NCBI GenBank assembly: GCA_035506255.1
Contig: DATJPS010000017.1
Span: 1-38,540 of the forward strand
DNA from: Candidatus Omnitrophota bacterium
Lineage (GTDB): Bacteria > Margulisbacteria > WOR-1 > XYC2-FULL-46-14 > WPAF01
Reading direction: 5' to 3'
DNA: 38,540 bases
Shown here: one piece after another, positions 1 through 38,540 of the stretch
Layout: every line of letters starts with the position of its first letter
How positions within the stretch are numbered: the stretch's first letter is position 1
Made by a program: the position numbers and the translations under genes
The notes under the pieces: generated by a model
The model's database searches: none
The model's input: the letters and a program-made list of their open reading frames with translations, nothing else
Told to the model about the DNA's origin: nothing

Positions 1-646
1 GGTATATCTCTTCAAGCGTCCCGAATTGTTTCAACAGTTCGATCGCGGTCTTTTCCCCGACTTTAGGAACGCCGGGAATATTATCGGAAGTATCGCCTTT
101 TAACGCTTTGAAGTCGATCAACTGCGAAGGTTTAAGCCCGTCGTACCGTTCCTCCACCTCTTTTTCCCCGTAAAGGACGGTGTCGGTGATCCCTTTCCGG
201 GTGGTCAGCACTTTGATATTGTCGTCCACCAGCTGCAGTGGGTCGAGATCGCCGCTGATGATGGTCACTTTATATCCTTCTTTTTCCGCTTCGCGGGCGA
301 GCGTACCGATCACGTCGTCGGCCTCGAACCCCGCTAACTCGAAGACCGGGATGCTGAGCGCTTCGGCGATCTCTTTGACGTATGGCATCTGTTCGTGGAG
401 AGTGGGGGGCGCTTTATCGCGGGTCGCTTTGTATTCTTTGTATTCTTTATGGCGAAAGGTCGGCTCCGGCCGGTCGAACGCGATCGCCACGAAATCCGGA
501 CCGTCCTCCAGCGTCTTGAGTAGCATGGTGGTGAAGCCATATATCGCATTCGATGTGATCCCGGTGGAGGTCCGCATGGTGTCAGGAAGGGCGTAGAACG
601 CCCGGTAGGCGAGAGAGTTGCCGTCGATAAGATAGGCTTTCGGCAT
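1..646 (-). CDS. polA: DNA polymerase I, N-terminal 5'-3' exonuclease (FEN-like) domain; the gene's 3' part runs off the window
   Basis: Absent from the ORF track because the window edge truncates it. My translation of the minus strand from ATG 646..644 gives MPKAYLIDGNSLAYRAFYALPDTMRTSTGITSNAIYGFTTMLLKTLEDGPDFVAIAFDRPEPTFRHKEYKEYKATRDKAPPTLHEQMPYVKEIAEALSIPVFELAGFEADDVIGTLAREAEKEGYKVTIISGDLDPLQLVDD...LKGDTSDNIPGVPKVGEKTAIELLKQFGTLEEIY. These are classic Pol I 5'-nuclease motifs. Confidence 0.85.
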   Translation of the reverse strand, partial: MPKAYLIDGNSLAYRAFYALPDTMRTSTGITSNAIYGFTTMLLKTLEDGPDFVAIAFDRPEPTFRHKEYKEYKATRDKAPPTLHEQMPYVKEIAEALSIPVFELAGFEADDVIGTLAREAEKEGYKVTIISGDLDPLQLVDDNIKVLTTRKGITDTVLYGEKEVEERYDGLKPSQLIDFKALKGDTSDNIPGVPKVGEKTAIELLKQFGTLEEIY

Positions 647-652
647 GGGATA

Positions 653-661
653 AATATAGCA
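653..661 (-). promoter_or_regulatory. Candidate extended -10 promoter (TGCTATATT on the minus strand), 6 nt upstream of the polA ATG
   Basis: The minus strand reads TGC TATATT TATCCC ATG. There is no Shine-Dalgarno sequence in the 6-nt spacer. Confidence 0.4.
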
Positions 662-745
662 TAAAAACGGCGGGATTGACGGTTCGAAATCCGTTGAAAT
701 GCAAGGAATTAATTTAAAATCACGAAAATCTAGATAAAAAACGGG

Positions 746-753
746 TGTATAAT
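746..753 (+). promoter_or_regulatory. Candidate -10 promoter (TGTATAAT) for fibre paralogue 1
   Basis: TGTATAAT lies about 25 nt upstream of the ATG at 779 and is followed by the GGAGG ribosome-binding site at 768-772. Confidence 0.45.
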
Positions 754-778
754 TTTTCGGAAGCAAGCGGAGGTGAAA

Positions 779-2554
779 ATGCGAAAATTATTTATTGTTG
801 CCATTGTTCTGACCGCATTTATCCCATCCCTGGCCAGTGCCGCCAATATCCAATTGATCCTCGATTCAATTGATGGAAGCTCGGCGATGACCGTACTGAA
901 CGGGAATACGCAGGAAGTGGCAAGGATCGATTCTTTGGGCAGGATCGGGATCGGTAAAACTCCGAGTTGGTCTCTGGACATCAACTCAACTTTAACGATA
1001 GGGGTAAATTCAAGCACCAACGCTATCGGCGGCGTCGGGGTCTATGGCACCGCGTCTTCGACCGGCGGTTCGTCCAATACCGGTGTATTCGGTTCGGCGG
1101 CATCGAATATGGGCGGTTCGGCCGGCGTTTACGGCCAAGCTACCGGATCGACGGCGCAGGTTTATGGCGTTTACGGATACGCGACCGGTGCCCAGGGCCG
1201 AGGGGTCTATGGCGCACAGCCGAATAGCGGTTATGGTGGTTATTTCATGAATTCGGGCAGTGGTTATGGCGGCTATTTTTCCAACACCAGCAGCGGAGTC
1301 GGTCTTTATGCGACTTCGACTTCGGGATACGCCGCGATATTCAATAACGGTAACGTTGGGATCGGTCTGGCCAATCCTGCCGTCACTTTCGAGGTGGGCG
1401 CGAATCATGCGCTGTCGGTGAACGCGGGCTCCGGCAATATTGGCGTTGGCACTACTGCACCGGAATTTAAACTGAGCTTAGCGTCCGACGGCGGGATCCT
1501 GGCCAAGGGGATCGTTGGAGATATCGGGAACGATACGCAAGGAACTTCACTTTCGACTTCGGGCTCCGGGGTCAGGATGATCTGGTATCCGAGGAAAGCG
1601 GCGTTCCGCGCCGGATACGTGGACGGCAGCCAATGGGACAACGCGAACGTCGGCAAGTACTCGGTCGCTCTGGGACATAATTCTCAAGCTACTTTGGAGA
1701 GCGGCATCGCTCTCGGTGTCGCGTCGAGGGCCGGTTATTGTGGCGTGGCGACCGGAGTGCTTTCGGTGGCGGGGAATATGTCGACCGCTCTTGGCTGGCA
1801 ATCTACGGCGAACGGGATGGCATCCACCGCCACGGGGATTTTGACGGCGGCGACCGGGGATTATTCCGCTGCTTTCGGTTGGTCCACCACGGCCAGCAAT
1901 CAATGCTCAGTCACCATGGGGAACAACATCACTAACAATTATGCCAACGCGCTGATGATCGGCGATAATACGCAGGATATCCTTTTAAATCCTGACGGGA
2001 ACAGCTGGCTTCAGTGCCGGCTGGGCTATTTGGGCGTCGGGACCACCGCTCCGACCGACATGCTCACCGTGGCCGGCAATGTGGTCCCGGCCTCGGATGC
2101 GATAAATACATGCGGAAAATCCGGTAAGCGATGGTACCAGATCTGGGCTTCGACCGGGACCATCCAGACCTCGGACGATCGGATCAAGGCGGGCCAAAAA
2201 GATCTGGGCAAGGGGTTGGCAGATATCGAAAAGTTAAAGCCGAAGGAATATTTCCTCCGGAACGCCGAAATGACAGGGAAGGGGATCTCGTTCAAACCGG
2301 GAGGAAAAAAGGATATCGGGCTGATCGCCCAGGAGCTGTACAAGGTGATTCCGGAGGCGGTGTACAAACCGTCCGACGAAGCGAAAGAGCTTTGGGGAAT
2401 AAATTATGAAAAGCTGATACCGGTCATGATAAAAGCGATCCAGGAAGAGCAAAAGACGGTCGCCGGGCTGCAGAAAAAAGTGGACGACCTGGCGGCGGAC
2501 AAACAAACCCTCGAATCCCGGATAAAGGCACTGGAGGCCGGCGGGCGGAAATAA
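779..2554 (+). CDS. Secreted mosaic fibre paralogue 1: signal peptide, shared N-module, Gly/Tyr-rich shaft, YadA/Hep_Hag-like head repeats, C-terminal peptidase-S74 intramolecular chaperone domain
   Basis: The track ORF is 773..2554, but I prefer the ATG at 779, which sits 6 nt after GGAGG. Signal peptide: MRKLFIVAIVLTAFIPSLASA. N-module: ANIQLILDSIDGSSAMTVLNGNTQEVARIDSLGRIGIG. Head-like region: RMIWYPRKAAFRAGYVDGSQWDNANVGKYSVALGHNSQATLESGIALG...STALGWQSTANGMASTATG. The C-terminus has SDDRIK...GLIAQELYKVIPEAV...YEKLIPVMIKAIQEEQ followed by a coiled coil. Confidence 0.85.
   Translation: MRKLFIVAIVLTAFIPSLASAANIQLILDSIDGSSAMTVLNGNTQEVARIDSLGRIGIGKTPSWSLDINSTLTIGVNSSTNAIGGVGVYGTASSTGGSSNTGVFGSAASNMGGSAGVYGQATGSTAQVYGVYGYATGAQGRGVYGAQPNSGYGGYFMNSGSGYGGYFSNTSSGVGLYATSTSGYAAIFNNGNVGIGLANPAVTFEVGANHALSVNAGSGNIGVGTTAPEFKLSLASDGGILAKGIVGDIGNDTQGTSLSTSGSGVRMIWYPRKAAFRAGYVDGSQWDNANVGKYSVALGHNSQATLESGIALGVASRAGYCGVATGVLSVAGNMSTALGWQSTANGMASTATGILTAATGDYSAAFGWSTTASNQCSVTMGNNITNNYANALMIGDNTQDILLNPDGNSWLQCRLGYLGVGTTAPTDMLTVAGNVVPASDAINTCGKSGKRWYQIWASTGTIQTSDDRIKAGQKDLGKGLADIEKLKPKEYFLRNAEMTGKGISFKPGGKKDIGLIAQELYKVIPEAVYKPSDEAKELWGINYEKLIPVMIKAIQEEQKTVAGLQKKVDDLAADKQTLESRIKALEAGGRK
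2171..2551 (+). other. Peptidase S74 (endosialidase-type intramolecular chaperone, autoproteolytic) domain of paralogue 1
   Basis: The motif S-D-D-R-I-K has Ser and Lys five residues apart, as in the Ser/Lys dyad of tail-spike C-terminal chaperone domains. It is followed by IGLIAQEL, INYEKLIPVMIKAIQE and a terminal coiled coil. Confidence 0.75.
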
Positions 2555-2576
2555 CCCGATATATTCAGATTAAAAA

Positions 2577-2585
2577 TGATATAAT
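2577..2585 (+). promoter_or_regulatory. Extended -10 promoter TGATATAAT for fibre paralogue 2
   Basis: An exact TGnTATAAT lies 31 nt upstream of the ATG at 2616. The same 10-mer, ATGATATAAT, precedes paralogues 3 and 4. Confidence 0.5.
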
Positions 2586-2609
2586 CCTCCGAAATCGACC
2601 GTTCGGAGG
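2586..2609 (+). promoter_or_regulatory. Perfect 8-bp hairpin pairing an anti-SD (CCUCCGAA) with the paralogue-2 Shine-Dalgarno (UUCGGAGG)
   Basis: cctccgaa (2586-2593), loop atcgaccg, ttcggagg (2602-2609). The start codon is at 2616. Confidence 0.35.
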
Positions 2610-2615
2610 GCATTA

Positions 2616-4655
2616 ATGAAAAGATATATCGCACTGGTCGCGTGTTTGTCGCTTTTTATTGTTTCTCACCCGATCCTTGCCGCCGATGTCAATGTCATTC
2701 TCGATAATTCCCCAGGTTCGCTGGTGATCAAGGATTCTTCGCGAAATACGGTCGCTTCTGTCGATTCCACCGGCATCGGGGATTTCTATTTACTTCACAA
2801 CCGGGCGACCGATTTCAGGCTGAGCGATAATACGCACGGCCGCGGCGATCCCGGGGCGGGGAGGGCGCTGGTGCATGCTCCGGGCAACCAGTTGACGCTC
2901 AATTATGCCGGCGACTTTACCGGAGGGACCAATATTTATGGCAGTCCGGTCTTTATCCCCAATAACGTCGGTATCGGCTCGACTAATCCGATAAGCAAGC
3001 TGGAACTTTCCGGGTCCGGAGGCGATACCGGGGTCGCGATCCGGTTCGATGAAACCTCGAACCGCCAGTGGGCCCTATATCCGAACGGAGGCATTTTCCG
3101 AATTAAGGACTTGAACGCGGGGAGTGATTATCTTACCGTTCAGGGCGGAACGGGGAACATAGGGATCGGGACGACCAATCCGCTATCGAAGATAAGCGTC
3201 AACGACAATGGCGCCGCCAATTATGGTATCTATAGTTTAGGTTCTTCTACCGGGGTCTGTGGTGTCAGTAATTCCGGTTACGGGGTATGGGGATGGTCCA
3301 GTTCCGGATTAGGGATCTACGGCTCCTCCTCTTCGGGTTTCGCCGGTTATTTTAACGGTAACAGCTATTTTAGCGGAAATGTTGGCATAGGGACGACTGC
3401 CCCGAGAGGTAAATTGGATATCTCGACCGGCGGAATGAACTCGTATATTGAATGCGGCGCCGGAAGCGTTTATTTGGGGGATTACAGTAATGTGGCGAAC
3501 AACGTATACCAGCAAATAAATGGCGACGATCCAAATTCGGGCTTTGTGTTCAAGAATGGGACGGTTCAGATCTTGAATGGAAATGTCGGCATTGGGACGA
3601 CCAATCCGGGAGCACTTCTAGAGGTGGTGGGGAACATTAAGCTCGGGTTCAATGCGCTTGGCCGGACCATACAAGGGGCCGATTCCTCCGGCTCCGGGAC
3701 CCCGCTGATCATCAGATCGGGCAGTAACACGGGAGGAAGTTATCCTGCCGGCAATCTTAGCCTGGAAGCCGGGACCAGCACTTCCGGCGGTACTTATAAC
3801 GGGAGCATACTTTTTTCGACGGCTGGAACGGAAAGGATGCGGGTCAATCGTAACGGCAATATCGGGATCGGTACCACCAATCCTTTATCTCCCCTGCATA
3901 TTTATACTTCGAATGGCGATGCCTACGCCGGACTGGTGATCCAGAAGAACGGGGCCAAGACGCTTTCAATAAACCAGGGATCGTCGAACAAGTTGAACTT
4001 TACCGAACCGGGAGTGGTCGACCTGATGACGGTCGATTTCAGCGGCCTGAGGGTAGGGATCGGCAACGCTTCCCCTTCGAGCGGCAAGTTGCAGGTCACG
4101 ACAAGTTCCGGCACGGCGATCTACGGTTCCGGTGGTGGGTTCGGGGCGGAATTGTACGGGTCGAGCACCGGGGTTTATGCTAACGGCGATACTGGTGTTA
4201 ATGCGTATGGCGCGACCTATGCCGGATATTTCCAGGGGAAATTATACGTGTCTACTCTCTCTTCCAACGGAACGGTCTATTCGAACGGGAGCATCCTGAC
4301 CAACACCAACCCGTCATCCATCAGGTATAAAAAGGATGTCAAAGACCTGCCGATCGAGACGGATAATATCCTGAAGCTGAGGCCGGTCTCATTCATCTGG
4401 AAGAACAATGGCCAGAAGGACGTCGGTCTGATCGCGGAGGAAGTGGCAAAACAGGTCAAGGACCTGACCGCCCTTAATTCGGCAGGATCGATCGAAGGGG
4501 TCAAGTATGACAAACTGCCGGTATATTTGCTGGGAGTGATCAAACAACAGCAGAAGCAGATAAATGATCAAAGCGGCGAGATTAAACAGATAAAAGCCGA
4601 AAATCAGGACCTGCAGTCACGCCTGAAGGCGCTGGAAGTCAGGCTCGCCAAATAG
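2616..4655 (+). CDS. Secreted mosaic fibre paralogue 2: signal peptide, repeated NVGIGTTNP..LE[LV] collar motifs, 64-aa shared module, Gly/Tyr-rich segments, C-terminal peptidase-S74 chaperone domain
   Basis: Signal peptide: MKRYIALVACLSLFIVSHPILA. N-module: ADVNVILDNSPGSLVIKDSSRNTVASVDSTG. There are at least six GN[VI]GIGTT[NA]P repeats. The C-terminus has SSIRYKKDVKDL...VGLIAEEV...VKYDKLPVYLLGVIKQQQ followed by a coiled coil. Confidence 0.85.
   Translation: MKRYIALVACLSLFIVSHPILAADVNVILDNSPGSLVIKDSSRNTVASVDSTGIGDFYLLHNRATDFRLSDNTHGRGDPGAGRALVHAPGNQLTLNYAGDFTGGTNIYGSPVFIPNNVGIGSTNPISKLELSGSGGDTGVAIRFDETSNRQWALYPNGGIFRIKDLNAGSDYLTVQGGTGNIGIGTTNPLSKISVNDNGAANYGIYSLGSSTGVCGVSNSGYGVWGWSSSGLGIYGSSSSGFAGYFNGNSYFSGNVGIGTTAPRGKLDISTGGMNSYIECGAGSVYLGDYSNVANNVYQQINGDDPNSGFVFKNGTVQILNGNVGIGTTNPGALLEVVGNIKLGFNALGRTIQGADSSGSGTPLIIRSGSNTGGSYPAGNLSLEAGTSTSGGTYNGSILFSTAGTERMRVNRNGNIGIGTTNPLSPLHIYTSNGDAYAGLVIQKNGAKTLSINQGSSNKLNFTEPGVVDLMTVDFSGLRVGIGNASPSSGKLQVTTSSGTAIYGSGGGFGAELYGSSTGVYANGDTGVNAYGATYAGYFQGKLYVSTLSSNGTVYSNGSILTNTNPSSIRYKKDVKDLPIETDNILKLRPVSFIWKNNGQKDVGLIAEEVAKQVKDLTALNSAGSIEGVKYDKLPVYLLGVIKQQQKQINDQSGEIKQIKAENQDLQSRLKALEVRLAK
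3000..3191 (+). repeat. Copy in paralogue 2 of the 192-bp / 64-aa shaft module (LELSGxGGDTGVAIRFDETxNRQWALYPNGGxFRIKDLNAGSDYLxxxGGTGxxGIGTTNP)
   Basis: The protein and nucleotide sequences align visibly with the tandem pair at 5140..5523 in paralogue 3. Confidence 0.8.
4314..4652 (+). other. Peptidase S74 intramolecular chaperone domain of paralogue 2
   Basis: S-S-I-R-Y-K has the Ser/Lys spacing of the autocleavage dyad. It is followed by LKLRPVSFIWK, VGLIAEEV, YDKLPVYLLGVIKQQQ and a coiled coil. Confidence 0.75.
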
Positions 4656-4678
4656 TTCGTTCGAATGTTTCTTTCTGA

Positions 4679-4687
4679 TGATATAAT
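4679..4687 (+). promoter_or_regulatory. Extended -10 promoter TGATATAAT for fibre paralogue 3
   Basis: An exact TGnTATAAT lies 36 nt upstream of the TTG start at 4723. The GGAGGG ribosome-binding site is at 4710-4715. Confidence 0.5.
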
Positions 4688-4722
4688 TCCATGAAAGAGG
4701 ATCGGCAACGGAGGGATCGATA

Positions 4723-6336
4723 TTGAACAGAAAATTTCTTGCGGCTATTGGCATGCTAACCGTGATGTTGTCCATTGTTTATGCGGCGGATGTGAACGTT
4801 GGCCTTGACAGTAAGAACGGGTCTTCCGCGCTGAACATCAAAAATTCGGATGCCAACATTATCGCGACGATCAAATCCTCCGGGTCGCTGGAAGCCGGGT
4901 GGACCGCCAAGGCGTACGGTAAATACATACTTTCCGGTGTCTCCGATCAGGGTGATGGCCTGGTCGCGGACGACACTTTTGAAAGGGTGTTCGGGTTGAC
5001 CCGGAACACCAACAATGAGATCCGCCTGCTCGGTTTTGGACCATTGACTTTTTGGAACGGTAGCGCCACCGGCACCGAAAAAATGAGGATCAAGACAAAT
5101 GGCAACGTAGGTATTGGAAATACGGATCCTGCCTGTCGCCTGGAGCTTTCGGGTGCCGGTGCGGACACGGGGGTCGCGATCAGGTTCGATGAAACGGCGA
5201 ACCGTCAATGGGCGTTGTACCCGAACGGTGGCACTTTCAGGATAAAGGATCTTAACGCCGGGAGTGATTATTTGTCGATCAAGGGAGGGACCGGCTATGT
5301 CGGCATCGGGACGACTAACCCGGTGAGCGTGCTTGAACTTTCCGGTGCCGGTGGTGATACCGGGGTTGCGGTAAGGTTCGATGAAACGGCCAACCGTCAA
5401 TGGGCGCTGTACCCGACCGGCGGCACTTTCAGGATAAAGGATCTTAACGCCGGGAGTGATTATGTGTCGGTCATGGGAGGGACCGGTTGGGTCGGTATCG
5501 GGACGACCAACCCGATCGATGTTATGCATATTTCAGACTCCAACGCGAACATAGTGTACGGAACAAGTGAAGTAATAAACAACGACGCCAAGATCGGGAG
5601 GGCCGGAGGCAACAACTATCATATCACCGGGACATTGGCCGGAGATCTTGCCATCCGTCCGGAATCGACGAAAAAGATAGTGTTTGGCACCGCTTCGACG
5701 TCCGGCAGTACCGCAACGGCCAGAATGGTCATAAGCAAGGATGGCAACATTGGGGTCGGCACTACCGCTCCCGCCTCGGTCCTTGATGTCAACGGCGACA
5801 TTAAGCTTGCCGCTACGTCAGCGCCGACAGGTGCGGCGGGGAAGATCTATTTCGATTCTACCACTAGCCGTCTTAATTACCACGATGGCTCCAAGTGGAT
5901 AGAAGTGGACCCTATGTATACCACTAAACCGACAAAATCCCTTAACACCAGCGGTTTTAGCGGAGACATTTCCAGTACAAACACTTATACTGCCAACATT
6001 GGCTCCGTGCTTGCGAACAATTCCATTATAACGACGATCATAGGGCGTTTCCATGTCTCCTGCTCGAACACGGTCAGGAACCTTTACTTTGAACTACTTG
6101 ACGGGAGTAATAATGTGCTGGTCAGCTTCATTTGCCCGAACAGTACCTATATGAGCGATTATTCCGGCCTCTCGTTTTGCGTGCCTTGGGGATTCACCTA
6201 TCAATTGCCCATTCCCGTTTATGTAGCCAGTGGTAACCAGATCAAGATCCGAATATCCCAATACGGAACAACGTACGGAGCTGCTACTGGTATTTGTACC
6301 GGAGCCACCGTGAATTATATCGAACTTCCGCTGTAA
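4723..6336 (+). CDS. Secreted mosaic fibre paralogue 3: signal peptide, N-module, two tandem 64-aa shaft modules, conserved neck, divergent C-terminal tip ending YIELPL
   Basis: TTG start 7 nt after GGAGGG. Signal peptide: MNRKFLAAIGMLTVMLSIVYA. N-module: ADVNVGLDSKNGSSALNIKNSD. Neck: VLDVNGDIKLAATSAPTGAAGKIYFDSTTSRLNYHDGSKWIEVDPMY. The tip ends ...YQLPIPVYVASGNQIKIRISQYG...VNYIELPL. Confidence 0.85.
   Translation: MNRKFLAAIGMLTVMLSIVYAADVNVGLDSKNGSSALNIKNSDANIIATIKSSGSLEAGWTAKAYGKYILSGVSDQGDGLVADDTFERVFGLTRNTNNEIRLLGFGPLTFWNGSATGTEKMRIKTNGNVGIGNTDPACRLELSGAGADTGVAIRFDETANRQWALYPNGGTFRIKDLNAGSDYLSIKGGTGYVGIGTTNPVSVLELSGAGGDTGVAVRFDETANRQWALYPTGGTFRIKDLNAGSDYVSVMGGTGWVGIGTTNPIDVMHISDSNANIVYGTSEVINNDAKIGRAGGNNYHITGTLAGDLAIRPESTKKIVFGTASTSGSTATARMVISKDGNIGVGTTAPASVLDVNGDIKLAATSAPTGAAGKIYFDSTTSRLNYHDGSKWIEVDPMYTTKPTKSLNTSGFSGDISSTNTYTANIGSVLANNSIITTIIGRFHVSCSNTVRNLYFELLDGSNNVLVSFICPNSTYMSDYSGLSFCVPWGFTYQLPIPVYVASGNQIKIRISQYGTTYGAATGICTGATVNYIELPL
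5140..5523 (+). repeat. Tandem duplication (2 x 192 bp, 2 x 64 aa) inside paralogue 3
   Basis: Unit 1 is 5140..5331 and unit 2 is 5332..5523. The peptides are nearly identical: LELSGAGADTGVAIRFDETANRQWALYPNGGTFRIKDLNAGSDYLSIKGGTGYVGIGTTNPVSV and LELSGAGGDTGVAVRFDETANRQWALYPTGGTFRIKDLNAGSDYVSVMGGTGWVGIGTTNPIDV. Confidence 0.9.
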
Positions 6337-6456
6337 AGGATCCCGGCGAACACTACCGTCGGCGTCAGGCTGACGCAGGTGGGCGCTTCCATCTATATGC
6401 TGGCCTATCTCTATATTGACCGTTTTTCGTTGCAATATATAGAATTGCCGCTCTAA
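6337..6456 (+). pseudogene. Orphan 3' cassette: 39 codons plus stop encoding the last strands of an LPL-type tip (…IPANTTVGVRLTQVGASIYMLAYLYIDRFSLQYIELPL*), in frame directly behind the paralogue-3 stop codon
   Basis: My translation of 6337..6453 gives RIPANTTVGVRLTQVGASIYMLAYLYIDRFSLQYIELPL, followed by TAA at 6454-6456. It matches the family pattern [LF]PIP..V..G..I...I......Y[IM][EA]LPL seen at the ends of paralogues 3, 4 and 5. It has no start codon or ribosome-binding site of its own. Confidence 0.65.
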
Positions 6457-6470
6457 ACGCCATTTTTCTA

Positions 6471-6479
6471 TGATATAAT
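6471..6479 (+). promoter_or_regulatory. Extended -10 promoter TGATATAAT for fibre paralogues 4-5
   Basis: An exact TGnTATAAT lies 30 nt upstream of the ATG at 6509. The GGGAGA ribosome-binding site lies just before the start. Confidence 0.5.
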
Positions 6480-6508
6480 TGCGCCAAGATTTTTCCTGGG
6501 AGAATGAA

Positions 6509-7219
6509 ATGAAAAAATTCGCGTTGGCTATCATACTGGTCATCCTTGCCGCCGTATCCGCTTTCTCTGCTAATTTAAAGATGATCCTAGATTCGAACGA
6601 TGGCAGCTCCGCGTTCCTGGTACAGGACAACACCTCCAGGGAAGTCGCGAGGATAAACTCGCTGGGAAATGTGGGCATTGGCACTTCGTTGCCGGTATCG
6701 ACGCTGGAAGTGAACGGCGATATTAAGCTGGCATCGATGTCGGCCCCCTCCGCCGCACCGGGCAAGGTCTATTTCGATTCTACCTCCAGCCGATTGAATT
6801 ACCATGACGGGACCAAATGGATAGAGGTCGACCCTGCCTATAGCACAAGAGAAGTAAAAGATTATGTTATCCAGGCTCTATATACTGGGGCCGGGCCTAC
6901 GGCTTACGATATTGCCACGCCCGCAAGAGATATCGTAATTACGGAGATGTCGATGTTGACGAGCGTTGGCGACATATGGATCAACAACAGCACAACCATC
7001 GAAGCGACTCTCTATGTGGGTGGGGTAAGGAAGGCTTATTTGAATTATTATTTCCAGTACAATACTTACATGGATCCGATCAAAGGTCCGCCTCCGCTGG
7101 TCTTTCCTATACCGATCAAGGTCAGTGCGGGGACCGATATCTCGATGACGATCTTAGGGTCGCATACACATAATAGGGCAGATGAGTTCCGTCTCAAATA
7201 TATGGAACTGCCGTTGTGA
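6509..7219 (+). CDS. Secreted fibre paralogue 4 (minimal form): signal peptide, N-module, neck and LPL-type tip with no shaft modules
   Basis: The track ORF starts at 6479, but I prefer the ATG at 6509 (MKKFALAIILVILAAVSAFSA). N-module: NLKMILDSNDGSSAFLVQDNTSREVARINSLGNVGIGTSLPVSTLEVNG. It runs straight into the neck DIKLASMSAPSAAPGKVYFDSTSSRLNYHDGTKWIEVDPAY. The tip ends FPIPIKVSAGTDISMTILG...LKYMELPL. Confidence 0.85.
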   Translation: MKKFALAIILVILAAVSAFSANLKMILDSNDGSSAFLVQDNTSREVARINSLGNVGIGTSLPVSTLEVNGDIKLASMSAPSAAPGKVYFDSTSSRLNYHDGTKWIEVDPAYSTREVKDYVIQALYTGAGPTAYDIATPARDIVITEMSMLTSVGDIWINNSTTIEATLYVGGVRKAYLNYYFQYNTYMDPIKGPPPLVFPIPIKVSAGTDISMTILGSHTHNRADEFRLKYMELPL

Positions 7220-7239
7220 TCCGATAGGGAGGGCATAAC

Positions 7240-8676
7240 ATGAAAAAATATGTTTTGATCGTTGTGCTGATCGGTTTAGCCTCTGCCTCCGCTTTTTCCG
7301 CCAACGTAAAGATGATATTGGATTCTTCGGACGGCAGTTCTGCGCTATCGATCCAGGATAAGACCTCAAAGGAAGTGGCAAGGGTTGATTCTTCTGGCAG
7401 AGTGGGGATTGGGACGACTGCTCCGTTATATGGTCTTGATGTCAGTACGACCCTGACGCGGGGGATCAATTCGGTCTCAAACGCTTACGGCGGCTACGGC
7501 GTTTATGGCACAGCCTCAGATACTTCGGCAGTAGGGCCGAATTACGGAGTCTACGGGTCCGCGGCGGCCAATTTTAACGGATCGGCCGGCGTGTACGGCG
7601 TTGCCACCGGTTCCCCGAGCCAGGTCTACGGTGTTTACGGTTCGGCGGGCGGTCTCAGCGGCCGCGGGGTATTCGGTACGGAATCGGGCGGCGGTTACGG
7701 CGGTTATTTTTTAAACTCCAGCAGCGGCGTAGGGTTGTATGCTGCTTCCACTTCGGGCTATGCCGCGGTCTTCCCCTCGGGCAATGTCGGTGTAGGGACG
7801 GCGAGCCCTAGCAACCTGCTTACCCTGCAGGGATCCGCGACCCCTCAGCTGATGATCACCCAGCCATCGGCAACCGATGCCCTGACCCTGGGTTACAATG
7901 AGGCGTCTTACGCTTATATGGCCACCCTTGGCTCGCATCCGCTGGCACTGTTCACGAACAATCTAGAACGGCTGCGCGTAACCTCGGCCGGCAATGTGGG
8001 TATCGGAACGACCGGACCAGGAGAAAAGCTGGAGATCGTCGGGAACGCAAAGATCACTTCCCTGTCCACTTCGTCTAATGTGACGATGAGCAACGCGATC
8101 ACCGCGGCCGGGAACTACGGACTTTCCGTAATAATAGACGGAGTGGAGCGGGGGAGCGTCGACCGGTTGGGGAACGGTTATCTTTCGAACACGCTCACGC
8201 TCGCATCGGTTGCGGCACCGACCGCCGCCACCGGCAAGATCTATTTCGATTCGACCGTCCATCGGCTTAAATATTACGACAGCACCAAATGGATCGAGAT
8301 GGACCCGGCCTATACCAATAATTCACTTCAATCGACACCGATGTATTCCGTTTCGGGGACCAATACCGCCAACATGAGCATGCTCACTCCAGGTACTGAT
8401 ATAATAATAACCGGGATCGCCGGCAACACTGACTGGTTGACCAACCAGTGCCCGGAATACCTGATCGAACTTTATAACGGGAGCACGAGCTATGTCAGCA
8501 TTTATGTGCCGGATGACCGGGGCGATTACGAATATTCTCTACCGATACCGGTGAGGGTCCCGTCCGGTACCGCGATCTCGGCCAGGATCACCGCCAAAGA
8601 TTACACCGGCGCGAACTATCTCGGGACCTACGCCACGCTGCGCTGCACGATGCGATATATAGCTCTGCCTTTATAA
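7240..8676 (+). CDS. Secreted mosaic fibre paralogue 5: signal peptide, N-module, Gly/Tyr-rich shaft (as in paralogue 1), collar repeats, neck and LPL-type tip
   Basis: GGGAGGG ribosome-binding site, 20-nt gap after paralogue 4. Signal peptide: MKKYVLIVVLIGLASASAFSA. N-module: NVKMILDSSDGSSALSIQDKTSKEVARVDSSGRVGIGTTAP. Shaft: GVYGTASD...GVYGSAAANFNGSAGVYGVATGSPSQVYGVYGS...GYGGYFLNSSSGVGLYAASTSGYAAVF. Neck: GKIYFDSTVHRLKYYDSTKWIEMDPAY. The tip ends LPIPVRVPSGTAISARIT...MRYIALPL. Confidence 0.85.
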   Translation: MKKYVLIVVLIGLASASAFSANVKMILDSSDGSSALSIQDKTSKEVARVDSSGRVGIGTTAPLYGLDVSTTLTRGINSVSNAYGGYGVYGTASDTSAVGPNYGVYGSAAANFNGSAGVYGVATGSPSQVYGVYGSAGGLSGRGVFGTESGGGYGGYFLNSSSGVGLYAASTSGYAAVFPSGNVGVGTASPSNLLTLQGSATPQLMITQPSATDALTLGYNEASYAYMATLGSHPLALFTNNLERLRVTSAGNVGIGTTGPGEKLEIVGNAKITSLSTSSNVTMSNAITAAGNYGLSVIIDGVERGSVDRLGNGYLSNTLTLASVAAPTAATGKIYFDSTVHRLKYYDSTKWIEMDPAYTNNSLQSTPMYSVSGTNTANMSMLTPGTDIIITGIAGNTDWLTNQCPEYLIELYNGSTSYVSIYVPDDRGDYEYSLPIPVRVPSGTAISARITAKDYTGANYLGTYATLRCTMRYIALPL

Positions 8677-8689
8677 TTGAATTAAATAA

Positions 8690-8720
8690 AAAGGGGAAAG
8701 GATAAAATCCTTTCCCCTTT
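8690..8720. terminator. Bidirectional intrinsic terminator between the convergent fibre array and tsf
   Basis: A 13-bp perfect stem, aaaggggaaagga (8690-8702) paired with tcctttccccttt (8708-8720), with loop taaaa. There is a T-rich run on the tsf side and A/T-rich flanks on both sides. Confidence 0.7.
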
Positions 8721-8741
8721 AACCAAATAAGAGGCTGCTAT

Positions 8742-9344
8742 TTAAGACTTTTCGCCCAGCTGATATCTGATGAACCGCCGCACCACGATGTTCTCGCCGA
8801 TCTTGGCGGCCAGCCCGCCCAGCAGATCTTTTATCTTGATCTTCGGGTCGCGGATAAAAGGCTGTTCCATCAGGCAGACCTCTTCGTAGAATTTCTGCAC
8901 TCTACCGTCGATTATCTTTTCCCGTGCCTTTTCGGGTTTGCCTTCCGCTTTTGCCTGCTCGCCGATCAGATCTTTTTCGTGCTGCAGCACCCCTTCGGGC
9001 ACTTCGTCAACAAAAATATAGGCCGGGTTTTGCGCGGCGATCTGCATGGCCACGTCCTTGCCGAACTGAAGAAAATCCTCGTTGCGCGCCACGAAATCGG
9101 TCTCGCAATTCACCTCGAGCAGAACTCCGATCTTGCCTCCGGTGTGTACATAGGATACGACCGAACCCTGGGCGGCGGTGCGCTCGGCGCGTTTGCCTAC
9201 CGCGGCCAAACCTTTTTTACGCAGGGCATCGACCGCCAGGTCCATGTCGCCGCCGGCCTCGGCCAGCGCTTTCTTACAGTCCATCATGCCGCAGCCGGTC
9301 TTTTCGCGCAGTTTTACGATGTTCTCGGTGGTTACTTCCGCCAT
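8742..9344 (-). CDS. tsf: Translation elongation factor Ts (short, 200-aa form)
   Basis: MAEVTTENIVKLREKTGCGMMDCKKALAEAGGDMDLAVDALRKKG (UBA-like N-terminus), then GKIGVLLEVNCETDFVARNEDF. The start overlaps the rpsB stop (TAATG). Confidence 0.95.
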   Translation of the reverse strand: MAEVTTENIVKLREKTGCGMMDCKKALAEAGGDMDLAVDALRKKGLAAVGKRAERTAAQGSVVSYVHTGGKIGVLLEVNCETDFVARNEDFLQFGKDVAMQIAAQNPAYIFVDEVPEGVLQHEKDLIGEQAKAEGKPEKAREKIIDGRVQKFYEEVCLMEQPFIRDPKIKIKDLLGGLAAKIGENIVVRRFIRYQLGEKS

Positions 9345-10186
9345 TAGAACCCGATCCTTTCTTCTTCTTCCTCGACTACCGGCACCTTGGGGGCCAGTGA
9401 GGCCAGGCGTTCCTCTTCGGATATCGCCATCGCTTCTTCCATCGTCTCTTCGCCCACTTCGATCGGGACCGCGATCTCGGGCGCGCGCTCTTCGATCGGT
9501 TTGGTCAGCTCGCGGCCCGCGATCACCGCTTCGGCGATGATGGAGGTCAAGAGCTTGATCGAGCGGATGGCGTCATCGTTGGCCGGGATCGGGAACTCGA
9601 CTTCGTCCGGATCGCAGTTGGTGTCGACCACGGCGATGATCGGGATCCCCATCTTCTTCGCTTCCAGTATGGCGGTGGTCTCCTTCTTGCTGTCGACGAT
9701 GTAAATAGCGGCGGGGAGGGAGAGCATTTCACGGATACCGCCCAGGCCGCGGACCAGTTTGGCGTGTTCGCGCCTCAAGTTAGCCACTTCCTTGGCTGGG
9801 AGCTTCTCGAACATGCCGTTCTTTTCCAGCTTTTCGATCTCGTTAAGCCGTGCGATTGTCTTCTTTAGCGTCTTGAAGTTTGTGAGGGTCCCGCCCAGCC
9901 AGCGGTCGTTTACGTAGAACATGCCGCAGCGCTTGGCCTCTTCCATTACCGCGTCCTGCGCCTGCTTCTTCGTGCCGACGAAAAGGACGGTGCCGTTCTG
10001 CGCCACCGCGTTCTTTACGTAGTCGAAGGCCTTTTCGATCAGCGGGATGGTCTTATGAAGGTCGATCACGTGGATGTTGTTCCGCGACGAGTAGATATAC
10101 TTGCTCATCTTGGGGTTCCATCTTTTGCTCTGGTGGCCGAAGTGGACCCCGGCCTCGAGCAGTTCTTTCATAGTTACTACCGGCAT
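9344..10186 (-). CDS. rpsB: 30S ribosomal protein S2 with an acidic C-terminal extension
   Basis: MPVVTMKELLEAGVHFGHQSKRWNPKMSKYIYSSRNNIHVIDL...VLFVGTKKQAQ...NDRWLGGTLTNF...IIAVVDTNCDPD. The ribosome-binding site AAGGAGG lies upstream. Confidence 0.95.
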   Translation of the reverse strand: MPVVTMKELLEAGVHFGHQSKRWNPKMSKYIYSSRNNIHVIDLHKTIPLIEKAFDYVKNAVAQNGTVLFVGTKKQAQDAVMEEAKRCGMFYVNDRWLGGTLTNFKTLKKTIARLNEIEKLEKNGMFEKLPAKEVANLRREHAKLVRGLGGIREMLSLPAAIYIVDSKKETTAILEAKKMGIPIIAVVDTNCDPDEVEFPIPANDDAIRSIKLLTSIIAEAVIAGRELTKPIEERAPEIAVPIEVGEETMEEAMAISEEERLASLAPKVPVVEEEEERIGF

Positions 10187-10317
10187 TAATAATCCTCCTT
10201 AAATTCGCGATTCTCCCTTAGGTTTTTCATGGTAACCCGCCAAGAAGAGCCATCCTTGGGTGGAAGAAACGGGGCGATCCGCTCCGATTTTTTACTTCAT
10301 TAATTTACCATGTTTTA

Positions 10318-10326
10318 TGCTAAAAT
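10318..10326 (+). promoter_or_regulatory. Candidate extended -10 promoter (TGCTAAAAT), 6 nt upstream of the yggS GTG
   Basis: The sequence reads tgctaaaat gcaagc GTG. There is no SD in the spacer. Confidence 0.35.
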
Positions 10327-10332
10327 GCAAGC

Positions 10333-10980
10333 GTGAAAATCGCGGAAAGGGTGCGGGAGATAAGGGCGCGGGCGGGGGAGGTGCGGTTGCTGGCGGTGAC
10401 CAAAACTGTCGGGATCCCCGCCATCGCCGAGGCGATCGAGGCCGGAGTGACAGATATCGGTGAAAGCCGGATCAGCGAGGCCAAGACCAAATACGATGAA
10501 CTGAAAAGGAGATTCCCCGCCGTCCGCTGGCACATGATCGGCCACCTGCAGACCAATAAGGTCAACGCCGCCCTCCAGATATTCGACGTCATCCAGTCGG
10601 TGGACAGCCTCCATCTGGCGGAGGCGATCGGCAACCGGGCCAAAAATCCGGTCGAGATCATGCTCGAAGTGAACACCTCGGGCGAAGAGAGCAAGCACGG
10701 GGTAAGGCCGGAAGAAGTTTTGGGGCTGGCCCGCGCCGCTTCCAGGCTCTCCAACCTGAAAATCACCGGATTGATGACGATGGGCCCGCTGACGGACGAC
10801 GAACAGAGGATCCGGGCGTCTTTCCGTGAACTGCGGGAAATAAGGGACCGGCTGAACGCGGAAGGGTTCAAAAATATCGTCCACCTGAGCATGGGGATGA
10901 GCGACGATTTTCCTTTGGCAATTGAGGAAGGTTCTGATATAATACGTATCGGTAGAGCAATTTTTGCCGGGGAGGAATAA
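10333..10980 (+). CDS. yggS: YggS-family pyridoxal-phosphate homeostasis protein
   Basis: RLLAVTKTV (PLP-binding lysine context), HMIGHLQTNKV, LEVNTSGEESKHG, GLMTMGP, HLSMGMSDDF..AIEEGSDIIRIG. Confidence 0.9.
   Translation: MKIAERVREIRARAGEVRLLAVTKTVGIPAIAEAIEAGVTDIGESRISEAKTKYDELKRRFPAVRWHMIGHLQTNKVNAALQIFDVIQSVDSLHLAEAIGNRAKNPVEIMLEVNTSGEESKHGVRPEEVLGLARAASRLSNLKITGLMTMGPLTDDEQRIRASFRELREIRDRLNAEGFKNIVHLSMGMSDDFPLAIEEGSDIIRIGRAIFAGEE
10935..10943 (+). promoter_or_regulatory. Candidate internal extended -10 promoter TGATATAAT inside the yggS 3' end, upstream of sepF
   Basis: An exact TGATATAAT lies 40 nt upstream of the sepF ATG at 10983. The GGGGAGGA ribosome-binding site lies between them. 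Confidence 0.35.
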
Positions 10981-10982
10981 CT

Positions 10983-11432
10983 ATGGACAGCCTTTTTAGA
11001 CGCGCCAAGGCATTCATCGGACTCGAGGAAGGGGAGGACGCGGAAACTCCGGAGGGTAAGCAGATGGAGATCTCGTCGGTCCTGCGCGAGCGTAAAAAGG
11101 AAAGGCCGGTCGGCAGCGAAGGCGATTCGGAAATCGTCGTTTACGAGCCCAAGATCTACGAAGACTCCCTCAACATCTCCGCCAGCCTCCGCGGCGGCAG
11201 CCCGGTGATCGTCAACCTTAAGCATCTGGAGCCGTCCGAGGGGACGCGCCTGATCGATTTCGTCTGCGGCACCGCGTACGCCATTGACGGCCACATGGTC
11301 AAGATCGGCGACACCATCTTCCTGTTCACCCCCAATAGCATAAGTATCGTCGATGCCGAAGACAAAGCCCAATTGGGAGAGGAGATAACCTCGGTTGAGG
11401 AGAGAAAAGAGACCTTCTTCTCGCGCCGTTAA
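10983..11432 (+). CDS. sepF: Cell division protein SepF
   Basis: The C-terminal core is VVYEPKIYEDSLNISASLRGGSPVIVNLKHLEPSEGTRLIDFVCGTAYAIDGHMVKIGDTIFLFTP. It lies in the conserved yggS-sepF-proC-yggT neighbourhood. Confidence 0.9.
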   Translation: MDSLFRRAKAFIGLEEGEDAETPEGKQMEISSVLRERKKERPVGSEGDSEIVVYEPKIYEDSLNISASLRGGSPVIVNLKHLEPSEGTRLIDFVCGTAYAIDGHMVKIGDTIFLFTPNSISIVDAEDKAQLGEEITSVEERKETFFSRR

Positions 11433-12228
11433 GATCGCATTCCTGGGCGGGGGACGGATGGCGGAAGCGCTCATTTCCGGGCTGATCGGCTCCAAAAAAG
11501 CCAGACCTTCCGATATCACCGCTTCCGACGTGCAGGAGATCAGACGCAGCCAGCTGAAGGACATTTATAAAATAAATACCACCGGCGACAACCAGGCGGC
11601 CGCCGATACCGCTTCGATCATCGTGCTGGCGGTAAAACCGCAGGTAATGGGCCAGGCGGTCAAGGGATTGAATGTCAAAAGCGACAAGCTGATCGTTTCC
11701 ATCGCCGCCGGGATACCGATCCCGTTCCTCGAAAGCGTTTTTCCCGGCAACCCCGTGGTCCGGGTGATGCCGAACAACCCGGCGATGGTGAAGGCCGGGA
11801 TATCCGCTCTGGCTTACGGTTCGCGGGTGAAGGAAGAAGACAAAGAAAAGGCGAAGAAGATATTCCGTTCAGTGGGCGAAGTGGTGGAAGTGGACGAGGC
11901 GCTGATGGACGCGGTGACCGGGCTTTCCGGCTCCGGCCCCGCTTTTATTTATCTGATGGTGGAAGCGATGGCGGAGGCGGGGGAAAATCTCGGCATTGCC
12001 CGCGAGACCGCGCATAAGCTGGCGGTCGAAACTTTGCTGGGGGCGGCGCAAACCCTCAAACGGACCAAAAAGCATCCCCGGGAACTGATCGATATGGTGA
12101 GCTCTCCGGGCGGCACCACGCTCCGCGGGTTGGAAGTTATGGAACGAAAGGACTTTAAATCGGCGGTGATCGATGCTATAGTGGCGTCAAGGAACCGCGC
12201 AAAAGAGTTGAGCTCCGAGTGGACCTGA
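11395..12228 (+). CDS. proC: Pyrroline-5-carboxylate reductase
   Basis: KIAFLGGGRMAEALISGL (Rossmann fold), VKPQV, MPNNPAMV, VTGLSGSGPAFIYLMVEAM, SPGGTTLRGL. The only in-frame start before the GxGxxG motif is TTG 11395, which overlaps sepF by 38 nt, so the start is uncertain. Confidence 0.85.
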   Translation: MRREKRPSSRAVKIAFLGGGRMAEALISGLIGSKKARPSDITASDVQEIRRSQLKDIYKINTTGDNQAAADTASIIVLAVKPQVMGQAVKGLNVKSDKLIVSIAAGIPIPFLESVFPGNPVVRVMPNNPAMVKAGISALAYGSRVKEEDKEKAKKIFRSVGEVVEVDEALMDAVTGLSGSGPAFIYLMVEAMAEAGENLGIARETAHKLAVETLLGAAQTLKRTKKHPRELIDMVSSPGGTTLRGLEVMERKDFKSAVIDAIVASRNRAKELSSEWT

Positions 12229-12482
12229 TCTGCTTTCTGATAAATATTTGTTTTGCAGCCTATTATTTGCTTATCGTGTTGAGGGCGTTATTGCCCTTTA
12301 TACCGCATAACCGGCAGGCGATATTCATCAAGCAGGTGTACGACCTGACCGAGCCGGTGCTGTTGCCGGTGCGGCAGGGATTGCCGCCGAGCGTTTTCGG
12401 CTACGACGTATCGCCGTTCCTGATCATCCTGTTCCTGGCGATCGTGCAGAGATTGATCCTTTATATTTTGGGAGGACTTTAA
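12219..12482 (+). CDS. yggT: YggT-family membrane protein
   Basis: An 87-aa, two-TM protein with LLIVLRALLPFIP...LTEPVLLPVR. It has the typical position next to sepF and proC. GTG start. Confidence 0.8.
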   Translation: MDLICFLINICFAAYYLLIVLRALLPFIPHNRQAIFIKQVYDLTEPVLLPVRQGLPPSVFGYDVSPFLIILFLAIVQRLILYILGGL

Positions 12483-13405
12483 TGCCGGTTTTGATCGTAG
12501 GGACGGTGGCGCTCGATTCGGTCGAGACCCCGTTCGGCAAAAAAGAAGGGATTCTGGGAGGTTCGGCCGTGCACGCTTCGGTGGCGGCGAGCTTTTTTTC
12601 ACCGACCAGTCTGGTGGGGCCGGTGGGAGCCGATTTCCCGGCAGAGCACGAACTGTTCCTTAAGAGTAAAGGGATCGATCTGTCTGGGATCGCGCGGCTT
12701 CCGGGGAAGACCTTCCGCTGGAGCGGATATTACGAATTCGACATGAACCAGGCGCACACTCGCGATACCCAGCTCAACGTGCTGACCGAGTTTTCGCCAA
12801 AGCTTGGCCCGGAACTTGCGCGGACGCCGTACGTGTTCCTGGCCAACCTCGATCCGGAGATACAGCTTAAGGTGCTCGACCAGCTCGAGTCGCCCAAACT
12901 GGTGGCGGCCGACACCATGGACTTCTGGATCAGAGGAAAGCGCGAAGCGCTTCACGAGGTGATCAAGCGCGTCGATTACATCTTGATGAACGAGGGCGAA
13001 GTGCGCATGTTCATGGAAACGCCCAACATCCCGCTCGCCGCCCGGCGGCTGCTGGAGCTGGGGGCGAAAGCGGTGATCATAAAGCAGGGGGAGCACGGGG
13101 CGCTGCTGTTTACCGGTGATTCCCATTTTTCCGCTCCGTCGTATCCGCAGGACGCGTTCCGCGACCCGACCGGCGCGGGAGACTCGTTCGCCGGCGGGTT
13201 CATCGGTTATCTGGCCAAGACCGACGATATTGGAGAGGCCAATGTCCGGCGCTCCATCATCATGGGATCGGTGATGGCTTCGTTCAATATAGAGGATTTC
13301 AGCCTGGACCGGATGAAAAGGCTCAATCAACACGAGATCGCTGAGCGTTTCGGAGAGTTTCGCAAGTTTTCGGAGTTCGAAGCTCTGACTTCGGCTTACG
13401 TATAA
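12482..13405 (+). CDS. PfkB-family carbohydrate/nucleoside kinase
   Basis: GGSAVHASVAAS and the C-terminal signature DPTGAGDSFAGGFIGYL. The start overlaps the yggT stop (TAATG). Confidence 0.8.
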   Translation: MPVLIVGTVALDSVETPFGKKEGILGGSAVHASVAASFFSPTSLVGPVGADFPAEHELFLKSKGIDLSGIARLPGKTFRWSGYYEFDMNQAHTRDTQLNVLTEFSPKLGPELARTPYVFLANLDPEIQLKVLDQLESPKLVAADTMDFWIRGKREALHEVIKRVDYILMNEGEVRMFMETPNIPLAARRLLELGAKAVIIKQGEHGALLFTGDSHFSAPSYPQDAFRDPTGAGDSFAGGFIGYLAKTDDIGEANVRRSIIMGSVMASFNIEDFSLDRMKRLNQHEIAERFGEFRKFSEFEALTSAYV

Positions 13406-13421
13406 ATAGGAGGAAATTAAA

Positions 13422-14072
13422 ATGATCGAGAAGTTCCAGTTGGTAGGGGATCTGCTGCATGACGAGGGACTGGTCCGCGCCGATTCAGGGAGCCTGAGCG
13501 TGCGCGAGGGGGACAAGATCGTGATCACGCGCAAAGGCGCGATACTGTGGATGTTGAAGGACGAAGACCTGATGACGGTGGGGATGGATCCTTCGGAGGC
13601 GGACGCCGGCGCATCGATCGAACTGGCCACCCATCGAGCGGTCTATAAAGGGAGCGGCGTTCAGGCGATTGTGGCGGCGATCCCTCCGTACGCAGTGGCG
13701 CTGTCGATGAACGAGGAAAAGATCATGCCGCAGGACGCGGAGGGCAAATATTTCGTCAAATCGATCCCGGTGGTGAAGGTGCGTGAAGCGATCAATTCCT
13801 CGGAAGTGGCGCGCATGCTCCCGCCGATCTTCGGGGGAGGGTACCACGGCGCGGTGATCCGCGGCTACGGCAGCTTTTGCGGAGGGACCGACCTGATGGA
13901 AGCTTACAAGATCACCTCACTTCTCGAAAATTCGTGCAAGATGATCATGATCGCCAAGAAACCGGCGCCCGCTCCGCAGCCGCAAATGCAAAAACCGCGC
14001 GACAACCGCCGGGGACCGGCGATCCCGCCCGGCATCGGAGTGATGGACCGCCAGCGTTATAACCGTAGATGA
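13422..14072 (+). CDS. Class II aldolase/adducin-fold protein lacking the canonical zinc-binding histidines, with a Pro/Arg-rich tail
   Basis: SGSLSVREGDKIVITRKG and SIELATHRAVY fit the fold. Where FucA/AraD-type enzymes have H-x-H, this protein reads AIVAAIPPYAVALS, and the third His position reads VIRGYGSF. AGGAGG ribosome-binding site. Confidence 0.6.
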   Translation: MIEKFQLVGDLLHDEGLVRADSGSLSVREGDKIVITRKGAILWMLKDEDLMTVGMDPSEADAGASIELATHRAVYKGSGVQAIVAAIPPYAVALSMNEEKIMPQDAEGKYFVKSIPVVKVREAINSSEVARMLPPIFGGGYHGAVIRGYGSFCGGTDLMEAYKITSLLENSCKMIMIAKKPAPAPQPQMQKPRDNRRGPAIPPGIGVMDRQRYNRR

Positions 14073-16219
14073 GCCTGGAAGACCTAAAGAACAAAATATT
14101 ATGTTACGACCCGTCCGCCGACACCCAGTTGATCGACCGCGTCTACGCTTTTGCCGCCGACAAGCATAGGGACCACAAGCGCTTTTCGGGCGACCCTTAC
14201 ATTACCCATCCGCTGGCGGTGGCCGAGATCCTGGCCGGGCTGGAGCAGGATGTCCCCACCATTTGCGCGGCGCTGCTCCACGATACCATTGAGGATGCGG
14301 GCGTGACCGCCAACGATATCGCGACCAAGTTCTCCCTCGAGATCGCCAAGCTGGTGGAAGGGGTCACCAAATTGGGACAGCTGGTCTATGAATCGAGGGA
14401 GATCCGTCAGGCCGAAAGCTTCCGCAAGATGTTCGTGGCGATGGGAGAGGACCTGCGCGTGATCGTGATCAAGCTCGCCGACCGCTTGCACAACATGCGG
14501 ACGCTTAAATACCTTTCTCCCGAAAAGCAGATCGAGACCTCGCAGGAGACCCGCGACATCTTCGCCCCGCTGGCCCACCGGCTGGGGATGTGGAAACTCA
14601 AATGGGAGCTGGAGGACCTGGCGTTCGCGTACCTTGAGCCGGAATCATACAATCTCCTGAGGAAAAAGGTGGGCGAAAGCCGCGAAGAGCGCGAAAAGTA
14701 CATTGAAAAATTCATCGAAAAGGTACAGGAAACGCTGGCCAAATTTGAAATCAAGGCCGAGATCTACGGGCGGCCAAAGCATTTTTACAGTATCTACCGC
14801 AAGATGGTCGACCAAAATCTTGAGTTCGAGGAGATCTTCGACCTGACCGCGGTGCGCGTGATCGTCGACACCCTGAAGGACTGCTACTCGGTTCTGGGTA
14901 TCATCCACGCTGCCTGGAAGCCGCTCCCCGACCGGTTCCGCGACTACATCGCCGTTCCCAAGAGCAACGGTTACCAGTCTCTCCATACCACGGTGATGGG
15001 GGAAGGGGCGCGGCCGGTGGAAGTGCAGATCAGGACAAAAGAGATGCACCGGATCGCGGAATACGGCGTGGCCGCGCATTGGGTGTACAAGGAAGAGGAC
15101 ACGGACAAGAAATTCGACAAAAAGATGGCATGGTTCCGGCAGATGCTGGAAACGCAGACCGAGCTTAAGGATGCCCGGGACTTCATGGATTCCCTTAAGA
15201 TCGACCTGTTCGTTGACGAAGTGTTCGTATTCACTCCAAAAGGCCAGGTGATCCAGCTCCCGCTCGGCGCCACCCCCATCGATTTCGCTTATCATGTCCA
15301 CACCGAAGTGGGCCACCGCTGCACCGGGGCCAAGGTCAACGGCCGCATCGTTCCGCTCGACTATCCGCTCAAGAACGGCGAGATCGTGGAGATCCTGACC
15401 GGCAAATCTGACAACACCACGCTTGACTGGCTCAATATCGTCAAGACCTCCGGCGCCCGCGCCAAGATCAAGAGCTGGTTCCGCAAGCGCAAACGCGATG
15501 AAAGCATAATCCGCGGAAGGGAAGCGCTGGAAGAGGAAGTGAAGAAACTGCGGCTCCATCCGAAAGAGGTCCTGACGGTCGAATGTATCGACTGGCTGGT
15601 CAAGGAATCAAAAGCAAAGAGCCATGACGATCTTTACGCCGATATCGGATACGGCGAGATTTCGGCGTTCGACAGCGCCCGCAAGGTCCGCGACCGGATA
15701 CCCGGCGCGCCGAAAGTGGAAAAGGAAGAGGCGCAGCCGTTCGTGCAGGCCAAGCCGAGAAAGCGGAAGATCATCCACGGATTGAGGATCGCGGGGATGG
15801 ACGGTATCCTTACCCGCATTTCAAAATGCTGCAAGCCTCTCCCCGGCGACGACATCATCGGGGTGGTGACGAGGGGAAGAGGGGTTGCCATCCACAAGAC
15901 CGATTGCGGCACCTTGCAGCGCTCCGATCCGGGAAAAGAGCGTCTGGTAAAAGTGGAGTGGGACCTGACCGCCGATATTTTTTACCCTGTGGAGATCGAA
16001 GTGGAGGCATTCGACCGGGTGGGCGTGCTGAAGGACATACTGGAAAAGATATCGGAGACCAAGACCAACGTTTCGAGCGCCGACATCAAGACCAAACGGG
16101 GCTCGACCATGTTCCTCAAACTGGTGATAGACATAAAGAACATCGAGCACCTGCAGCAGGTCTGCGCCGCCATCCGCAAGGTGGCCGACGTCTACGACGT
16201 CAGCCGGGCCACGCGCTGA
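14069..16219 (+). CDS. relA: Bifunctional (p)ppGpp synthetase/hydrolase (RelA/SpoT homologue)
   Basis: HD hydrolase domain (HPLAVAEIL...LLHDTIEDA), synthetase domain (GRPKHFYSIYRKM...DLTAVRVIV...GYQSLHTTV), TGS domain (VFVFTPKGQVIQLPLGATPIDFAY) and C-terminal ACT domain. ATGA overlap with the upstream gene. Confidence 0.95.
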   Translation: MSLEDLKNKILCYDPSADTQLIDRVYAFAADKHRDHKRFSGDPYITHPLAVAEILAGLEQDVPTICAALLHDTIEDAGVTANDIATKFSLEIAKLVEGVTKLGQLVYESREIRQAESFRKMFVAMGEDLRVIVIKLADRLHNMRTLKYLSPEKQIETSQETRDIFAPLAHRLGMWKLKWELEDLAFAYLEPESYNLLRKKVGESREEREKYIEKFIEKVQETLAKFEIKAEIYGRPKHFYSIYRKMVDQNLEFEEIFDLTAVRVIVDTLKDCYSVLGIIHAAWKPLPDRFRDYIAVPKSNGYQSLHTTVMGEGARPVEVQIRTKEMHRIAEYGVAAHWVYKEEDTDKKFDKKMAWFRQMLETQTELKDARDFMDSLKIDLFVDEVFVFTPKGQVIQLPLGATPIDFAYHVHTEVGHRCTGAKVNGRIVPLDYPLKNGEIVEILTGKSDNTTLDWLNIVKTSGARAKIKSWFRKRKRDESIIRGREALEEEVKKLRLHPKEVLTVECIDWLVKESKAKSHDDLYADIGYGEISAFDSARKVRDRIPGAPKVEKEEAQPFVQAKPRKRKIIHGLRIAGMDGILTRISKCCKPLPGDDIIGVVTRGRGVAIHKTDCGTLQRSDPGKERLVKVEWDLTADIFYPVEIEVEAFDRVGVLKDILEKISETKTNVSSADIKTKRGSTMFLKLVIDIKNIEHLQQVCAAIRKVADVYDVSRATR

Positions 16220-16238
16220 CTTTATCCTCCACCACCGG

Positions 16239-17189
16239 TCAAAAACCCCGGGTCTCTTTCACGAAGAACGGTTCGTTGCCCGAGACCTCGCGCAGTATCC
16301 GGTATATGTATTCGCCGATGATCCCCAGGAAGAGGAAAAGTATGCCGAACAGGAAGGTGGTGAGGAACGCGAGCGAGGCCCAACCGGGAACGTCGTACGC
16401 CCCCTTGATCATTACCCGCAGTACCAGATAGACCGCGAAGAGCAGGCAACCGAAACTCACGGCAAATCCGGTATAGATCGAGAGCCTTAGCGGGATGGCC
16501 GAATAGTTCACGATCAGGTTGGAGGCGAGCGAGAATAGTTTTGCCAGGGTATAGGTCGATCCTCCTTCCTTGCGCGGATGATGTTCCACTTCCACCTCGG
16601 CCATCCTATCCTGGGCCACATACTTCAATATCAACGCGGTAATATAGCAGTACCGGCTTTTTGCCCCGGCCGCGATGTGTTTTGCCACCTGCCGGCGCAT
16701 CGCGCGGAAAGTGGTGAAGCGAAAGCCGCGGGGCTTGCCCAGGATCAGGGTTTCGAGCGCGTTTATCATCCCGGACGCCAGATTCCTCAACAAACTGTGT
16801 TTTTTCTGGGCGAAGCAGCCGATCGCGATGTCGCTTCCCGAATCGATCGCCTTGATCAGTTTGGGGAGCTCCTCCGGCGGATGCTGCAGGTCATCGTCCA
16901 TGGTGGCGACGATCTCCCCACTGCTGTAAGCCAGACCGCATACGGTGGCGTTATGCTCGCCGAAATTGCGCGCCAGCTGGACCGCCTTGACCCTCCGGTC
17001 GGAGCGCTGGAGCTCTTCCAGCACCGCCCACGAACCGTCGGCCGAACTGTCGTCGACGAAGACCAGCTCGAACGTCATCTTCAGTCGGTCTCCGATCACA
17101 GCGCAAAGGCGGTCGTGCAACTCCCTCAATGTGGCCGCGCTGTTATATACCGGCACGACCACCGAAATGTCGATCTTTTCCGCGTTCAT
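16239..17189 (-). CDS. Family-2 glycosyltransferase, polyprenyl-phosphate sugar transferase type (ArnC/GtrB-like) with two C-terminal TM helices
   Basis: ISVVVPVYNSAATL...LVFVDDSSADGS...ARNFGEHNA...VATMDDDLQHPPEELPKLI, followed by hydrophobic C-terminal helices. Confidence 0.85.
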   Translation of the reverse strand: MNAEKIDISVVVPVYNSAATLRELHDRLCAVIGDRLKMTFELVFVDDSSADGSWAVLEELQRSDRRVKAVQLARNFGEHNATVCGLAYSSGEIVATMDDDLQHPPEELPKLIKAIDSGSDIAIGCFAQKKHSLLRNLASGMINALETLILGKPRGFRFTTFRAMRRQVAKHIAAGAKSRYCYITALILKYVAQDRMAEVEVEHHPRKEGGSTYTLAKLFSLASNLIVNYSAIPLRLSIYTGFAVSFGCLLFAVYLVLRVMIKGAYDVPGWASLAFLTTFLFGILFLFLGIIGEYIYRILREVSGNEPFFVKETRGF

Positions 17190-18019
17190 AAGGCAAGTTC
17201 CTTTCTGACCTCGGCCGGCGAGGCGATCTGTCGGCCAAAAGCGTTCGCCAATTTTACGATCCTTTCGACCAGCCTCCGGTTGGTCGCGCGCTCCGTTCTT
17301 TCCTCGTCGAACCAGATACTGTCCTCCAATCCCACCCGCACGCCGCCGCCGTCCGCGATCCCGATCGCGTTCATCCGGAGCTGCGAATCACCGATCCCGG
17401 CGACCGACCAGACCGATCCGGGCGGCAGTTCGGAAAGGATCAACCCCAGATGCAGCAGTTTGGCCTGCGCTGCGGCGATATTGCCGAGGATAATGTTGAA
17501 ATAGTAGGGCGGGGTGAGCAGCCCTTTTTTTATCAAATAATGGGCGAAGTTCACCATCCCCACGTCAAAGACCTCCAGTTCCGGTTTGATCCCTTTTTCC
17601 TTCATCTTTTCCGCCAGTTTAATTATCATGTCGGGGCTGTTGACGCTGGCGATGTGGTTGAAATTGACGGAGCTCAAGGTGAGGCTGGCCATGTCGGGCC
17701 TGGCCGCGCCCTCAAGGTCCAGCACCTCAGAACGCTTTTCGAACTCGCTGTAGGTCCGGCCGCTGGTGGTGGCGACGATCACCAGGTCGGGCCGCTTATT
17801 CCTGATGCCGGCGATGATCTCGCGGAAAATCTCCTTCTGCCAGGCGGGGGACCCTTCCGCGTCGCGGGCATGGACATGCGCCATCGAAACCCCCAGTTCC
17901 GAGCAACTTACGACATCTTCGATTATCTCCGACGGGGAGATCGGCACATTGCCCGTCATTTTCTTGGTCGGGATCATGCCGGTGGGAGCCAGATTGATGA
18001 TCAGTTTCTTCATCGTCAT
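17186..18019 (-). CDS. BKACE-family (3-keto-5-aminohexanoate cleavage enzyme-like, DUF849) protein
   Basis: MTMKKLIINLAPTGMIPTKK...SMAHVHARDAEG...PELEVFDVGMV...GGVRVGLEDSIW. The track ORF (to 18298) has an Arg-rich N-terminal extension that I consider spurious. The ATG at 18019 forms an ATGA overlap with the upstream stop, and the gene's own stop forms another ATGA with the GT2 start. Confidence 0.8.
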   Translation of the reverse strand: MTMKKLIINLAPTGMIPTKKMTGNVPISPSEIIEDVVSCSELGVSMAHVHARDAEGSPAWQKEIFREIIAGIRNKRPDLVIVATTSGRTYSEFEKRSEVLDLEGAARPDMASLTLSSVNFNHIASVNSPDMIIKLAEKMKEKGIKPELEVFDVGMVNFAHYLIKKGLLTPPYYFNIILGNIAAAQAKLLHLGLILSELPPGSVWSVAGIGDSQLRMNAIGIADGGGVRVGLEDSIWFDEERTERATNRRLVERIVKLANAFGRQIASPAEVRKELAL

Positions 18020-18648
18020 ACCTCTTTGGCCGGGATCCCGGCGACGGTCTTCCCGGCCGGTACGTCCTGGATCACTACCGCTCCGGCGCCGACCGTGCTG
18101 TTCGCGTCGACCGTAATGCCGGTCAGGACGGTCGACCCGGCGCCGATGACGCAGTTCTCTTTTATCGTTGACCGTCCGCCGACCACCGCTCCCGGTCCCA
18201 GCAGGGTGAAGTCGCCGATCGCCACTTCGTGGCTGACGATTCCGCCATAGCGGAGCGTGACGAAATCCCCGAGCGCGACATTGGCGCCGAGCACGCATCC
18301 TTCGGGGACGATGCAGCCGTCGCCGAGCCTGACGTAATTAAGGTCGACCGCGGGATGGACCAGGGTGGGGACGGGGCAGCGGCAGGAGCGGAGTAGCGAC
18401 GCCACGCCGCGGCAGCCCTCGCGGGTTCCGTTGACGTTATTGAAGATATGGACCTCGCCGTGCTTACAATGTTCCGCCAGCAATTCCCGCCCTCCCAGGA
18501 CCGGATACCCGTTCAGCTTTTTTCCTTTAAGGCCAGGAGTGTCGTCCAAAAATCCTAGTATTTCCCAGGTCGCCGAAGCCCGGTTGATCGCTTCGATCAG
18601 TTTGACGACGTCAAAAAATCCGGAGCCGTAGATCAGTATCTTTTTCAT
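18016..18648 (-). CDS. PglD/NeuD-family sugar N-acetyltransferase (left-handed beta-helix)
   Basis: The N-terminal Rossmann-like segment MKKILIYGSGFFDVVKLIEAI...GFLDD is followed by hexapeptide repeats (IGDFTLLGPGAVVGGRSTIKENCVIGAGSTVLTGITVDANSTVGAGAVV). Confidence 0.8.
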   Translation of the reverse strand: MKKILIYGSGFFDVVKLIEAINRASATWEILGFLDDTPGLKGKKLNGYPVLGGRELLAEHCKHGEVHIFNNVNGTREGCRGVASLLRSCRCPVPTLVHPAVDLNYVRLGDGCIVPEGCVLGANVALGDFVTLRYGGIVSHEVAIGDFTLLGPGAVVGGRSTIKENCVIGAGSTVLTGITVDANSTVGAGAVVIQDVPAGKTVAGIPAKEV

Positions 18649-18685
18649 CGCTGTTTATTGATTTTCCCATTTTACGGCGATCATT

Positions 18686-19822
18686 TCAATCGCCCAGCGC
18701 GCGGACGACGGCCGCGATCACCCGTTCCTGATCTTTTTCCATCCCCGGCCAGAGGGGGAGGCGGACCAGGGAGCCGCTGATCCGGTCGGTGTTCGACAGG
18801 TCGCCGCTGACGCAGCCGAATTTTTTCCCCGCCGGGGAACTATGGAGCGGCACATAGTGGAATGTCGCTTCGATCCCGTCATCCCGCAGCCGGCCGATGA
18901 GTGCTCTCCTTTCTTCCGGTCCGGAAAGGATGAGGTAGTAAATATGGCCGTTGGTCGTGCAATCGATGGGGAGTGACGGGCGCAGCGCTTTATTGCTTTT
19001 TTCCAGTTGCGAAAACGCCTGCTGGTATTCCCGCCAGAGCGATACCCGGCGCGCGGTCGTCTCGTCGGCTGCTTCGAATTGCGCCAGCAGCAGCGCCGCG
19101 GTGAGCTCGTTCATGAGGTACGACGAGCCGATATCGATCCAGGTGTATTTGTCCACTTCCCCTTTAAGATAACGCACCCGGTCGGTCCCTTTCTCTCTCA
19201 GTATTTCGGCTCGCGCGATGAAGCGCGGATCGTTGATCAGCAACGCCCCGCCTTCCCCCGACATGAGATTCTTGGTCTCGTGAAAGCTCAGCGCGGCCAG
19301 ATGTCCAATGCTGCCGGCCGGTCGGCGCTTGTAATGGGAAAGCACGCTTTGCGCGGTGTCCTCGATCACCAGCAGGCCGTGTTTTTCGGCCAGCTCCATG
19401 ATCGTGTCCATTTCGCACGGTATCCCGGCATAATGGAGCGGGACGATCGCCCTGGTCCGTCCGGTGATCGCAGCTTCGATCTTCGATCCATCAAGGTTGC
19501 AGGTGTCGGGGCGGATATCGACGAAGACGGGCACGCCGCCCCTGAGCACGAATGCGTTGGCAGTGGAGGGATAGGCGAACGATGGCATGATGACCTCGTC
19601 GCCAGGCCGGATATCGGCGAGCAGGGCCGCCATTTCCAGCGCAGCGGACCCGGAAGGGGTAAGCAGCGCTTTGCGGCATTCGATCCTCTCCTCCAGCCAG
19701 GCGGAACATTTTTTCGAGAAACAGCCGTCGCCGGAAAGATGTCCCTGCTCCAGGCTTTCTTTTATATAAGCCAGGGCCTTTTCAGGAATGTACGGATTAT
19801 TAAAGGGTATCATGACCGCCAT
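18686..19822 (-). CDS. DegT/WecE-type PLP-dependent NDP-4-keto-6-deoxyhexose aminotransferase
   Basis: FSKKCSAWLEE, LLTPSGSAALEMA, VIEDTAQS and SFHETKNLMSGEGGALLIND (the PLP-lysine motif typical of WecE-like enzymes). Confidence 0.85.
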   Translation of the reverse strand: MAVMIPFNNPYIPEKALAYIKESLEQGHLSGDGCFSKKCSAWLEERIECRKALLTPSGSAALEMAALLADIRPGDEVIMPSFAYPSTANAFVLRGGVPVFVDIRPDTCNLDGSKIEAAITGRTRAIVPLHYAGIPCEMDTIMELAEKHGLLVIEDTAQSVLSHYKRRPAGSIGHLAALSFHETKNLMSGEGGALLINDPRFIARAEILREKGTDRVRYLKGEVDKYTWIDIGSSYLMNELTAALLLAQFEAADETTARRVSLWREYQQAFSQLEKSNKALRPSLPIDCTTNGHIYYLILSGPEERRALIGRLRDDGIEATFHYVPLHSSPAGKKFGCVSGDLSNTDRISGSLVRLPLWPGMEKDQERVIAAVVRALGD

Positions 19823-21516
19823 CAGCGGCCCGGCCCGGCGCGCCTGACGGCCGGGCGATTTACGGATAATAGATATTTCCCTTTATCGTAACTGGCTATG
19901 ACTTTGAACCTCGGTTTGGGCAAGTGGTGTTCGGCAAAATACCTATAAAAGATTGGAATGAATTGATCACGTGACAACATAAAAAGATGTTTATCACTAT
20001 TTATAGCGGAGAGTAGGCTGGTCTGGTGGAACCGTGAAAGCGTTTCCGCGTTCAAGGGACTGTTAATTAGATGGTCGATGAAAAGCAAATGCAGACCGCG
20101 GTATTCGTTGAGATCGGAAAAGGGAGGAGTGCGTCCGATCGGCAGAACGGATCCCCTCATCAGGATAAGGTCATCCGCGCCGCGCGGAAGGCCGGCCAGT
20201 ATTTTGTAATAATATATTTGGTCGGTCCGGTTGGTGCGACTCTGGCTGGCAGCTGAAAAGACCTGCGCGCCCAGCAGGCAGGTTAAAAGCGCAACCACAA
20301 TCACGACAAGATATTTATTTTGAGGCGACGGCTTTTCTGCCGTGGCGCTGACGGATTCGACCAATGACGTCAGGCTTAAGAACAATAATACAGGGAGAAA
20401 GACCCGGTCGGGCAGTCGGGCGGTGTGCGAAAGCCAGATGCAGATGAGTACGGCCGTCAGGGCTTGCGCGCAGATGAGGCCGCGGCGTTCTTTCCCGATG
20501 CCCATTGCTAAAAATATCAGGTATACCAATGTTGCGATGATGGGGGGCAGGTTGGCCTTTAACGGTTCCTTCAGGGTCTTTATCGTGTCGGACAGGTTTC
20601 TCCAGTTGTGCGCGTTCTTTTCCACGTAAGTGATCTTTTCAATAGAATAAACGGTCTGGTCAAAATTGAACCCGTGCGCGAAGATGCGCTCGTCGTTCTT
20701 GCTCCATCCGACATGATCGAAGACCGGACGGTTCCTTTCGTTGTAGTCCAGTTTGGGATAGCCGTGCAGTTTGTCCCGTATAATCTGATACTGATGGTAT
20801 TTTGCCCACTGCGGGTCCTTCATGTAGTAGGCATCATCAAAGCATGCCAGGGCGGTCAACAGAACCGCGGACAGGAGCACGAAAACGACGGCCTGCCGCC
20901 GGCTTTTACCGATCATCAGGGTCAGCAGGACGGGCGCGGCAAGGAAAGCCAGCAGGTAGACGGAATCGATGCGGATGAGCCCGCCCCCCGCGACCAGCGC
21001 GGAAGCAATAACAAGATAAGCTGCGGCTTTTCCGCCCCGAGAATCGAGCGTGGTGATAAAAAGGCAGAATCCGCCGAGCGCCAGCGCAGAGGCGGCGGAG
21101 GTGAACTGCAGGCGCATCAGCAGCGGCATTTCGAAAATAATGAACAGCCCCAGATAATGGAAGACGGCCGGCCAGTCGGGTTTCCGCCTGATGATGGAAC
21201 ACAGGATCACGGTCATGGCGATAAAATGGGCCAGGTAAAGATAGATCGGGTACCAGCGGATGTTGCTTGCATGCAGGTAGAGGAACTTGAGCGCCAGCCC
21301 GACAATGACATTTGAATAAATAACATATTCACTTGGGGTTCCGGTCGTAACGCCAGATGCGGTGAGCAACATGATCGCATCGTCAACGGTGTCGAAGCAG
21401 GGAGTGAAGAACAGGAAAAACATCCCGAAGATGATGGCGTTGATGGCCAATGAAATAAAGAGTGCGCGGGTCCATGTCATTTTGTTGTTTGCCAATCCCA
21501 TTATGATGCCCATCAT
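19822..21516 (-). CDS. Large polytopic membrane protein with a C-terminal soluble domain; possible GT-C-fold glycosyltransferase
   Basis: About 10 hydrophobic helices in the first 340 aa or so. There is an acidic DTVDDAIM motif just after TM1, where GT-C enzymes carry their catalytic acidic motif. ATGA overlap with the aminotransferase gene. No family was recognised by eye. Confidence 0.4.
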   Translation of the reverse strand: MMGIIMGLANNKMTWTRALFISLAINAIIFGMFFLFFTPCFDTVDDAIMLLTASGVTTGTPSEYVIYSNVIVGLALKFLYLHASNIRWYPIYLYLAHFIAMTVILCSIIRRKPDWPAVFHYLGLFIIFEMPLLMRLQFTSAASALALGGFCLFITTLDSRGGKAAAYLVIASALVAGGGLIRIDSVYLLAFLAAPVLLTLMIGKSRRQAVVFVLLSAVLLTALACFDDAYYMKDPQWAKYHQYQIIRDKLHGYPKLDYNERNRPVFDHVGWSKNDERIFAHGFNFDQTVYSIEKITYVEKNAHNWRNLSDTIKTLKEPLKANLPPIIATLVYLIFLAMGIGKERRGLICAQALTAVLICIWLSHTARLPDRVFLPVLLFLSLTSLVESVSATAEKPSPQNKYLVVIVVALLTCLLGAQVFSAASQSRTNRTDQIYYYKILAGLPRGADDLILMRGSVLPIGRTPPFSDLNEYRGLHLLFIDHLINSPLNAETLSRFHQTSLLSAINSDKHLFMLSRDQFIPIFYRYFAEHHLPKPRFKVIASYDKGKYLLSVNRPAVRRAGPGR

Positions 21517-21582
21517 TTTACTTTATTACGGAAGAGCGGGCAATAGATCGCGATTCCGGGTGAGCCCCCGTAGGTTTTATAG

Positions 21583-21588
21583 TATAAT
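21583..21588 (+). promoter_or_regulatory. Candidate -10 hexamer TATAAT, 6 nt upstream of the trpD ATG
   Basis: The sequence reads tataat tatcac ATG. There is no SD in the spacer. Confidence 0.4.
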
Positions 21589-21594
21589 TATCAC

Positions 21595-22602
21595 ATGATA
21601 AAGGAAGCGATCGTCAAGCTGGTGGACGGCCACCACCTGACCCGCGAAGAGGCCGCCCTCACCGCCAACACCATCATGAGCGGCGAGGCCACCCCGTCGC
21701 AGATCGCCGCGCTCATCACCGCGCTGCGCATCAAGGGTGAAACCCCGGACGAGATCACCGGGTTCGCCGGAAAAATGCGCGAATACGCGGTCAAGATCCA
21801 TCCCAAGGCCCCGGCCCTGGTCGATACCTGCGGGACCGGCGGCGATGTTTCGTTCACTTTCAATATTTCCACCATTTCCGCGTTCGTCGCCGCCGGGGCG
21901 GGGGTGGCGATCGCCAAGCACGGCAACCGTTCCGTCTCTTCCAAATGCGGCAGCGCCGACCTGCTGGAGGCGCTCGGCATAAGGATCGACTTGCCGCCGG
22001 AAAAAGTGGCCGCAAGCATCGATGCCGTCGGGGTGGGGTTCATGTTCGCCCCCAACTTCCATCCCGCCATGAGACATGCCGGCCCTACCCGCCGCGAGAT
22101 CGGCATCCGGACGATATTCAACATTCTCGGCCCGCTCACCAACCCTGCCGGAGCGCAGAACCAGATACTGGGCGTGTACAGCGAAAGGCTGACCGAGGTG
22201 ATGGCGGAAGTGCTGAAGAACCTGGGGGCGCGGCACGCGCTGGTAGTGCACGGGATGGACGGGCTGGACGAGATCGCGATCTCGGACCGGACCAAGGTCT
22301 CGGAACTGAAAGAGGGGAAAGTACGCAATTATTTCATCAAGCCGGAGGATTTCGGTTTCAAACGCGCTCCTAAAGAGATGCTGACCGTGCAGAACGTGGA
22401 AGAATCGAAGAACATCGCCTGCGAGATACTGGAACAGCGGCAAAAAGGTCCGCGGACGGACATCGTTCTGATGAACGCCGCCGCCGCGATCTATGTCGCC
22501 GGTGCCGCCAAAACGATGAGCCAGGGCGTAAAATTGGCCGAAGGATCGATCGGATCGGGCGAAGCGTTCAATAAAATGGAGGGGTTGAAACATTTTCATT
22601 AA
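21595..22602 (+). CDS. trpD: Anthranilate phosphoribosyltransferase
   Basis: ITALRIKGET, DTCGTGGDVSFTFNISTISAFVAAGAGVAIAKHGNRSVSSKCGSADLLEALG, FMFAPNFHPAM, RTIFNILGPLTNPA. No other trp genes lie nearby. Confidence 0.93.
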   Translation: MIKEAIVKLVDGHHLTREEAALTANTIMSGEATPSQIAALITALRIKGETPDEITGFAGKMREYAVKIHPKAPALVDTCGTGGDVSFTFNISTISAFVAAGAGVAIAKHGNRSVSSKCGSADLLEALGIRIDLPPEKVAASIDAVGVGFMFAPNFHPAMRHAGPTRREIGIRTIFNILGPLTNPAGAQNQILGVYSERLTEVMAEVLKNLGARHALVVHGMDGLDEIAISDRTKVSELKEGKVRNYFIKPEDFGFKRAPKEMLTVQNVEESKNIACEILEQRQKGPRTDIVLMNAAAAIYVAGAAKTMSQGVKLAEGSIGSGEAFNKMEGLKHFH

Positions 22603-23314
22603 AGCGGAATCGCTGGTAAAAGCTTATCACGGTCACCGGGTGGTGGACGAGATCTCTATCGACGTCAACCGGGGGGAAGTGGTGGGGTTGCTGGGACCGA
22701 ACGGGGCGGGGAAGACCACCACCTTCTACATGACGGTCGGCCTGGTCAAGCCCGATGCCGGGCGTGTCTTTCTCGGCGAGCAGGACATCACTCATTTACC
22801 GATGCACAAGCGGTCGGAAGAGGGTATCGGCTATTTGCCGCAAGAGTCTTCGATCTTCCGTAAACTGACGGTCGAAGAGAATATCCTTATACTCTGGGAG
22901 CTCAAGGGCGGCATCCCGCGCAGCGAATACGAAAAGCGGCTGGTGGCATTGCTCGACGAGTTCGGCGTCACCCGGCTGCGCAAGCAGAAGGCATTCACCC
23001 TTTCCGGCGGGGAGCAGCGGAGAGTTGAGATCGCGCGCGCGCTGGCCACTAACCCGCAGTTCCTCCTGCTCGACGAGCCGTTCACCGGCATCGATCCCAA
23101 AACGGTGAACGATATCCAGGGGATCATCCGTTACCTCAAGGACAAAGGGCTCGGCGTACTTATCACCGACCACAACGTGCGCGAGACGCTTGCTATCACC
23201 GACCGGGCGTACATCATGAACAAGGGGAAGATCCTCGTTTCCGGCAACTCCCGGGAGGTGGCCGCGTCGGAAGAGGCCAAGAAGTCGTACCTGGGGGACC
23301 AGTTCACGCTCTAA
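22592..23314 (+). CDS. lptB: LPS export ABC transporter ATP-binding protein LptB (5' end uncertain: no canonical start codon precedes the conserved N-terminus)
   Basis: GLLGPNGAGKTTTFYM (Walker A), LSGGEQRRVEIARAL, LLLDEPFTGIDP, ITDHNVRETL. The track starts at GTG 22640. The frame is open from 22589 and encodes the conserved IKAESLVKAYHGHRVV strand. ATT 22592 lies 7 nt after GGAGGGG. Confidence 0.85.
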   Translation: MFIKAESLVKAYHGHRVVDEISIDVNRGEVVGLLGPNGAGKTTTFYMTVGLVKPDAGRVFLGEQDITHLPMHKRSEEGIGYLPQESSIFRKLTVEENILILWELKGGIPRSEYEKRLVALLDEFGVTRLRKQKAFTLSGGEQRRVEIARALATNPQFLLLDEPFTGIDPKTVNDIQGIIRYLKDKGLGVLITDHNVRETLAITDRAYIMNKGKILVSGNSREVAASEEAKKSYLGDQFTL

Positions 23315-24405
23315 TGATCAAACTGATCGACCGCTATATTATTAGGGAACTGATCGACCCGTTCATTTTCGGCCTGCTCTCGTTCACGCTCATCCTCTCG
23401 GCGTCGATGGTGCTGTTCGAGCTTACCCGCGCGGTGGTGATCTACGGCATGCCGCTTTTTATCGCCTTCAAGATCTTTGTCTTCCGTCTTCCCAGTGTCG
23501 CCGTTTATATTTTCCCCATGGCCACGCTGCTGGCGGTGCTTCTCGGGTTCGCGCGATTAAGCAAGGATTCCGAGGTGATCGCGTTCAAGGCTTCCGGCAT
23601 CTCGCTTTACCGCATCATGGTCCCGGTTCTGATCATGGGCCTGCTGGTGTCGCTGCTGACGCTGGTCTTTTACGAAGTGGTGGTTCCCGAGAGCAACAAG
23701 GCGGCTAAAAATCTGATGATCGAGGTCCAGACCAAACGCGCTCCCAAGATCGAGGAGAACATTTTCGTCCCGGAGATGGAGAGCGGGCAGCTGAAGCGAA
23801 TGTTCTATGCCCGCACCCTGAGCGGGAGCGAAATGAAGGGCGTGATCGTCTCCGAATTCGCCGACGGGCAGCTGAGCCAGATCGTCAACGCCGCTTCCGC
23901 TTCCTGGAACTCCGACACCGACCAATGGACGTTCAAGAACGGGACCATTTATCTGCTCGACAGTTCCGGCGAGTACAAGCACCTGATCAAGTTCGAGGAA
24001 CAGCAGATCGCCATCAAATATTCTCCCGCCGACCTTTCGGTGGGGGACAAGTCTCCCGACGACATGAACATCGGCGAGCTGCGTCAGTTCATCGCGCTCA
24101 AGGAAAAGATGGGGGTAAAGGTGACCGACTTCAAGATCCAGCTGAACATGAAGATGGCGATCCCGTTCGCCTGTTTGGTCTTCGCCCTGATCGGCGCGCC
24201 GCTCGGCATCTCGCCCCGCCGCGTTTCTTCCTCCGTCGGGCTGGGGATGTCCATCATCGTGATCTTCATCTACTACGTGCTGATGTTCACCGCCATGGCG
24301 CTGGGAGAACTGGAATGGGTATCGCCTCCGGTCGCCGCCTGGCTGCCCAACCTGATCTGCGCGGGGATCGGCGGCTATCTGGTCAACCGCTCGGCGCAAA
24401 TATGA
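23314..24405 (+). CDS. LptF/LptG-family (YjgP/YjgQ) LPS export permease, single copy
   Basis: MIKLIDRYIIRELIDPFIFGLLSFTLIL, six TM segments with a periplasmic insert, located immediately after lptB. Confidence 0.85.
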   Translation: MIKLIDRYIIRELIDPFIFGLLSFTLILSASMVLFELTRAVVIYGMPLFIAFKIFVFRLPSVAVYIFPMATLLAVLLGFARLSKDSEVIAFKASGISLYRIMVPVLIMGLLVSLLTLVFYEVVVPESNKAAKNLMIEVQTKRAPKIEENIFVPEMESGQLKRMFYARTLSGSEMKGVIVSEFADGQLSQIVNAASASWNSDTDQWTFKNGTIYLLDSSGEYKHLIKFEEQQIAIKYSPADLSVGDKSPDDMNIGELRQFIALKEKMGVKVTDFKIQLNMKMAIPFACLVFALIGAPLGISPRRVSSSVGLGMSIIVIFIYYVLMFTAMALGELEWVSPPVAAWLPNLICAGIGGYLVNRSAQI

Positions 24406-25403
24406 TCTACCAGTTCGCGCTCGAGCTGGTCCTGATCCTGGCGGTCGTTTCCGGCGCGATCGCCTATATCGGAAACTACATTGGCCGATTCTTCGGCAAA
24501 AAGCGGCTTTCGCTTTTCGGTCTGAGGCCGCGCTACACCGCCATGTTCTTCACCGTCGTTTCCGGCGCGCTGATCGCGCTCATCACTTTCACTACCGTCA
24601 TTCTGGTATCGCGCGACGCGCGGACCGCCTTCTTCGGGCTGGAAAAGATGCGGGCGCAGATCCGGCAGGCAAGGTCCGACCTGGACCAGGCCCGGAAAGA
24701 ACTGTCCGACAGTTTCTCTCAGCTGGAACAGATAAAGAAGGACCTGGAAAAGAACCAGGCCGAGATCAAAGACCTTACGGGAATAAGGGAAAAGCTCAAG
24801 CAGGAAGTGGACATCGCAACTTCTCGCCGGGTCGTCTTTCCGGCGCAGGAGACGATGTCGAGTTCGCTGATCACCGGCGGGCAGGGGAAGGGGAAAGCAG
24901 AGGCGGACCTTAACGCGGCGGTCGGACGGATGAACGATGAACTGAAAAAGATCAAAGCCGGGCCGGTCAAATATGATGATGACGATTACCGCTCGACCGT
25001 CGGTTATCTGGCGAACATGGAAGGGGGGATCATCCTCAAGATCGTGGCGGTAAAGAACATTACCGTGGGCGGGGCGGCACCGGTCAAATTCAGCGTCGCC
25101 ACCAACGAGCTGCTTTTTCATAAAGGGGATGAGATCTGGCACGGTATCATCTCCGGCAAACTGGACCAGAACGATACCGAACAACGGTTGAAGGAGCTTA
25201 TCGATTCGGCCGAGAACATCGCCGTGAAAAAGGGCCTGATCGCGGATTATCCGGGGGCGATGGGCGCGTACCCGTATTCCGATATATACGATACGGTGCG
25301 CCGGATCCGCGGGTACGGCACGCTTACCCGCGTTACTATCCTGGCGGCGGCCGACATCCGTTCTACCGGTCCGCTGGCGCTCTCGTTCAAGGTGGCGCCT
25401 TGA
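24402..25403 (+). CDS. DUF3084-like membrane-anchored coiled-coil protein
   Basis: The true start is ATG 24402 (ATGA overlap with the lptF/G stop). The track ORF beginning at 23925 is a read-through artefact. MIYQFALELVLILAVVSGAIAYIGNYIGRFFGKKRLSLFGLRPRYTAMFFTV, then a coiled coil (RAQIRQARSDLDQARKELSDSFSQLEQIKKDLEKNQAEIKDL). Confidence 0.6.
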   Translation: MIYQFALELVLILAVVSGAIAYIGNYIGRFFGKKRLSLFGLRPRYTAMFFTVVSGALIALITFTTVILVSRDARTAFFGLEKMRAQIRQARSDLDQARKELSDSFSQLEQIKKDLEKNQAEIKDLTGIREKLKQEVDIATSRRVVFPAQETMSSSLITGGQGKGKAEADLNAAVGRMNDELKKIKAGPVKYDDDDYRSTVGYLANMEGGIILKIVAVKNITVGGAAPVKFSVATNELLFHKGDEIWHGIISGKLDQNDTEQRLKELIDSAENIAVKKGLIADYPGAMGAYPYSDIYDTVRRIRGYGTLTRVTILAAADIRSTGPLALSFKVAP

Positions 25404-25789
25404 TCCTGGCGATCGATCCCGGCCGCGAAAAATGCGGAATGGCGGTATTGAACGCTTCGGGCGGGTGCATCGTCCGTTCGATCATAAAAAGAGCGGAACT
25501 GGCGGCGAACGTCATCAAGCTGGCCAACGAATACAAAGTGAAGACGGTCGTCATCGGCGACACGGGAGATTCCAGATCGGCGGGTAAAGAACTGCTCCGG
25601 CTCGAACTTAAGGCGAACATCGTCTTCACGAAGGAAAAATATTCCACCCAGGAAGCGCGCGCGCGCTACTTCAAAGAGAACCGCCCGCGCGGCGTTTTAC
25701 GCCTGGTGCCGACCGGATTGCTGTTCCCTCCCGTGCCGGTGGACGACTATGCCGCGATGATATTAGGGGAGAGGTACCTCAAAGGTTAG
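25400..25789 (+). CDS. Small RNase-H-fold (YqgF/RuvX-like) putative nuclease
   Basis: MILAIDPGREKCGMAVL has the acidic DPG motif of RuvC/YqgF-like folds, and TVVIGDTGDS follows. TTG start overlapping the upstream stop. Confidence 0.45.
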   Translation: MILAIDPGREKCGMAVLNASGGCIVRSIIKRAELAANVIKLANEYKVKTVVIGDTGDSRSAGKELLRLELKANIVFTKEKYSTQEARARYFKENRPRGVLRLVPTGLLFPPVPVDDYAAMILGERYLKG

Positions 25790-27160
25790 CGCCCTCCGCT
25801 GGCTGACGCCGGTCCTCGCAACCACTCTTCCGTAAGGATCGATCACCCCCGAAATGCCGGTATTGGCGCACTGCACGAACCATTCGCGGTTCTCCACCGC
25901 GCGGAAGACGCCGCAGTCGAAATGGTCGTACGGGGCAGAAGAATTGCCGAACCAGGCGTCGTTCGTGATGGTCAGCAGCATCCGCGCTCCCTGTTTTTTC
26001 CTCTCGGCCGCCAGGTCGGCGAACGTCGACTCGAAGCAGATCATCCCTCCGATCTTCAATCCCTTCGCTTCCAGCAGCTCCGCCTTGGCGGGACCGAAGT
26101 CGAAATCCTGGCGGAAAAACCCGGTCAGCTGCAATATCGGCAGGAGGAGCGGACGGAACGGAAGATATTCGCCGAACGGCACGATCCTCTGTTTGTCATA
26201 TCGGCCGGTGATCTCACCGGTGGGGGAGACGCAGATCAGGGAATTGTAGATGTTGCTGGTATCGGTGTAAAAAGGAGTGCCGATCAGCAGATAGGCGCGC
26301 GAGTCGCGGGCCAGCTGCCGCACTCTCGGGAACAGATCGCGGTTGTCGACCAGGTACGACAGCACCACTGACTCCGGCCAGATGATCAGGTCGGGATGCT
26401 CCTGCGTCACCCCGCGCGTAAGCGTTTCGTGGATGGAGAAGATCTCGTTGTTGAAACGGGCGTCCAGCTTTTCGTCCTGGGGGATGTTCCCCTGGATGAC
26501 GGCGATCTTCAAAGTATGATCGCTTTTGACCGGAGCGGTCAGTTGTTCGACGCCCCATAAACCAGCGGATAAAAGCAATAAACAGGACATAGATAACACC
26601 AGCAATTGTCGCCCGGCCGGCTTTTTCTGGAATACGACGAACGAGTCGGCCAGCGCCGCGTTCATCATCACGATCAGAAACGAAACCCCGAAGACCCGGG
26701 AGAACGAGGCGATCTGGACCAGAGGAAGGAAAGGGGCCTGCGAATAGCCGAGCTCGCCGGCGGTGATGCCGAACGGTCCCGCCGTCCGCAGCCATTCGAA
26801 AAATGTCCAGGCAACGGGATAAGTGAGAGGATTGAGCGGGGGGAAGGAGCGGGACAGGAATTTAAGGACGTAGCAGAGCACGGCGACGAAGAGCGCTTCC
26901 CCCGCGATCAGGACAATATATCCGAGCGCGGCGAACCCGGGCGCGAAATGGTTCAAAGTGTTTATCCAGAAAAGGTTCACGCCGAAAAAGACCAGGCCGA
27001 ACGCCAAGCCCGCGCCGGCCGCATCTTTTGGTCCCTCGCGTTCTTTAAGATCGATAAAAAGCGGGACCAGCGCGATCCAGGCGAGCGGGAAGAACCCGAA
27101 TTTCGGGAAACAAAGGGCGGCGAGCAGACCGGACAGTATGGGAAGAAATAACTTCTTCAT
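25763..27160 (-). CDS. lnt: Apolipoprotein N-acyltransferase
   Basis: An N-terminal polytopic membrane region followed by a CN-hydrolase domain (KIAVIQGNIPQDEK, IIWPES, YDKQRIVPFGEYLP, GGMICFES, NDAWFG). Confidence 0.9.
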   Translation of the reverse strand: MKKLFLPILSGLLAALCFPKFGFFPLAWIALVPLFIDLKEREGPKDAAGAGLAFGLVFFGVNLFWINTLNHFAPGFAALGYIVLIAGEALFVAVLCYVLKFLSRSFPPLNPLTYPVAWTFFEWLRTAGPFGITAGELGYSQAPFLPLVQIASFSRVFGVSFLIVMMNAALADSFVVFQKKPAGRQLLVLSMSCLLLLSAGLWGVEQLTAPVKSDHTLKIAVIQGNIPQDEKLDARFNNEIFSIHETLTRGVTQEHPDLIIWPESVVLSYLVDNRDLFPRVRQLARDSRAYLLIGTPFYTDTSNIYNSLICVSPTGEITGRYDKQRIVPFGEYLPFRPLLLPILQLTGFFRQDFDFGPAKAELLEAKGLKIGGMICFESTFADLAAERKKQGARMLLTITNDAWFGNSSAPYDHFDCGVFRAVENREWFVQCANTGISGVIDPYGRVVARTGVSQRRALTFEVPLP

Positions 27161-27804
27161 TGTATCTGCACCGACCAGCCGACGATATCGAGGCTGGGAT
27201 CGATATCGGTCCTGGTCTCGTCGACCCGCGTCAGCACCGAACCGGCGATCTTGCTGATGTTGCGGCCGGGAGGCGAGATCCGGTCCTTGAGATATTTAAG
27301 CGAGTTCGTCGGGTAATCGACGCTGACGATATCGAAATAGATCGTATCGGGTATATTATTGCCGAAGATCTGGTCGAGCCGCACGCTGAAGTTGACGACG
27401 TTGGAGATATAGGGGAGGGCGGCGACCGGTTCCCGCGTTACCGGGGTCGAGATGCTGAACGGGCCGCGGCCGAGAGAGAATCCCATGTTGTCGAGCACGA
27501 TATACGCGTACCAGGTCGAATAGTATTTGGTGAAATAATCGGCTTTGTTGCCGTTGACCGGATTATCGCCCGGTTCCAGGAACTCGTCGAGCGTCGTCCC
27601 GTCCGGCGGCAGGACCGGGTAGCTGAACGATTCGGTGGTGGAGATGATCATGAAATACCGGTTCTTGCTCAGGTCTATGTTCCCGCGGAAATCCACCTCC
27701 ACCGCCATCTGCGAGCCGTAGGTCGGGATGGTGGTGATGGTGCGGGAGCAGCCCGCCAGCAGCAGCGCGGCGAATATCAGGCTAATAACGAACCGGCGAT
27801 GCAC
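27157..27804 (-). CDS. Predicted lipoprotein of unknown family, translationally coupled between lptD and lnt
   Basis: Lipobox in MHRRFVISLIFAALLLAGCS. Strong AAGGAGGAG ribosome-binding site 7 nt before GTG 27804. ATGA overlap with the lnt start. Confidence 0.75.
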   Translation of the reverse strand: MHRRFVISLIFAALLLAGCSRTITTIPTYGSQMAVEVDFRGNIDLSKNRYFMIISTTESFSYPVLPPDGTTLDEFLEPGDNPVNGNKADYFTKYYSTWYAYIVLDNMGFSLGRGPFSISTPVTREPVAALPYISNVVNFSVRLDQIFGNNIPDTIYFDIVSVDYPTNSLKYLKDRISPPGRNISKIAGSVLTRVDETRTDIDPSLDIVGWSVQIQ

Positions 27805-30073
27805 TGTCTATCTCCTCCTTTAACGACTGATCGAAACTGTCGAAATAGAAACCTCTTCCCTCGGCGTACCCGACCGGCTCGCCGGGGAAGGCCTTGAGCG
27901 TGAACGTGAAGCTGAACTCCTTCCGGTAGTCGGAATAGGTATATTTTACCACCCAGCAGTGCAGATCCTTCTCCACCATCACGTCGACCGGTTTGAACTG
28001 CTGGGTGGACGTGTCGTAAACGTGGCCGATCTTGAAATGCCAGTGGTCCTGCCAGTCCTTCTCGTCCGCGATCTCCAGGTCCAGCAGATTGCTTCCCGAC
28101 TTCAGCATTCCCGAATTGAGGTCGTTGAGCAATACGATATTATCTGTCAGCTTGTCGAGCGGTTTGATCCCCAGGCTGGAACTTAGATCCTCCCACCGCT
28201 GGTTCTCGATGTCCCAGCCGGTGATGAACCGCGATGAGAACGCGGGATGGGGGTTGAGCGCGAGCGTGGTATCGATGTTGAAATATTTGTTCGTCTGATA
28301 ATTGAACCCCCCGGTGGTGACCCAGTTGATGTAGTTATGGTAATAGAGGGTCAAGGTTTCCTTGAGATTGCTGTATCTGGTCCCCAGCCGGTCGAAGAGG
28401 AAAGGGGAATTACCCTCGGATATCCCGCGATCGAAAGTGATATCGTTCCTGAAACAATCGAACAGGGCGGTATTGAGAGAATAGTTCTCGGTCTGGGCGT
28501 AAAGCTCGTCGCCCGGGCTGTAAAGATACTGATCGACACCGTAGGCGAGATAGAGAGAGGTCCCGAAGACGAGCGGGATGGAACGGTTGGCCGCCAGCGA
28601 AGCGGTGTATTTTCCCGCCGCGAAATCGCGTTTGCCGTAATTCGGCACCTGCGCCACCTCGCGGTAGTAACCGTACCCGAGCGAAGGGGAAAGGGTGAAG
28701 AGCTTAAGGTCCTGCGGGTTGAACGCCAGCGTCAGCTCCGGGCTTTTTTCGGTGAACTGGTCGGAATTCCCGTAGAGCGGGTCGCTGTTCATCCTGACGT
28801 GCCGGTTCTCCGATATCTTCCACGAATACAGATTTTCTCTTCCCGTGACGTCATAGTTCAGGTCTAATCTCTCATCCCCCGATATTCCCGGCTGGCGGAT
28901 GTTGTTGGAGTAGCTGGCGTTGAAGTTGAAATTACTGTCCTTGATGAGGAACGGCTGGGAATGGGAGAGCCGCTGCGAAGCCCGGATGTAGCGCGGTTCG
29001 GTTTTTCCCTGGTCAAGGTCAAAGCTGTAGCCGGTGTTCGCCCCGTCCGCCTGCCGGTTCATCGTCAGTCCGATCCGTTCGTCGTTGCCGCCGCGATTCT
29101 CCAGCAAATTCAGCGCGGTGCTGAACTTCTGTTTATTGGCGCTGTTGTCGTAGTTGAGGGAATAAGTCGACTGATCGAGCCGGCCGCTGGGGATGAGATA
29201 AATGTTGGACGTGCCGTAGCCGAGCGAAAGGGTGGCATCTTTGGTGAAATTGAAAGTATGGTTCAACTTAAAGACCGAATCCTTCTGGTTCGGGGGATCG
29301 TTCTCGTTAAGCAGATAGAGATACAATTTGCCGGAACTGCGGCCTCCGAGCATATAATTGAAGTCAAGTCCGTGTCCGAACCCTTTCTTCTGCATGTCGT
29401 CGAGCAATATCTCCCCGTATGGATAGTCCCAGAAGGTTTTGATAAAATCACCTTCCACGTCATTGTGCCCGATCGTCCAGTTCTTCTTCCGTTTATTTTT
29501 AAGGTCATAGACCAGGTATGGCGCCCATAGGACCGGTATTCCGTCGAGGTAGAAAGTGTCCGACCATCCCACCACCTTGTCGTCCGGATAATATTCCACC
29601 TTTTTCGACATTACCTTGTAATGGGGGTCGCCGGTTTCCGCCAGATCGCAGGTGGTGATGCGGGCGTTCCAGCCGTCCCAGCGCGTTTTCTCGTCCGAGA
29701 TCTTCTGCGCGCCGAGGTACAGATTGCCTTTTACGGTCGAAGGGGAGAGGATAGTATGGAAATCATCGAACGACGAGGTCTCGTTACTGACATAGAACGT
29801 CATCTCCCCGCTTTTTGAACGGTATTCCGGTCCCGTCATCATCACGTCCCCCTCGGCGGTGACGATGTTGGAGCGGGTATCCATTGCCAGCCGGTCGGAT
29901 GTGATCTTGATACCTTTTAGCTTGATCTCAACCGAGCCGGTGGCGGTAACGAACGATCCGTCCTCTGAATATTTAAGAGTATCGGCTTTGATATTGACGG
30001 GGATCTCTTCGTCTCCCAGGCAAATATTCGCCGACAGGGCAATAAAAAAAATGATCGCGGCGACCTTCTTCAC
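27782..30073 (-). CDS. lptD: LPS-assembly outer-membrane protein LptD (OstA N-terminal domain plus beta-barrel)
   Basis: Signal peptide MKKVAAIIFFIALSANICLG. OstA-like region IKADTLKYSEDGSFVTATGSVEIKLKGIKITSDRLAMDTRSNIVTAEGDVMM. RITTCDL...HYKVMSKKVEYYPDDKVVGWSDTFYLDGIPVLWAPYL, then a long region rich in aromatic and glycine residues consistent with beta-strands. Confidence 0.85.
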   Translation of the reverse strand: MKKVAAIIFFIALSANICLGDEEIPVNIKADTLKYSEDGSFVTATGSVEIKLKGIKITSDRLAMDTRSNIVTAEGDVMMTGPEYRSKSGEMTFYVSNETSSFDDFHTILSPSTVKGNLYLGAQKISDEKTRWDGWNARITTCDLAETGDPHYKVMSKKVEYYPDDKVVGWSDTFYLDGIPVLWAPYLVYDLKNKRKKNWTIGHNDVEGDFIKTFWDYPYGEILLDDMQKKGFGHGLDFNYMLGGRSSGKLYLYLLNENDPPNQKDSVFKLNHTFNFTKDATLSLGYGTSNIYLIPSGRLDQSTYSLNYDNSANKQKFSTALNLLENRGGNDERIGLTMNRQADGANTGYSFDLDQGKTEPRYIRASQRLSHSQPFLIKDSNFNFNASYSNNIRQPGISGDERLDLNYDVTGRENLYSWKISENRHVRMNSDPLYGNSDQFTEKSPELTLAFNPQDLKLFTLSPSLGYGYYREVAQVPNYGKRDFAAGKYTASLAANRSIPLVFGTSLYLAYGVDQYLYSPGDELYAQTENYSLNTALFDCFRNDITFDRGISEGNSPFLFDRLGTRYSNLKETLTLYYHNYINWVTTGGFNYQTNKYFNIDTTLALNPHPAFSSRFITGWDIENQRWEDLSSSLGIKPLDKLTDNIVLLNDLNSGMLKSGSNLLDLEIADEKDWQDHWHFKIGHVYDTSTQQFKPVDVMVEKDLHCWVVKYTYSDYRKEFSFTFTLKAFPGEPVGYAEGRGFYFDSFDQSLKEEIDSASPVRY

Positions 30074-30081
30074 TGATCGTG

Positions 30082-30090
30082 ATTATAGCA
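30082..30090 (-). promoter_or_regulatory. Candidate extended -10 promoter (TGCTATAAT on the minus strand), 8 nt upstream of the lptD GTG
   Basis: The minus strand reads tgctataat cacgatca GTG AAG AAG. There is no SD. Confidence 0.4.
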
Positions 30091-30128
30091 TTAACCGCTG
30101 CGCGCTGGAAATAAAGTTCCCGATGGCT

Positions 30129-30134
30129 TATAAT
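30129..30134 (+). promoter_or_regulatory. Candidate -10 hexamer TATAAT, 5 nt upstream of the amj-like ATG
   Basis: The sequence reads tataat cataa ATG ATG AAC. There is no SD. Confidence 0.4.
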
Positions 30135-30139
30135 CATAA

Positions 30140-30961
30140 ATGATGAACCCGCTTTTGATCGTCTGCTTTTTTACCGGCATCATCCATTTTGCGGAATGCA
30201 CCGCCTCGTCGTTGAGGGTGGCGGGGGTGCGCACCCGCTCGATCGCGACCTCTCTTGCCTTCGTCAATGCCACGCTGCTGGTGACCAGGATGTCCAATAT
30301 GCTGCAGGCGCCGTTCCTGGGCGGCATGGTCGATTCAGCGGTCCTGCACGGGAATGTTGGCCAGCTGGTGCTCAACTTCCGCTGGGTCATCTTTGCCGCT
30401 TTCGTCGGCAATCTATGCGCGGCGGTCATGACCCCGTTCTCGGTCTCGGTATTCACCAAGGCGATCGAGCGGTTCGAAAATGTTGGCTCCGTCCCCAAAT
30501 TGATCGTCATGGCGTTCCATCCGGTCAATCTGGGAAAGATCTGCAAGCGTTTCCGCCTTCCGAAGAAAGAAACGTTCATGAACCTGTCGCTAAAGGGAAT
30601 GCCGCAGGCGTTCCTCTGGCTAAATCTGGTGATGGTCTCGATCTACGCGATCGGGGTATTATCGGCGCTGTTCGCCGGGGCGATGGTGCCGGAGTATCGC
30701 GTTACCGCCACCCAGCTTTCCGCCATCGTCAACGGCATTGCCACCATCCTTTTAACGCTGATGGTCGACCCTACCTGTGCCTTTATTACAGACCAGGCGA
30801 TCCGCGGTAAACGGCCGGCTTCCGATGTCCGCGCCATGGTATTCTACATTATATTAGGCAGGGTTGTCGGCACGCTGCTCCTATCCCAGATCCTTTTCCT
30901 CCCGGCGGCCGGTTACATCAGATCGGTAACGCTACTCGTTAAAGGGATGTACGGACACTAG
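30140..30961 (+). CDS. amj: Amj-family (DUF2837) putative lipid II flippase
   Basis: A 273-aa polytopic protein. The N-terminal region IIHFAECTASSLRVAGVRTRSIATSLAFVNATLLVTRMSNMLQAPFLGGMVD resembles what I remember of the conserved Amj/YdaH N-terminus. This is recalled, not searched. Confidence 0.55.
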   Translation: MMNPLLIVCFFTGIIHFAECTASSLRVAGVRTRSIATSLAFVNATLLVTRMSNMLQAPFLGGMVDSAVLHGNVGQLVLNFRWVIFAAFVGNLCAAVMTPFSVSVFTKAIERFENVGSVPKLIVMAFHPVNLGKICKRFRLPKKETFMNLSLKGMPQAFLWLNLVMVSIYAIGVLSALFAGAMVPEYRVTATQLSAIVNGIATILLTLMVDPTCAFITDQAIRGKRPASDVRAMVFYIILGRVVGTLLLSQILFLPAAGYIRSVTLLVKGMYGH

Positions 30962-30965
30962 CCAT

Positions 30966-31838
30966 ATGAAAGGGACGGTCGTCGCCCTCGGCACTTTTGA
31001 CGGGGTCCATCTGGGCCACCAGAGGATCATAAAAGACACCGTCAATTACGCCCGCCGTTGCGGGCTCGTCCCGGTCGCCACCACCTTTGATCCCCATCCA
31101 CAGCAATATATCGTTCCCGAAAGGGGACTTAAACTGTTGACGACGCTGGCCGAGCGCAGGGAGTTGCTGATCGGGCTGGGTATAAAAAAGGTAAAGGTCC
31201 TCAAGTTTAACGAAGCTCTCCGCCGTCTTTCGTACCTGTCATTCGTGAAAAAGTATCTGGTCGACGGGCTCAAGGCCAAAGCGGTCTTCGTTGGTTTTGA
31301 TTACGCGTTCGGCCATGGGCGGGCGGGCAATGTGGCGGAACTCCGGCGGTTGGGCAGGAAATTCGGTTTTAAAGTGAAGATGGTCCGCCCGGTAAAAGCG
31401 CATCGCGTCGCGATCAAATCATCGCTGATCCGCGAACTGGTGGCGCGCGGCGATTTTGACCGCGGCCTCCGCTATCTCGGCCATCCTTACCGGCTGAACG
31501 GTAAAGTGGTGAAAGGGGATGGGCGGGGGCGCACGCTCGGTTTCCCCACCGCCAACCTCAAGCTCGACTTGCACAAGCTGATCCCGCAGCACGGGGTTTA
31601 CGCCGGGCGCGCGCTCGGCCGCCGCTGCGTGGTCAACATCGGCGCGCGTCCCACTTTCGGCGCCGACGGCGTGGCGATCGAAGCGCACATCCCCGGATAT
31701 TCGGGTAACCTTTACGGCCGGACGGTCGCGATCGATCTGATCAAGAAGATAAGAGATGAAATCCATTTCCCCGACGTACGAGAACTAAAGGTGCGGATAC
31801 TTAAGGATATTGCCATTTCCAAAAAGATTATGTTATAA
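30966..31838 (+). CDS. ribF: Bifunctional riboflavin kinase / FMN adenylyltransferase
   Basis: ALGTFDGVHLGHQ, TFDPHP, GFDYAFGHGR, GDGRGRTLGFPTANL, HIPGYSGNLYG. Confidence 0.93.
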   Translation: MKGTVVALGTFDGVHLGHQRIIKDTVNYARRCGLVPVATTFDPHPQQYIVPERGLKLLTTLAERRELLIGLGIKKVKVLKFNEALRRLSYLSFVKKYLVDGLKAKAVFVGFDYAFGHGRAGNVAELRRLGRKFGFKVKMVRPVKAHRVAIKSSLIRELVARGDFDRGLRYLGHPYRLNGKVVKGDGRGRTLGFPTANLKLDLHKLIPQHGVYAGRALGRRCVVNIGARPTFGADGVAIEAHIPGYSGNLYGRTVAIDLIKKIRDEIHFPDVRELKVRILKDIAISKKIML

Positions 31839-31839
31839 T
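31831..31839 (+). promoter_or_regulatory. Candidate extended -10 promoter TGTTATAAT for rpsO-pnp, overlapping the ribF stop
   Basis: A TGnTATAAT lies 34 nt upstream of the rpsO TTG at 31873. The AGGAG ribosome-binding site lies between them. Confidence 0.45.
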
Positions 31840-31872
31840 TGGAAAGCGAATTAAACGAACAGGAGTAAAATT

Positions 31873-32133
31873 TTGAAAAAGGAAGAGAGAACCGTACTGA
31901 TAGACAAGTTCAAGACCCACGACAGCGACACCGGGTCGCCGGAAGTGCAGGTCGCGCTGCTGACCGAAAGGATCAACCAGCTGGTCGAGCATCTCAAGAC
32001 GCACAAGAAAGACCAGAGTAGCCGCCGCGGGCTTTTAATGCTCGTCGGCAAGCGCAAGCGGCTCCTGCGCTACCTGGAAGGATCCGACTCTAAAAGATAC
32101 GAAGCCCTCACCGAAAGCCTCAAATTAAGATGA
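31873..32133 (+). CDS. rpsO: 30S ribosomal protein S15
   Basis: [53 protein letters not shown] start. Confidence 0.93.
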
Positions 32134-34247
32134 TCAAAACAGTAGAAAAAAAACTCCCTGATGGAAGAATAATTTCGCTCGAGACCGGCCGCGTGGCCCG
32201 CGAAGCGGGCGGCTCGGTCATCGTGCGCCTGGGCGACACCATGGTCCTGGCCACCGCCACCATGGCCGCCAATCCGCGCGAAGGGATCGACTTCTTCCCC
32301 CTGCTCGTCGATTACGAAGAAAAGCTTTACGCCGCGGGACGCATCCCCGGCGGGTTCTTCAAGCGCGAGGGCCGTCCTTCGGAAAAGGCGATCCTCAACG
32401 CGCGTAAGATCGACCGTCCGATCCGCCCGATGTTCCCCGAGGGTTTCCGCAACGATGTCCAGATCGTGGTGACGCCGCTGTCGGTCGACCAGGAAAATTC
32501 TCCCGACGTGCTCGCCATTCTCGGCGCTTCCGCCGCGCTCTCGATATCGGAGATCCCGTTCGAAGGGCCGATCGGCGGCGTGCGGGTGGCCAAGGTCGGC
32601 GATAATTACGTCGTCAATCCCACTACCGCGCAGATGAAGGAATCGACCATCGACCTGGTGCTGGCCGGGACTTATGAAGAGGTCTCCATGATCGAGGCCG
32701 GCGCCGACGAAGTGTCGGACGAGGACATGATGGGAGCGATCAAGGCCGGGCACGCGGTGATCCGGCAGCTGATCGAGATGCAGAATGATCTGATGAAGCA
32801 GGCGGGCCAGCCCAAGGTTAAAGTCAATATATACCAGATCGATGAACGGCTGAAGAAGCTGGTGCACGAAAAGGCCGGAAGGATCGAAACCGCGCTTTGC
32901 ATGTCCGATAAGGACAAACAGGGCGAGGAGATCGGCAAGATTGTGGATGAAGTCAAAAAGGCGGCGGCCGGAAATCCGGAGTTGGCTGAGATCGTAGCCA
33001 AGCATCCCGGCGACATCAAGGCCGTGATCGAAGAGATCGAATACGACGCCATGCGCGCCATGGTGCTAAACAAGGGGAAGCGGGTCGACGGCCGCGGTCC
33101 CAAAGAAATCCGTCAGATCAGCTGCGAGATCGGCGTCCTGCCGCGTACCCACGGCTCCGCCATCTTCACCAGGGGCCAGACGCAGGTGCTCACCGTGGCC
33201 ACGCTCGGCTCTACCGGCGAAGAACAGATGCTCGAGGGTCTCGATCTCGAAGAGACCGGCAAGCGCTACATGCACCATTACAACTTCCCCGCCTATTCGG
33301 TGGGCGAGGTGAGGCCGCTCAGAGGGCCCGGGCGCCGCGAGATCGGCCACGGGGCGTTGGCGGAACGGGCGCTGCTCCCGGTCATCCCGACCGAAGAAGA
33401 CTTTCCTTATACCATTAGACTGGTATCCGAAGTGCTGGGGAGCAACGGCTCCACCTCCATGGCCTCCACCTGCGGTTCGACGCTGGCGCTGATGGACGCG
33501 GGGGTCAAGATCGAATCGCCCGTGGCGGGAATCTCGGTCGGGCTTATTTCCGAAGGGAACAAGCACGTCACGATTACCGATATCCAGGGTTTGGAAGACC
33601 ACCTGGGCGACATGGACTTCAAGGTGACCGGTACCCGCAAAGGTATCACCGCCATCCAGGTAGACATCAAGATCAAGGGATTATCGTTCGAGCTGGTCAA
33701 ACAGGCGCTCGAGCAGGCCAAAGAAGGACGGCTTTACATCCTCGACAAGATGGAAGCGGTGATCGCGAAGCCGCGCGCCGACCTTTCGCCGTATGCGCCG
33801 CGGGTGATCTCGTTCAAGATCAATCCGGAAAAGATCGGCATGGTGATCGGCCCCGGCGGCAAGATGATCAAGAGCATCATAGAGGAGACCGGCGTCCAGA
33901 TCGACATCGACGACAACGGCACGGTCAATATCACTACCAGCGATCCCGCGGCGGCCGACGCGGCCAAAAAGCGGATCGACGACCTTACCTTTGAACCTAA
34001 GGTAGGGGATGTCTTCAATTCCGAGGTCGTCCGCATCATGAACTTCGGCGCTTTCTGCGAACTGCCGGGCGGCAAGGACGGCTTGATCCACATCAGCCAG
34101 ATCTCGCCCAAGCGCATCGCCAAGGTGGAAGACGCCCTTAAGCTGGGCGATAAAGTGATCGTGAAGGTCGTCGAGATCGACGATGTGGGAAGGATCAACC
34201 TCACGCTCAAGGGCGTGACCGACGAAGACAAAAAACACGCCCGATAA
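32130..34247 (+). CDS. pnp: Polyribonucleotide nucleotidyltransferase (PNPase)
   Basis: Two RNase PH domains ([14 protein letters not shown]-type N-terminus, [43 protein letters not shown]), a KH domain ([15 protein letters not shown]) and an S1 domain ([21 protein letters not shown]). ATGA overlap with rpsO. Confidence 0.97.
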
Positions 34248-34254
34248 ATAAGCT

Positions 34255-34908
34255 ATGGACGGATCAGTAACCACCGTCGTAATCTTAATATTTGTTTTTT
34301 CGATCCTGGGCTCGGTCACCGGCAAGCATCCGGCGGTCCCGCATCCGTCCAATTTCCCCACCACCAATGTTCCCGCGTCAGAGCCTACCTATGACACGTC
34401 GACCACTTATTCGACCGTCGACGTCCCGGTCCCGGGGCCAGATTATCTTTCCGGCTTCACCGAAAGCCTGGGGGCCGATATCCGGAAATTCATCCAGAGT
34501 TACGCGGTGAAGATCGATCCCTGGGAAAGCGACACTATTTCGGATTCTATCCTCAAATACAGCCAGACCTATGACGTGAATCCCAAGTTGGTCTGCGGTC
34601 TGATCGCGCGGGAATCGCGCTTCAACCGCTTTGCCATCTCGTCTTCCGGAGCGCAGGGTTTGGGCCAGCTGCTCCCTTCGACCGCGACCGGGCTCGGCAT
34701 TACCGATCCATTCGATATCGACCAGAACGTGATGGGGACCACTCGTTACATCAAATCGCTACTCGACCGGTTCACCGGGACCAGTAAAGTCCCGTTCGCG
34801 ATTGCCGGTTACCTGGAAGGTCCAAACGCGGTGAAAAGGAACAACGGATTCCAGGGGCATTCCAAAAGCTACGTCGAAGACATCCTCAAGATCGCCAATA
34901 AATTGTAA
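34255..34908 (+). CDS. Membrane-anchored SLT-domain lytic transglycosylase
   Basis: An N-terminal hydrophobic anchor followed by ARESRFNRFAISSSGAQGLGQLLPSTA (catalytic Glu-Ser context) and AIAGYLEGPNAV. Confidence 0.8.
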   Translation: MDGSVTTVVILIFVFSILGSVTGKHPAVPHPSNFPTTNVPASEPTYDTSTTYSTVDVPVPGPDYLSGFTESLGADIRKFIQSYAVKIDPWESDTISDSILKYSQTYDVNPKLVCGLIARESRFNRFAISSSGAQGLGQLLPSTATGLGITDPFDIDQNVMGTTRYIKSLLDRFTGTSKVPFAIAGYLEGPNAVKRNNGFQGHSKSYVEDILKIANKL

Positions 34909-34990
34909 AGGCTGATTTTACGCCCCCGGCGACGAAAATCACTCCGATCCGGCCACTAAATCTCATTTTTCCCGGTATTGAAATTGCTTT

Positions 34991-35587
34991 TTGACCGGCA
35001 TGGAACTGAAAGGCGAACAGAAATTAACGGTGATCGGGTTGGCGGTGGCGGTAGCGGTCGGCGGGGCGGTCTATATTTTCAACCACGCGGTCTGCCCCGA
35101 AAAACCTTCCAAATTATTGGACGAGCCGGGTAAAATATTCGAGAAAAAGAGCGAAGCTTCGATCGTTGTGCATGTTTGCGGAGCGGTGGGAAGGGAAGGA
35201 GTTTATCGGCTGCGGGCGGGGGACCGGGTCGTCGACGCGGTGAGAATGGCAGGAGACGCCGCCGCCGGCGCCGACCTTTCGGCGGTGAACCTGGCGGAAG
35301 CGCTGAAAGACGGTGACAAGATAACCGTCCCGCTCAAACCTCTTCCAAATATCGGTCAGCTATCCGCTCCCGCAATCGGAGGGGCAAAAGCGTCCGCGGT
35401 CCCCGGGCAAAAAGTGAACGTCAATACGGCATCGGCCTCCGAGCTTGATTCACTTCCCGGTATCGGTCCCGCAACCGCCGCCAAGATCATTGAGGCAAGA
35501 CCATTCTCAAAATTGGAAGATATCATGAAAGTTCCGCGTCTGGGTAAAAGCAAGTTCGAAAAGCTGAAAGACAGGATAACGCTCTGA
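34991..35587 (+). CDS. comEA: ComEA-family DNA receptor (SLBB plus helix-hairpin-helix)
   Basis: VHVCGAVGREGVYRL..GDRVVDAV (SLBB domain) and VNVNTASASELDSLPGIGPATAAKIIEARPF (HhH). The start is either TTG 34991 or ATG 35000. Confidence 0.85.
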   Translation: MTGMELKGEQKLTVIGLAVAVAVGGAVYIFNHAVCPEKPSKLLDEPGKIFEKKSEASIVVHVCGAVGREGVYRLRAGDRVVDAVRMAGDAAAGADLSAVNLAEALKDGDKITVPLKPLPNIGQLSAPAIGGAKASAVPGQKVNVNTASASELDSLPGIGPATAAKIIEARPFSKLEDIMKVPRLGKSKFEKLKDRITL

Positions 35588-37458
35588 TGTTCAAGCGGCC
35601 GCTGGTCGCGATCGCGGTCGGCTACGCGCTGTTGATCATCGTCCTTAGGCCTTTCATTCCCGTTCCTGAAAAGAACTATAGCCAGCAAAGCCCGACCGGC
35701 CCGATCGCGGCGATCAGCGACCGGTTCATGTCGGTGATCAAACTAACGACCCCCGCTCCGTATGACGCGCTCCTGGGAAGCATCGTCTTCGGCACCAGCG
35801 TATCCCCGCTCGACCCGGACCTCAAGGATAGCTACAAAAAAGCGGGGCTGGCCCACCTGCTGGTCGCCTCCGGTACGCAGGTCTCGATCCTGATCGGGGT
35901 TTGCCTGGCGATCGTTAGGAGCTGCGATCTCCCGATCGGCATCGGCGTGATCCTGACATCGCTGGCGAATATCCTGTTCGCTCTGATCGCCGGTTGCGGG
36001 CCGTCGATCATTCGCGCGGCGGTGACCGGGGAGATCACGCTAATAGGGCTTTGGTCGAATAAAGATACCGAAGCCTATACATCGCTGGCATTATCTGCGC
36101 TCATCCTGATGGTTCATGATCCGCTGGTACTGTTCGACCTGGGATTCCAACTCACTTTCGCTGCCACCTGGTCGCTCTTTTACCTGGCGCCCAGGATCGA
36201 AGAAAAGATCCGGTCCTCTTTCCATACCGGAAAGCTGAGCGTGTTCCCTTCGCTCGCCTCGGTTTGCCTGGCGCCGATCCTGGCCACCATTCCCATCACT
36301 ATGTTCAACTTCAACCAGTTCTCCCTGGTCGCGTTCTTCGTCAATCTTCTGGTGCTGCCGTGCGTGGAGGTCATGACCGTGCTGGGGTTCGCCTCGACCG
36401 TGATCGGAGCGATATTCCTTCCGGTCGCGGCCGCCCTCAACGGCTTCCTTTATCTGATGCTTATACTTATCAACGAAATCGTGTATACTTTTACCGGATT
36501 TCCCGGCGCCTGCCTGTACGTGGCGGCGCCTCCATTTATCGCGTTCGTTGTTTATTATCTGGTCCTGGCGCTATATTTTGAAGGGAAGGCACGAATGAAG
36601 AACATGATCAGGTTCGCGGCGGTGGCCGGGGCGATCCTGGTACTGGCATCGTCGCTGGCGCCGGTGATCGCCTCAAGACAGTTGAAGGTCACGGCGATCG
36701 ATGTGGGGCAGGGGGACTCGATCTTCGTGGAGGCCCCGTCGGGCCACACCATGCTGATCGACGGCGGCCCGAAATACAAAAACAGCGATGCGGGGAGACG
36801 GTTCGTTCTCCCGTTCCTCCATGCTCACGGCATAAACAAGATCGACATCCTGGTGCTGACGCACCCTCATGACGACCATGTCGGCGGCCTGGTGTCGGTC
36901 ATGAAGGACCTGCCGGTCGGACTGGTGCTCGATTCCGGGCAGGCGCACACCAGCCGCGCTTATCTCGATTTCCTCAAGACGATCGACCGGAAGAACATTC
37001 CGTACAAAGTAGCGCGCGCCGGCCTGAACATCGATCTGGGGCCGGAAATGAAGGCGACCGTGCTTAACCCGCAGGAGCCGTTCATCGAGGAATCGGCGCT
37101 CAACAATAATTCGGTCGTGATCCGCCTGGTCTACGGAAAAACTTCGTTCATGCTTGACGGCGACCTGGAAAAAGAAGGGGAACAGCGGGTAATGCGGTTC
37201 GCTAACGGTTTGCGGACGACGATCCTGAAGGCAGGACATCATGGCAGCCGCACCGCCAGTTCACAGGAATATCTTGATGCCGTAAGGCCGGAGGCGGCGT
37301 TGATCTCGGTCGGGGTCAAGAACCAATATCACCATCCGCATCCGTCGACGCTTAAAAAATTCGAAGCGATGGGGATCAAGATCTACCGGACGGACCGGAA
37401 CGGCAATATTGAAGTCTCTACCGACGGCGTAAAGTATTCTATTTTGACTCAGAAGTAG
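35587..37458 (+). CDS. comEC: ComEC/Rec2 DNA internalisation channel with a C-terminal metallo-beta-lactamase domain
   Basis: Competence domain (YKKAGLAHLLVASGTQVS) and MBL domain (AIDVGQGDSIFVE, LVLTHPHDDHVGGL, KAGHHGS). ATGA-type overlap with the comEA stop. Confidence 0.9.
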   Translation: MFKRPLVAIAVGYALLIIVLRPFIPVPEKNYSQQSPTGPIAAISDRFMSVIKLTTPAPYDALLGSIVFGTSVSPLDPDLKDSYKKAGLAHLLVASGTQVSILIGVCLAIVRSCDLPIGIGVILTSLANILFALIAGCGPSIIRAAVTGEITLIGLWSNKDTEAYTSLALSALILMVHDPLVLFDLGFQLTFAATWSLFYLAPRIEEKIRSSFHTGKLSVFPSLASVCLAPILATIPITMFNFNQFSLVAFFVNLLVLPCVEVMTVLGFASTVIGAIFLPVAAALNGFLYLMLILINEIVYTFTGFPGACLYVAAPPFIAFVVYYLVLALYFEGKARMKNMIRFAAVAGAILVLASSLAPVIASRQLKVTAIDVGQGDSIFVEAPSGHTMLIDGGPKYKNSDAGRRFVLPFLHAHGINKIDILVLTHPHDDHVGGLVSVMKDLPVGLVLDSGQAHTSRAYLDFLKTIDRKNIPYKVARAGLNIDLGPEMKATVLNPQEPFIEESALNNNSVVIRLVYGKTSFMLDGDLEKEGEQRVMRFANGLRTTILKAGHHGSRTASSQEYLDAVRPEAALISVGVKNQYHHPHPSTLKKFEAMGIKIYRTDRNGNIEVSTDGVKYSILTQK

Positions 37459-38540
37459 CCGGCCTGGCGCCTTTTCCCGCGGTTATCTTCGGTGCCGGTT
37501 TTGGGGCGGGAACCGCTTCCGGCGTGGAAGGTTTTGTCGCTTCTCCGCTGACCGGCGCAGCTTCAAGCGTAAAGACCTTGGTGGGAGTTTCGATCACTTT
37601 TGCCTGTCCGGCTTCCACGGTCGGGGTCTTTGTAAGTTGCCCCCCTTCCGAGACCATTCCCACGTTCCAAAAATCGTTCACTTTTTTCTGTATCGGCACG
37701 GTGCGATAGAGCACTTCCGCCGCCTCGGAGCGCGGGAACGGCTTGTTCGGCTCAAAATCCCAGCCTTCAAGATATTTCAGCAGGCCCGCTTCTTTTGCCG
37801 GGAAAATGAAACGATTTGCCCAGAACCCTTCCTTCAGGTCCTTGAACGCTACACCATCCTTTTCGTTAAGCTGGGCGAAACGCGCCAGGATAGTAACGCC
37901 TTCGGCGCGGTTAAGGATGCGGTCGGGGCGGAAGGTCTTATCGGGATAACCGGTTACCAGCCCCAGGTCGACGCCGTAATTGACATAAGGCGCGTACCAG
38001 GCGGAGCTCTTTATGTCCTTGAACTGGCTAGCCTGTTGAGCCAGTTCCCATTTGCGGCTGCTGATGCTGCCGGTCCGGACCAGCAGGGCGGTAAGCTCTG
38101 CGCGCGTGATCCCTTTTTCGGGACGGAAGGAGTTGTCAGGATAGCCCTTGATCAAGCCGAGCACTGAACTGAGCGAGATCGGTTCCAATGCCCAGTGATC
38201 CATCGGCACGTCGCGGAATGGCTCGATCCTCAGGATATGAACTTCGTCGCTGATCCTTGTCGGATCGGGCGCCGGGGTGTAACCTTCGAACTTAATCGCG
38301 TTGCGCCCGAAATTCAGGAAAGTATTGCTCTCGATCGTCCCGGTCTTCGTCAATGGATAACCATTGCGCCGGATATCGGTCAGGTCCACCAGCTCCGATA
38401 CCTCTTTTACTTCCGAAGTCGAACTGAAGAGCGGCACCGTCCAGGTGGTCTTTTGATCGTAGACCAGTTTTCCTTTCGCTTCCGCCTGAATGATGACCGC
38501 ATCCATCGAGGTGATGCTGCGGTCGGCGGGGGAGAGGAAT
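37439..38540 (-). CDS. S-layer-homology (SLH) domain protein with a Pro/Ala-rich C-terminal tail; the frame is open to the window edge, so the 5' end may be missing
   Basis: Three SLH-like repeats (VPMDHWALEPISLSSVLGLIKGYPDNSFRPEKGITRAELTALL; SAWYAPYVNYGVDLGLVTGYPDKTFRPDRILNRAEGVTIL; FWANRFIFPAKEAGLLKY...PFPRSEAAEVL). There is no stop between 38507 and 38540. The 3' end overlaps comEC by 20 nt (convergent genes). Confidence 0.8.
   Translation of the reverse strand, partial: FLSPADRSITSMDAVIIQAEAKGKLVYDQKTTWTVPLFSSTSEVKEVSELVDLTDIRRNGYPLTKTGTIESNTFLNFGRNAIKFEGYTPAPDPTRISDEVHILRIEPFRDVPMDHWALEPISLSSVLGLIKGYPDNSFRPEKGITRAELTALLVRTGSISSRKWELAQQASQFKDIKSSAWYAPYVNYGVDLGLVTGYPDKTFRPDRILNRAEGVTILARFAQLNEKDGVAFKDLKEGFWANRFIFPAKEAGLLKYLEGWDFEPNKPFPRSEAAEVLYRTVPIQKKVNDFWNVGMVSEGGQLTKTPTVEAGQAKVIETPTKVFTLEAAPVSGEATKPSTPEAVPAPKPAPKITAGKGARPATSESK

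Follow-up and report, generated by a model that had tools for sequence, protein, structure and literature searches.

A hypervariable chromosomal array of secreted fibre proteins, probably mosaic adhesive trimers assembled from phage tail-fibre modules

The window analysed here is a whole contig of 38,540 bp, housekeeping throughout, from a MAG whose phylum label Omnitrophota is the depositor's. It carries five fibre genes (F1-F5, Table 1). In our judgement, they probably form a hypervariable array in the chromosome and encode secreted fibre adhesins that are trimeric and of the MAT (mosaic adhesive trimer) type, i.e., cellular proteins made from phage tail-fibre modules. That the genes encode cell-surface adhesion fibres had been proposed in an initial annotation of this DNA and is supported by the sequence comparisons below. 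The idea is less novel than assumed there, given that the MAT family was defined by Caulton et al. (2024, Nat Microbiol, PMC10769870), whose Supplementary Table S3 includes a protein from Omnitrophica (OP3), A0A2H0LB00, among the MATs.

Gene layout and genomic context

The five ORFs occupy positions 773-8676 of the forward strand with polA on one side and tsf-rpsB on the other, just as first annotated. For F4, ATG 6509 with a GGGAGA ribosome-binding site is a likelier start than 6479. The palindromic hairpin beyond F5 is likely a bidirectional terminator closing the array. Promoter-like hexamers in the F3-F4 gap may provide a second transcription start for F4-F5; these are consensus matches only, with a regional count not significantly above shuffles.

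Table 1. Coordinates of the fibre array, its modules and its flanks.
Feature	Position	Strand	Remark
polA, N-terminal 5'-3' exonuclease part (left flank)	2-646	-	Pfam 5_3_exonuc_N 1.3e-58; runs off contig end
F1	773-2554	+	593 aa from GTG 773; NCBI HTY12712.1 is 591 aa from ATG 779
F1 signal peptide	773-841	+	
F1 N-module A	842-961	+	
F1 Gly/aromatic-rich GVYG tract	1031-1315	+	
F1 YadA-head-like region	about 1535-2074	+	
F1 Peptidase_S74 chaperone and coiled coil	2171-2551	+	S467-DDRI-K472; predicted autocleavage Ser467 is codon 2171-2173
F2	2616-4655	+	679 aa; HTY12713.1
F2 signal peptide	2616-2681	+	
F2 divergent N-module A	2682-2783	+	within longer N-region common to bin-4880 gene B1
F2 64-aa beta-helix unit	3000-3182	+	one copy
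F2 GVYG tracts	3225-3395 and 4083-4196	+	
F2 Peptidase_S74 and coiled coil	4314-4652	+	S567-SIRY-K572
F3	4723-6336	+	537 aa; TTG start; HTY12714.1
F3 signal peptide	4723-4785	+	
F3 divergent N-module A	4786-4899	+	
F3 64-aa units	5140-5322 and 5332-5514	+	two in tandem
F3 neck motif and jelly-roll tip B	5788-6333	+	neck GKIYFDSTTSRLNYHDGSKW; fold predicted
Tip-B 3' end relic	6337-6456	+	39 codons in frame right after F3 stop, encoding RIPANTTVGVRLTQVGASIYMLAYLYIDRFSLQYIELPL*
Promoter-like hexamers	6416-6478	+	TTGACC-18-TAGAAT; TTGCCG-18-TATGAT; in 172-bp F3-F4 gap
F4	6509-7219	+	236 aa; HTY12715.1; minimal member
F4 signal peptide	6509-6568	+	
F4 N-module A	6569-6688	+	own collar motif GNVGIG (residue 53) is F4's only collar
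F4 neck and tip B	6710-7216	+	
F5	7240-8676	+	478 aa; HTY12716.1
F5 signal peptide	7240-7299	+	
F5 N-module A	7300-7419	+	
F5 GVYG tracts	7489-7749	+	
F5 collar / beta-helix unit / collar	residues about 165-280		part most widely common to other fibres
F5 neck and tip B	8182-8673	+	
Palindromic hairpin	8690-8720	.	perfect 14-bp stem; separates convergent F5 and tsf
tsf (right flank)	8742-9344	-	83% aa identity to bin-4880 orthologue
rpsB (right flank)	9344-10186	-	94% aa identity to bin-4880 orthologue

The non-phage context claimed initially holds, i.e., Pfam and PHROGs searches of about 30 ORFs gave no capsid, tail, terminase, integrase or lysis gene in the window. Outside the array, PHROGs gave a single 'tail' look-alike, namely an SLT transglycosylase adjoining comEA/comEC. 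Beyond the contig end on the polA side, we relied on the related MAG bin-4880, where none of the five genes upstream of polA (lspA, lgt, PNP, amidohydrolase, DUF5665) received a phage call. Neither tRNAs nor Rfam families were found in the window. It also encodes lptB/F/G and lnt, as for an LPS-bearing diderm, and an SLH-domain protein (37439-38506), so that the cell may have a surface layer. The array is not linked to any gene dedicated to secretion or anchoring.

Module composition of the fibre proteins

As annotated, each of the five proteins starts with a Sec-type signal peptide (K/R n-region, 12-aa hydrophobic core, mean Kyte-Doolittle 2.4-3.4), called by hydrophobicity and a -3/-1 heuristic. 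Cleavage sites show small residues at -1 and mostly also at -3, and a lipobox Cys at +1 is absent from F1-F5. Sec signal peptides were likewise found on 19/19 family members examined. The shared module of about 40 aa that follows (N-module A) is real, but the initial description of it stands only in part: F1, F4 and F5 fit the consensus closely, while F2 and F3 fit its first half only ('A[DN]V.V.LD[SN]..GS'). Nor is it a separate kind of domain. As judged from its homology to the internal shaft repeats, it is itself an instance of the general repeat unit of such fibres; a docking role may be assigned to it by analogy.

The remaining modules listed in the initial annotation were all recovered by repeat, motif and Pfam searches. 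GN[VI]GIG collar motifs occur 3-4 times each in F1, F2, F3 and F5 and once in F4. The 64-aa unit corresponds to a 192-nt repeat (one copy in F2, two in F3; 71-75% nucleotide identity), and Gly/aromatic-rich GVYG tracts are present in F1, F2 and F5. F1 additionally contains YadA_head repeats (32.2 bits vs the Pfam cut-off of 25). Two alternative C-termini are found, i.e., Peptidase_S74 in F1 (37.3 bits) and F2 (36.2 bits, cut-off 22), both with an intact Ser/Lys dyad (SDxxxK and SSxxxK, respectively), and tip B in F3, F4 and F5. No lipobox, beta-barrel, sortase or SLH motif was recognised in the fibres.

The tip-B sequence family is rare, with 12 matches among 5.8 billion proteins. Its predicted fold is an eight-or-so-stranded beta-sandwich of the jelly-roll type, and the models match trimeric jelly-roll/TNF-like heads: BC2L-C lectin 2WQ4 (TM 0.54), 4-1BBL, the Sf6 needle knob, the lambda gpJ receptor-binding domain, the C-terminal domain of Chlamydia Pgp3 and the Bd2439 tip. 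Target-normalised TM values for 2WQ4, Pgp3, Sf6 and gpJ range from 0.43 to 0.54, whereas sequence identity is only 7-16% and the models are monomeric and of moderate confidence.

A further trace of tip B directly follows F3. Using blastp-short, this relic aligns to the extreme C-terminus in 16/17 tip-B proteins of the test set (the 17th match is internal), with 1.4e-4 for gene B4 of bin-4880 and near-full-length alignments to S2 and F5. Comparable tip-B relics are absent from the other intergenic gaps checked. We read positions 6337-6456 as a putative scar left when a cassette or tip was replaced, or when a gene decayed.

Relatives in other genomes and among known fibres

The polA / fibres / tsf-rpsB slot is also present in bin-4880, there with four instead of five fibre genes. 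Five of the six flanking orthologues share 83-94% aa identity (polA 87%), yggS 68%. For the fibres, overall identity is 35-71%: F5 matches B4 over its full length (71%), F3 matches B3 (35%), F2 aligns with B1 in two separate pieces, F1 is a chimera, and no gene of the bin-4880 array corresponds to F4. Within the source MAG, at least 11 further paralogues reside at two other housekeeping loci. That is, the repertoire of five described initially belongs to a larger family with 16 members or more. All fibre-locus neighbours are housekeeping genes (polA/tsf-rpsB; dprA/radical-SAM/hypA; Cu-ATPase), and each hypervariable slot holds 2-6 fibre genes in tandem.

Searching with a profile that joins the signal peptide to the N-module yields 544 clusters (50% identity level), and the combination sits at the extreme N-terminus in 115 of the 144 newly listed top matches. 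Named family members come from Omnitrophota, Verrucomicrobiota and WOR-1. Their tips are very diverse, with S74 in 17/80 and others ending in Phage Tail Collar, Gp10_C, Peptidase_G2, K1-lyase_C or FGE-sulfatase.

The resemblance to chimeric fibres of predatory bacteria noted in the initial annotation proves to be a detectable relationship. MATs are surface fibres that serve the predator Bdellovibrio in prey recognition, and their crystal structures include 8OND (Bd2133), 8OML, 8ON4, 8OJN and 8OL4/8ONF (Bd2439). With phmmer against the PDB, F3 matches 8OND (1.8e-9), 8OML (4.5e-8), 8ON4 and 8OJN; F2 matches 8OND (1.7e-7); and F5 matches 8OND (9.6e-5) and 8OJN. This is also reflected in Foldseek, where 8OND is the top PDB match of the F5 AlphaFold model (E 7e-6). 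AlphaFold modelled single chains, with moderate confidence (mean pLDDT 63-65, shafts <50), so the fibre fold of the shafts rests on sequence similarity.

Both systems combine a signal peptide with a module conserved at the N-terminus and build their shafts from one kind of unit, the ER.RID.SGNVGIGT..P collar / beta-helix (phmmer and Foldseek matches). They also share S74-terminated and non-S74 subfamilies, the latter with a jelly-roll/TNF-like tip, a non-phage genomic context and many paralogues per genome (at least 16 here vs 21 MATs in B. bacteriovorus; PMC10769870). Caulton et al. also report 2WQ4 as best match of the Bd2734 tip and an FGE tip for a MAT of Bdellovibrio sp. ArHS. In contrast, the proteins studied here have 236-679 aa vs about 1,000 aa in Bdellovibrio, their N-module is shaft-repeat-like with about 40 aa vs an N-domain of about 130 aa, and the genome holds an alternative N-module B as well as the rare tip B. 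Tandem arrays find no mention in the parts of PMC10769870 drawn on here.

Proposed assembly and competing explanations

In the assembly that we propose, Sec would export the precursors, whose signal peptides are seen in the sequence, and signal peptidase I would cleave them. Three chains would then fold, starting at the C-terminus. For F1 and F2, S74 would nucleate the trimer and self-cleave at Ser467/Ser567, an activity expected from the family given domain and dyad; for F3-F5, the jelly-roll (TNF-like) tip B would be both trimerisation nucleus and ligand-binding head. Collars (GNVGIGTTxPxxxLEV), 64-aa units and GVYG tracts, homologous to MAT shafts, would build a shaft of intertwined beta-helix/prism type, as in Bd2133. 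N-module A, i.e., the first about 40 mature residues, would be producer-proximal and hold the fibre on the cell, as suggested by the MAT analogy and by hundreds of proteins that carry it strictly at the N-terminus. The variable tips may bind glycans or proteins on the surface of other cells, possibly the hosts or prey of an Omnitrophota cell that lives as an episymbiont or predator, or else other substrates. For these fibres, display at the surface, trimerisation and binding of ligands are what we infer. Against the adhesin reading, a periplasmic trimeric fibre in an LPS-bearing diderm must still cross the outer membrane, and some members with K1 lyase or FGE tips may be enzymes.

Alternatively, the fibres could be exported without being cell-anchored, i.e., be released lectins, glycan-active proteins or parts of an S-layer/sheath-like coat that serve substrate capture, biofilm/particle attachment or polysaccharide processing and not recognition of other cells. 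The signal peptides, the lack of a recognisable anchor, the relatives ending in K1-lyase_C, FGE-sulfatase or Peptidase_G2, the similarity of tip B to soluble trimeric lectins and secreted Pgp3 as well as the SLH-domain protein with its possible surface layer all agree with this reading. We nevertheless regard it as rather unlikely: an N-module strictly conserved over hundreds of otherwise unrelated fibres points to a step of attachment or handling that they have in common, the Bdellovibrio MATs, as closest characterised relatives, were shown to be displayed at the cell surface (PMC10769870), and at least 16 rapidly diversifying tips suit variable-target recognition better than a structural coat.

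The C-terminal S74 with its Ser/Lys dyad in F1 and F2 and the collar repeats are features shared with phage tail fibres and tailspikes that end in an S74 intramolecular chaperone (K1F endosialidase 3GW6, phage T5 4UW8, as cited in PMC10769870). All five fibres match PHROG tail-fibre families, 319 BFVD matches are found at E<=0.001 (the listed top ones largely phage tail-fibre-like), and neck motif and repeat unit do occur in IMG/VR tail fibres. That the genes are prophage remnants, or supply the fibres for a tailocin or contractile injection system whose genes lie elsewhere in the genome, is still very improbable. No other phage gene was found in the 38.5 kb or around the three further loci examined, and the chromosomal slot is kept between genomes with mostly 83-94% identical flanks. 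Virion, tailocin and injection-system fibres assemble in the cytoplasm, where a Sec signal peptide is not expected, whereas every member here has one. Furthermore, the N-terminus is not a virion-attachment domain, and IMG/VR viral contigs yielded no case of signal peptide plus N-module. We give next to no credence to F1 being a trimeric autotransporter adhesin (YadA/Hep_Hag) and the array a set of type Vc autotransporters. YadA_head left-handed beta-roll repeats are shared by F1, bin-4880 B2 and 10/80 family members, and F1 matches YadA 1P9H (1.4e-6) and Hep_Hag 3S6L in the PDB. However, the C-terminal YadA anchor barrel was detected in 0/5 fibres, which argues against type Vc secretion, F1 ends in the S74 chaperone and coiled coil, other fibres in S74 or other tips, and NCBIfam YadA_autotrans scores 29.8 vs a cut-off of 750. 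The missing anchor refutes YadA autotransporter membership, and the head repeats of F1 are a borrowed module.

For the preferred MAT-type adhesins, comparison with the related genome and the tip-B relic, as we read it, show how the repertoire diversifies: genes duplicate, modules are shuffled and paralogues replace one another's tips. The array thereby joins a class of proteins described only recently and does not found a class of its own. New are the tandem arrangement in hypervariable slots, the family with the short N-module, tip B and the putative tip-swap scar.

The fibre array and its surroundings

The initial annotation had described five fibre genes (F1-F5) at 773-8676 between polA and tsf-rpsB, and we recovered all five open reading frames on the forward strand. 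The observation is confirmed because the features described for it, i.e., signal peptides, N-module, repeats, Pfam domains and two C-termini, checked out. The NCBI record is a 'MAG TPA: Candidatus Omnitrophota bacterium' in which F3-F5 have the locus tags VMD02_00840-00850; it annotates two of the five products as 'tail fiber domain-containing protein' and three as 'hypothetical'. Coordinates are collected in the table.

The window (38,540 bp) spans the complete contig. Beyond tsf-rpsB follow yggS, sepF, proC, pfkB, an aldolase gene, relA/spoT, sugar-modification genes and trpD, and further along the window lptB/lptFG, lnt, amj, ribF, pnp, an SLT transglycosylase gene, comEA/comEC and the gene of an SLH-domain protein. 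A Pfam and PHROG check of the array's neighbours in the window found no phage structural, integration or lysis gene. The window also holds neither a tRNA nor an Rfam match, such that a structured RNA or tRNA integration site was rejected. The promoter and terminator scan gave nothing above shuffles except a clear hairpin behind F5, which is probably a bidirectional terminator common to F5 and tsf.

The SLH-domain protein, a DUF3084 protein and the alternative lipid II flippase Amj are encoded alongside the lpt genes; such an envelope set is commoner in Cyanobacteria-type or 'Terrabacteria' diderms than in PVC bacteria. Three further ORFs sit amid LPS and envelope genes, two of which have no Pfam or PHROG match, while the sole match of the third is a weak LptC-like N-terminus.

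Features of the window and of related loci (window positions unless a contig is named)
Feature	Location	Strand	Remarks
polA, 5'-3' exonuclease part	2-646	-	left flank
F1	773-2554	+	593 aa, HTY12712.1
F2	2616-4655	+	679 aa, HTY12713.1
F2 N-terminal region	2682-2990		residues 23-125, common with B1
F3	4723-6336	+	537 aa, HTY12714.1
39 codons behind F3 stop	6337-6456		directly adjoining, in frame
F4	6509-7219	+	236 aa, HTY12715.1; ATG at 6509 with GGGAGA ribosome-binding site
F5	7240-8676	+	478 aa, HTY12716.1
Hairpin	8690-8720		perfect 14-bp stem, palindromic; between convergent F5 and tsf
tsf + rpsB	8742-10186	-	right flank
ORF without match	19822-21516	-	564 aa
DUF3084 protein	23925-25403	+
ORF without match	27157-27804	-	215 aa
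ORF, weak LptC-like N-terminus	27782-30073	-	763 aa
Amj	30140-30961	+
SLH-domain protein	37439-38506	-
B1 N-terminal region	contig of bin-4880, 3996-4300		common with F2
N-module B genes (n=4)	second locus, contigs L003 8207-11973, L005 1590-2663		same tip B as N-module A fibres
Radical-SAM/BATS-domain gene	second locus, contig L003 14645-16033		biotin synthase / ThiH-like

Fibre modules and their relation to MAT fibres

Signal peptides were called with a hydrophobicity and -3/-1 heuristic (K/R n-region, hydrophobic core, small residue at -1). By this measure all five window proteins carry export signals of the Sec/SPI type, as had been proposed, and so do 14 further relatives, with a small residue at -1 and mostly at -3 too. 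A lipobox is present neither in F1-F5 nor in these 14, and the signal peptides would be cleaved. The common start that follows, N-module A (~40 aa, predicted to form 3-4 short beta-strands), fits the consensus of the initial annotation tightly in F1, F4 and F5, but F2 and F3 match only its first half. F2 and B1, one of four fibre genes (B1-B4) in the corresponding slot of the related MAG AlinenSediments_bin-4880 (bin-4880), have a common N-terminal region of ~105 aa that includes GRGDPGAGRALVHAPGNQLTLNYAGDFTGGTNIYGSPVFIP and contains an RGD tripeptide. In length, it is nearer to the ~130-aa N-domain of the Bdellovibrio bacteriovorus mosaic adhesive trimer (MAT) fibres.

The other modules proposed for the array were also recovered. 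F4 has a single collar motif (G[NY..][VI]G[IV]G), F1, F2, F3 and F5 have 3-4 each, and Gly/aromatic-rich tracts of the GVYG kind are found in F1, F2 and F5. The 64-aa module corresponds to a 192-nt unit with 71-75% DNA identity, single in F2 and present as two tandem copies in F3. A RicinB_lectin_2 match in F3 (28.2 bits, barely over cut-off) is read as spurious, since it covers this unit, which aligns to the beta-helix of the MAT protein Bd2133. F1 contains a YadA_head (32.2 bits, cut-off 25), and both F1 and F2 contain Peptidase_S74 (PF13884; 37.3 and 36.2 bits, Pfam cut-off 22). Both S74 matches start exactly at the catalytic Ser (profile position 1) with the Lys five residues on (F1 S467-DDRI-K472, F2 S567-SIRY-K572), i.e., the Ser/Lys dyad is intact, and the domains may autocleave. 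The second of the two alternative C-termini, tip B, is common to F3, F4 and F5 and consists of a neck motif (GK[IV]YFDS....L.Y.D..KW) plus ~130 residues that end in Y[IM].LPL.

Tip B is rare, i.e., F4 has 12 matches among 5.8 billion proteins, two of which (VMD02_05655, VMD02_05700) come from a 33-kb contig of the same MAG. A genome-contig scan with the tip-B alignment found the full tip in one other species-level genome, bin-4880, given poor taxonomic sampling, and MAGs of Saccharibacteria and Bacteroidota gave partial matches to the neck motif. The neck motif (L..SAP....GKIYFDS...RLNYHDG..W) was also seen in fibre-like genes of these two groups and in 18 IMG/VR viral contigs. All 18 viral matches end by F4 residue 124 and are therefore without the tip-B body. 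The motif looks like a portable connector of shaft and tip, judging from these alignments.

Shaft sequences of F2, F3 and F5 match crystal structures of B. bacteriovorus MAT fibres (8OND, 8OML, 8ON4, 8OJN) with E-values from 1.8e-9 to 1e-3. The best is F3 against Bd2133 (8OND, E 1.8e-9, residues 71-223; 8OML, E 4.5e-8; also 8ON4 and 8OJN), and 8OND is matched by F2 (E 1.7e-7) and F5 (E 9.6e-5; also 8OJN) as well. F1 matches YadA (1P9H), the Hep_Hag head 3S6L and, weakly, the long-tail-fibre distal subunit 6F45. For the N-module profile, the best four PDB matches are weak and correspond to internal repeats of MAT structures.

In AlphaFold2 monomer models of F4 (mean pLDDT 62.9) and F5 (64.9, tip 70-92), tip B forms a jelly-roll-like all-beta sandwich and the shafts are poorly defined (pLDDT below 50), as would be expected for single chains of a putative intertwined trimer. 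Foldseek again returns 8OND as the best PDB match of the F5 model (E 7e-6), followed by Chlamydia Pgp3, the lambda gpJ receptor-binding domain and viral jelly rolls. The F4 model matches the gpJ receptor-binding domain, the TNF-like lectin BC2L-C (2WQ4, TM 0.54), 4-1BBL, the Sf6 knob and the MAT tip of Bd2439. Against BFVD, 319 matches were obtained at E<=0.001, the best listed being largely phage tail-fibre-like proteins.

Caulton et al. 2024 (PMC10769870) describe MAT fibres, shown on the predator surface, as a signal peptide, a conserved beta-rich N-domain of ~130 aa and intertwined trimeric beta-helices, with S74 tips in 13 genes and non-S74 tips (beta-sandwich, TNF-like, C-type lectin) in 8. 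Their Supplementary Table S3 lists MATs of other predators, including one with an FGE tip and an Omnitrophica (OP3) protein (A0A2H0LB00, 713 aa, S74-like). The fibres studied here resemble MATs in their signal peptides, in their S74 (F1, F2) or non-S74 (F3-F5) tips and in forming a multi-gene repertoire outside prophages; the MAT S74 motif SDxxxK reads SDDRIK in F1 and SSIRYK in F2. They differ in the length of the start module, which has ~40 aa compared to ~130 aa in Bdellovibrio. The resemblance to fibres of predatory bacteria suggested by the initial annotation therefore holds, as the shafts match MAT structures and both tip subtypes occur. The locus is best filed with the MAT-like secreted mosaic fibres and not as a new class, a membership that appears solid on architecture and shaft homology at the sequence level. 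Peculiar to it are short proteins, N-modules A and B, the rare tip B, tandem arrays in hypervariable slots among housekeeping genes and a putative tip-swap scar.

Two other identities were considered. A tail fibre of a phage or tailocin was rejected given that virion genes are absent from the window and around related loci, which lie in housekeeping surroundings, and that all members carry signal peptides. The absence of a phage context reported initially also extends to the polA side as represented by bin-4880, where an amidohydrolase, a PNP/UDP phosphorylase, lgt, lspA and a DUF5665 protein are encoded upstream of polA and no phage genes are found. A type Vc trimeric autotransporter was rejected as well: no YadA-type anchor was found in Pfam scans of F1-F5 at E<=1, and the NCBIfam YadA_autotrans model scores 29.8 with a cut-off of 750.

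Paralogous loci and the N-module family

A second locus of this MAG, its arrangement read from identical genes on ENA contigs, contains dprA, six tandem fibre genes, a radical-SAM gene, three more fibre genes and hypA with hydrogenase genes. All nine fibres have a signal peptide. Tip B forms the C-terminus of eight, and the ninth has a third kind of tip. N-module A is the start of five fibres, and the other four begin with N-module B, a different, highly conserved start of ~85 aa (SVRTGTIVAAPVTVGDSTNTFPTAYEDEINGGYK..., including SVRTGTIVAAPVTVGDSTNTFPTAYEDEINGGYKVVSDEATMNSIPASRRVVGMLCYVS.EATTFRLN) without a Pfam match. Since N-module B takes the place of A, there are two alternative starts besides the alternative tips. 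The radical-SAM/BATS-domain gene lies inside the nine-gene array; the array may have inserted around this housekeeping gene by chance, or the two may be functionally linked.

A third locus, adjoining a copper ATPase gene, encodes two N-module A fibres, including HTY12844.1 (YadA_head and S74). Together with the five window genes and the nine of the second locus, this gives at least 16 paralogues in the genome, all amid housekeeping genes. In other MAGs, N-module proteins are encoded beside mreD/PBP2 and among glycosyltransferase genes, and one belongs to an array of at least three fibre genes (with a partial fourth ORF adjoining) near radA/clp genes.

An exhaustive profile search for signal peptide plus N-module yielded 544 clusters (50% identity level, E<=1e-3). 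For 115/144 newly listed top matches, the N-module lies behind a signal peptide at the extreme N-terminus. The family proteins have 73-1,976 aa and very diverse C-termini: in 80 of them, Pfam identifies S74 (17), YadA_head (10), Phage Tail Collar (2), Gp10_C (2), Peptidase_G2 (2), K1-lyase_C (1) and FGE-sulfatase (1), and the wider family has at least eight tip types by Pfam. Given this N-terminal position and tip diversity, the pattern of 'constant start, exchangeable end' does hold across a large family. Named members are found in Omnitrophota/Omnitrophica (HTY12844.1, MBF0523236.1, MBF0504326.1), Verrucomicrobiota (MEI6782944.1) and candidate division WOR-1 (OGC33194.1).

The N-module HMM also matches internal '...ER.RIDSSGNVGIGTT.P' repeats of metagenomic fibre proteins retrieved with F5 as well as cyanophage-like tail fibres in IMG/VR, and some long proteins contain as many as seven internal copies of the complete module. 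By these matches, the N-module is a fibre repeat unit that comes first in the protein, with its position as the distinctive part. A metagenome contig scan with the patterns [FS][AS][AD][ND][LVI][KQ][ML]ILD and [KQ][ML]ILDSxDGS gave no confirmed locus, and a homologous-protein search with a 58-column N-module profile returned only one irrelevant fragment. With ~540 matching clusters, the N-module profile is a simple handle for cataloguing secreted fibres.

Diversification and possible role of the fibres

In bin-4880, a GTDB representative, the corresponding slot reads polA, fibres, tsf-rpsB-yggS-sepF-proC-yggT-pfkB, and its four fibres have 593, 563, 495 and 480 aa. Window and bin-4880 share 87% amino acid identity in the N-terminal part of PolA, 83% in Tsf, 94% in RpsB, 83% in ProC, 86% in PfkB and 68% in YggS. 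Among the fibres, F5 and B4 are the sole full-length orthologues (71%), F3 and B3 are 35% identical, and F2 matches B1 in two separate pieces (36-42%). F1 is chimeric, with similarity to B3/B4 in the N-terminus and GVYG tract, to B2 in the YadA region and to B1 in the S74 domain. No fibre of the bin-4880 slot corresponds to F4, whose tip is nearest (47%) to that of a fibre encoded singly elsewhere in bin-4880. That is, diversification of the fibres is fast and recombinational.

Directly behind the F3 stop, 39 in-frame codons encode RIPANTTVGVRLTQVGASIYMLAYLYIDRFSLQYIELPL followed by a stop. This product aligns to the extreme C-terminus of 16/17 tip-B proteins of the test set, and no comparable tip-B relic was found in the other intergenic gaps checked. 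We read it as a direct trace of rearrangement, a putative tip-swap scar.

With regard to the mechanism, a diversity-generating retroelement was rejected, as no scanned ORF has a reverse transcriptase domain and no template/variable repeat pair was found. Invertible promoters or phase variation were rejected given no near-identical repeat pairs and no meaningful intergenic inverted repeats. Direct repeats within 600-8800 are paralogous modules only (60-78% DNA identity), a level that also speaks against recent gene conversion between the paralogues. Since reverse transcriptase as well as near-identical or invertible repeats are lacking, the process looks like ordinary duplication and recombination and not like a dedicated mutagenic system. 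According to a 2026 preprint (bioRxiv 10.64898/2026.06.07.730766), hypervariable regions of Omnitrophota chromosomes frequently contain or border genes for ribosomal proteins and elongation factors; that study weighs mobile elements against population-variable surface cassettes and leaves the choice open. The fibre slot (646-8742), abutting tsf-rpsB, could be an example of such a cassette.

The interpretation as adhesion fibres put forward initially is supported by architecture, shaft homology and non-phage context, from which we infer a surface role. In this scheme, the chains would trimerise, would be anchored through the N-module and exposed on the cell surface, and may bind other cells. 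For MAT fibres, the authors of PMC10769870 state that the surface element bound by the N-terminal domain awaits identification.

A tentative, rather doubtful extension is that the arrays serve an ultra-small Omnitrophota cell, dependent on a host, as host-range cassettes. Signal peptide and N-module A would then form a PVC/WOR-1-wide display system for phage-derived fibres, distinct from the Bdellovibrio N-domain and with its own outer-membrane export and anchoring route, and paralogues would swap tips in situ (scar at 6337-6456), tracking changing host surfaces. If so, the tips would be usable as probes for Omnitrophota hosts.

Most Omnitrophota are uncultured and have been proposed to be predators or parasites (PMC10066038). 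Omnitrophota genomics papers discuss Tad/type IV pili and giant proteins, and term searches of their text gave no mention of such fibres. The fibre proteins of the window are small (shortest 236 aa), such that expression looks feasible, and tagged tips could stain environmental cells or glycan arrays and reveal hosts. Conceptually, the step beyond Caulton et al. 2024 is a modest one, as this kind of system and its occurrence in Omnitrophica are already noted there. The value of the locus is practical: besides a usable family signature, the N-module, it provides at least 16 MAT-like fibres, whose tips evolve fast, as concrete candidate host-recognition molecules for a possibly predatory, uncultured phylum.

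Follow-up and report, generated by a model that had tools for sequence, protein, structure and literature searches.

The closest described relatives of the fibres analysed here are the mosaic adhesive trimer (MAT) fibres of the predator Bdellovibrio bacteriovorus. They are trimers which end either in an S74 domain or in swapped, independently folding tips (NS74), and the MAT proteins carry a conserved β-rich domain of ~130 aa right after the signal peptide (PMC10769870). The NS74 tips are binding domains, one tip binds a prey glycan, and the β-helix of the S74-type fibres has a surface cleft similar to the one with which the P22 tailspike binds O-antigen (PMC10769870). Supplementary Table S3 of the same paper includes an Omnitrophica MAT protein; beyond this one table entry we found nothing in the literature on MAT fibres in Omnitrophota, and nothing on the tip described below. 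A predator or parasite lifestyle has been proposed for Omnitrophota (PMC10066038). Fibres with interchangeable tips are concrete candidates for the recognition of their partner cells.

We analysed a window of 38,540 nucleotides of chromosomal DNA from a metagenome-assembled genome (MAG) of Candidatus Omnitrophota, which encodes five fibre paralogues. Three of them end in a conserved neck followed by a tip. Tip and neck are a rare, unnamed domain family, a new tip on a known kind of fibre and not a new kind of system. We propose, with a probability of roughly 60%, that neck and tip make up a self-contained cassette at the C-terminus of secreted, MAT-like surface fibres, where it would be a distal, trimeric knob that binds a ligand and serves in cell-cell attachment. 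The bacterium is probably host- or prey-dependent.

Five fibre genes between polA and tsf

The gene order is polA-[5 fibres]-tsf-rpsB, with relA also among the flanking genes and housekeeping genes further out. The synteny is retained in a relative (bin-4880), which has four fibre genes at the locus. All five paralogues of the window lie on the forward strand. Judged by inspection, each starts with a Sec-type signal peptide whose n-region is basic and whose hydrophobic core is followed by a cleavage site of the A-x-A type, and all five share an N-terminal motif of ~35-45 aa, A[AN]v.v.LDS..GSS.

Paralogues 1 (773..2554, 593 aa) and 2 (2616..4655, 679 aa) are without the neck-tip module and end in an S74 chaperone (Pfam Peptidase_S74, E 3.4e-9 and 7.7e-9, respectively), with the S74 motifs SDDRIK at 2171-2188 and SSIRYK at 4314-4331. 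In paralogue 1 the signal peptide and the chaperone enclose a GIGT-repeat stalk and YadA_head repeats (Pfam E 1.4e-7). Paralogue 3 (4723..6336, 537 aa) starts with a signal peptide and a stalk, in which lie two QxW/ricin-B-like inserts of 64 aa each, and goes on to the neck and the tip; RicinB_lectin_2-like inserts are present in both paralogues 2 and 3 (Pfam E 3.2e-6; DNA repeats D1). Paralogue 4 is a minimal form of 236 aa when counted from the ATG of NCBI record VMD02_00845 (6509..7219), the open reading frame running from a TTG at 6479, and has only the N-terminal motif and a single GIGT repeat between its signal peptide and the neck and tip. Paralogue 5 (7240..8676, 478 aa) has a Gly/Tyr-rich stalk before its neck and tip, and its orthologue in the syntenic locus L008 is 480 aa long.

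When the stalks were searched against the PDB with phmmer, they matched only Bd2133, Bd1334, Bd3182 and related chains (E 1.8e-9 to 1e-3). The stalk of paralogue 3 matched Bd2133 at E 1.8e-9 and 8oml at E 4.5e-8, that of paralogue 2 matched Bd2133 (PDB 8ond) at E 1.7e-7, and the alignments fall on GNVGIGT.aP...L.V repeats. Like the MAT fibres with the TNF-like NS74 tips Bd2734 and Bd2439 (PMC10769870), the present fibres are secreted and have a conserved N-terminal end, a β-helical stalk and a GxGTxxP capping motif. They also resemble MAT in being a multigene set with chimeric tips, ending in S74 or in a swapped β-sandwich tip, which is here a predicted one. In contrast to MAT, the hosts of the present family are Omnitrophota and Margulisiibacteriota, its tip has no sequence relation to the MAT tips and always follows a conserved neck dedicated to it and a DPAYTT linker, and the fibres that carry it here measure 236-537 aa and not about 600-1100 aa. 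Paralogue 4 has no room for the N-terminal MAT domain of ~130 aa, since only ~50 residues separate its signal peptide from the neck. The mosaic-fibre principle of Bdellovibrio is extended here to Omnitrophota and Margulisiibacteriota.

The neck-plus-tip module and its family

The sequence-only reading had described a conserved neck and a divergent tip ending in Y[IM][EA]LPL in paralogues 3-5. Both are real: pairwise identity is 62-79% in the neck versus 22-38% in the tip, and a tip-only profile finds each of the three copies at E 1e-30 to 1e-35, far beyond chance. The [LF]PIP[VI].V.[SA]G..I motif (6205-6243, 7103-7141 and 8539-8577) and the terminal Y[IM][EA]LPL were found exactly as that reading had given them. 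The three necks exist too, and their positions, first put at 5779..5916, ~6704 and ~8203, needed refinement. The neck of paralogue 3 (DIKLAATSAPTGAAGKIYFDSTTSRLNYHDGSKWIEVDPMY) lies at 5797..5919, belongs to DNA repeat family D2/D3 and is followed by a predicted β-sandwich tip of 138 aa (5920..6333; tip profile E 1.3e-34) ending in YIELPL. In paralogue 4 the neck (6719..6841) precedes a tip of 125 aa (6842..7216). The neck of paralogue 5 (8200..8313) precedes a tip of 120 aa (8314..8673; tip profile E 1.1e-31) which ends in YIALPL.

By Pfam and motif scan, paralogues 3-5 have neither a match to Peptidase_S74 (PF13884) nor its S-D-x-x-x-K catalytic motif, while paralogues 1-2 have both. Among the five paralogues, S74 and the module are mutually exclusive, as had been noted. 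The tip holds the C-terminal position on the scaffold, as S74 does in paralogues 1-2. Unlike S74, which is a cleaved helical/β chaperone, it is predicted to be all-β and retained, and it has no sequence similarity to S74. The idea of a second capping mode is right in that the module sits at the S74 position on the same scaffold; as a concept it is not new, since the S74 and NS74 classes are already published.

The tip, which the first inspection had assigned to no family, falls outside the named families. It has no match in Pfam (E ≤ 1), NCBIfam or PHROGs, and a PDB sequence-profile search gave nothing below E 0.3. A full HMMER scan located tip carriers in ~30 clusters among 1.84 billion representative proteins; a word-indexed homologue search had given only 2 relatives. 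The neck was present in all N-terminally complete tip proteins inspected (26 sequences), and the N-terminally truncated P0007 retains part of it. The N-terminal parts that precede neck and tip are of at least three unrelated architectures, some members being minimal proteins of 227-239 aa in which the stalk is nearly absent, and the module is found in at least four copies in the present MAG and at least six in bin-4880. The catalogue of fibre tips thus gains an unnamed domain family with a dedicated neck adaptor. The tip profile also picks up the tandem Kre9_KNH (PF10342) repeat proteins P0014 and P0017, and hhalign aligns Kre9_KNH with the tip at 84.7% probability over 67 columns, including the motifs IEL..G and PIP.kV..G..i.I. 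Unlike Kre9_KNH, the tip is ~30 aa longer and in fold matches jelly rolls rather than Ig domains; even a limit of E ≤ 1 gave no match between the PF10342 Pfam model and the proteins of the window.

The AlphaFold2 model of paralogue 4, built with a 28-sequence alignment, is all-β with eight main strands (pLDDT 87.5, pTM 0.74), and its neck forms three short strands (pLDDT 87-91). The model of the paralogue 3 tip is also all-β, with a pLDDT of 69. The tip is thus predicted to be an autonomous β-sandwich domain. In Foldseek searches both tip models led to jelly rolls, all weak matches (E about 1e-3 to 1e-5, TM 0.4-0.55), the named ones being the lambda gpJ receptor-binding domain, the Sf6/HS1 needle knob, BC2L-C-Nt, 4-1BBL and phage C1q/collagen proteins. 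The TNF-like lectin BC2L-C-Nt (2WQ4) was, as for the MAT tip Bd2734, among the best compact fold matches of the tip (TM 0.50-0.56 with the pLDDT-69 model and 0.42-0.49 with the better one, a shared fold being taken to need TM ≥ 0.5), and TM was 0.44-0.46 for both 4-1BBL and C1q-like protein 3. The C1q/TNF families gave no sequence-profile match to the tip (Pfam at E ≤ 1; PDB profile), and solved Bdellovibrio MAT tips were not among the best 50 Foldseek matches. The fold comparison suggested by the sequence-only reading led to jelly rolls, several of them trimeric knobs of phage fibres or of the TNF/C1q-like kind, but the matches are weak. The phage trimeric jelly-roll knobs (Sf6/HS1 needle, lambda gpJ, C1q/collagen-like) are, like the predicted tip domain, C-terminal β-sandwiches of similar size and are among the top named matches. 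However, TM values are only 0.4-0.5 and identities 8-16%, and the present genes are chromosomal and cellular and encode signal peptides. The neck has a weak motif in common with phage tail-fibre PHROG families.

Ligand-binding knob or structural cap

In the mechanism that we propose, the stalk would pass, after its last capping repeat (GIGTT.P...L.V.G), into the three-strand neck (G-K-[IV]-Y-F-D-S...R-L-x-Y-x-D-G-x-K-W-I-E), and the neck, through the conserved D-P-A-Y-T-T linker, into an eight-stranded jelly-roll-type β-sandwich of ~125 aa. The tip domain would fold without the S74 chaperone, and three copies of it would cap the trimeric fibre as a distal knob. The invariant elements DIIIT, [FL]PIP[IV]KV and YIELPL would build the core and the subunit/neck interface. 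The rest of the tip surface, which varies among the paralogues, may determine which glycan or protein of a host or prey cell the fibre binds. A new specificity would come about when neck and tip are swapped together from one stalk to another, rather than by fast local mutation. Recombinant tips could then serve as probes to find partner cells or their glycans, and a naturally chaperone-free capping unit may help the engineering of trimeric fibres.

It is also conceivable, though we consider it unlikely, that the module serves chiefly as a cap for folding and trimerisation, a non-cleaved S74 substitute which nucleates and locks the C-terminal end of the fibre, and that binding takes place elsewhere, in the QxW/ricin-B-like inserts or in stalk clefts. 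The exact S74 position of the module, the RicinB_lectin_2-like inserts in paralogues 2 and 3 and the tailspike-like cleft of the S74-type MAT β-helix (PMC10769870) all fit such a cap. So does the pattern of tip divergence: the conserved parts are short core motifs, and the remainder drifts equally in strands and loops. Variability had been expected to map to the distal loops, but column entropy is 2.58 in strands and 2.53 in loops (p = 0.46). The related picture of a hypervariable, diversifying tip was not borne out either. In the sole orthologue pair the tip is 76% identical with a dN of 0.16, versus 71% and 0.20 for the stalk, so that in this one pair it does not evolve faster than the stalk. 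Synonymous change between the two related genomes has reached saturation (dS from 0.8 to above 2, or undefined), which leaves dN/dS uninformative on positive selection.

On the other hand, the members of 227-239 aa hold little beyond the N-terminal motif, the neck and the tip, and the tip is therefore their only candidate functional surface. A purely structural cap would hardly explain why a genome has several different tips and exchanges them as cassettes, and the NS74 tips of Bdellovibrio are the binding domains.

Exchange of neck and tip, and the remaining alternatives

The cassette exchange is seen in P0008, whose stalk is paralogue-5-like (53%) and whose neck (85%) and tip (54%) are paralogue-3-like. 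As far as sequence comparison goes, this protein shows that neck and tip transfer jointly to another stalk in a related genome. A diversity-generating retroelement was considered and rejected because no template/variable repeat pair is present; none of the tips is covered by a near-identical repeat, and the DNA shared is the neck only, at 73-74% identity. No reverse transcriptase was found by Pfam among the ten large open reading frames of the window.

An observation that adds to the earlier account of this locus is the remnant of a fourth tip, a decayed 3' end with the sequence RIPANTTVGVRLTQVGASIYMLAYLYIDRFSLQYIELPL and a stop after it. It lies at 6337..6456 on the forward strand, in frame and directly 3' of the paralogue 3 stop codon. 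With hmmsearch it matches the tip profile at E 7.3e-7 over profile positions 96-132 of 132, and its identity to any known tip is at most ~45%. It was not found at the syntenic locus of the relative, and ten related loci held no further tip remnants. We read it as the scar of a tip replacement.

A more elaborate scheme, which we find improbable, combines two ideas. The neck and tip would be a new class of autonomous trimerising cap replacing S74, and the locus a cassette locus in which promoterless partial tips (such as 6337-6456) act as silent donors when recombination takes place at the conserved neck and the YIELPL ends, so that host or prey specificity varies in a programmed way. As a supplement or an alternative, the near-invariant Asp-Pro where neck and tip join would be a self-cleavage site from which the tip is released after folding.

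It is quite improbable, too, that the C-terminal module is a cell-proximal envelope anchor, similar to the translocator of trimeric autotransporters, with the N-terminus distal. The YadA_head repeats of paralogue 1 would suit such an orientation, and many tips have a hydrophobic or aromatic last residue (ELPL, ELPF, DFPF, EWPY), ends which presumably resemble the β-signal of outer-membrane proteins. However, P0034 and P0037 extend beyond ELPL, and the N-terminal motif is kept in all five paralogues while the C-terminus varies, as in MAT fibres. An outer-membrane barrel anchor was rejected because the fold matches are soluble jelly rolls and include no membrane barrels.

That the fibre genes are prophage or phage-remnant tail-fibre genes and not cellular adhesins is most improbable: the PHROG tail-fibre families phrog_9942, 18345 and 8309 match the stalks and, weakly, the neck, and distant tip relatives lie on a phage contig between a terminase and a minor tail protein (hhalign probability 97.9%), but each of the five proteins starts with a signal peptide, the neighbourhood contains no phage genes, the arrangement with polA, tsf, rpsB and relA is kept in the relative, and the tip has no match in 50,697 GenBank phage records (tblastn: neck only, E ≥ 0.3) or in IMG/VR. 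Where paralogue 5 and the convergent tsf gene end, a palindromic hairpin with a 14-bp stem lies between them (8690..8720); it looks like a bidirectional terminator that closes the fibre island.

Five fibre genes with two kinds of C-terminus

The first 8.7 kb of the window hold five tandem plus-strand genes for secreted Gly/Thr-rich fibre proteins: paralogue 1 (773-2554), paralogue 2 (2616-4655), paralogue 3 (4723-6336), paralogue 4 (start at 6479 or 6509, end at 7219; annotated by NCBI as a hypothetical protein of a Candidatus Omnitrophota MAG) and paralogue 5 (7240-8676). They are flanked by the 5' end of polA (minus strand, start at about 646) and by the convergent tsf and rpsB, and the remaining window carries housekeeping genes (relA/spoT, pnp, lnt, comEC and an LptC-like gene). 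Given these surroundings and the MAG assignment, the fibre gene cluster is a chromosomal island; a phage identity was rejected because of the same flanks and housekeeping genes. Paralogue 5 and tsf converge on a hairpin (8690-8720), a perfect 14-bp-stem palindrome with T/A runs on both sides, which is likely a bidirectional terminator.

The S74 chaperone domain (PF13884, S[DS]xxxK motifs) was present in paralogues 1 and 2 and absent from paralogues 3-5, in line with the mutual exclusion of S74 and the tip stated in the sequence-only reading. The two types of C-terminus part ways directly after the last GIGTT.P...L.V.G repeat. Our three-way alignment of paralogues 3-5 bore out the shared neck, the [LF]PIP[VI].V.[SA]G..I motif and the terminal Y[IM][EA]LPL, and the module lies where it had been placed, although the exact positions were off by up to 18 nt. 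The proposed contrast between a conserved neck and a divergent tip was also confirmed, with identities of 68-79% and 22-38%, respectively, and DNA similarity between the module copies was detectable in the neck only (119 nt, 73-74%). Apart from the neck, only three strand motifs are conserved: DIIIT at the start of main strand 3, [FL]PIP[IV]KV in strand 6 and YIELPL at the end of strand 8.

The Asp-Pro at the neck-tip junction (5908-5913, 6830-6835 and 8302-8307) is near-invariant in the 28-sequence family (D31 and P32 in alignment A5). Bonds of this kind are chemically labile, and some self-processing modules use them. We found no evidence of cleavage at this Asp-Pro in this analysis.

Paralogue 1, which ends in S74, contains YadA_head repeats (1640-1980, residues ~290-400; Pfam E 1.4e-7, NCBIfam YadA_autotrans region); head repeats of trimeric autotransporters and a chaperone of phage type are thus combined in one fibre. 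Paralogue 2 has one copy (2967-3182) and paralogue 3 two copies (5107-5322 and 5299-5514) of a 64-aa module (…GVAIRFDETANRQWALYPNGGTFRIKDLNAGSDY…). This module has a QxW-like motif, matches Pfam RicinB_lectin_2 (E 3.2e-6) and may be a lectin-like stalk insert; in a trimer, the copies on the three chains could jointly resemble a beta-trefoil.

A rare family of tip domains

The tip matched nothing in Pfam, NCBIfam or PHROGs, and the profile of 28 sequences found no PDB sequence below E 0.3, which upholds the earlier statement that it cannot be assigned to a named family. The tip-only profile gave 44 matches at E <= 1e-3 among 1.84 billion representative proteins (HMMER), about 30 of them full-length C-terminal tips. 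In a pattern scan, the module was found in 1 of 185,579 GTDB species genomes; it was absent from IMG/VR and GenBank phages. All ten tip clusters looked up were tiny, nine with a single member and one with four. One originates from a Margulisiibacteriota MAG and another, VMD02_05690, from the window's own MAG, which therefore has at least four module copies.

The neck was present in all 26 inspected tip proteins that retain N-terminal sequence, and a partial neck remains in the truncated homologue P0007. Judged by these sequences, the neck is part of the module. Proteins with neck and tip show at least three unrelated N-terminal architectures, and some, of 227-239 aa, are nearly without a stalk. 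A second architecture (SVRTGTI…TFPTAYEDEINGGYK.V…GMLCYV….YRL..G.W) was seen with the same neck and tip in P0011, P0018, P0019 and P0025 and at two related loci (L009 216-1469, L010 190-1428). It includes a hairpin motif similar to the neck itself, and VMD02_05690 is one gene of this type. In two genomes, a fibre gene with this tip (L001 8395-10245, L007 7399-8886) is followed a few genes downstream by one for a secreted protein (N-terminus AGI.VG.GSTLDA.TA.I.VPG…G.IQLTG.W) that belongs to a different uncharacterised family. L001 also encodes an SLH-domain protein and small coiled-coil proteins that contain KKVDGLD repeats.

When aligned by hhalign, the five closest tips (A2) matched neck-less tandem and single domains (A6) with a probability of 97.9% (E 6e-13); a possible similarity to Kre9/KNH Ig-like repeats was weaker (84.7%). 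P0029, a member of A6 (L005 2143-3354), has three tandem copies of this distant relative of the tip domain in one chain and is encoded on a phage contig between the large terminase and a minor tail protein; the tip domain superfamily thus extends into phage structural modules. A weak tip-like stretch (E 0.0016) is also seen in the adjoining 'minor tail protein' (L005 3351-5078).

Origin of tip diversity

The syntenic polA-tsf locus of the related genome AlinenSediments_bin-4880 has four fibre genes (L008 1538-6465), compared with five and a remnant in the window (773-8676). We compared its 495-aa protein P0008 region by region with paralogues 5 and 3. Identity to paralogue 5 was 53% in the stalk, 62% in the neck and 32% in the tip, and to paralogue 3 it was 34%, 85% and 54%, respectively. 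With the stalk nearer to paralogue 5 and the neck and tip nearer to paralogue 3, neck and tip have been transferred together to a different stalk. Bin-4880 has at least six module copies, on different stalks. In L008, the first S74 fibre gene is followed by a gene (563 aa) whose product ends in a different C-terminal domain.

Paralogue 3 is followed, directly behind its stop codon and in the same frame, by 39 codons for RIPANTTVGVRLTQVGASIYMLAYLYIDRFSLQYIELPL (…FSLQYIELPL) and then another stop (6337-6456). The fragment aligns with the final third of the tip profile (E 7e-7; 809 six-frame fragments searched), has no close likeness to any extant tip and is not present at the bin-4880 locus. We read it as the scar of an older, fourth tip displaced by the present one. 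Two sigma-70-like promoter matches (6416-6474) lie within the fragment, upstream of paralogue 4.

The tip had been described as hypervariable and diversifying, and a check for variability in distal loops had been suggested. Between the true orthologues, paralogue 5 and a 480-aa gene of L008, identity was 76% in the tip and 71% in the stalk, and no rapid local diversification was seen; dS was saturated, which made dN/dS unusable. Column entropy was equal in strands and loops. Neither diversification nor a concentration of variability in loops is supported.

MAT-like fibres and the predicted tip fold

Searched against PDB sequences, paralogues 2, 3 and 4 matched essentially only Bd2133, Bd1334, Bd3182 and their relatives (E down to 1.8e-9). 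These Bdellovibrio bacteriovorus fibres were named the MAT (mosaic adhesive trimer) superfamily by Caulton et al. 2024 (PMC10769870) and are trimeric and surface-located. Strain HD100 has 13 with an S74 end and 8 (NS74) with other tips: new beta-sandwiches, TNF-like domains and a C-type lectin, which fold independently and were apparently swapped during evolution (PMC10769870). One MAT tip, that of Bd2439, binds a prey glycan, and Supplementary Table S3 already includes an S74-like MAT protein of a Candidatus Omnitrophica bacterium (PMC10769870). Since paralogue 4 is too short to hold the defining ~130-aa N-terminal domain of MAT fibres, we term the window proteins MAT-like.

The proposal of a second capping mode for one scaffold is thus correct; it is not new, though, as it equals the published NS74 situation. 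In outline the earlier interpretation stands, with an unnamed, knob-like C-terminal module in the place of S74; the principle was already known and 'diversifying' is unsupported. The tip-domain family is new, while the fibre system carrying it is already known. Most likely (probability about 0.6), the module serves the MAT-like fibres of a host- or prey-dependent Omnitrophota cell as an adhesive tip that needs no chaperone and can be exchanged as a cassette; most Omnitrophota have been argued to live as predators or parasites (PMC10066038). By analogy, the tip would both trimerise and bind. The main rival, a purely structural cap, seems rather unlikely to us.

AlphaFold2 with five sequences gave a mediocre all-beta model (pLDDT 69), and with 28 sequences a confident one of paralogue 4 (pLDDT 87.5, pTM 0.74), in which three short strands of the neck are followed by a linker and eight main strands. 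Foldseek matches in PDB and BFVD were confined to jelly rolls and were weak (E 1e-3 to 6e-6, TM ~0.4-0.55); they included viral capsid proteins, trimeric fibre ends (the receptor-binding domains of lambda gpJ and TM4 gp23, the Sf6/HS1 needle knob), TNF/C1q-type proteins (the TNF-like lectin BC2L-C-Nt, 4-1BBL, C1q-like protein 3) and phage proteins ('host specificity J', 'C1q domain' and collagen-repeat proteins). BC2L-C-Nt is also the reported best match of the Bd2734 MAT tip (PMC10769870). No solved MAT tip was among the top 50 matches. We therefore take the tip to be a sandwich of jelly-roll type without a close structural relative; a TNF/C1q fold is plausible, the matches being weak. In TNF-like proteins the BIDG sheet forms the trimer interface. 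If the jelly roll is canonical, the DIIIT, [FL]PIP[IV]KV and YIELPL strands presumably share this one sheet.

Follow-up and report, generated by a model that had tools for sequence, protein, structure and literature searches.

An orphan 3' fragment of a YIELPL-type tip behind an intact fibre gene, probably a young remnant of rearrangement in a chromosomal fibre array

In Neisseria, silent pilS cassettes serve the antigenic variation of pilin. For Rhs genes, displaced ('dissociated') C-terminal tips were found downstream of intact genes, and these orphans retain a stretch of the conserved core that permits homologous re-insertion (Jackson et al., 2009, PMC2935791); orphan CdiA-CT/Rhs-CT modules were reported as well (Poole et al., 2011, PMC3150448). 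The mosaic adhesive trimer (MAT) fibres of Bdellovibrio comprise S74 and non-S74 subfamilies (Caulton et al., 2024, PMC10769870). Here we analysed a stretch of 38,540 nucleotides of a Candidatus Omnitrophota genome, hereafter the window, in which a complete fibre gene is followed directly and in frame by an orphan tip fragment. Probably, this fragment is neither translated nor functional and represents the 3' end of a fourth tip of the YIELPL type, left behind by a recent recombination or deletion in the fibre array.

Five co-oriented genes for signal-peptide-bearing, fibre-like proteins lie between positions 600 and 8800 on the forward strand, where the signal peptides and a shared N-terminal block were judged by inspection. 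P1 (593 aa, 773..2554, +) contains YadA-head-like repeats and carries a C-terminal Peptidase_S74 chaperone domain in place of the YIELPL tip, and the fibre P2 (679 aa, 2616..4655, +) likewise ends in a Peptidase_S74 chaperone domain. P3 (537 aa, 4723..6336, +) begins with a TTG start codon and is composed of a signal peptide, two ricin-like stalk repeats, a neck and a complete YIELPL-type tip, which matches an external tip profile over positions 1-135 of 135 with 89.7 bits. P4 (236 aa, 6509..7219, +) is the shortest fibre, in which a single neck links the signal peptide and N-terminal domain to a complete tip, and P5 (478 aa, 7240..8676, +) also ends in a complete tip. P3, P4 and P5 share at their ends a domain of about 135 residues closing in ...Y(I/M)(E/A)LPL, to which no Pfam or NCBIfam family corresponds. 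The stalk of P3 contains a tandem repeat of 192 nt (64 aa; 5107-5322 and 5299-5514, …GDTGVA(I/V)RFDETANRQWALYP.GGTFRIKDLNAGSDY…) with a weak match to RicinB_lectin_2, and a third copy of this repeat is located in P2 (2967-3182), with 71-75% DNA identity.

The array is flanked by housekeeping genes, with polA upstream and, in addition, tsf, rpsB, relA/spoT, lptF/G, lnt and pnp, as in a diderm bacterium. The reading of the five genes as phage tail fibres had to be abandoned, since the array lies between polA and tsf and signal peptides are present. A search of 2.9 million viral contigs found no relatives either. P1-P5 are located on a bacterial chromosome (polA … tsf/rpsB) and are chromosomal fibres, not phage tail fibres.

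We modelled the neck and tip of P4 with AlphaFold from a 25-sequence alignment (mean pLDDT 83.8), which predicted an eight-stranded beta-sandwich behind three short neck strands. Foldseek comparison of the tip model with the PDB returned weak jelly-roll matches only (E 5e-4 to 1e-2, TM-scores 0.35-0.47), including the C-terminal domain of lambda gpJ, the receptor-binding domain of TM4 gp23, the TNF-like lectins BC2L-C and PLTL, 4-1BBL and viral capsid jelly rolls, and the tip profile had no match among PDB sequences even at E <= 1. Across the homologues collected (P0001-P0134), the YIELPL tip domain (5899-6336, 6821-7219 and 8293-8676 in the window), predicted to form an eight-stranded jelly-roll/TNF-like sandwich, is carried by short (~230 aa) to mid-sized secreted fibres of many uncultured bacteria, often encoded in tandem arrays.

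The P3 protein ends in ...NYIELPL, followed by TAA at 6334-6336. Directly behind this stop, 39 sense codons (6337-6453, +, frame 0) keep the frame of P3, beginning with AGG at 6337 and running to a second TAA at 6454-6456, and they encode the peptide RIPANTTVGVRLTQVGASIYMLAYLYIDRFSLQYIELPL; the coordinates and peptide given in a preliminary description of this DNA are exact. The in-frame position and the open frame weigh little beside the profile match reported below, because the prior chance of in-frame placement alone is 1 in 3 and that of a 39-codon open frame alone about 0.15. A GGATCC (BamHI) site at 6338-6343 overlaps the junction after the P3 stop, which is probably a coincidence, given 13 such sites in the window versus about 9 expected. 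On the minus strand, an ORF of 223 aa (6094-6765) overlaps the orphan together with the end of P3 and the start of P4; it is most likely spurious and has no Pfam match.

In pairwise Smith-Waterman comparisons with P3, P4 and P5, the orphan scored above 1998-2000 of 2000 shuffles. Since the YIELPL motif supplies much of the pairwise score, the orphan was also evaluated with an HMM made solely of external sequences. A profile search seeded with four tips yielded 4562 proteins at E <= 0.001, which mostly matched the repeated neck only, a full tip being present in about 27 of the matches listed; 28 tips were aligned, and HMMs were made with and without the window's own sequences. The external-only HMM (25 tips of other organisms, zero window sequences, 135 positions) was compared with the 1173 stop-to-stop pieces in the six frames of the window. 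Here the orphan obtained 23.5 bits (E = 3.8e-6) and ranked fourth, behind the three intact tips, the next piece having an E-value of 1.6, and no further tip-like piece was detected in any frame of the window. With 6, 8 or 12 residues cut from its C-terminus, the orphan scored 6.8, 5.6 and 5.4 bits, respectively, each value exceeding all 1000 shuffles, so that the likeness extends beyond the final six residues; a likeness limited to these was the outcome by which the preliminary description would have been refuted. As had been claimed from its resemblance to LPL-type tip ends, the segment truly derives from the 3' part of a YIELPL-type tip, and this resemblance is not due to chance.

The match spans profile positions 100-135 of 135, that is, the last 36 positions of the tip domain, corresponding to its last two beta-strands. 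Both the profile and a MAFFT alignment set R-I-P-A-N-T of the orphan against K-V-K-A-G-T / R-V-P-S-G-T, just past (F)PIP(I/V), with RIPANTTV pairing with the profile consensus kvkagttv downstream of the FPIP(I/V) motif, and a paralogue from the related locus L005 (...LTIPVKVPANTEVGF...) makes this register clear. The preliminary description had let the orphan start at the (P)IP motif, a placement that needs correction, as its first residue falls just past PIP, at position 100. The orphan is hence a partial tip that ends in the pattern ...RIPANTTVGVRLTQ...QYIELPL and lacks the DIIIT strand, the FPIP motif and the GKIYFDS...WIEVDP neck, with the P3 stop located upstream. In the structural model it maps to strands 7 and 8 plus two residues of the PIP strand, and it is predicted to be incapable of folding alone as an autonomous domain.

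The second TAA (6454..6456, +) would be the original stop of the gene from which the orphan came. The 52 nt that follow (6457..6508, +) are a normal inter-paralogue spacer, in which TGATATAAT (6471-6479) represents an extended -10 element and GGGAG the ribosome-binding site of P4. The extended -10 element ATGATATAAT is also found in the P1-P2 and P2-P3 spacers, about 13-22 nt past the preceding stop. Because this spacer resembles the other inter-paralogue spacers, the orphan still precedes 'its' spacer.

A syntenic relative (L004) has the gene order polA, a 593-aa protein (S74), a 563-aa protein, a 495-aa protein (P0010), a 480-aa protein, tsf and rpsB, in which the gene for the 480-aa protein is the orthologue of P5, and both the orphan and P4 are absent from this locus. 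The P3-type orthologue in L004 shows no extension behind its stop. Orphan-like tails were not found behind P4 and P5 or behind the tips of L002-L006 and L023-L028 (about 16 distinct intact tips), from which it follows that the segment is not an invariant feature of related genomes, the pattern that the preliminary description would have taken to suggest a structured 3' UTR element. In both L004 spacers the -10 element takes the form GTGATATAAT, and (A/G)TGATATAAT was observed as an extended -10 in each promoter-bearing fibre spacer (2576-2585, 4678-4687 and 6470-6479 in the window; gaps 1327-1506 and 2995-3119 in L004). The end of the orphan with its flank (GAATTGCCGCTCTAAACGC) agrees with the end of P0010 with its flank (GAATTACCGCTTTAAACGC) at 17 of 19 positions, and this flank match to the P0010 end is better for the orphan end than for P3's own end, a weak hint that the orphan may occupy the ancestral 3' end of gene 3.

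P0010 (L004 1507-2994) is about 70% identical to P5 over residues 1-190, and its neck and tip are about 60% identical to those of P3. It is a chimera that clearly attests to an exchange of modules near the neck. The orphan had been put forward as direct evidence for cassette exchange at the fibre tips. Taken alone, it shows only an illegitimate junction or a truncation, whereas P0010 offers better evidence for the exchange of modules. Two further observations were made in related loci. In L004, the two spacers, together with the first codons of the genes that follow them, are almost identical to one another along about 70 nt, suggesting that gene conversion took place there recently. At L005 2792-4009 (Ga0335071_10004856), a tandem array of seven tip-bearing paralogues includes one with an in-frame TAA (3653-3655) inside the tip (…ISSASKG*NKILDAS…), beyond which the tip continues in the same frame and is intact to YIELPF; this TAA is due either to a sequencing error or to a nonsense mutation by which the gene recently became a pseudogene, and in the latter case it would exemplify the damaged copies that the family accumulates.

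When compared with 30 tip ends, the orphan was most similar to P0001 from an uncultured sediment MAG (18/40 identical residues, 45%; similarity score 69), and P5 (54), P4 and P3 (41) all scored lower. On the DNA level, the orphan is 47-55% identical to the three resident tip ends. As it is nearer to P0001 than to P3, P4 or P5, we take it not to be a copy of a resident tip and to derive from a fourth tip type. In searches for an intact donor tip, the 40-aa query gave no candidate, and the 28-row tip alignment including the orphan gave 1163 candidates, none of which scored; both searches were limited by the word index, and a donor may still exist.

The state of preservation of the orphan was assessed by leave-one-out scoring of the equivalent terminal fragments from 28 intact tips. 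These intact ends reached 16.4 ± 4.6 bits, with a maximum of 26.5, and the orphan, with 24.5 bits, lies above 26/28 of them. Simulated neutral substitutions led to a loss of about 3 bits at 0.03 per site, 5-6 bits at 0.06 per site and about 9 bits at 0.10 per site. The orphan has barely decayed, and it was either orphaned recently or is still under selection, since a score this near the maximum of the intact ends, together with the simulated losses, points to a recent event (or to continuing selection). Its GC3 of 0.69 and codon-adaptation index of 0.645, both calculated from 39 codons, are typical of host genes. The GC3 of the P3 tip is 0.53, and that of its last 39 codons 0.44; as proof of a foreign P3 tip, however, GC and GC3 values are suggestive at best, because the samples are small and tips are generally GC-poor.

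We propose that a single recent illegitimate recombination joined the nucleotide past the P3 stop to the middle of a lost tip, which would have been part of a sixth paralogue or of an earlier gene 3. Besides the final pair of beta-strands, the event would have spared the former stop and, behind it, the former spacer, including the promoter that serves the following gene, and we infer that the orphan is not translated. Three histories may be envisaged for the kind of event. A deletion could have extended from just past the P3 stop into the tip of an adjoining sixth paralogue, which is favoured because the relative has a P3-type tip at the same position and because the orphan is young. Displacement of the former tip of gene 3 by an incoming neck-tip-stop module is favoured, in turn, by the 3'-flank match to the relative and by the contrast in codon usage (GC3 0.69 vs 0.44-0.53). 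As a third possibility, the orphan might have been imported as the frayed left border of a segment on which the spacer and P4 also arrived. The clues on deletion and displacement conflict and point opposite ways. The recombination scar assumed in the preliminary description thus holds as such, and between its two versions, insertion of a tip and a sixth paralogue truncated at its 5' end, the evidence points both ways. At the join itself, a GTAA microhomology with ...CTG TAA A may have been used, provided that the lost gene read ...CCG GTA AGG ATC CCG and encoded P-V-R-I-P, as in P5.

The flush in-frame position of the orphan and its consensus-like sequence would also fit a fragment under selection. 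We consider it distinctly unlikely that the orphan is retained in this way, be it as a minimal silent cassette for P3, P4 and P5 or as a low-frequency read-through extension of P3; if true, it would represent a new and very compact way to vary the last two strands of a bacterial adhesin tip. A silent partial cassette acting as a donor for the gene conversion of tip ends, like pilS or the orphan C-termini of Rhs/CdiA, would account for the lack of decay in an exceptionally consensus-like sequence, and host-like codon usage, three adjoining acceptor genes and the mosaic nature of the family are compatible with it. However, the orphan is a single copy comprising a quarter of the domain, has no conserved upstream neck or core to prime homologous recombination, shares only about 47-55% DNA identity with the resident tip ends, is not accompanied by flanking repeats or inverted repeats and has no counterpart in about 16 other tip contexts, all of which renders such a donor role very unlikely. 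Read-through of the P3 TAA would append 39 residues to some P3 molecules, and the intact ORF, in frame from the very next codon and with good codon usage, would permit this. Yet the stop context is UAA-A, and UAA followed by A is an efficient terminator in bacteria; the window has no suppressor tRNA gene (in fact no tRNA gene at all), and the downstream fold is not significant against shuffles (z-score -1.22). Furthermore, the P3 tip is already complete to YIELPL, so that an extension would add a second set of strands 7 and 8 lacking a packing partner, and neither the orthologous gene of the relative nor the other tips, about 16 in number, bear such a tail. We therefore agree with the preliminary description in ranking read-through lower, and regard it as extremely improbable. 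Nor did an RNA element receive support, as Rfam returned no match at the gathering threshold or at E <= 1 and the fold was no better than that of shuffles (z -1.2).

The junction is known from one genome, a metagenomic contig, which raises the question of whether a metagenome assembler joined in tandem two versions of gene 3 that come from different strains and differ in their tips. A Logan contig (SRR8879134) is 100% identical over 6505-9117 (2.6 kb) and begins at 6505, just short of the junction, which therefore lies outside it. Exact-protein look-ups returned no record for P2, for P4 or for P3 starting with either M or L, which for P3 and P4 means absence from the contig index, and P5 was recorded solely in the same 2.6-kb Logan contig. 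Against such a misassembly, a de Bruijn misjoin requires a shared k-mer, and there is none on either side of 6336/6337; even the best-conserved DNA of the paralogues reaches no more than 70-75% identity, and a collapsed bubble would yield one tip rather than one and a quarter. We thus judge an artefact to be unlikely. A tandem duplication of P3's own last ~120 bp with subsequent divergence would explain why the unit lengths agree (39 codons plus stop vs 38 plus stop), would automatically leave the copy flush and in frame, and is in line with CCGCTGTAA and CCGCTCTAA bracketing the unit. The P3 end is, however, among those least similar to the orphan (score 41, vs 54 for P5 and 69 for P0001), the two copies are identical at 59/125 nt, and a non-coding copy that had diverged so far could not have stayed more consensus-like than most functional tips. 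On the grounds of the similarity ranking and the lack of decay, this duplication was rejected as hardly credible. An invertible or shufflon-type switch was dismissed too, since the orphan is in direct orientation and the three inverted pairs within 600-8800 (19-27 nt, 70-88% complementary) do not bracket it. The same applies to a diversity-generating retroelement, for the P3 end and the orphan, with 59/125 identical nt, are not nearly identical, and a partial scan of the large ORFs of the window detected neither a recombinase nor a reverse transcriptase.

A recently orphaned, non-functional 3' end of a fourth tip type is most likely an ordinary object, namely a young gene remnant in a little-studied family. 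Small pseudogene remnants of this sort commonly arise when tandem gene families are rearranged, and the orphan adds little mechanistic novelty. Its value would lie in its being a datable footprint, according to which a chromosomal fibre array formerly included a fourth type of tip and underwent remodelling very recently. It also draws attention to an uncharacterised tip domain on MAT-like fibres that appears to be swapped between stalks in related genomes, and which may be of interest for research on bacterial adhesins, predation or epibiosis.

Regarding known systems, the locus shares with Rhs and CdiA a silent 3' fragment with a different C-terminal end, located directly 3' of an intact family member, and the exchange of C-terminal modules between conserved cores. 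Rhs/CdiA orphans, which are frequently found in series, retain part of the conserved core along with an entire toxin domain and the gene for immunity, and homologous recombination can re-mobilise them. In contrast, the present orphan is a single copy without neck or core that covers only the last 36/135 positions, and it has no partner gene, with P4 beginning after the 52-nt spacer. Under the single-crossover circle model of Jackson et al., the neck and the whole tip would be left behind, so that the orphan would require a further deletion. By analogy, then, the orphan can be regarded as comparable to the displaced Rhs tips, without their reusable core. With the silent pilS copies of Neisseria it has in common that it is a promoter-less 3' gene fragment near expressed paralogues, but the many copies, conserved flanking blocks and dedicated recombination initiation of pilS were not seen at the orphan locus.

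The array is reminiscent of the tail-fibre and receptor-binding mosaics of phages in having exchangeable C-terminal beta-sandwich heads on conserved stalks, from which it differs by the TM-scores of just 0.35-0.47, the lack of viral relatives in the 2.9 million contigs and the housekeeping neighbours. The tip profile and P1 showed no sequence match to the solved MAT structures, and we know of no orphan tip fragment described for MATs. Unlike the MAT genes, those of the window form one tandem array. As in MATs, nevertheless, chromosomal fibre paralogues with signal peptides share a conserved N-terminal domain, contain repeated VGIGT..P...L neck/capping-loop motifs and terminate either in Peptidase_S74 (P1 and P2) or in a beta-sandwich tip instead (P3-P5, where the sandwich is predicted). 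In their architecture, P1-P5 appear to resemble the MAT fibres of Bdellovibrio.
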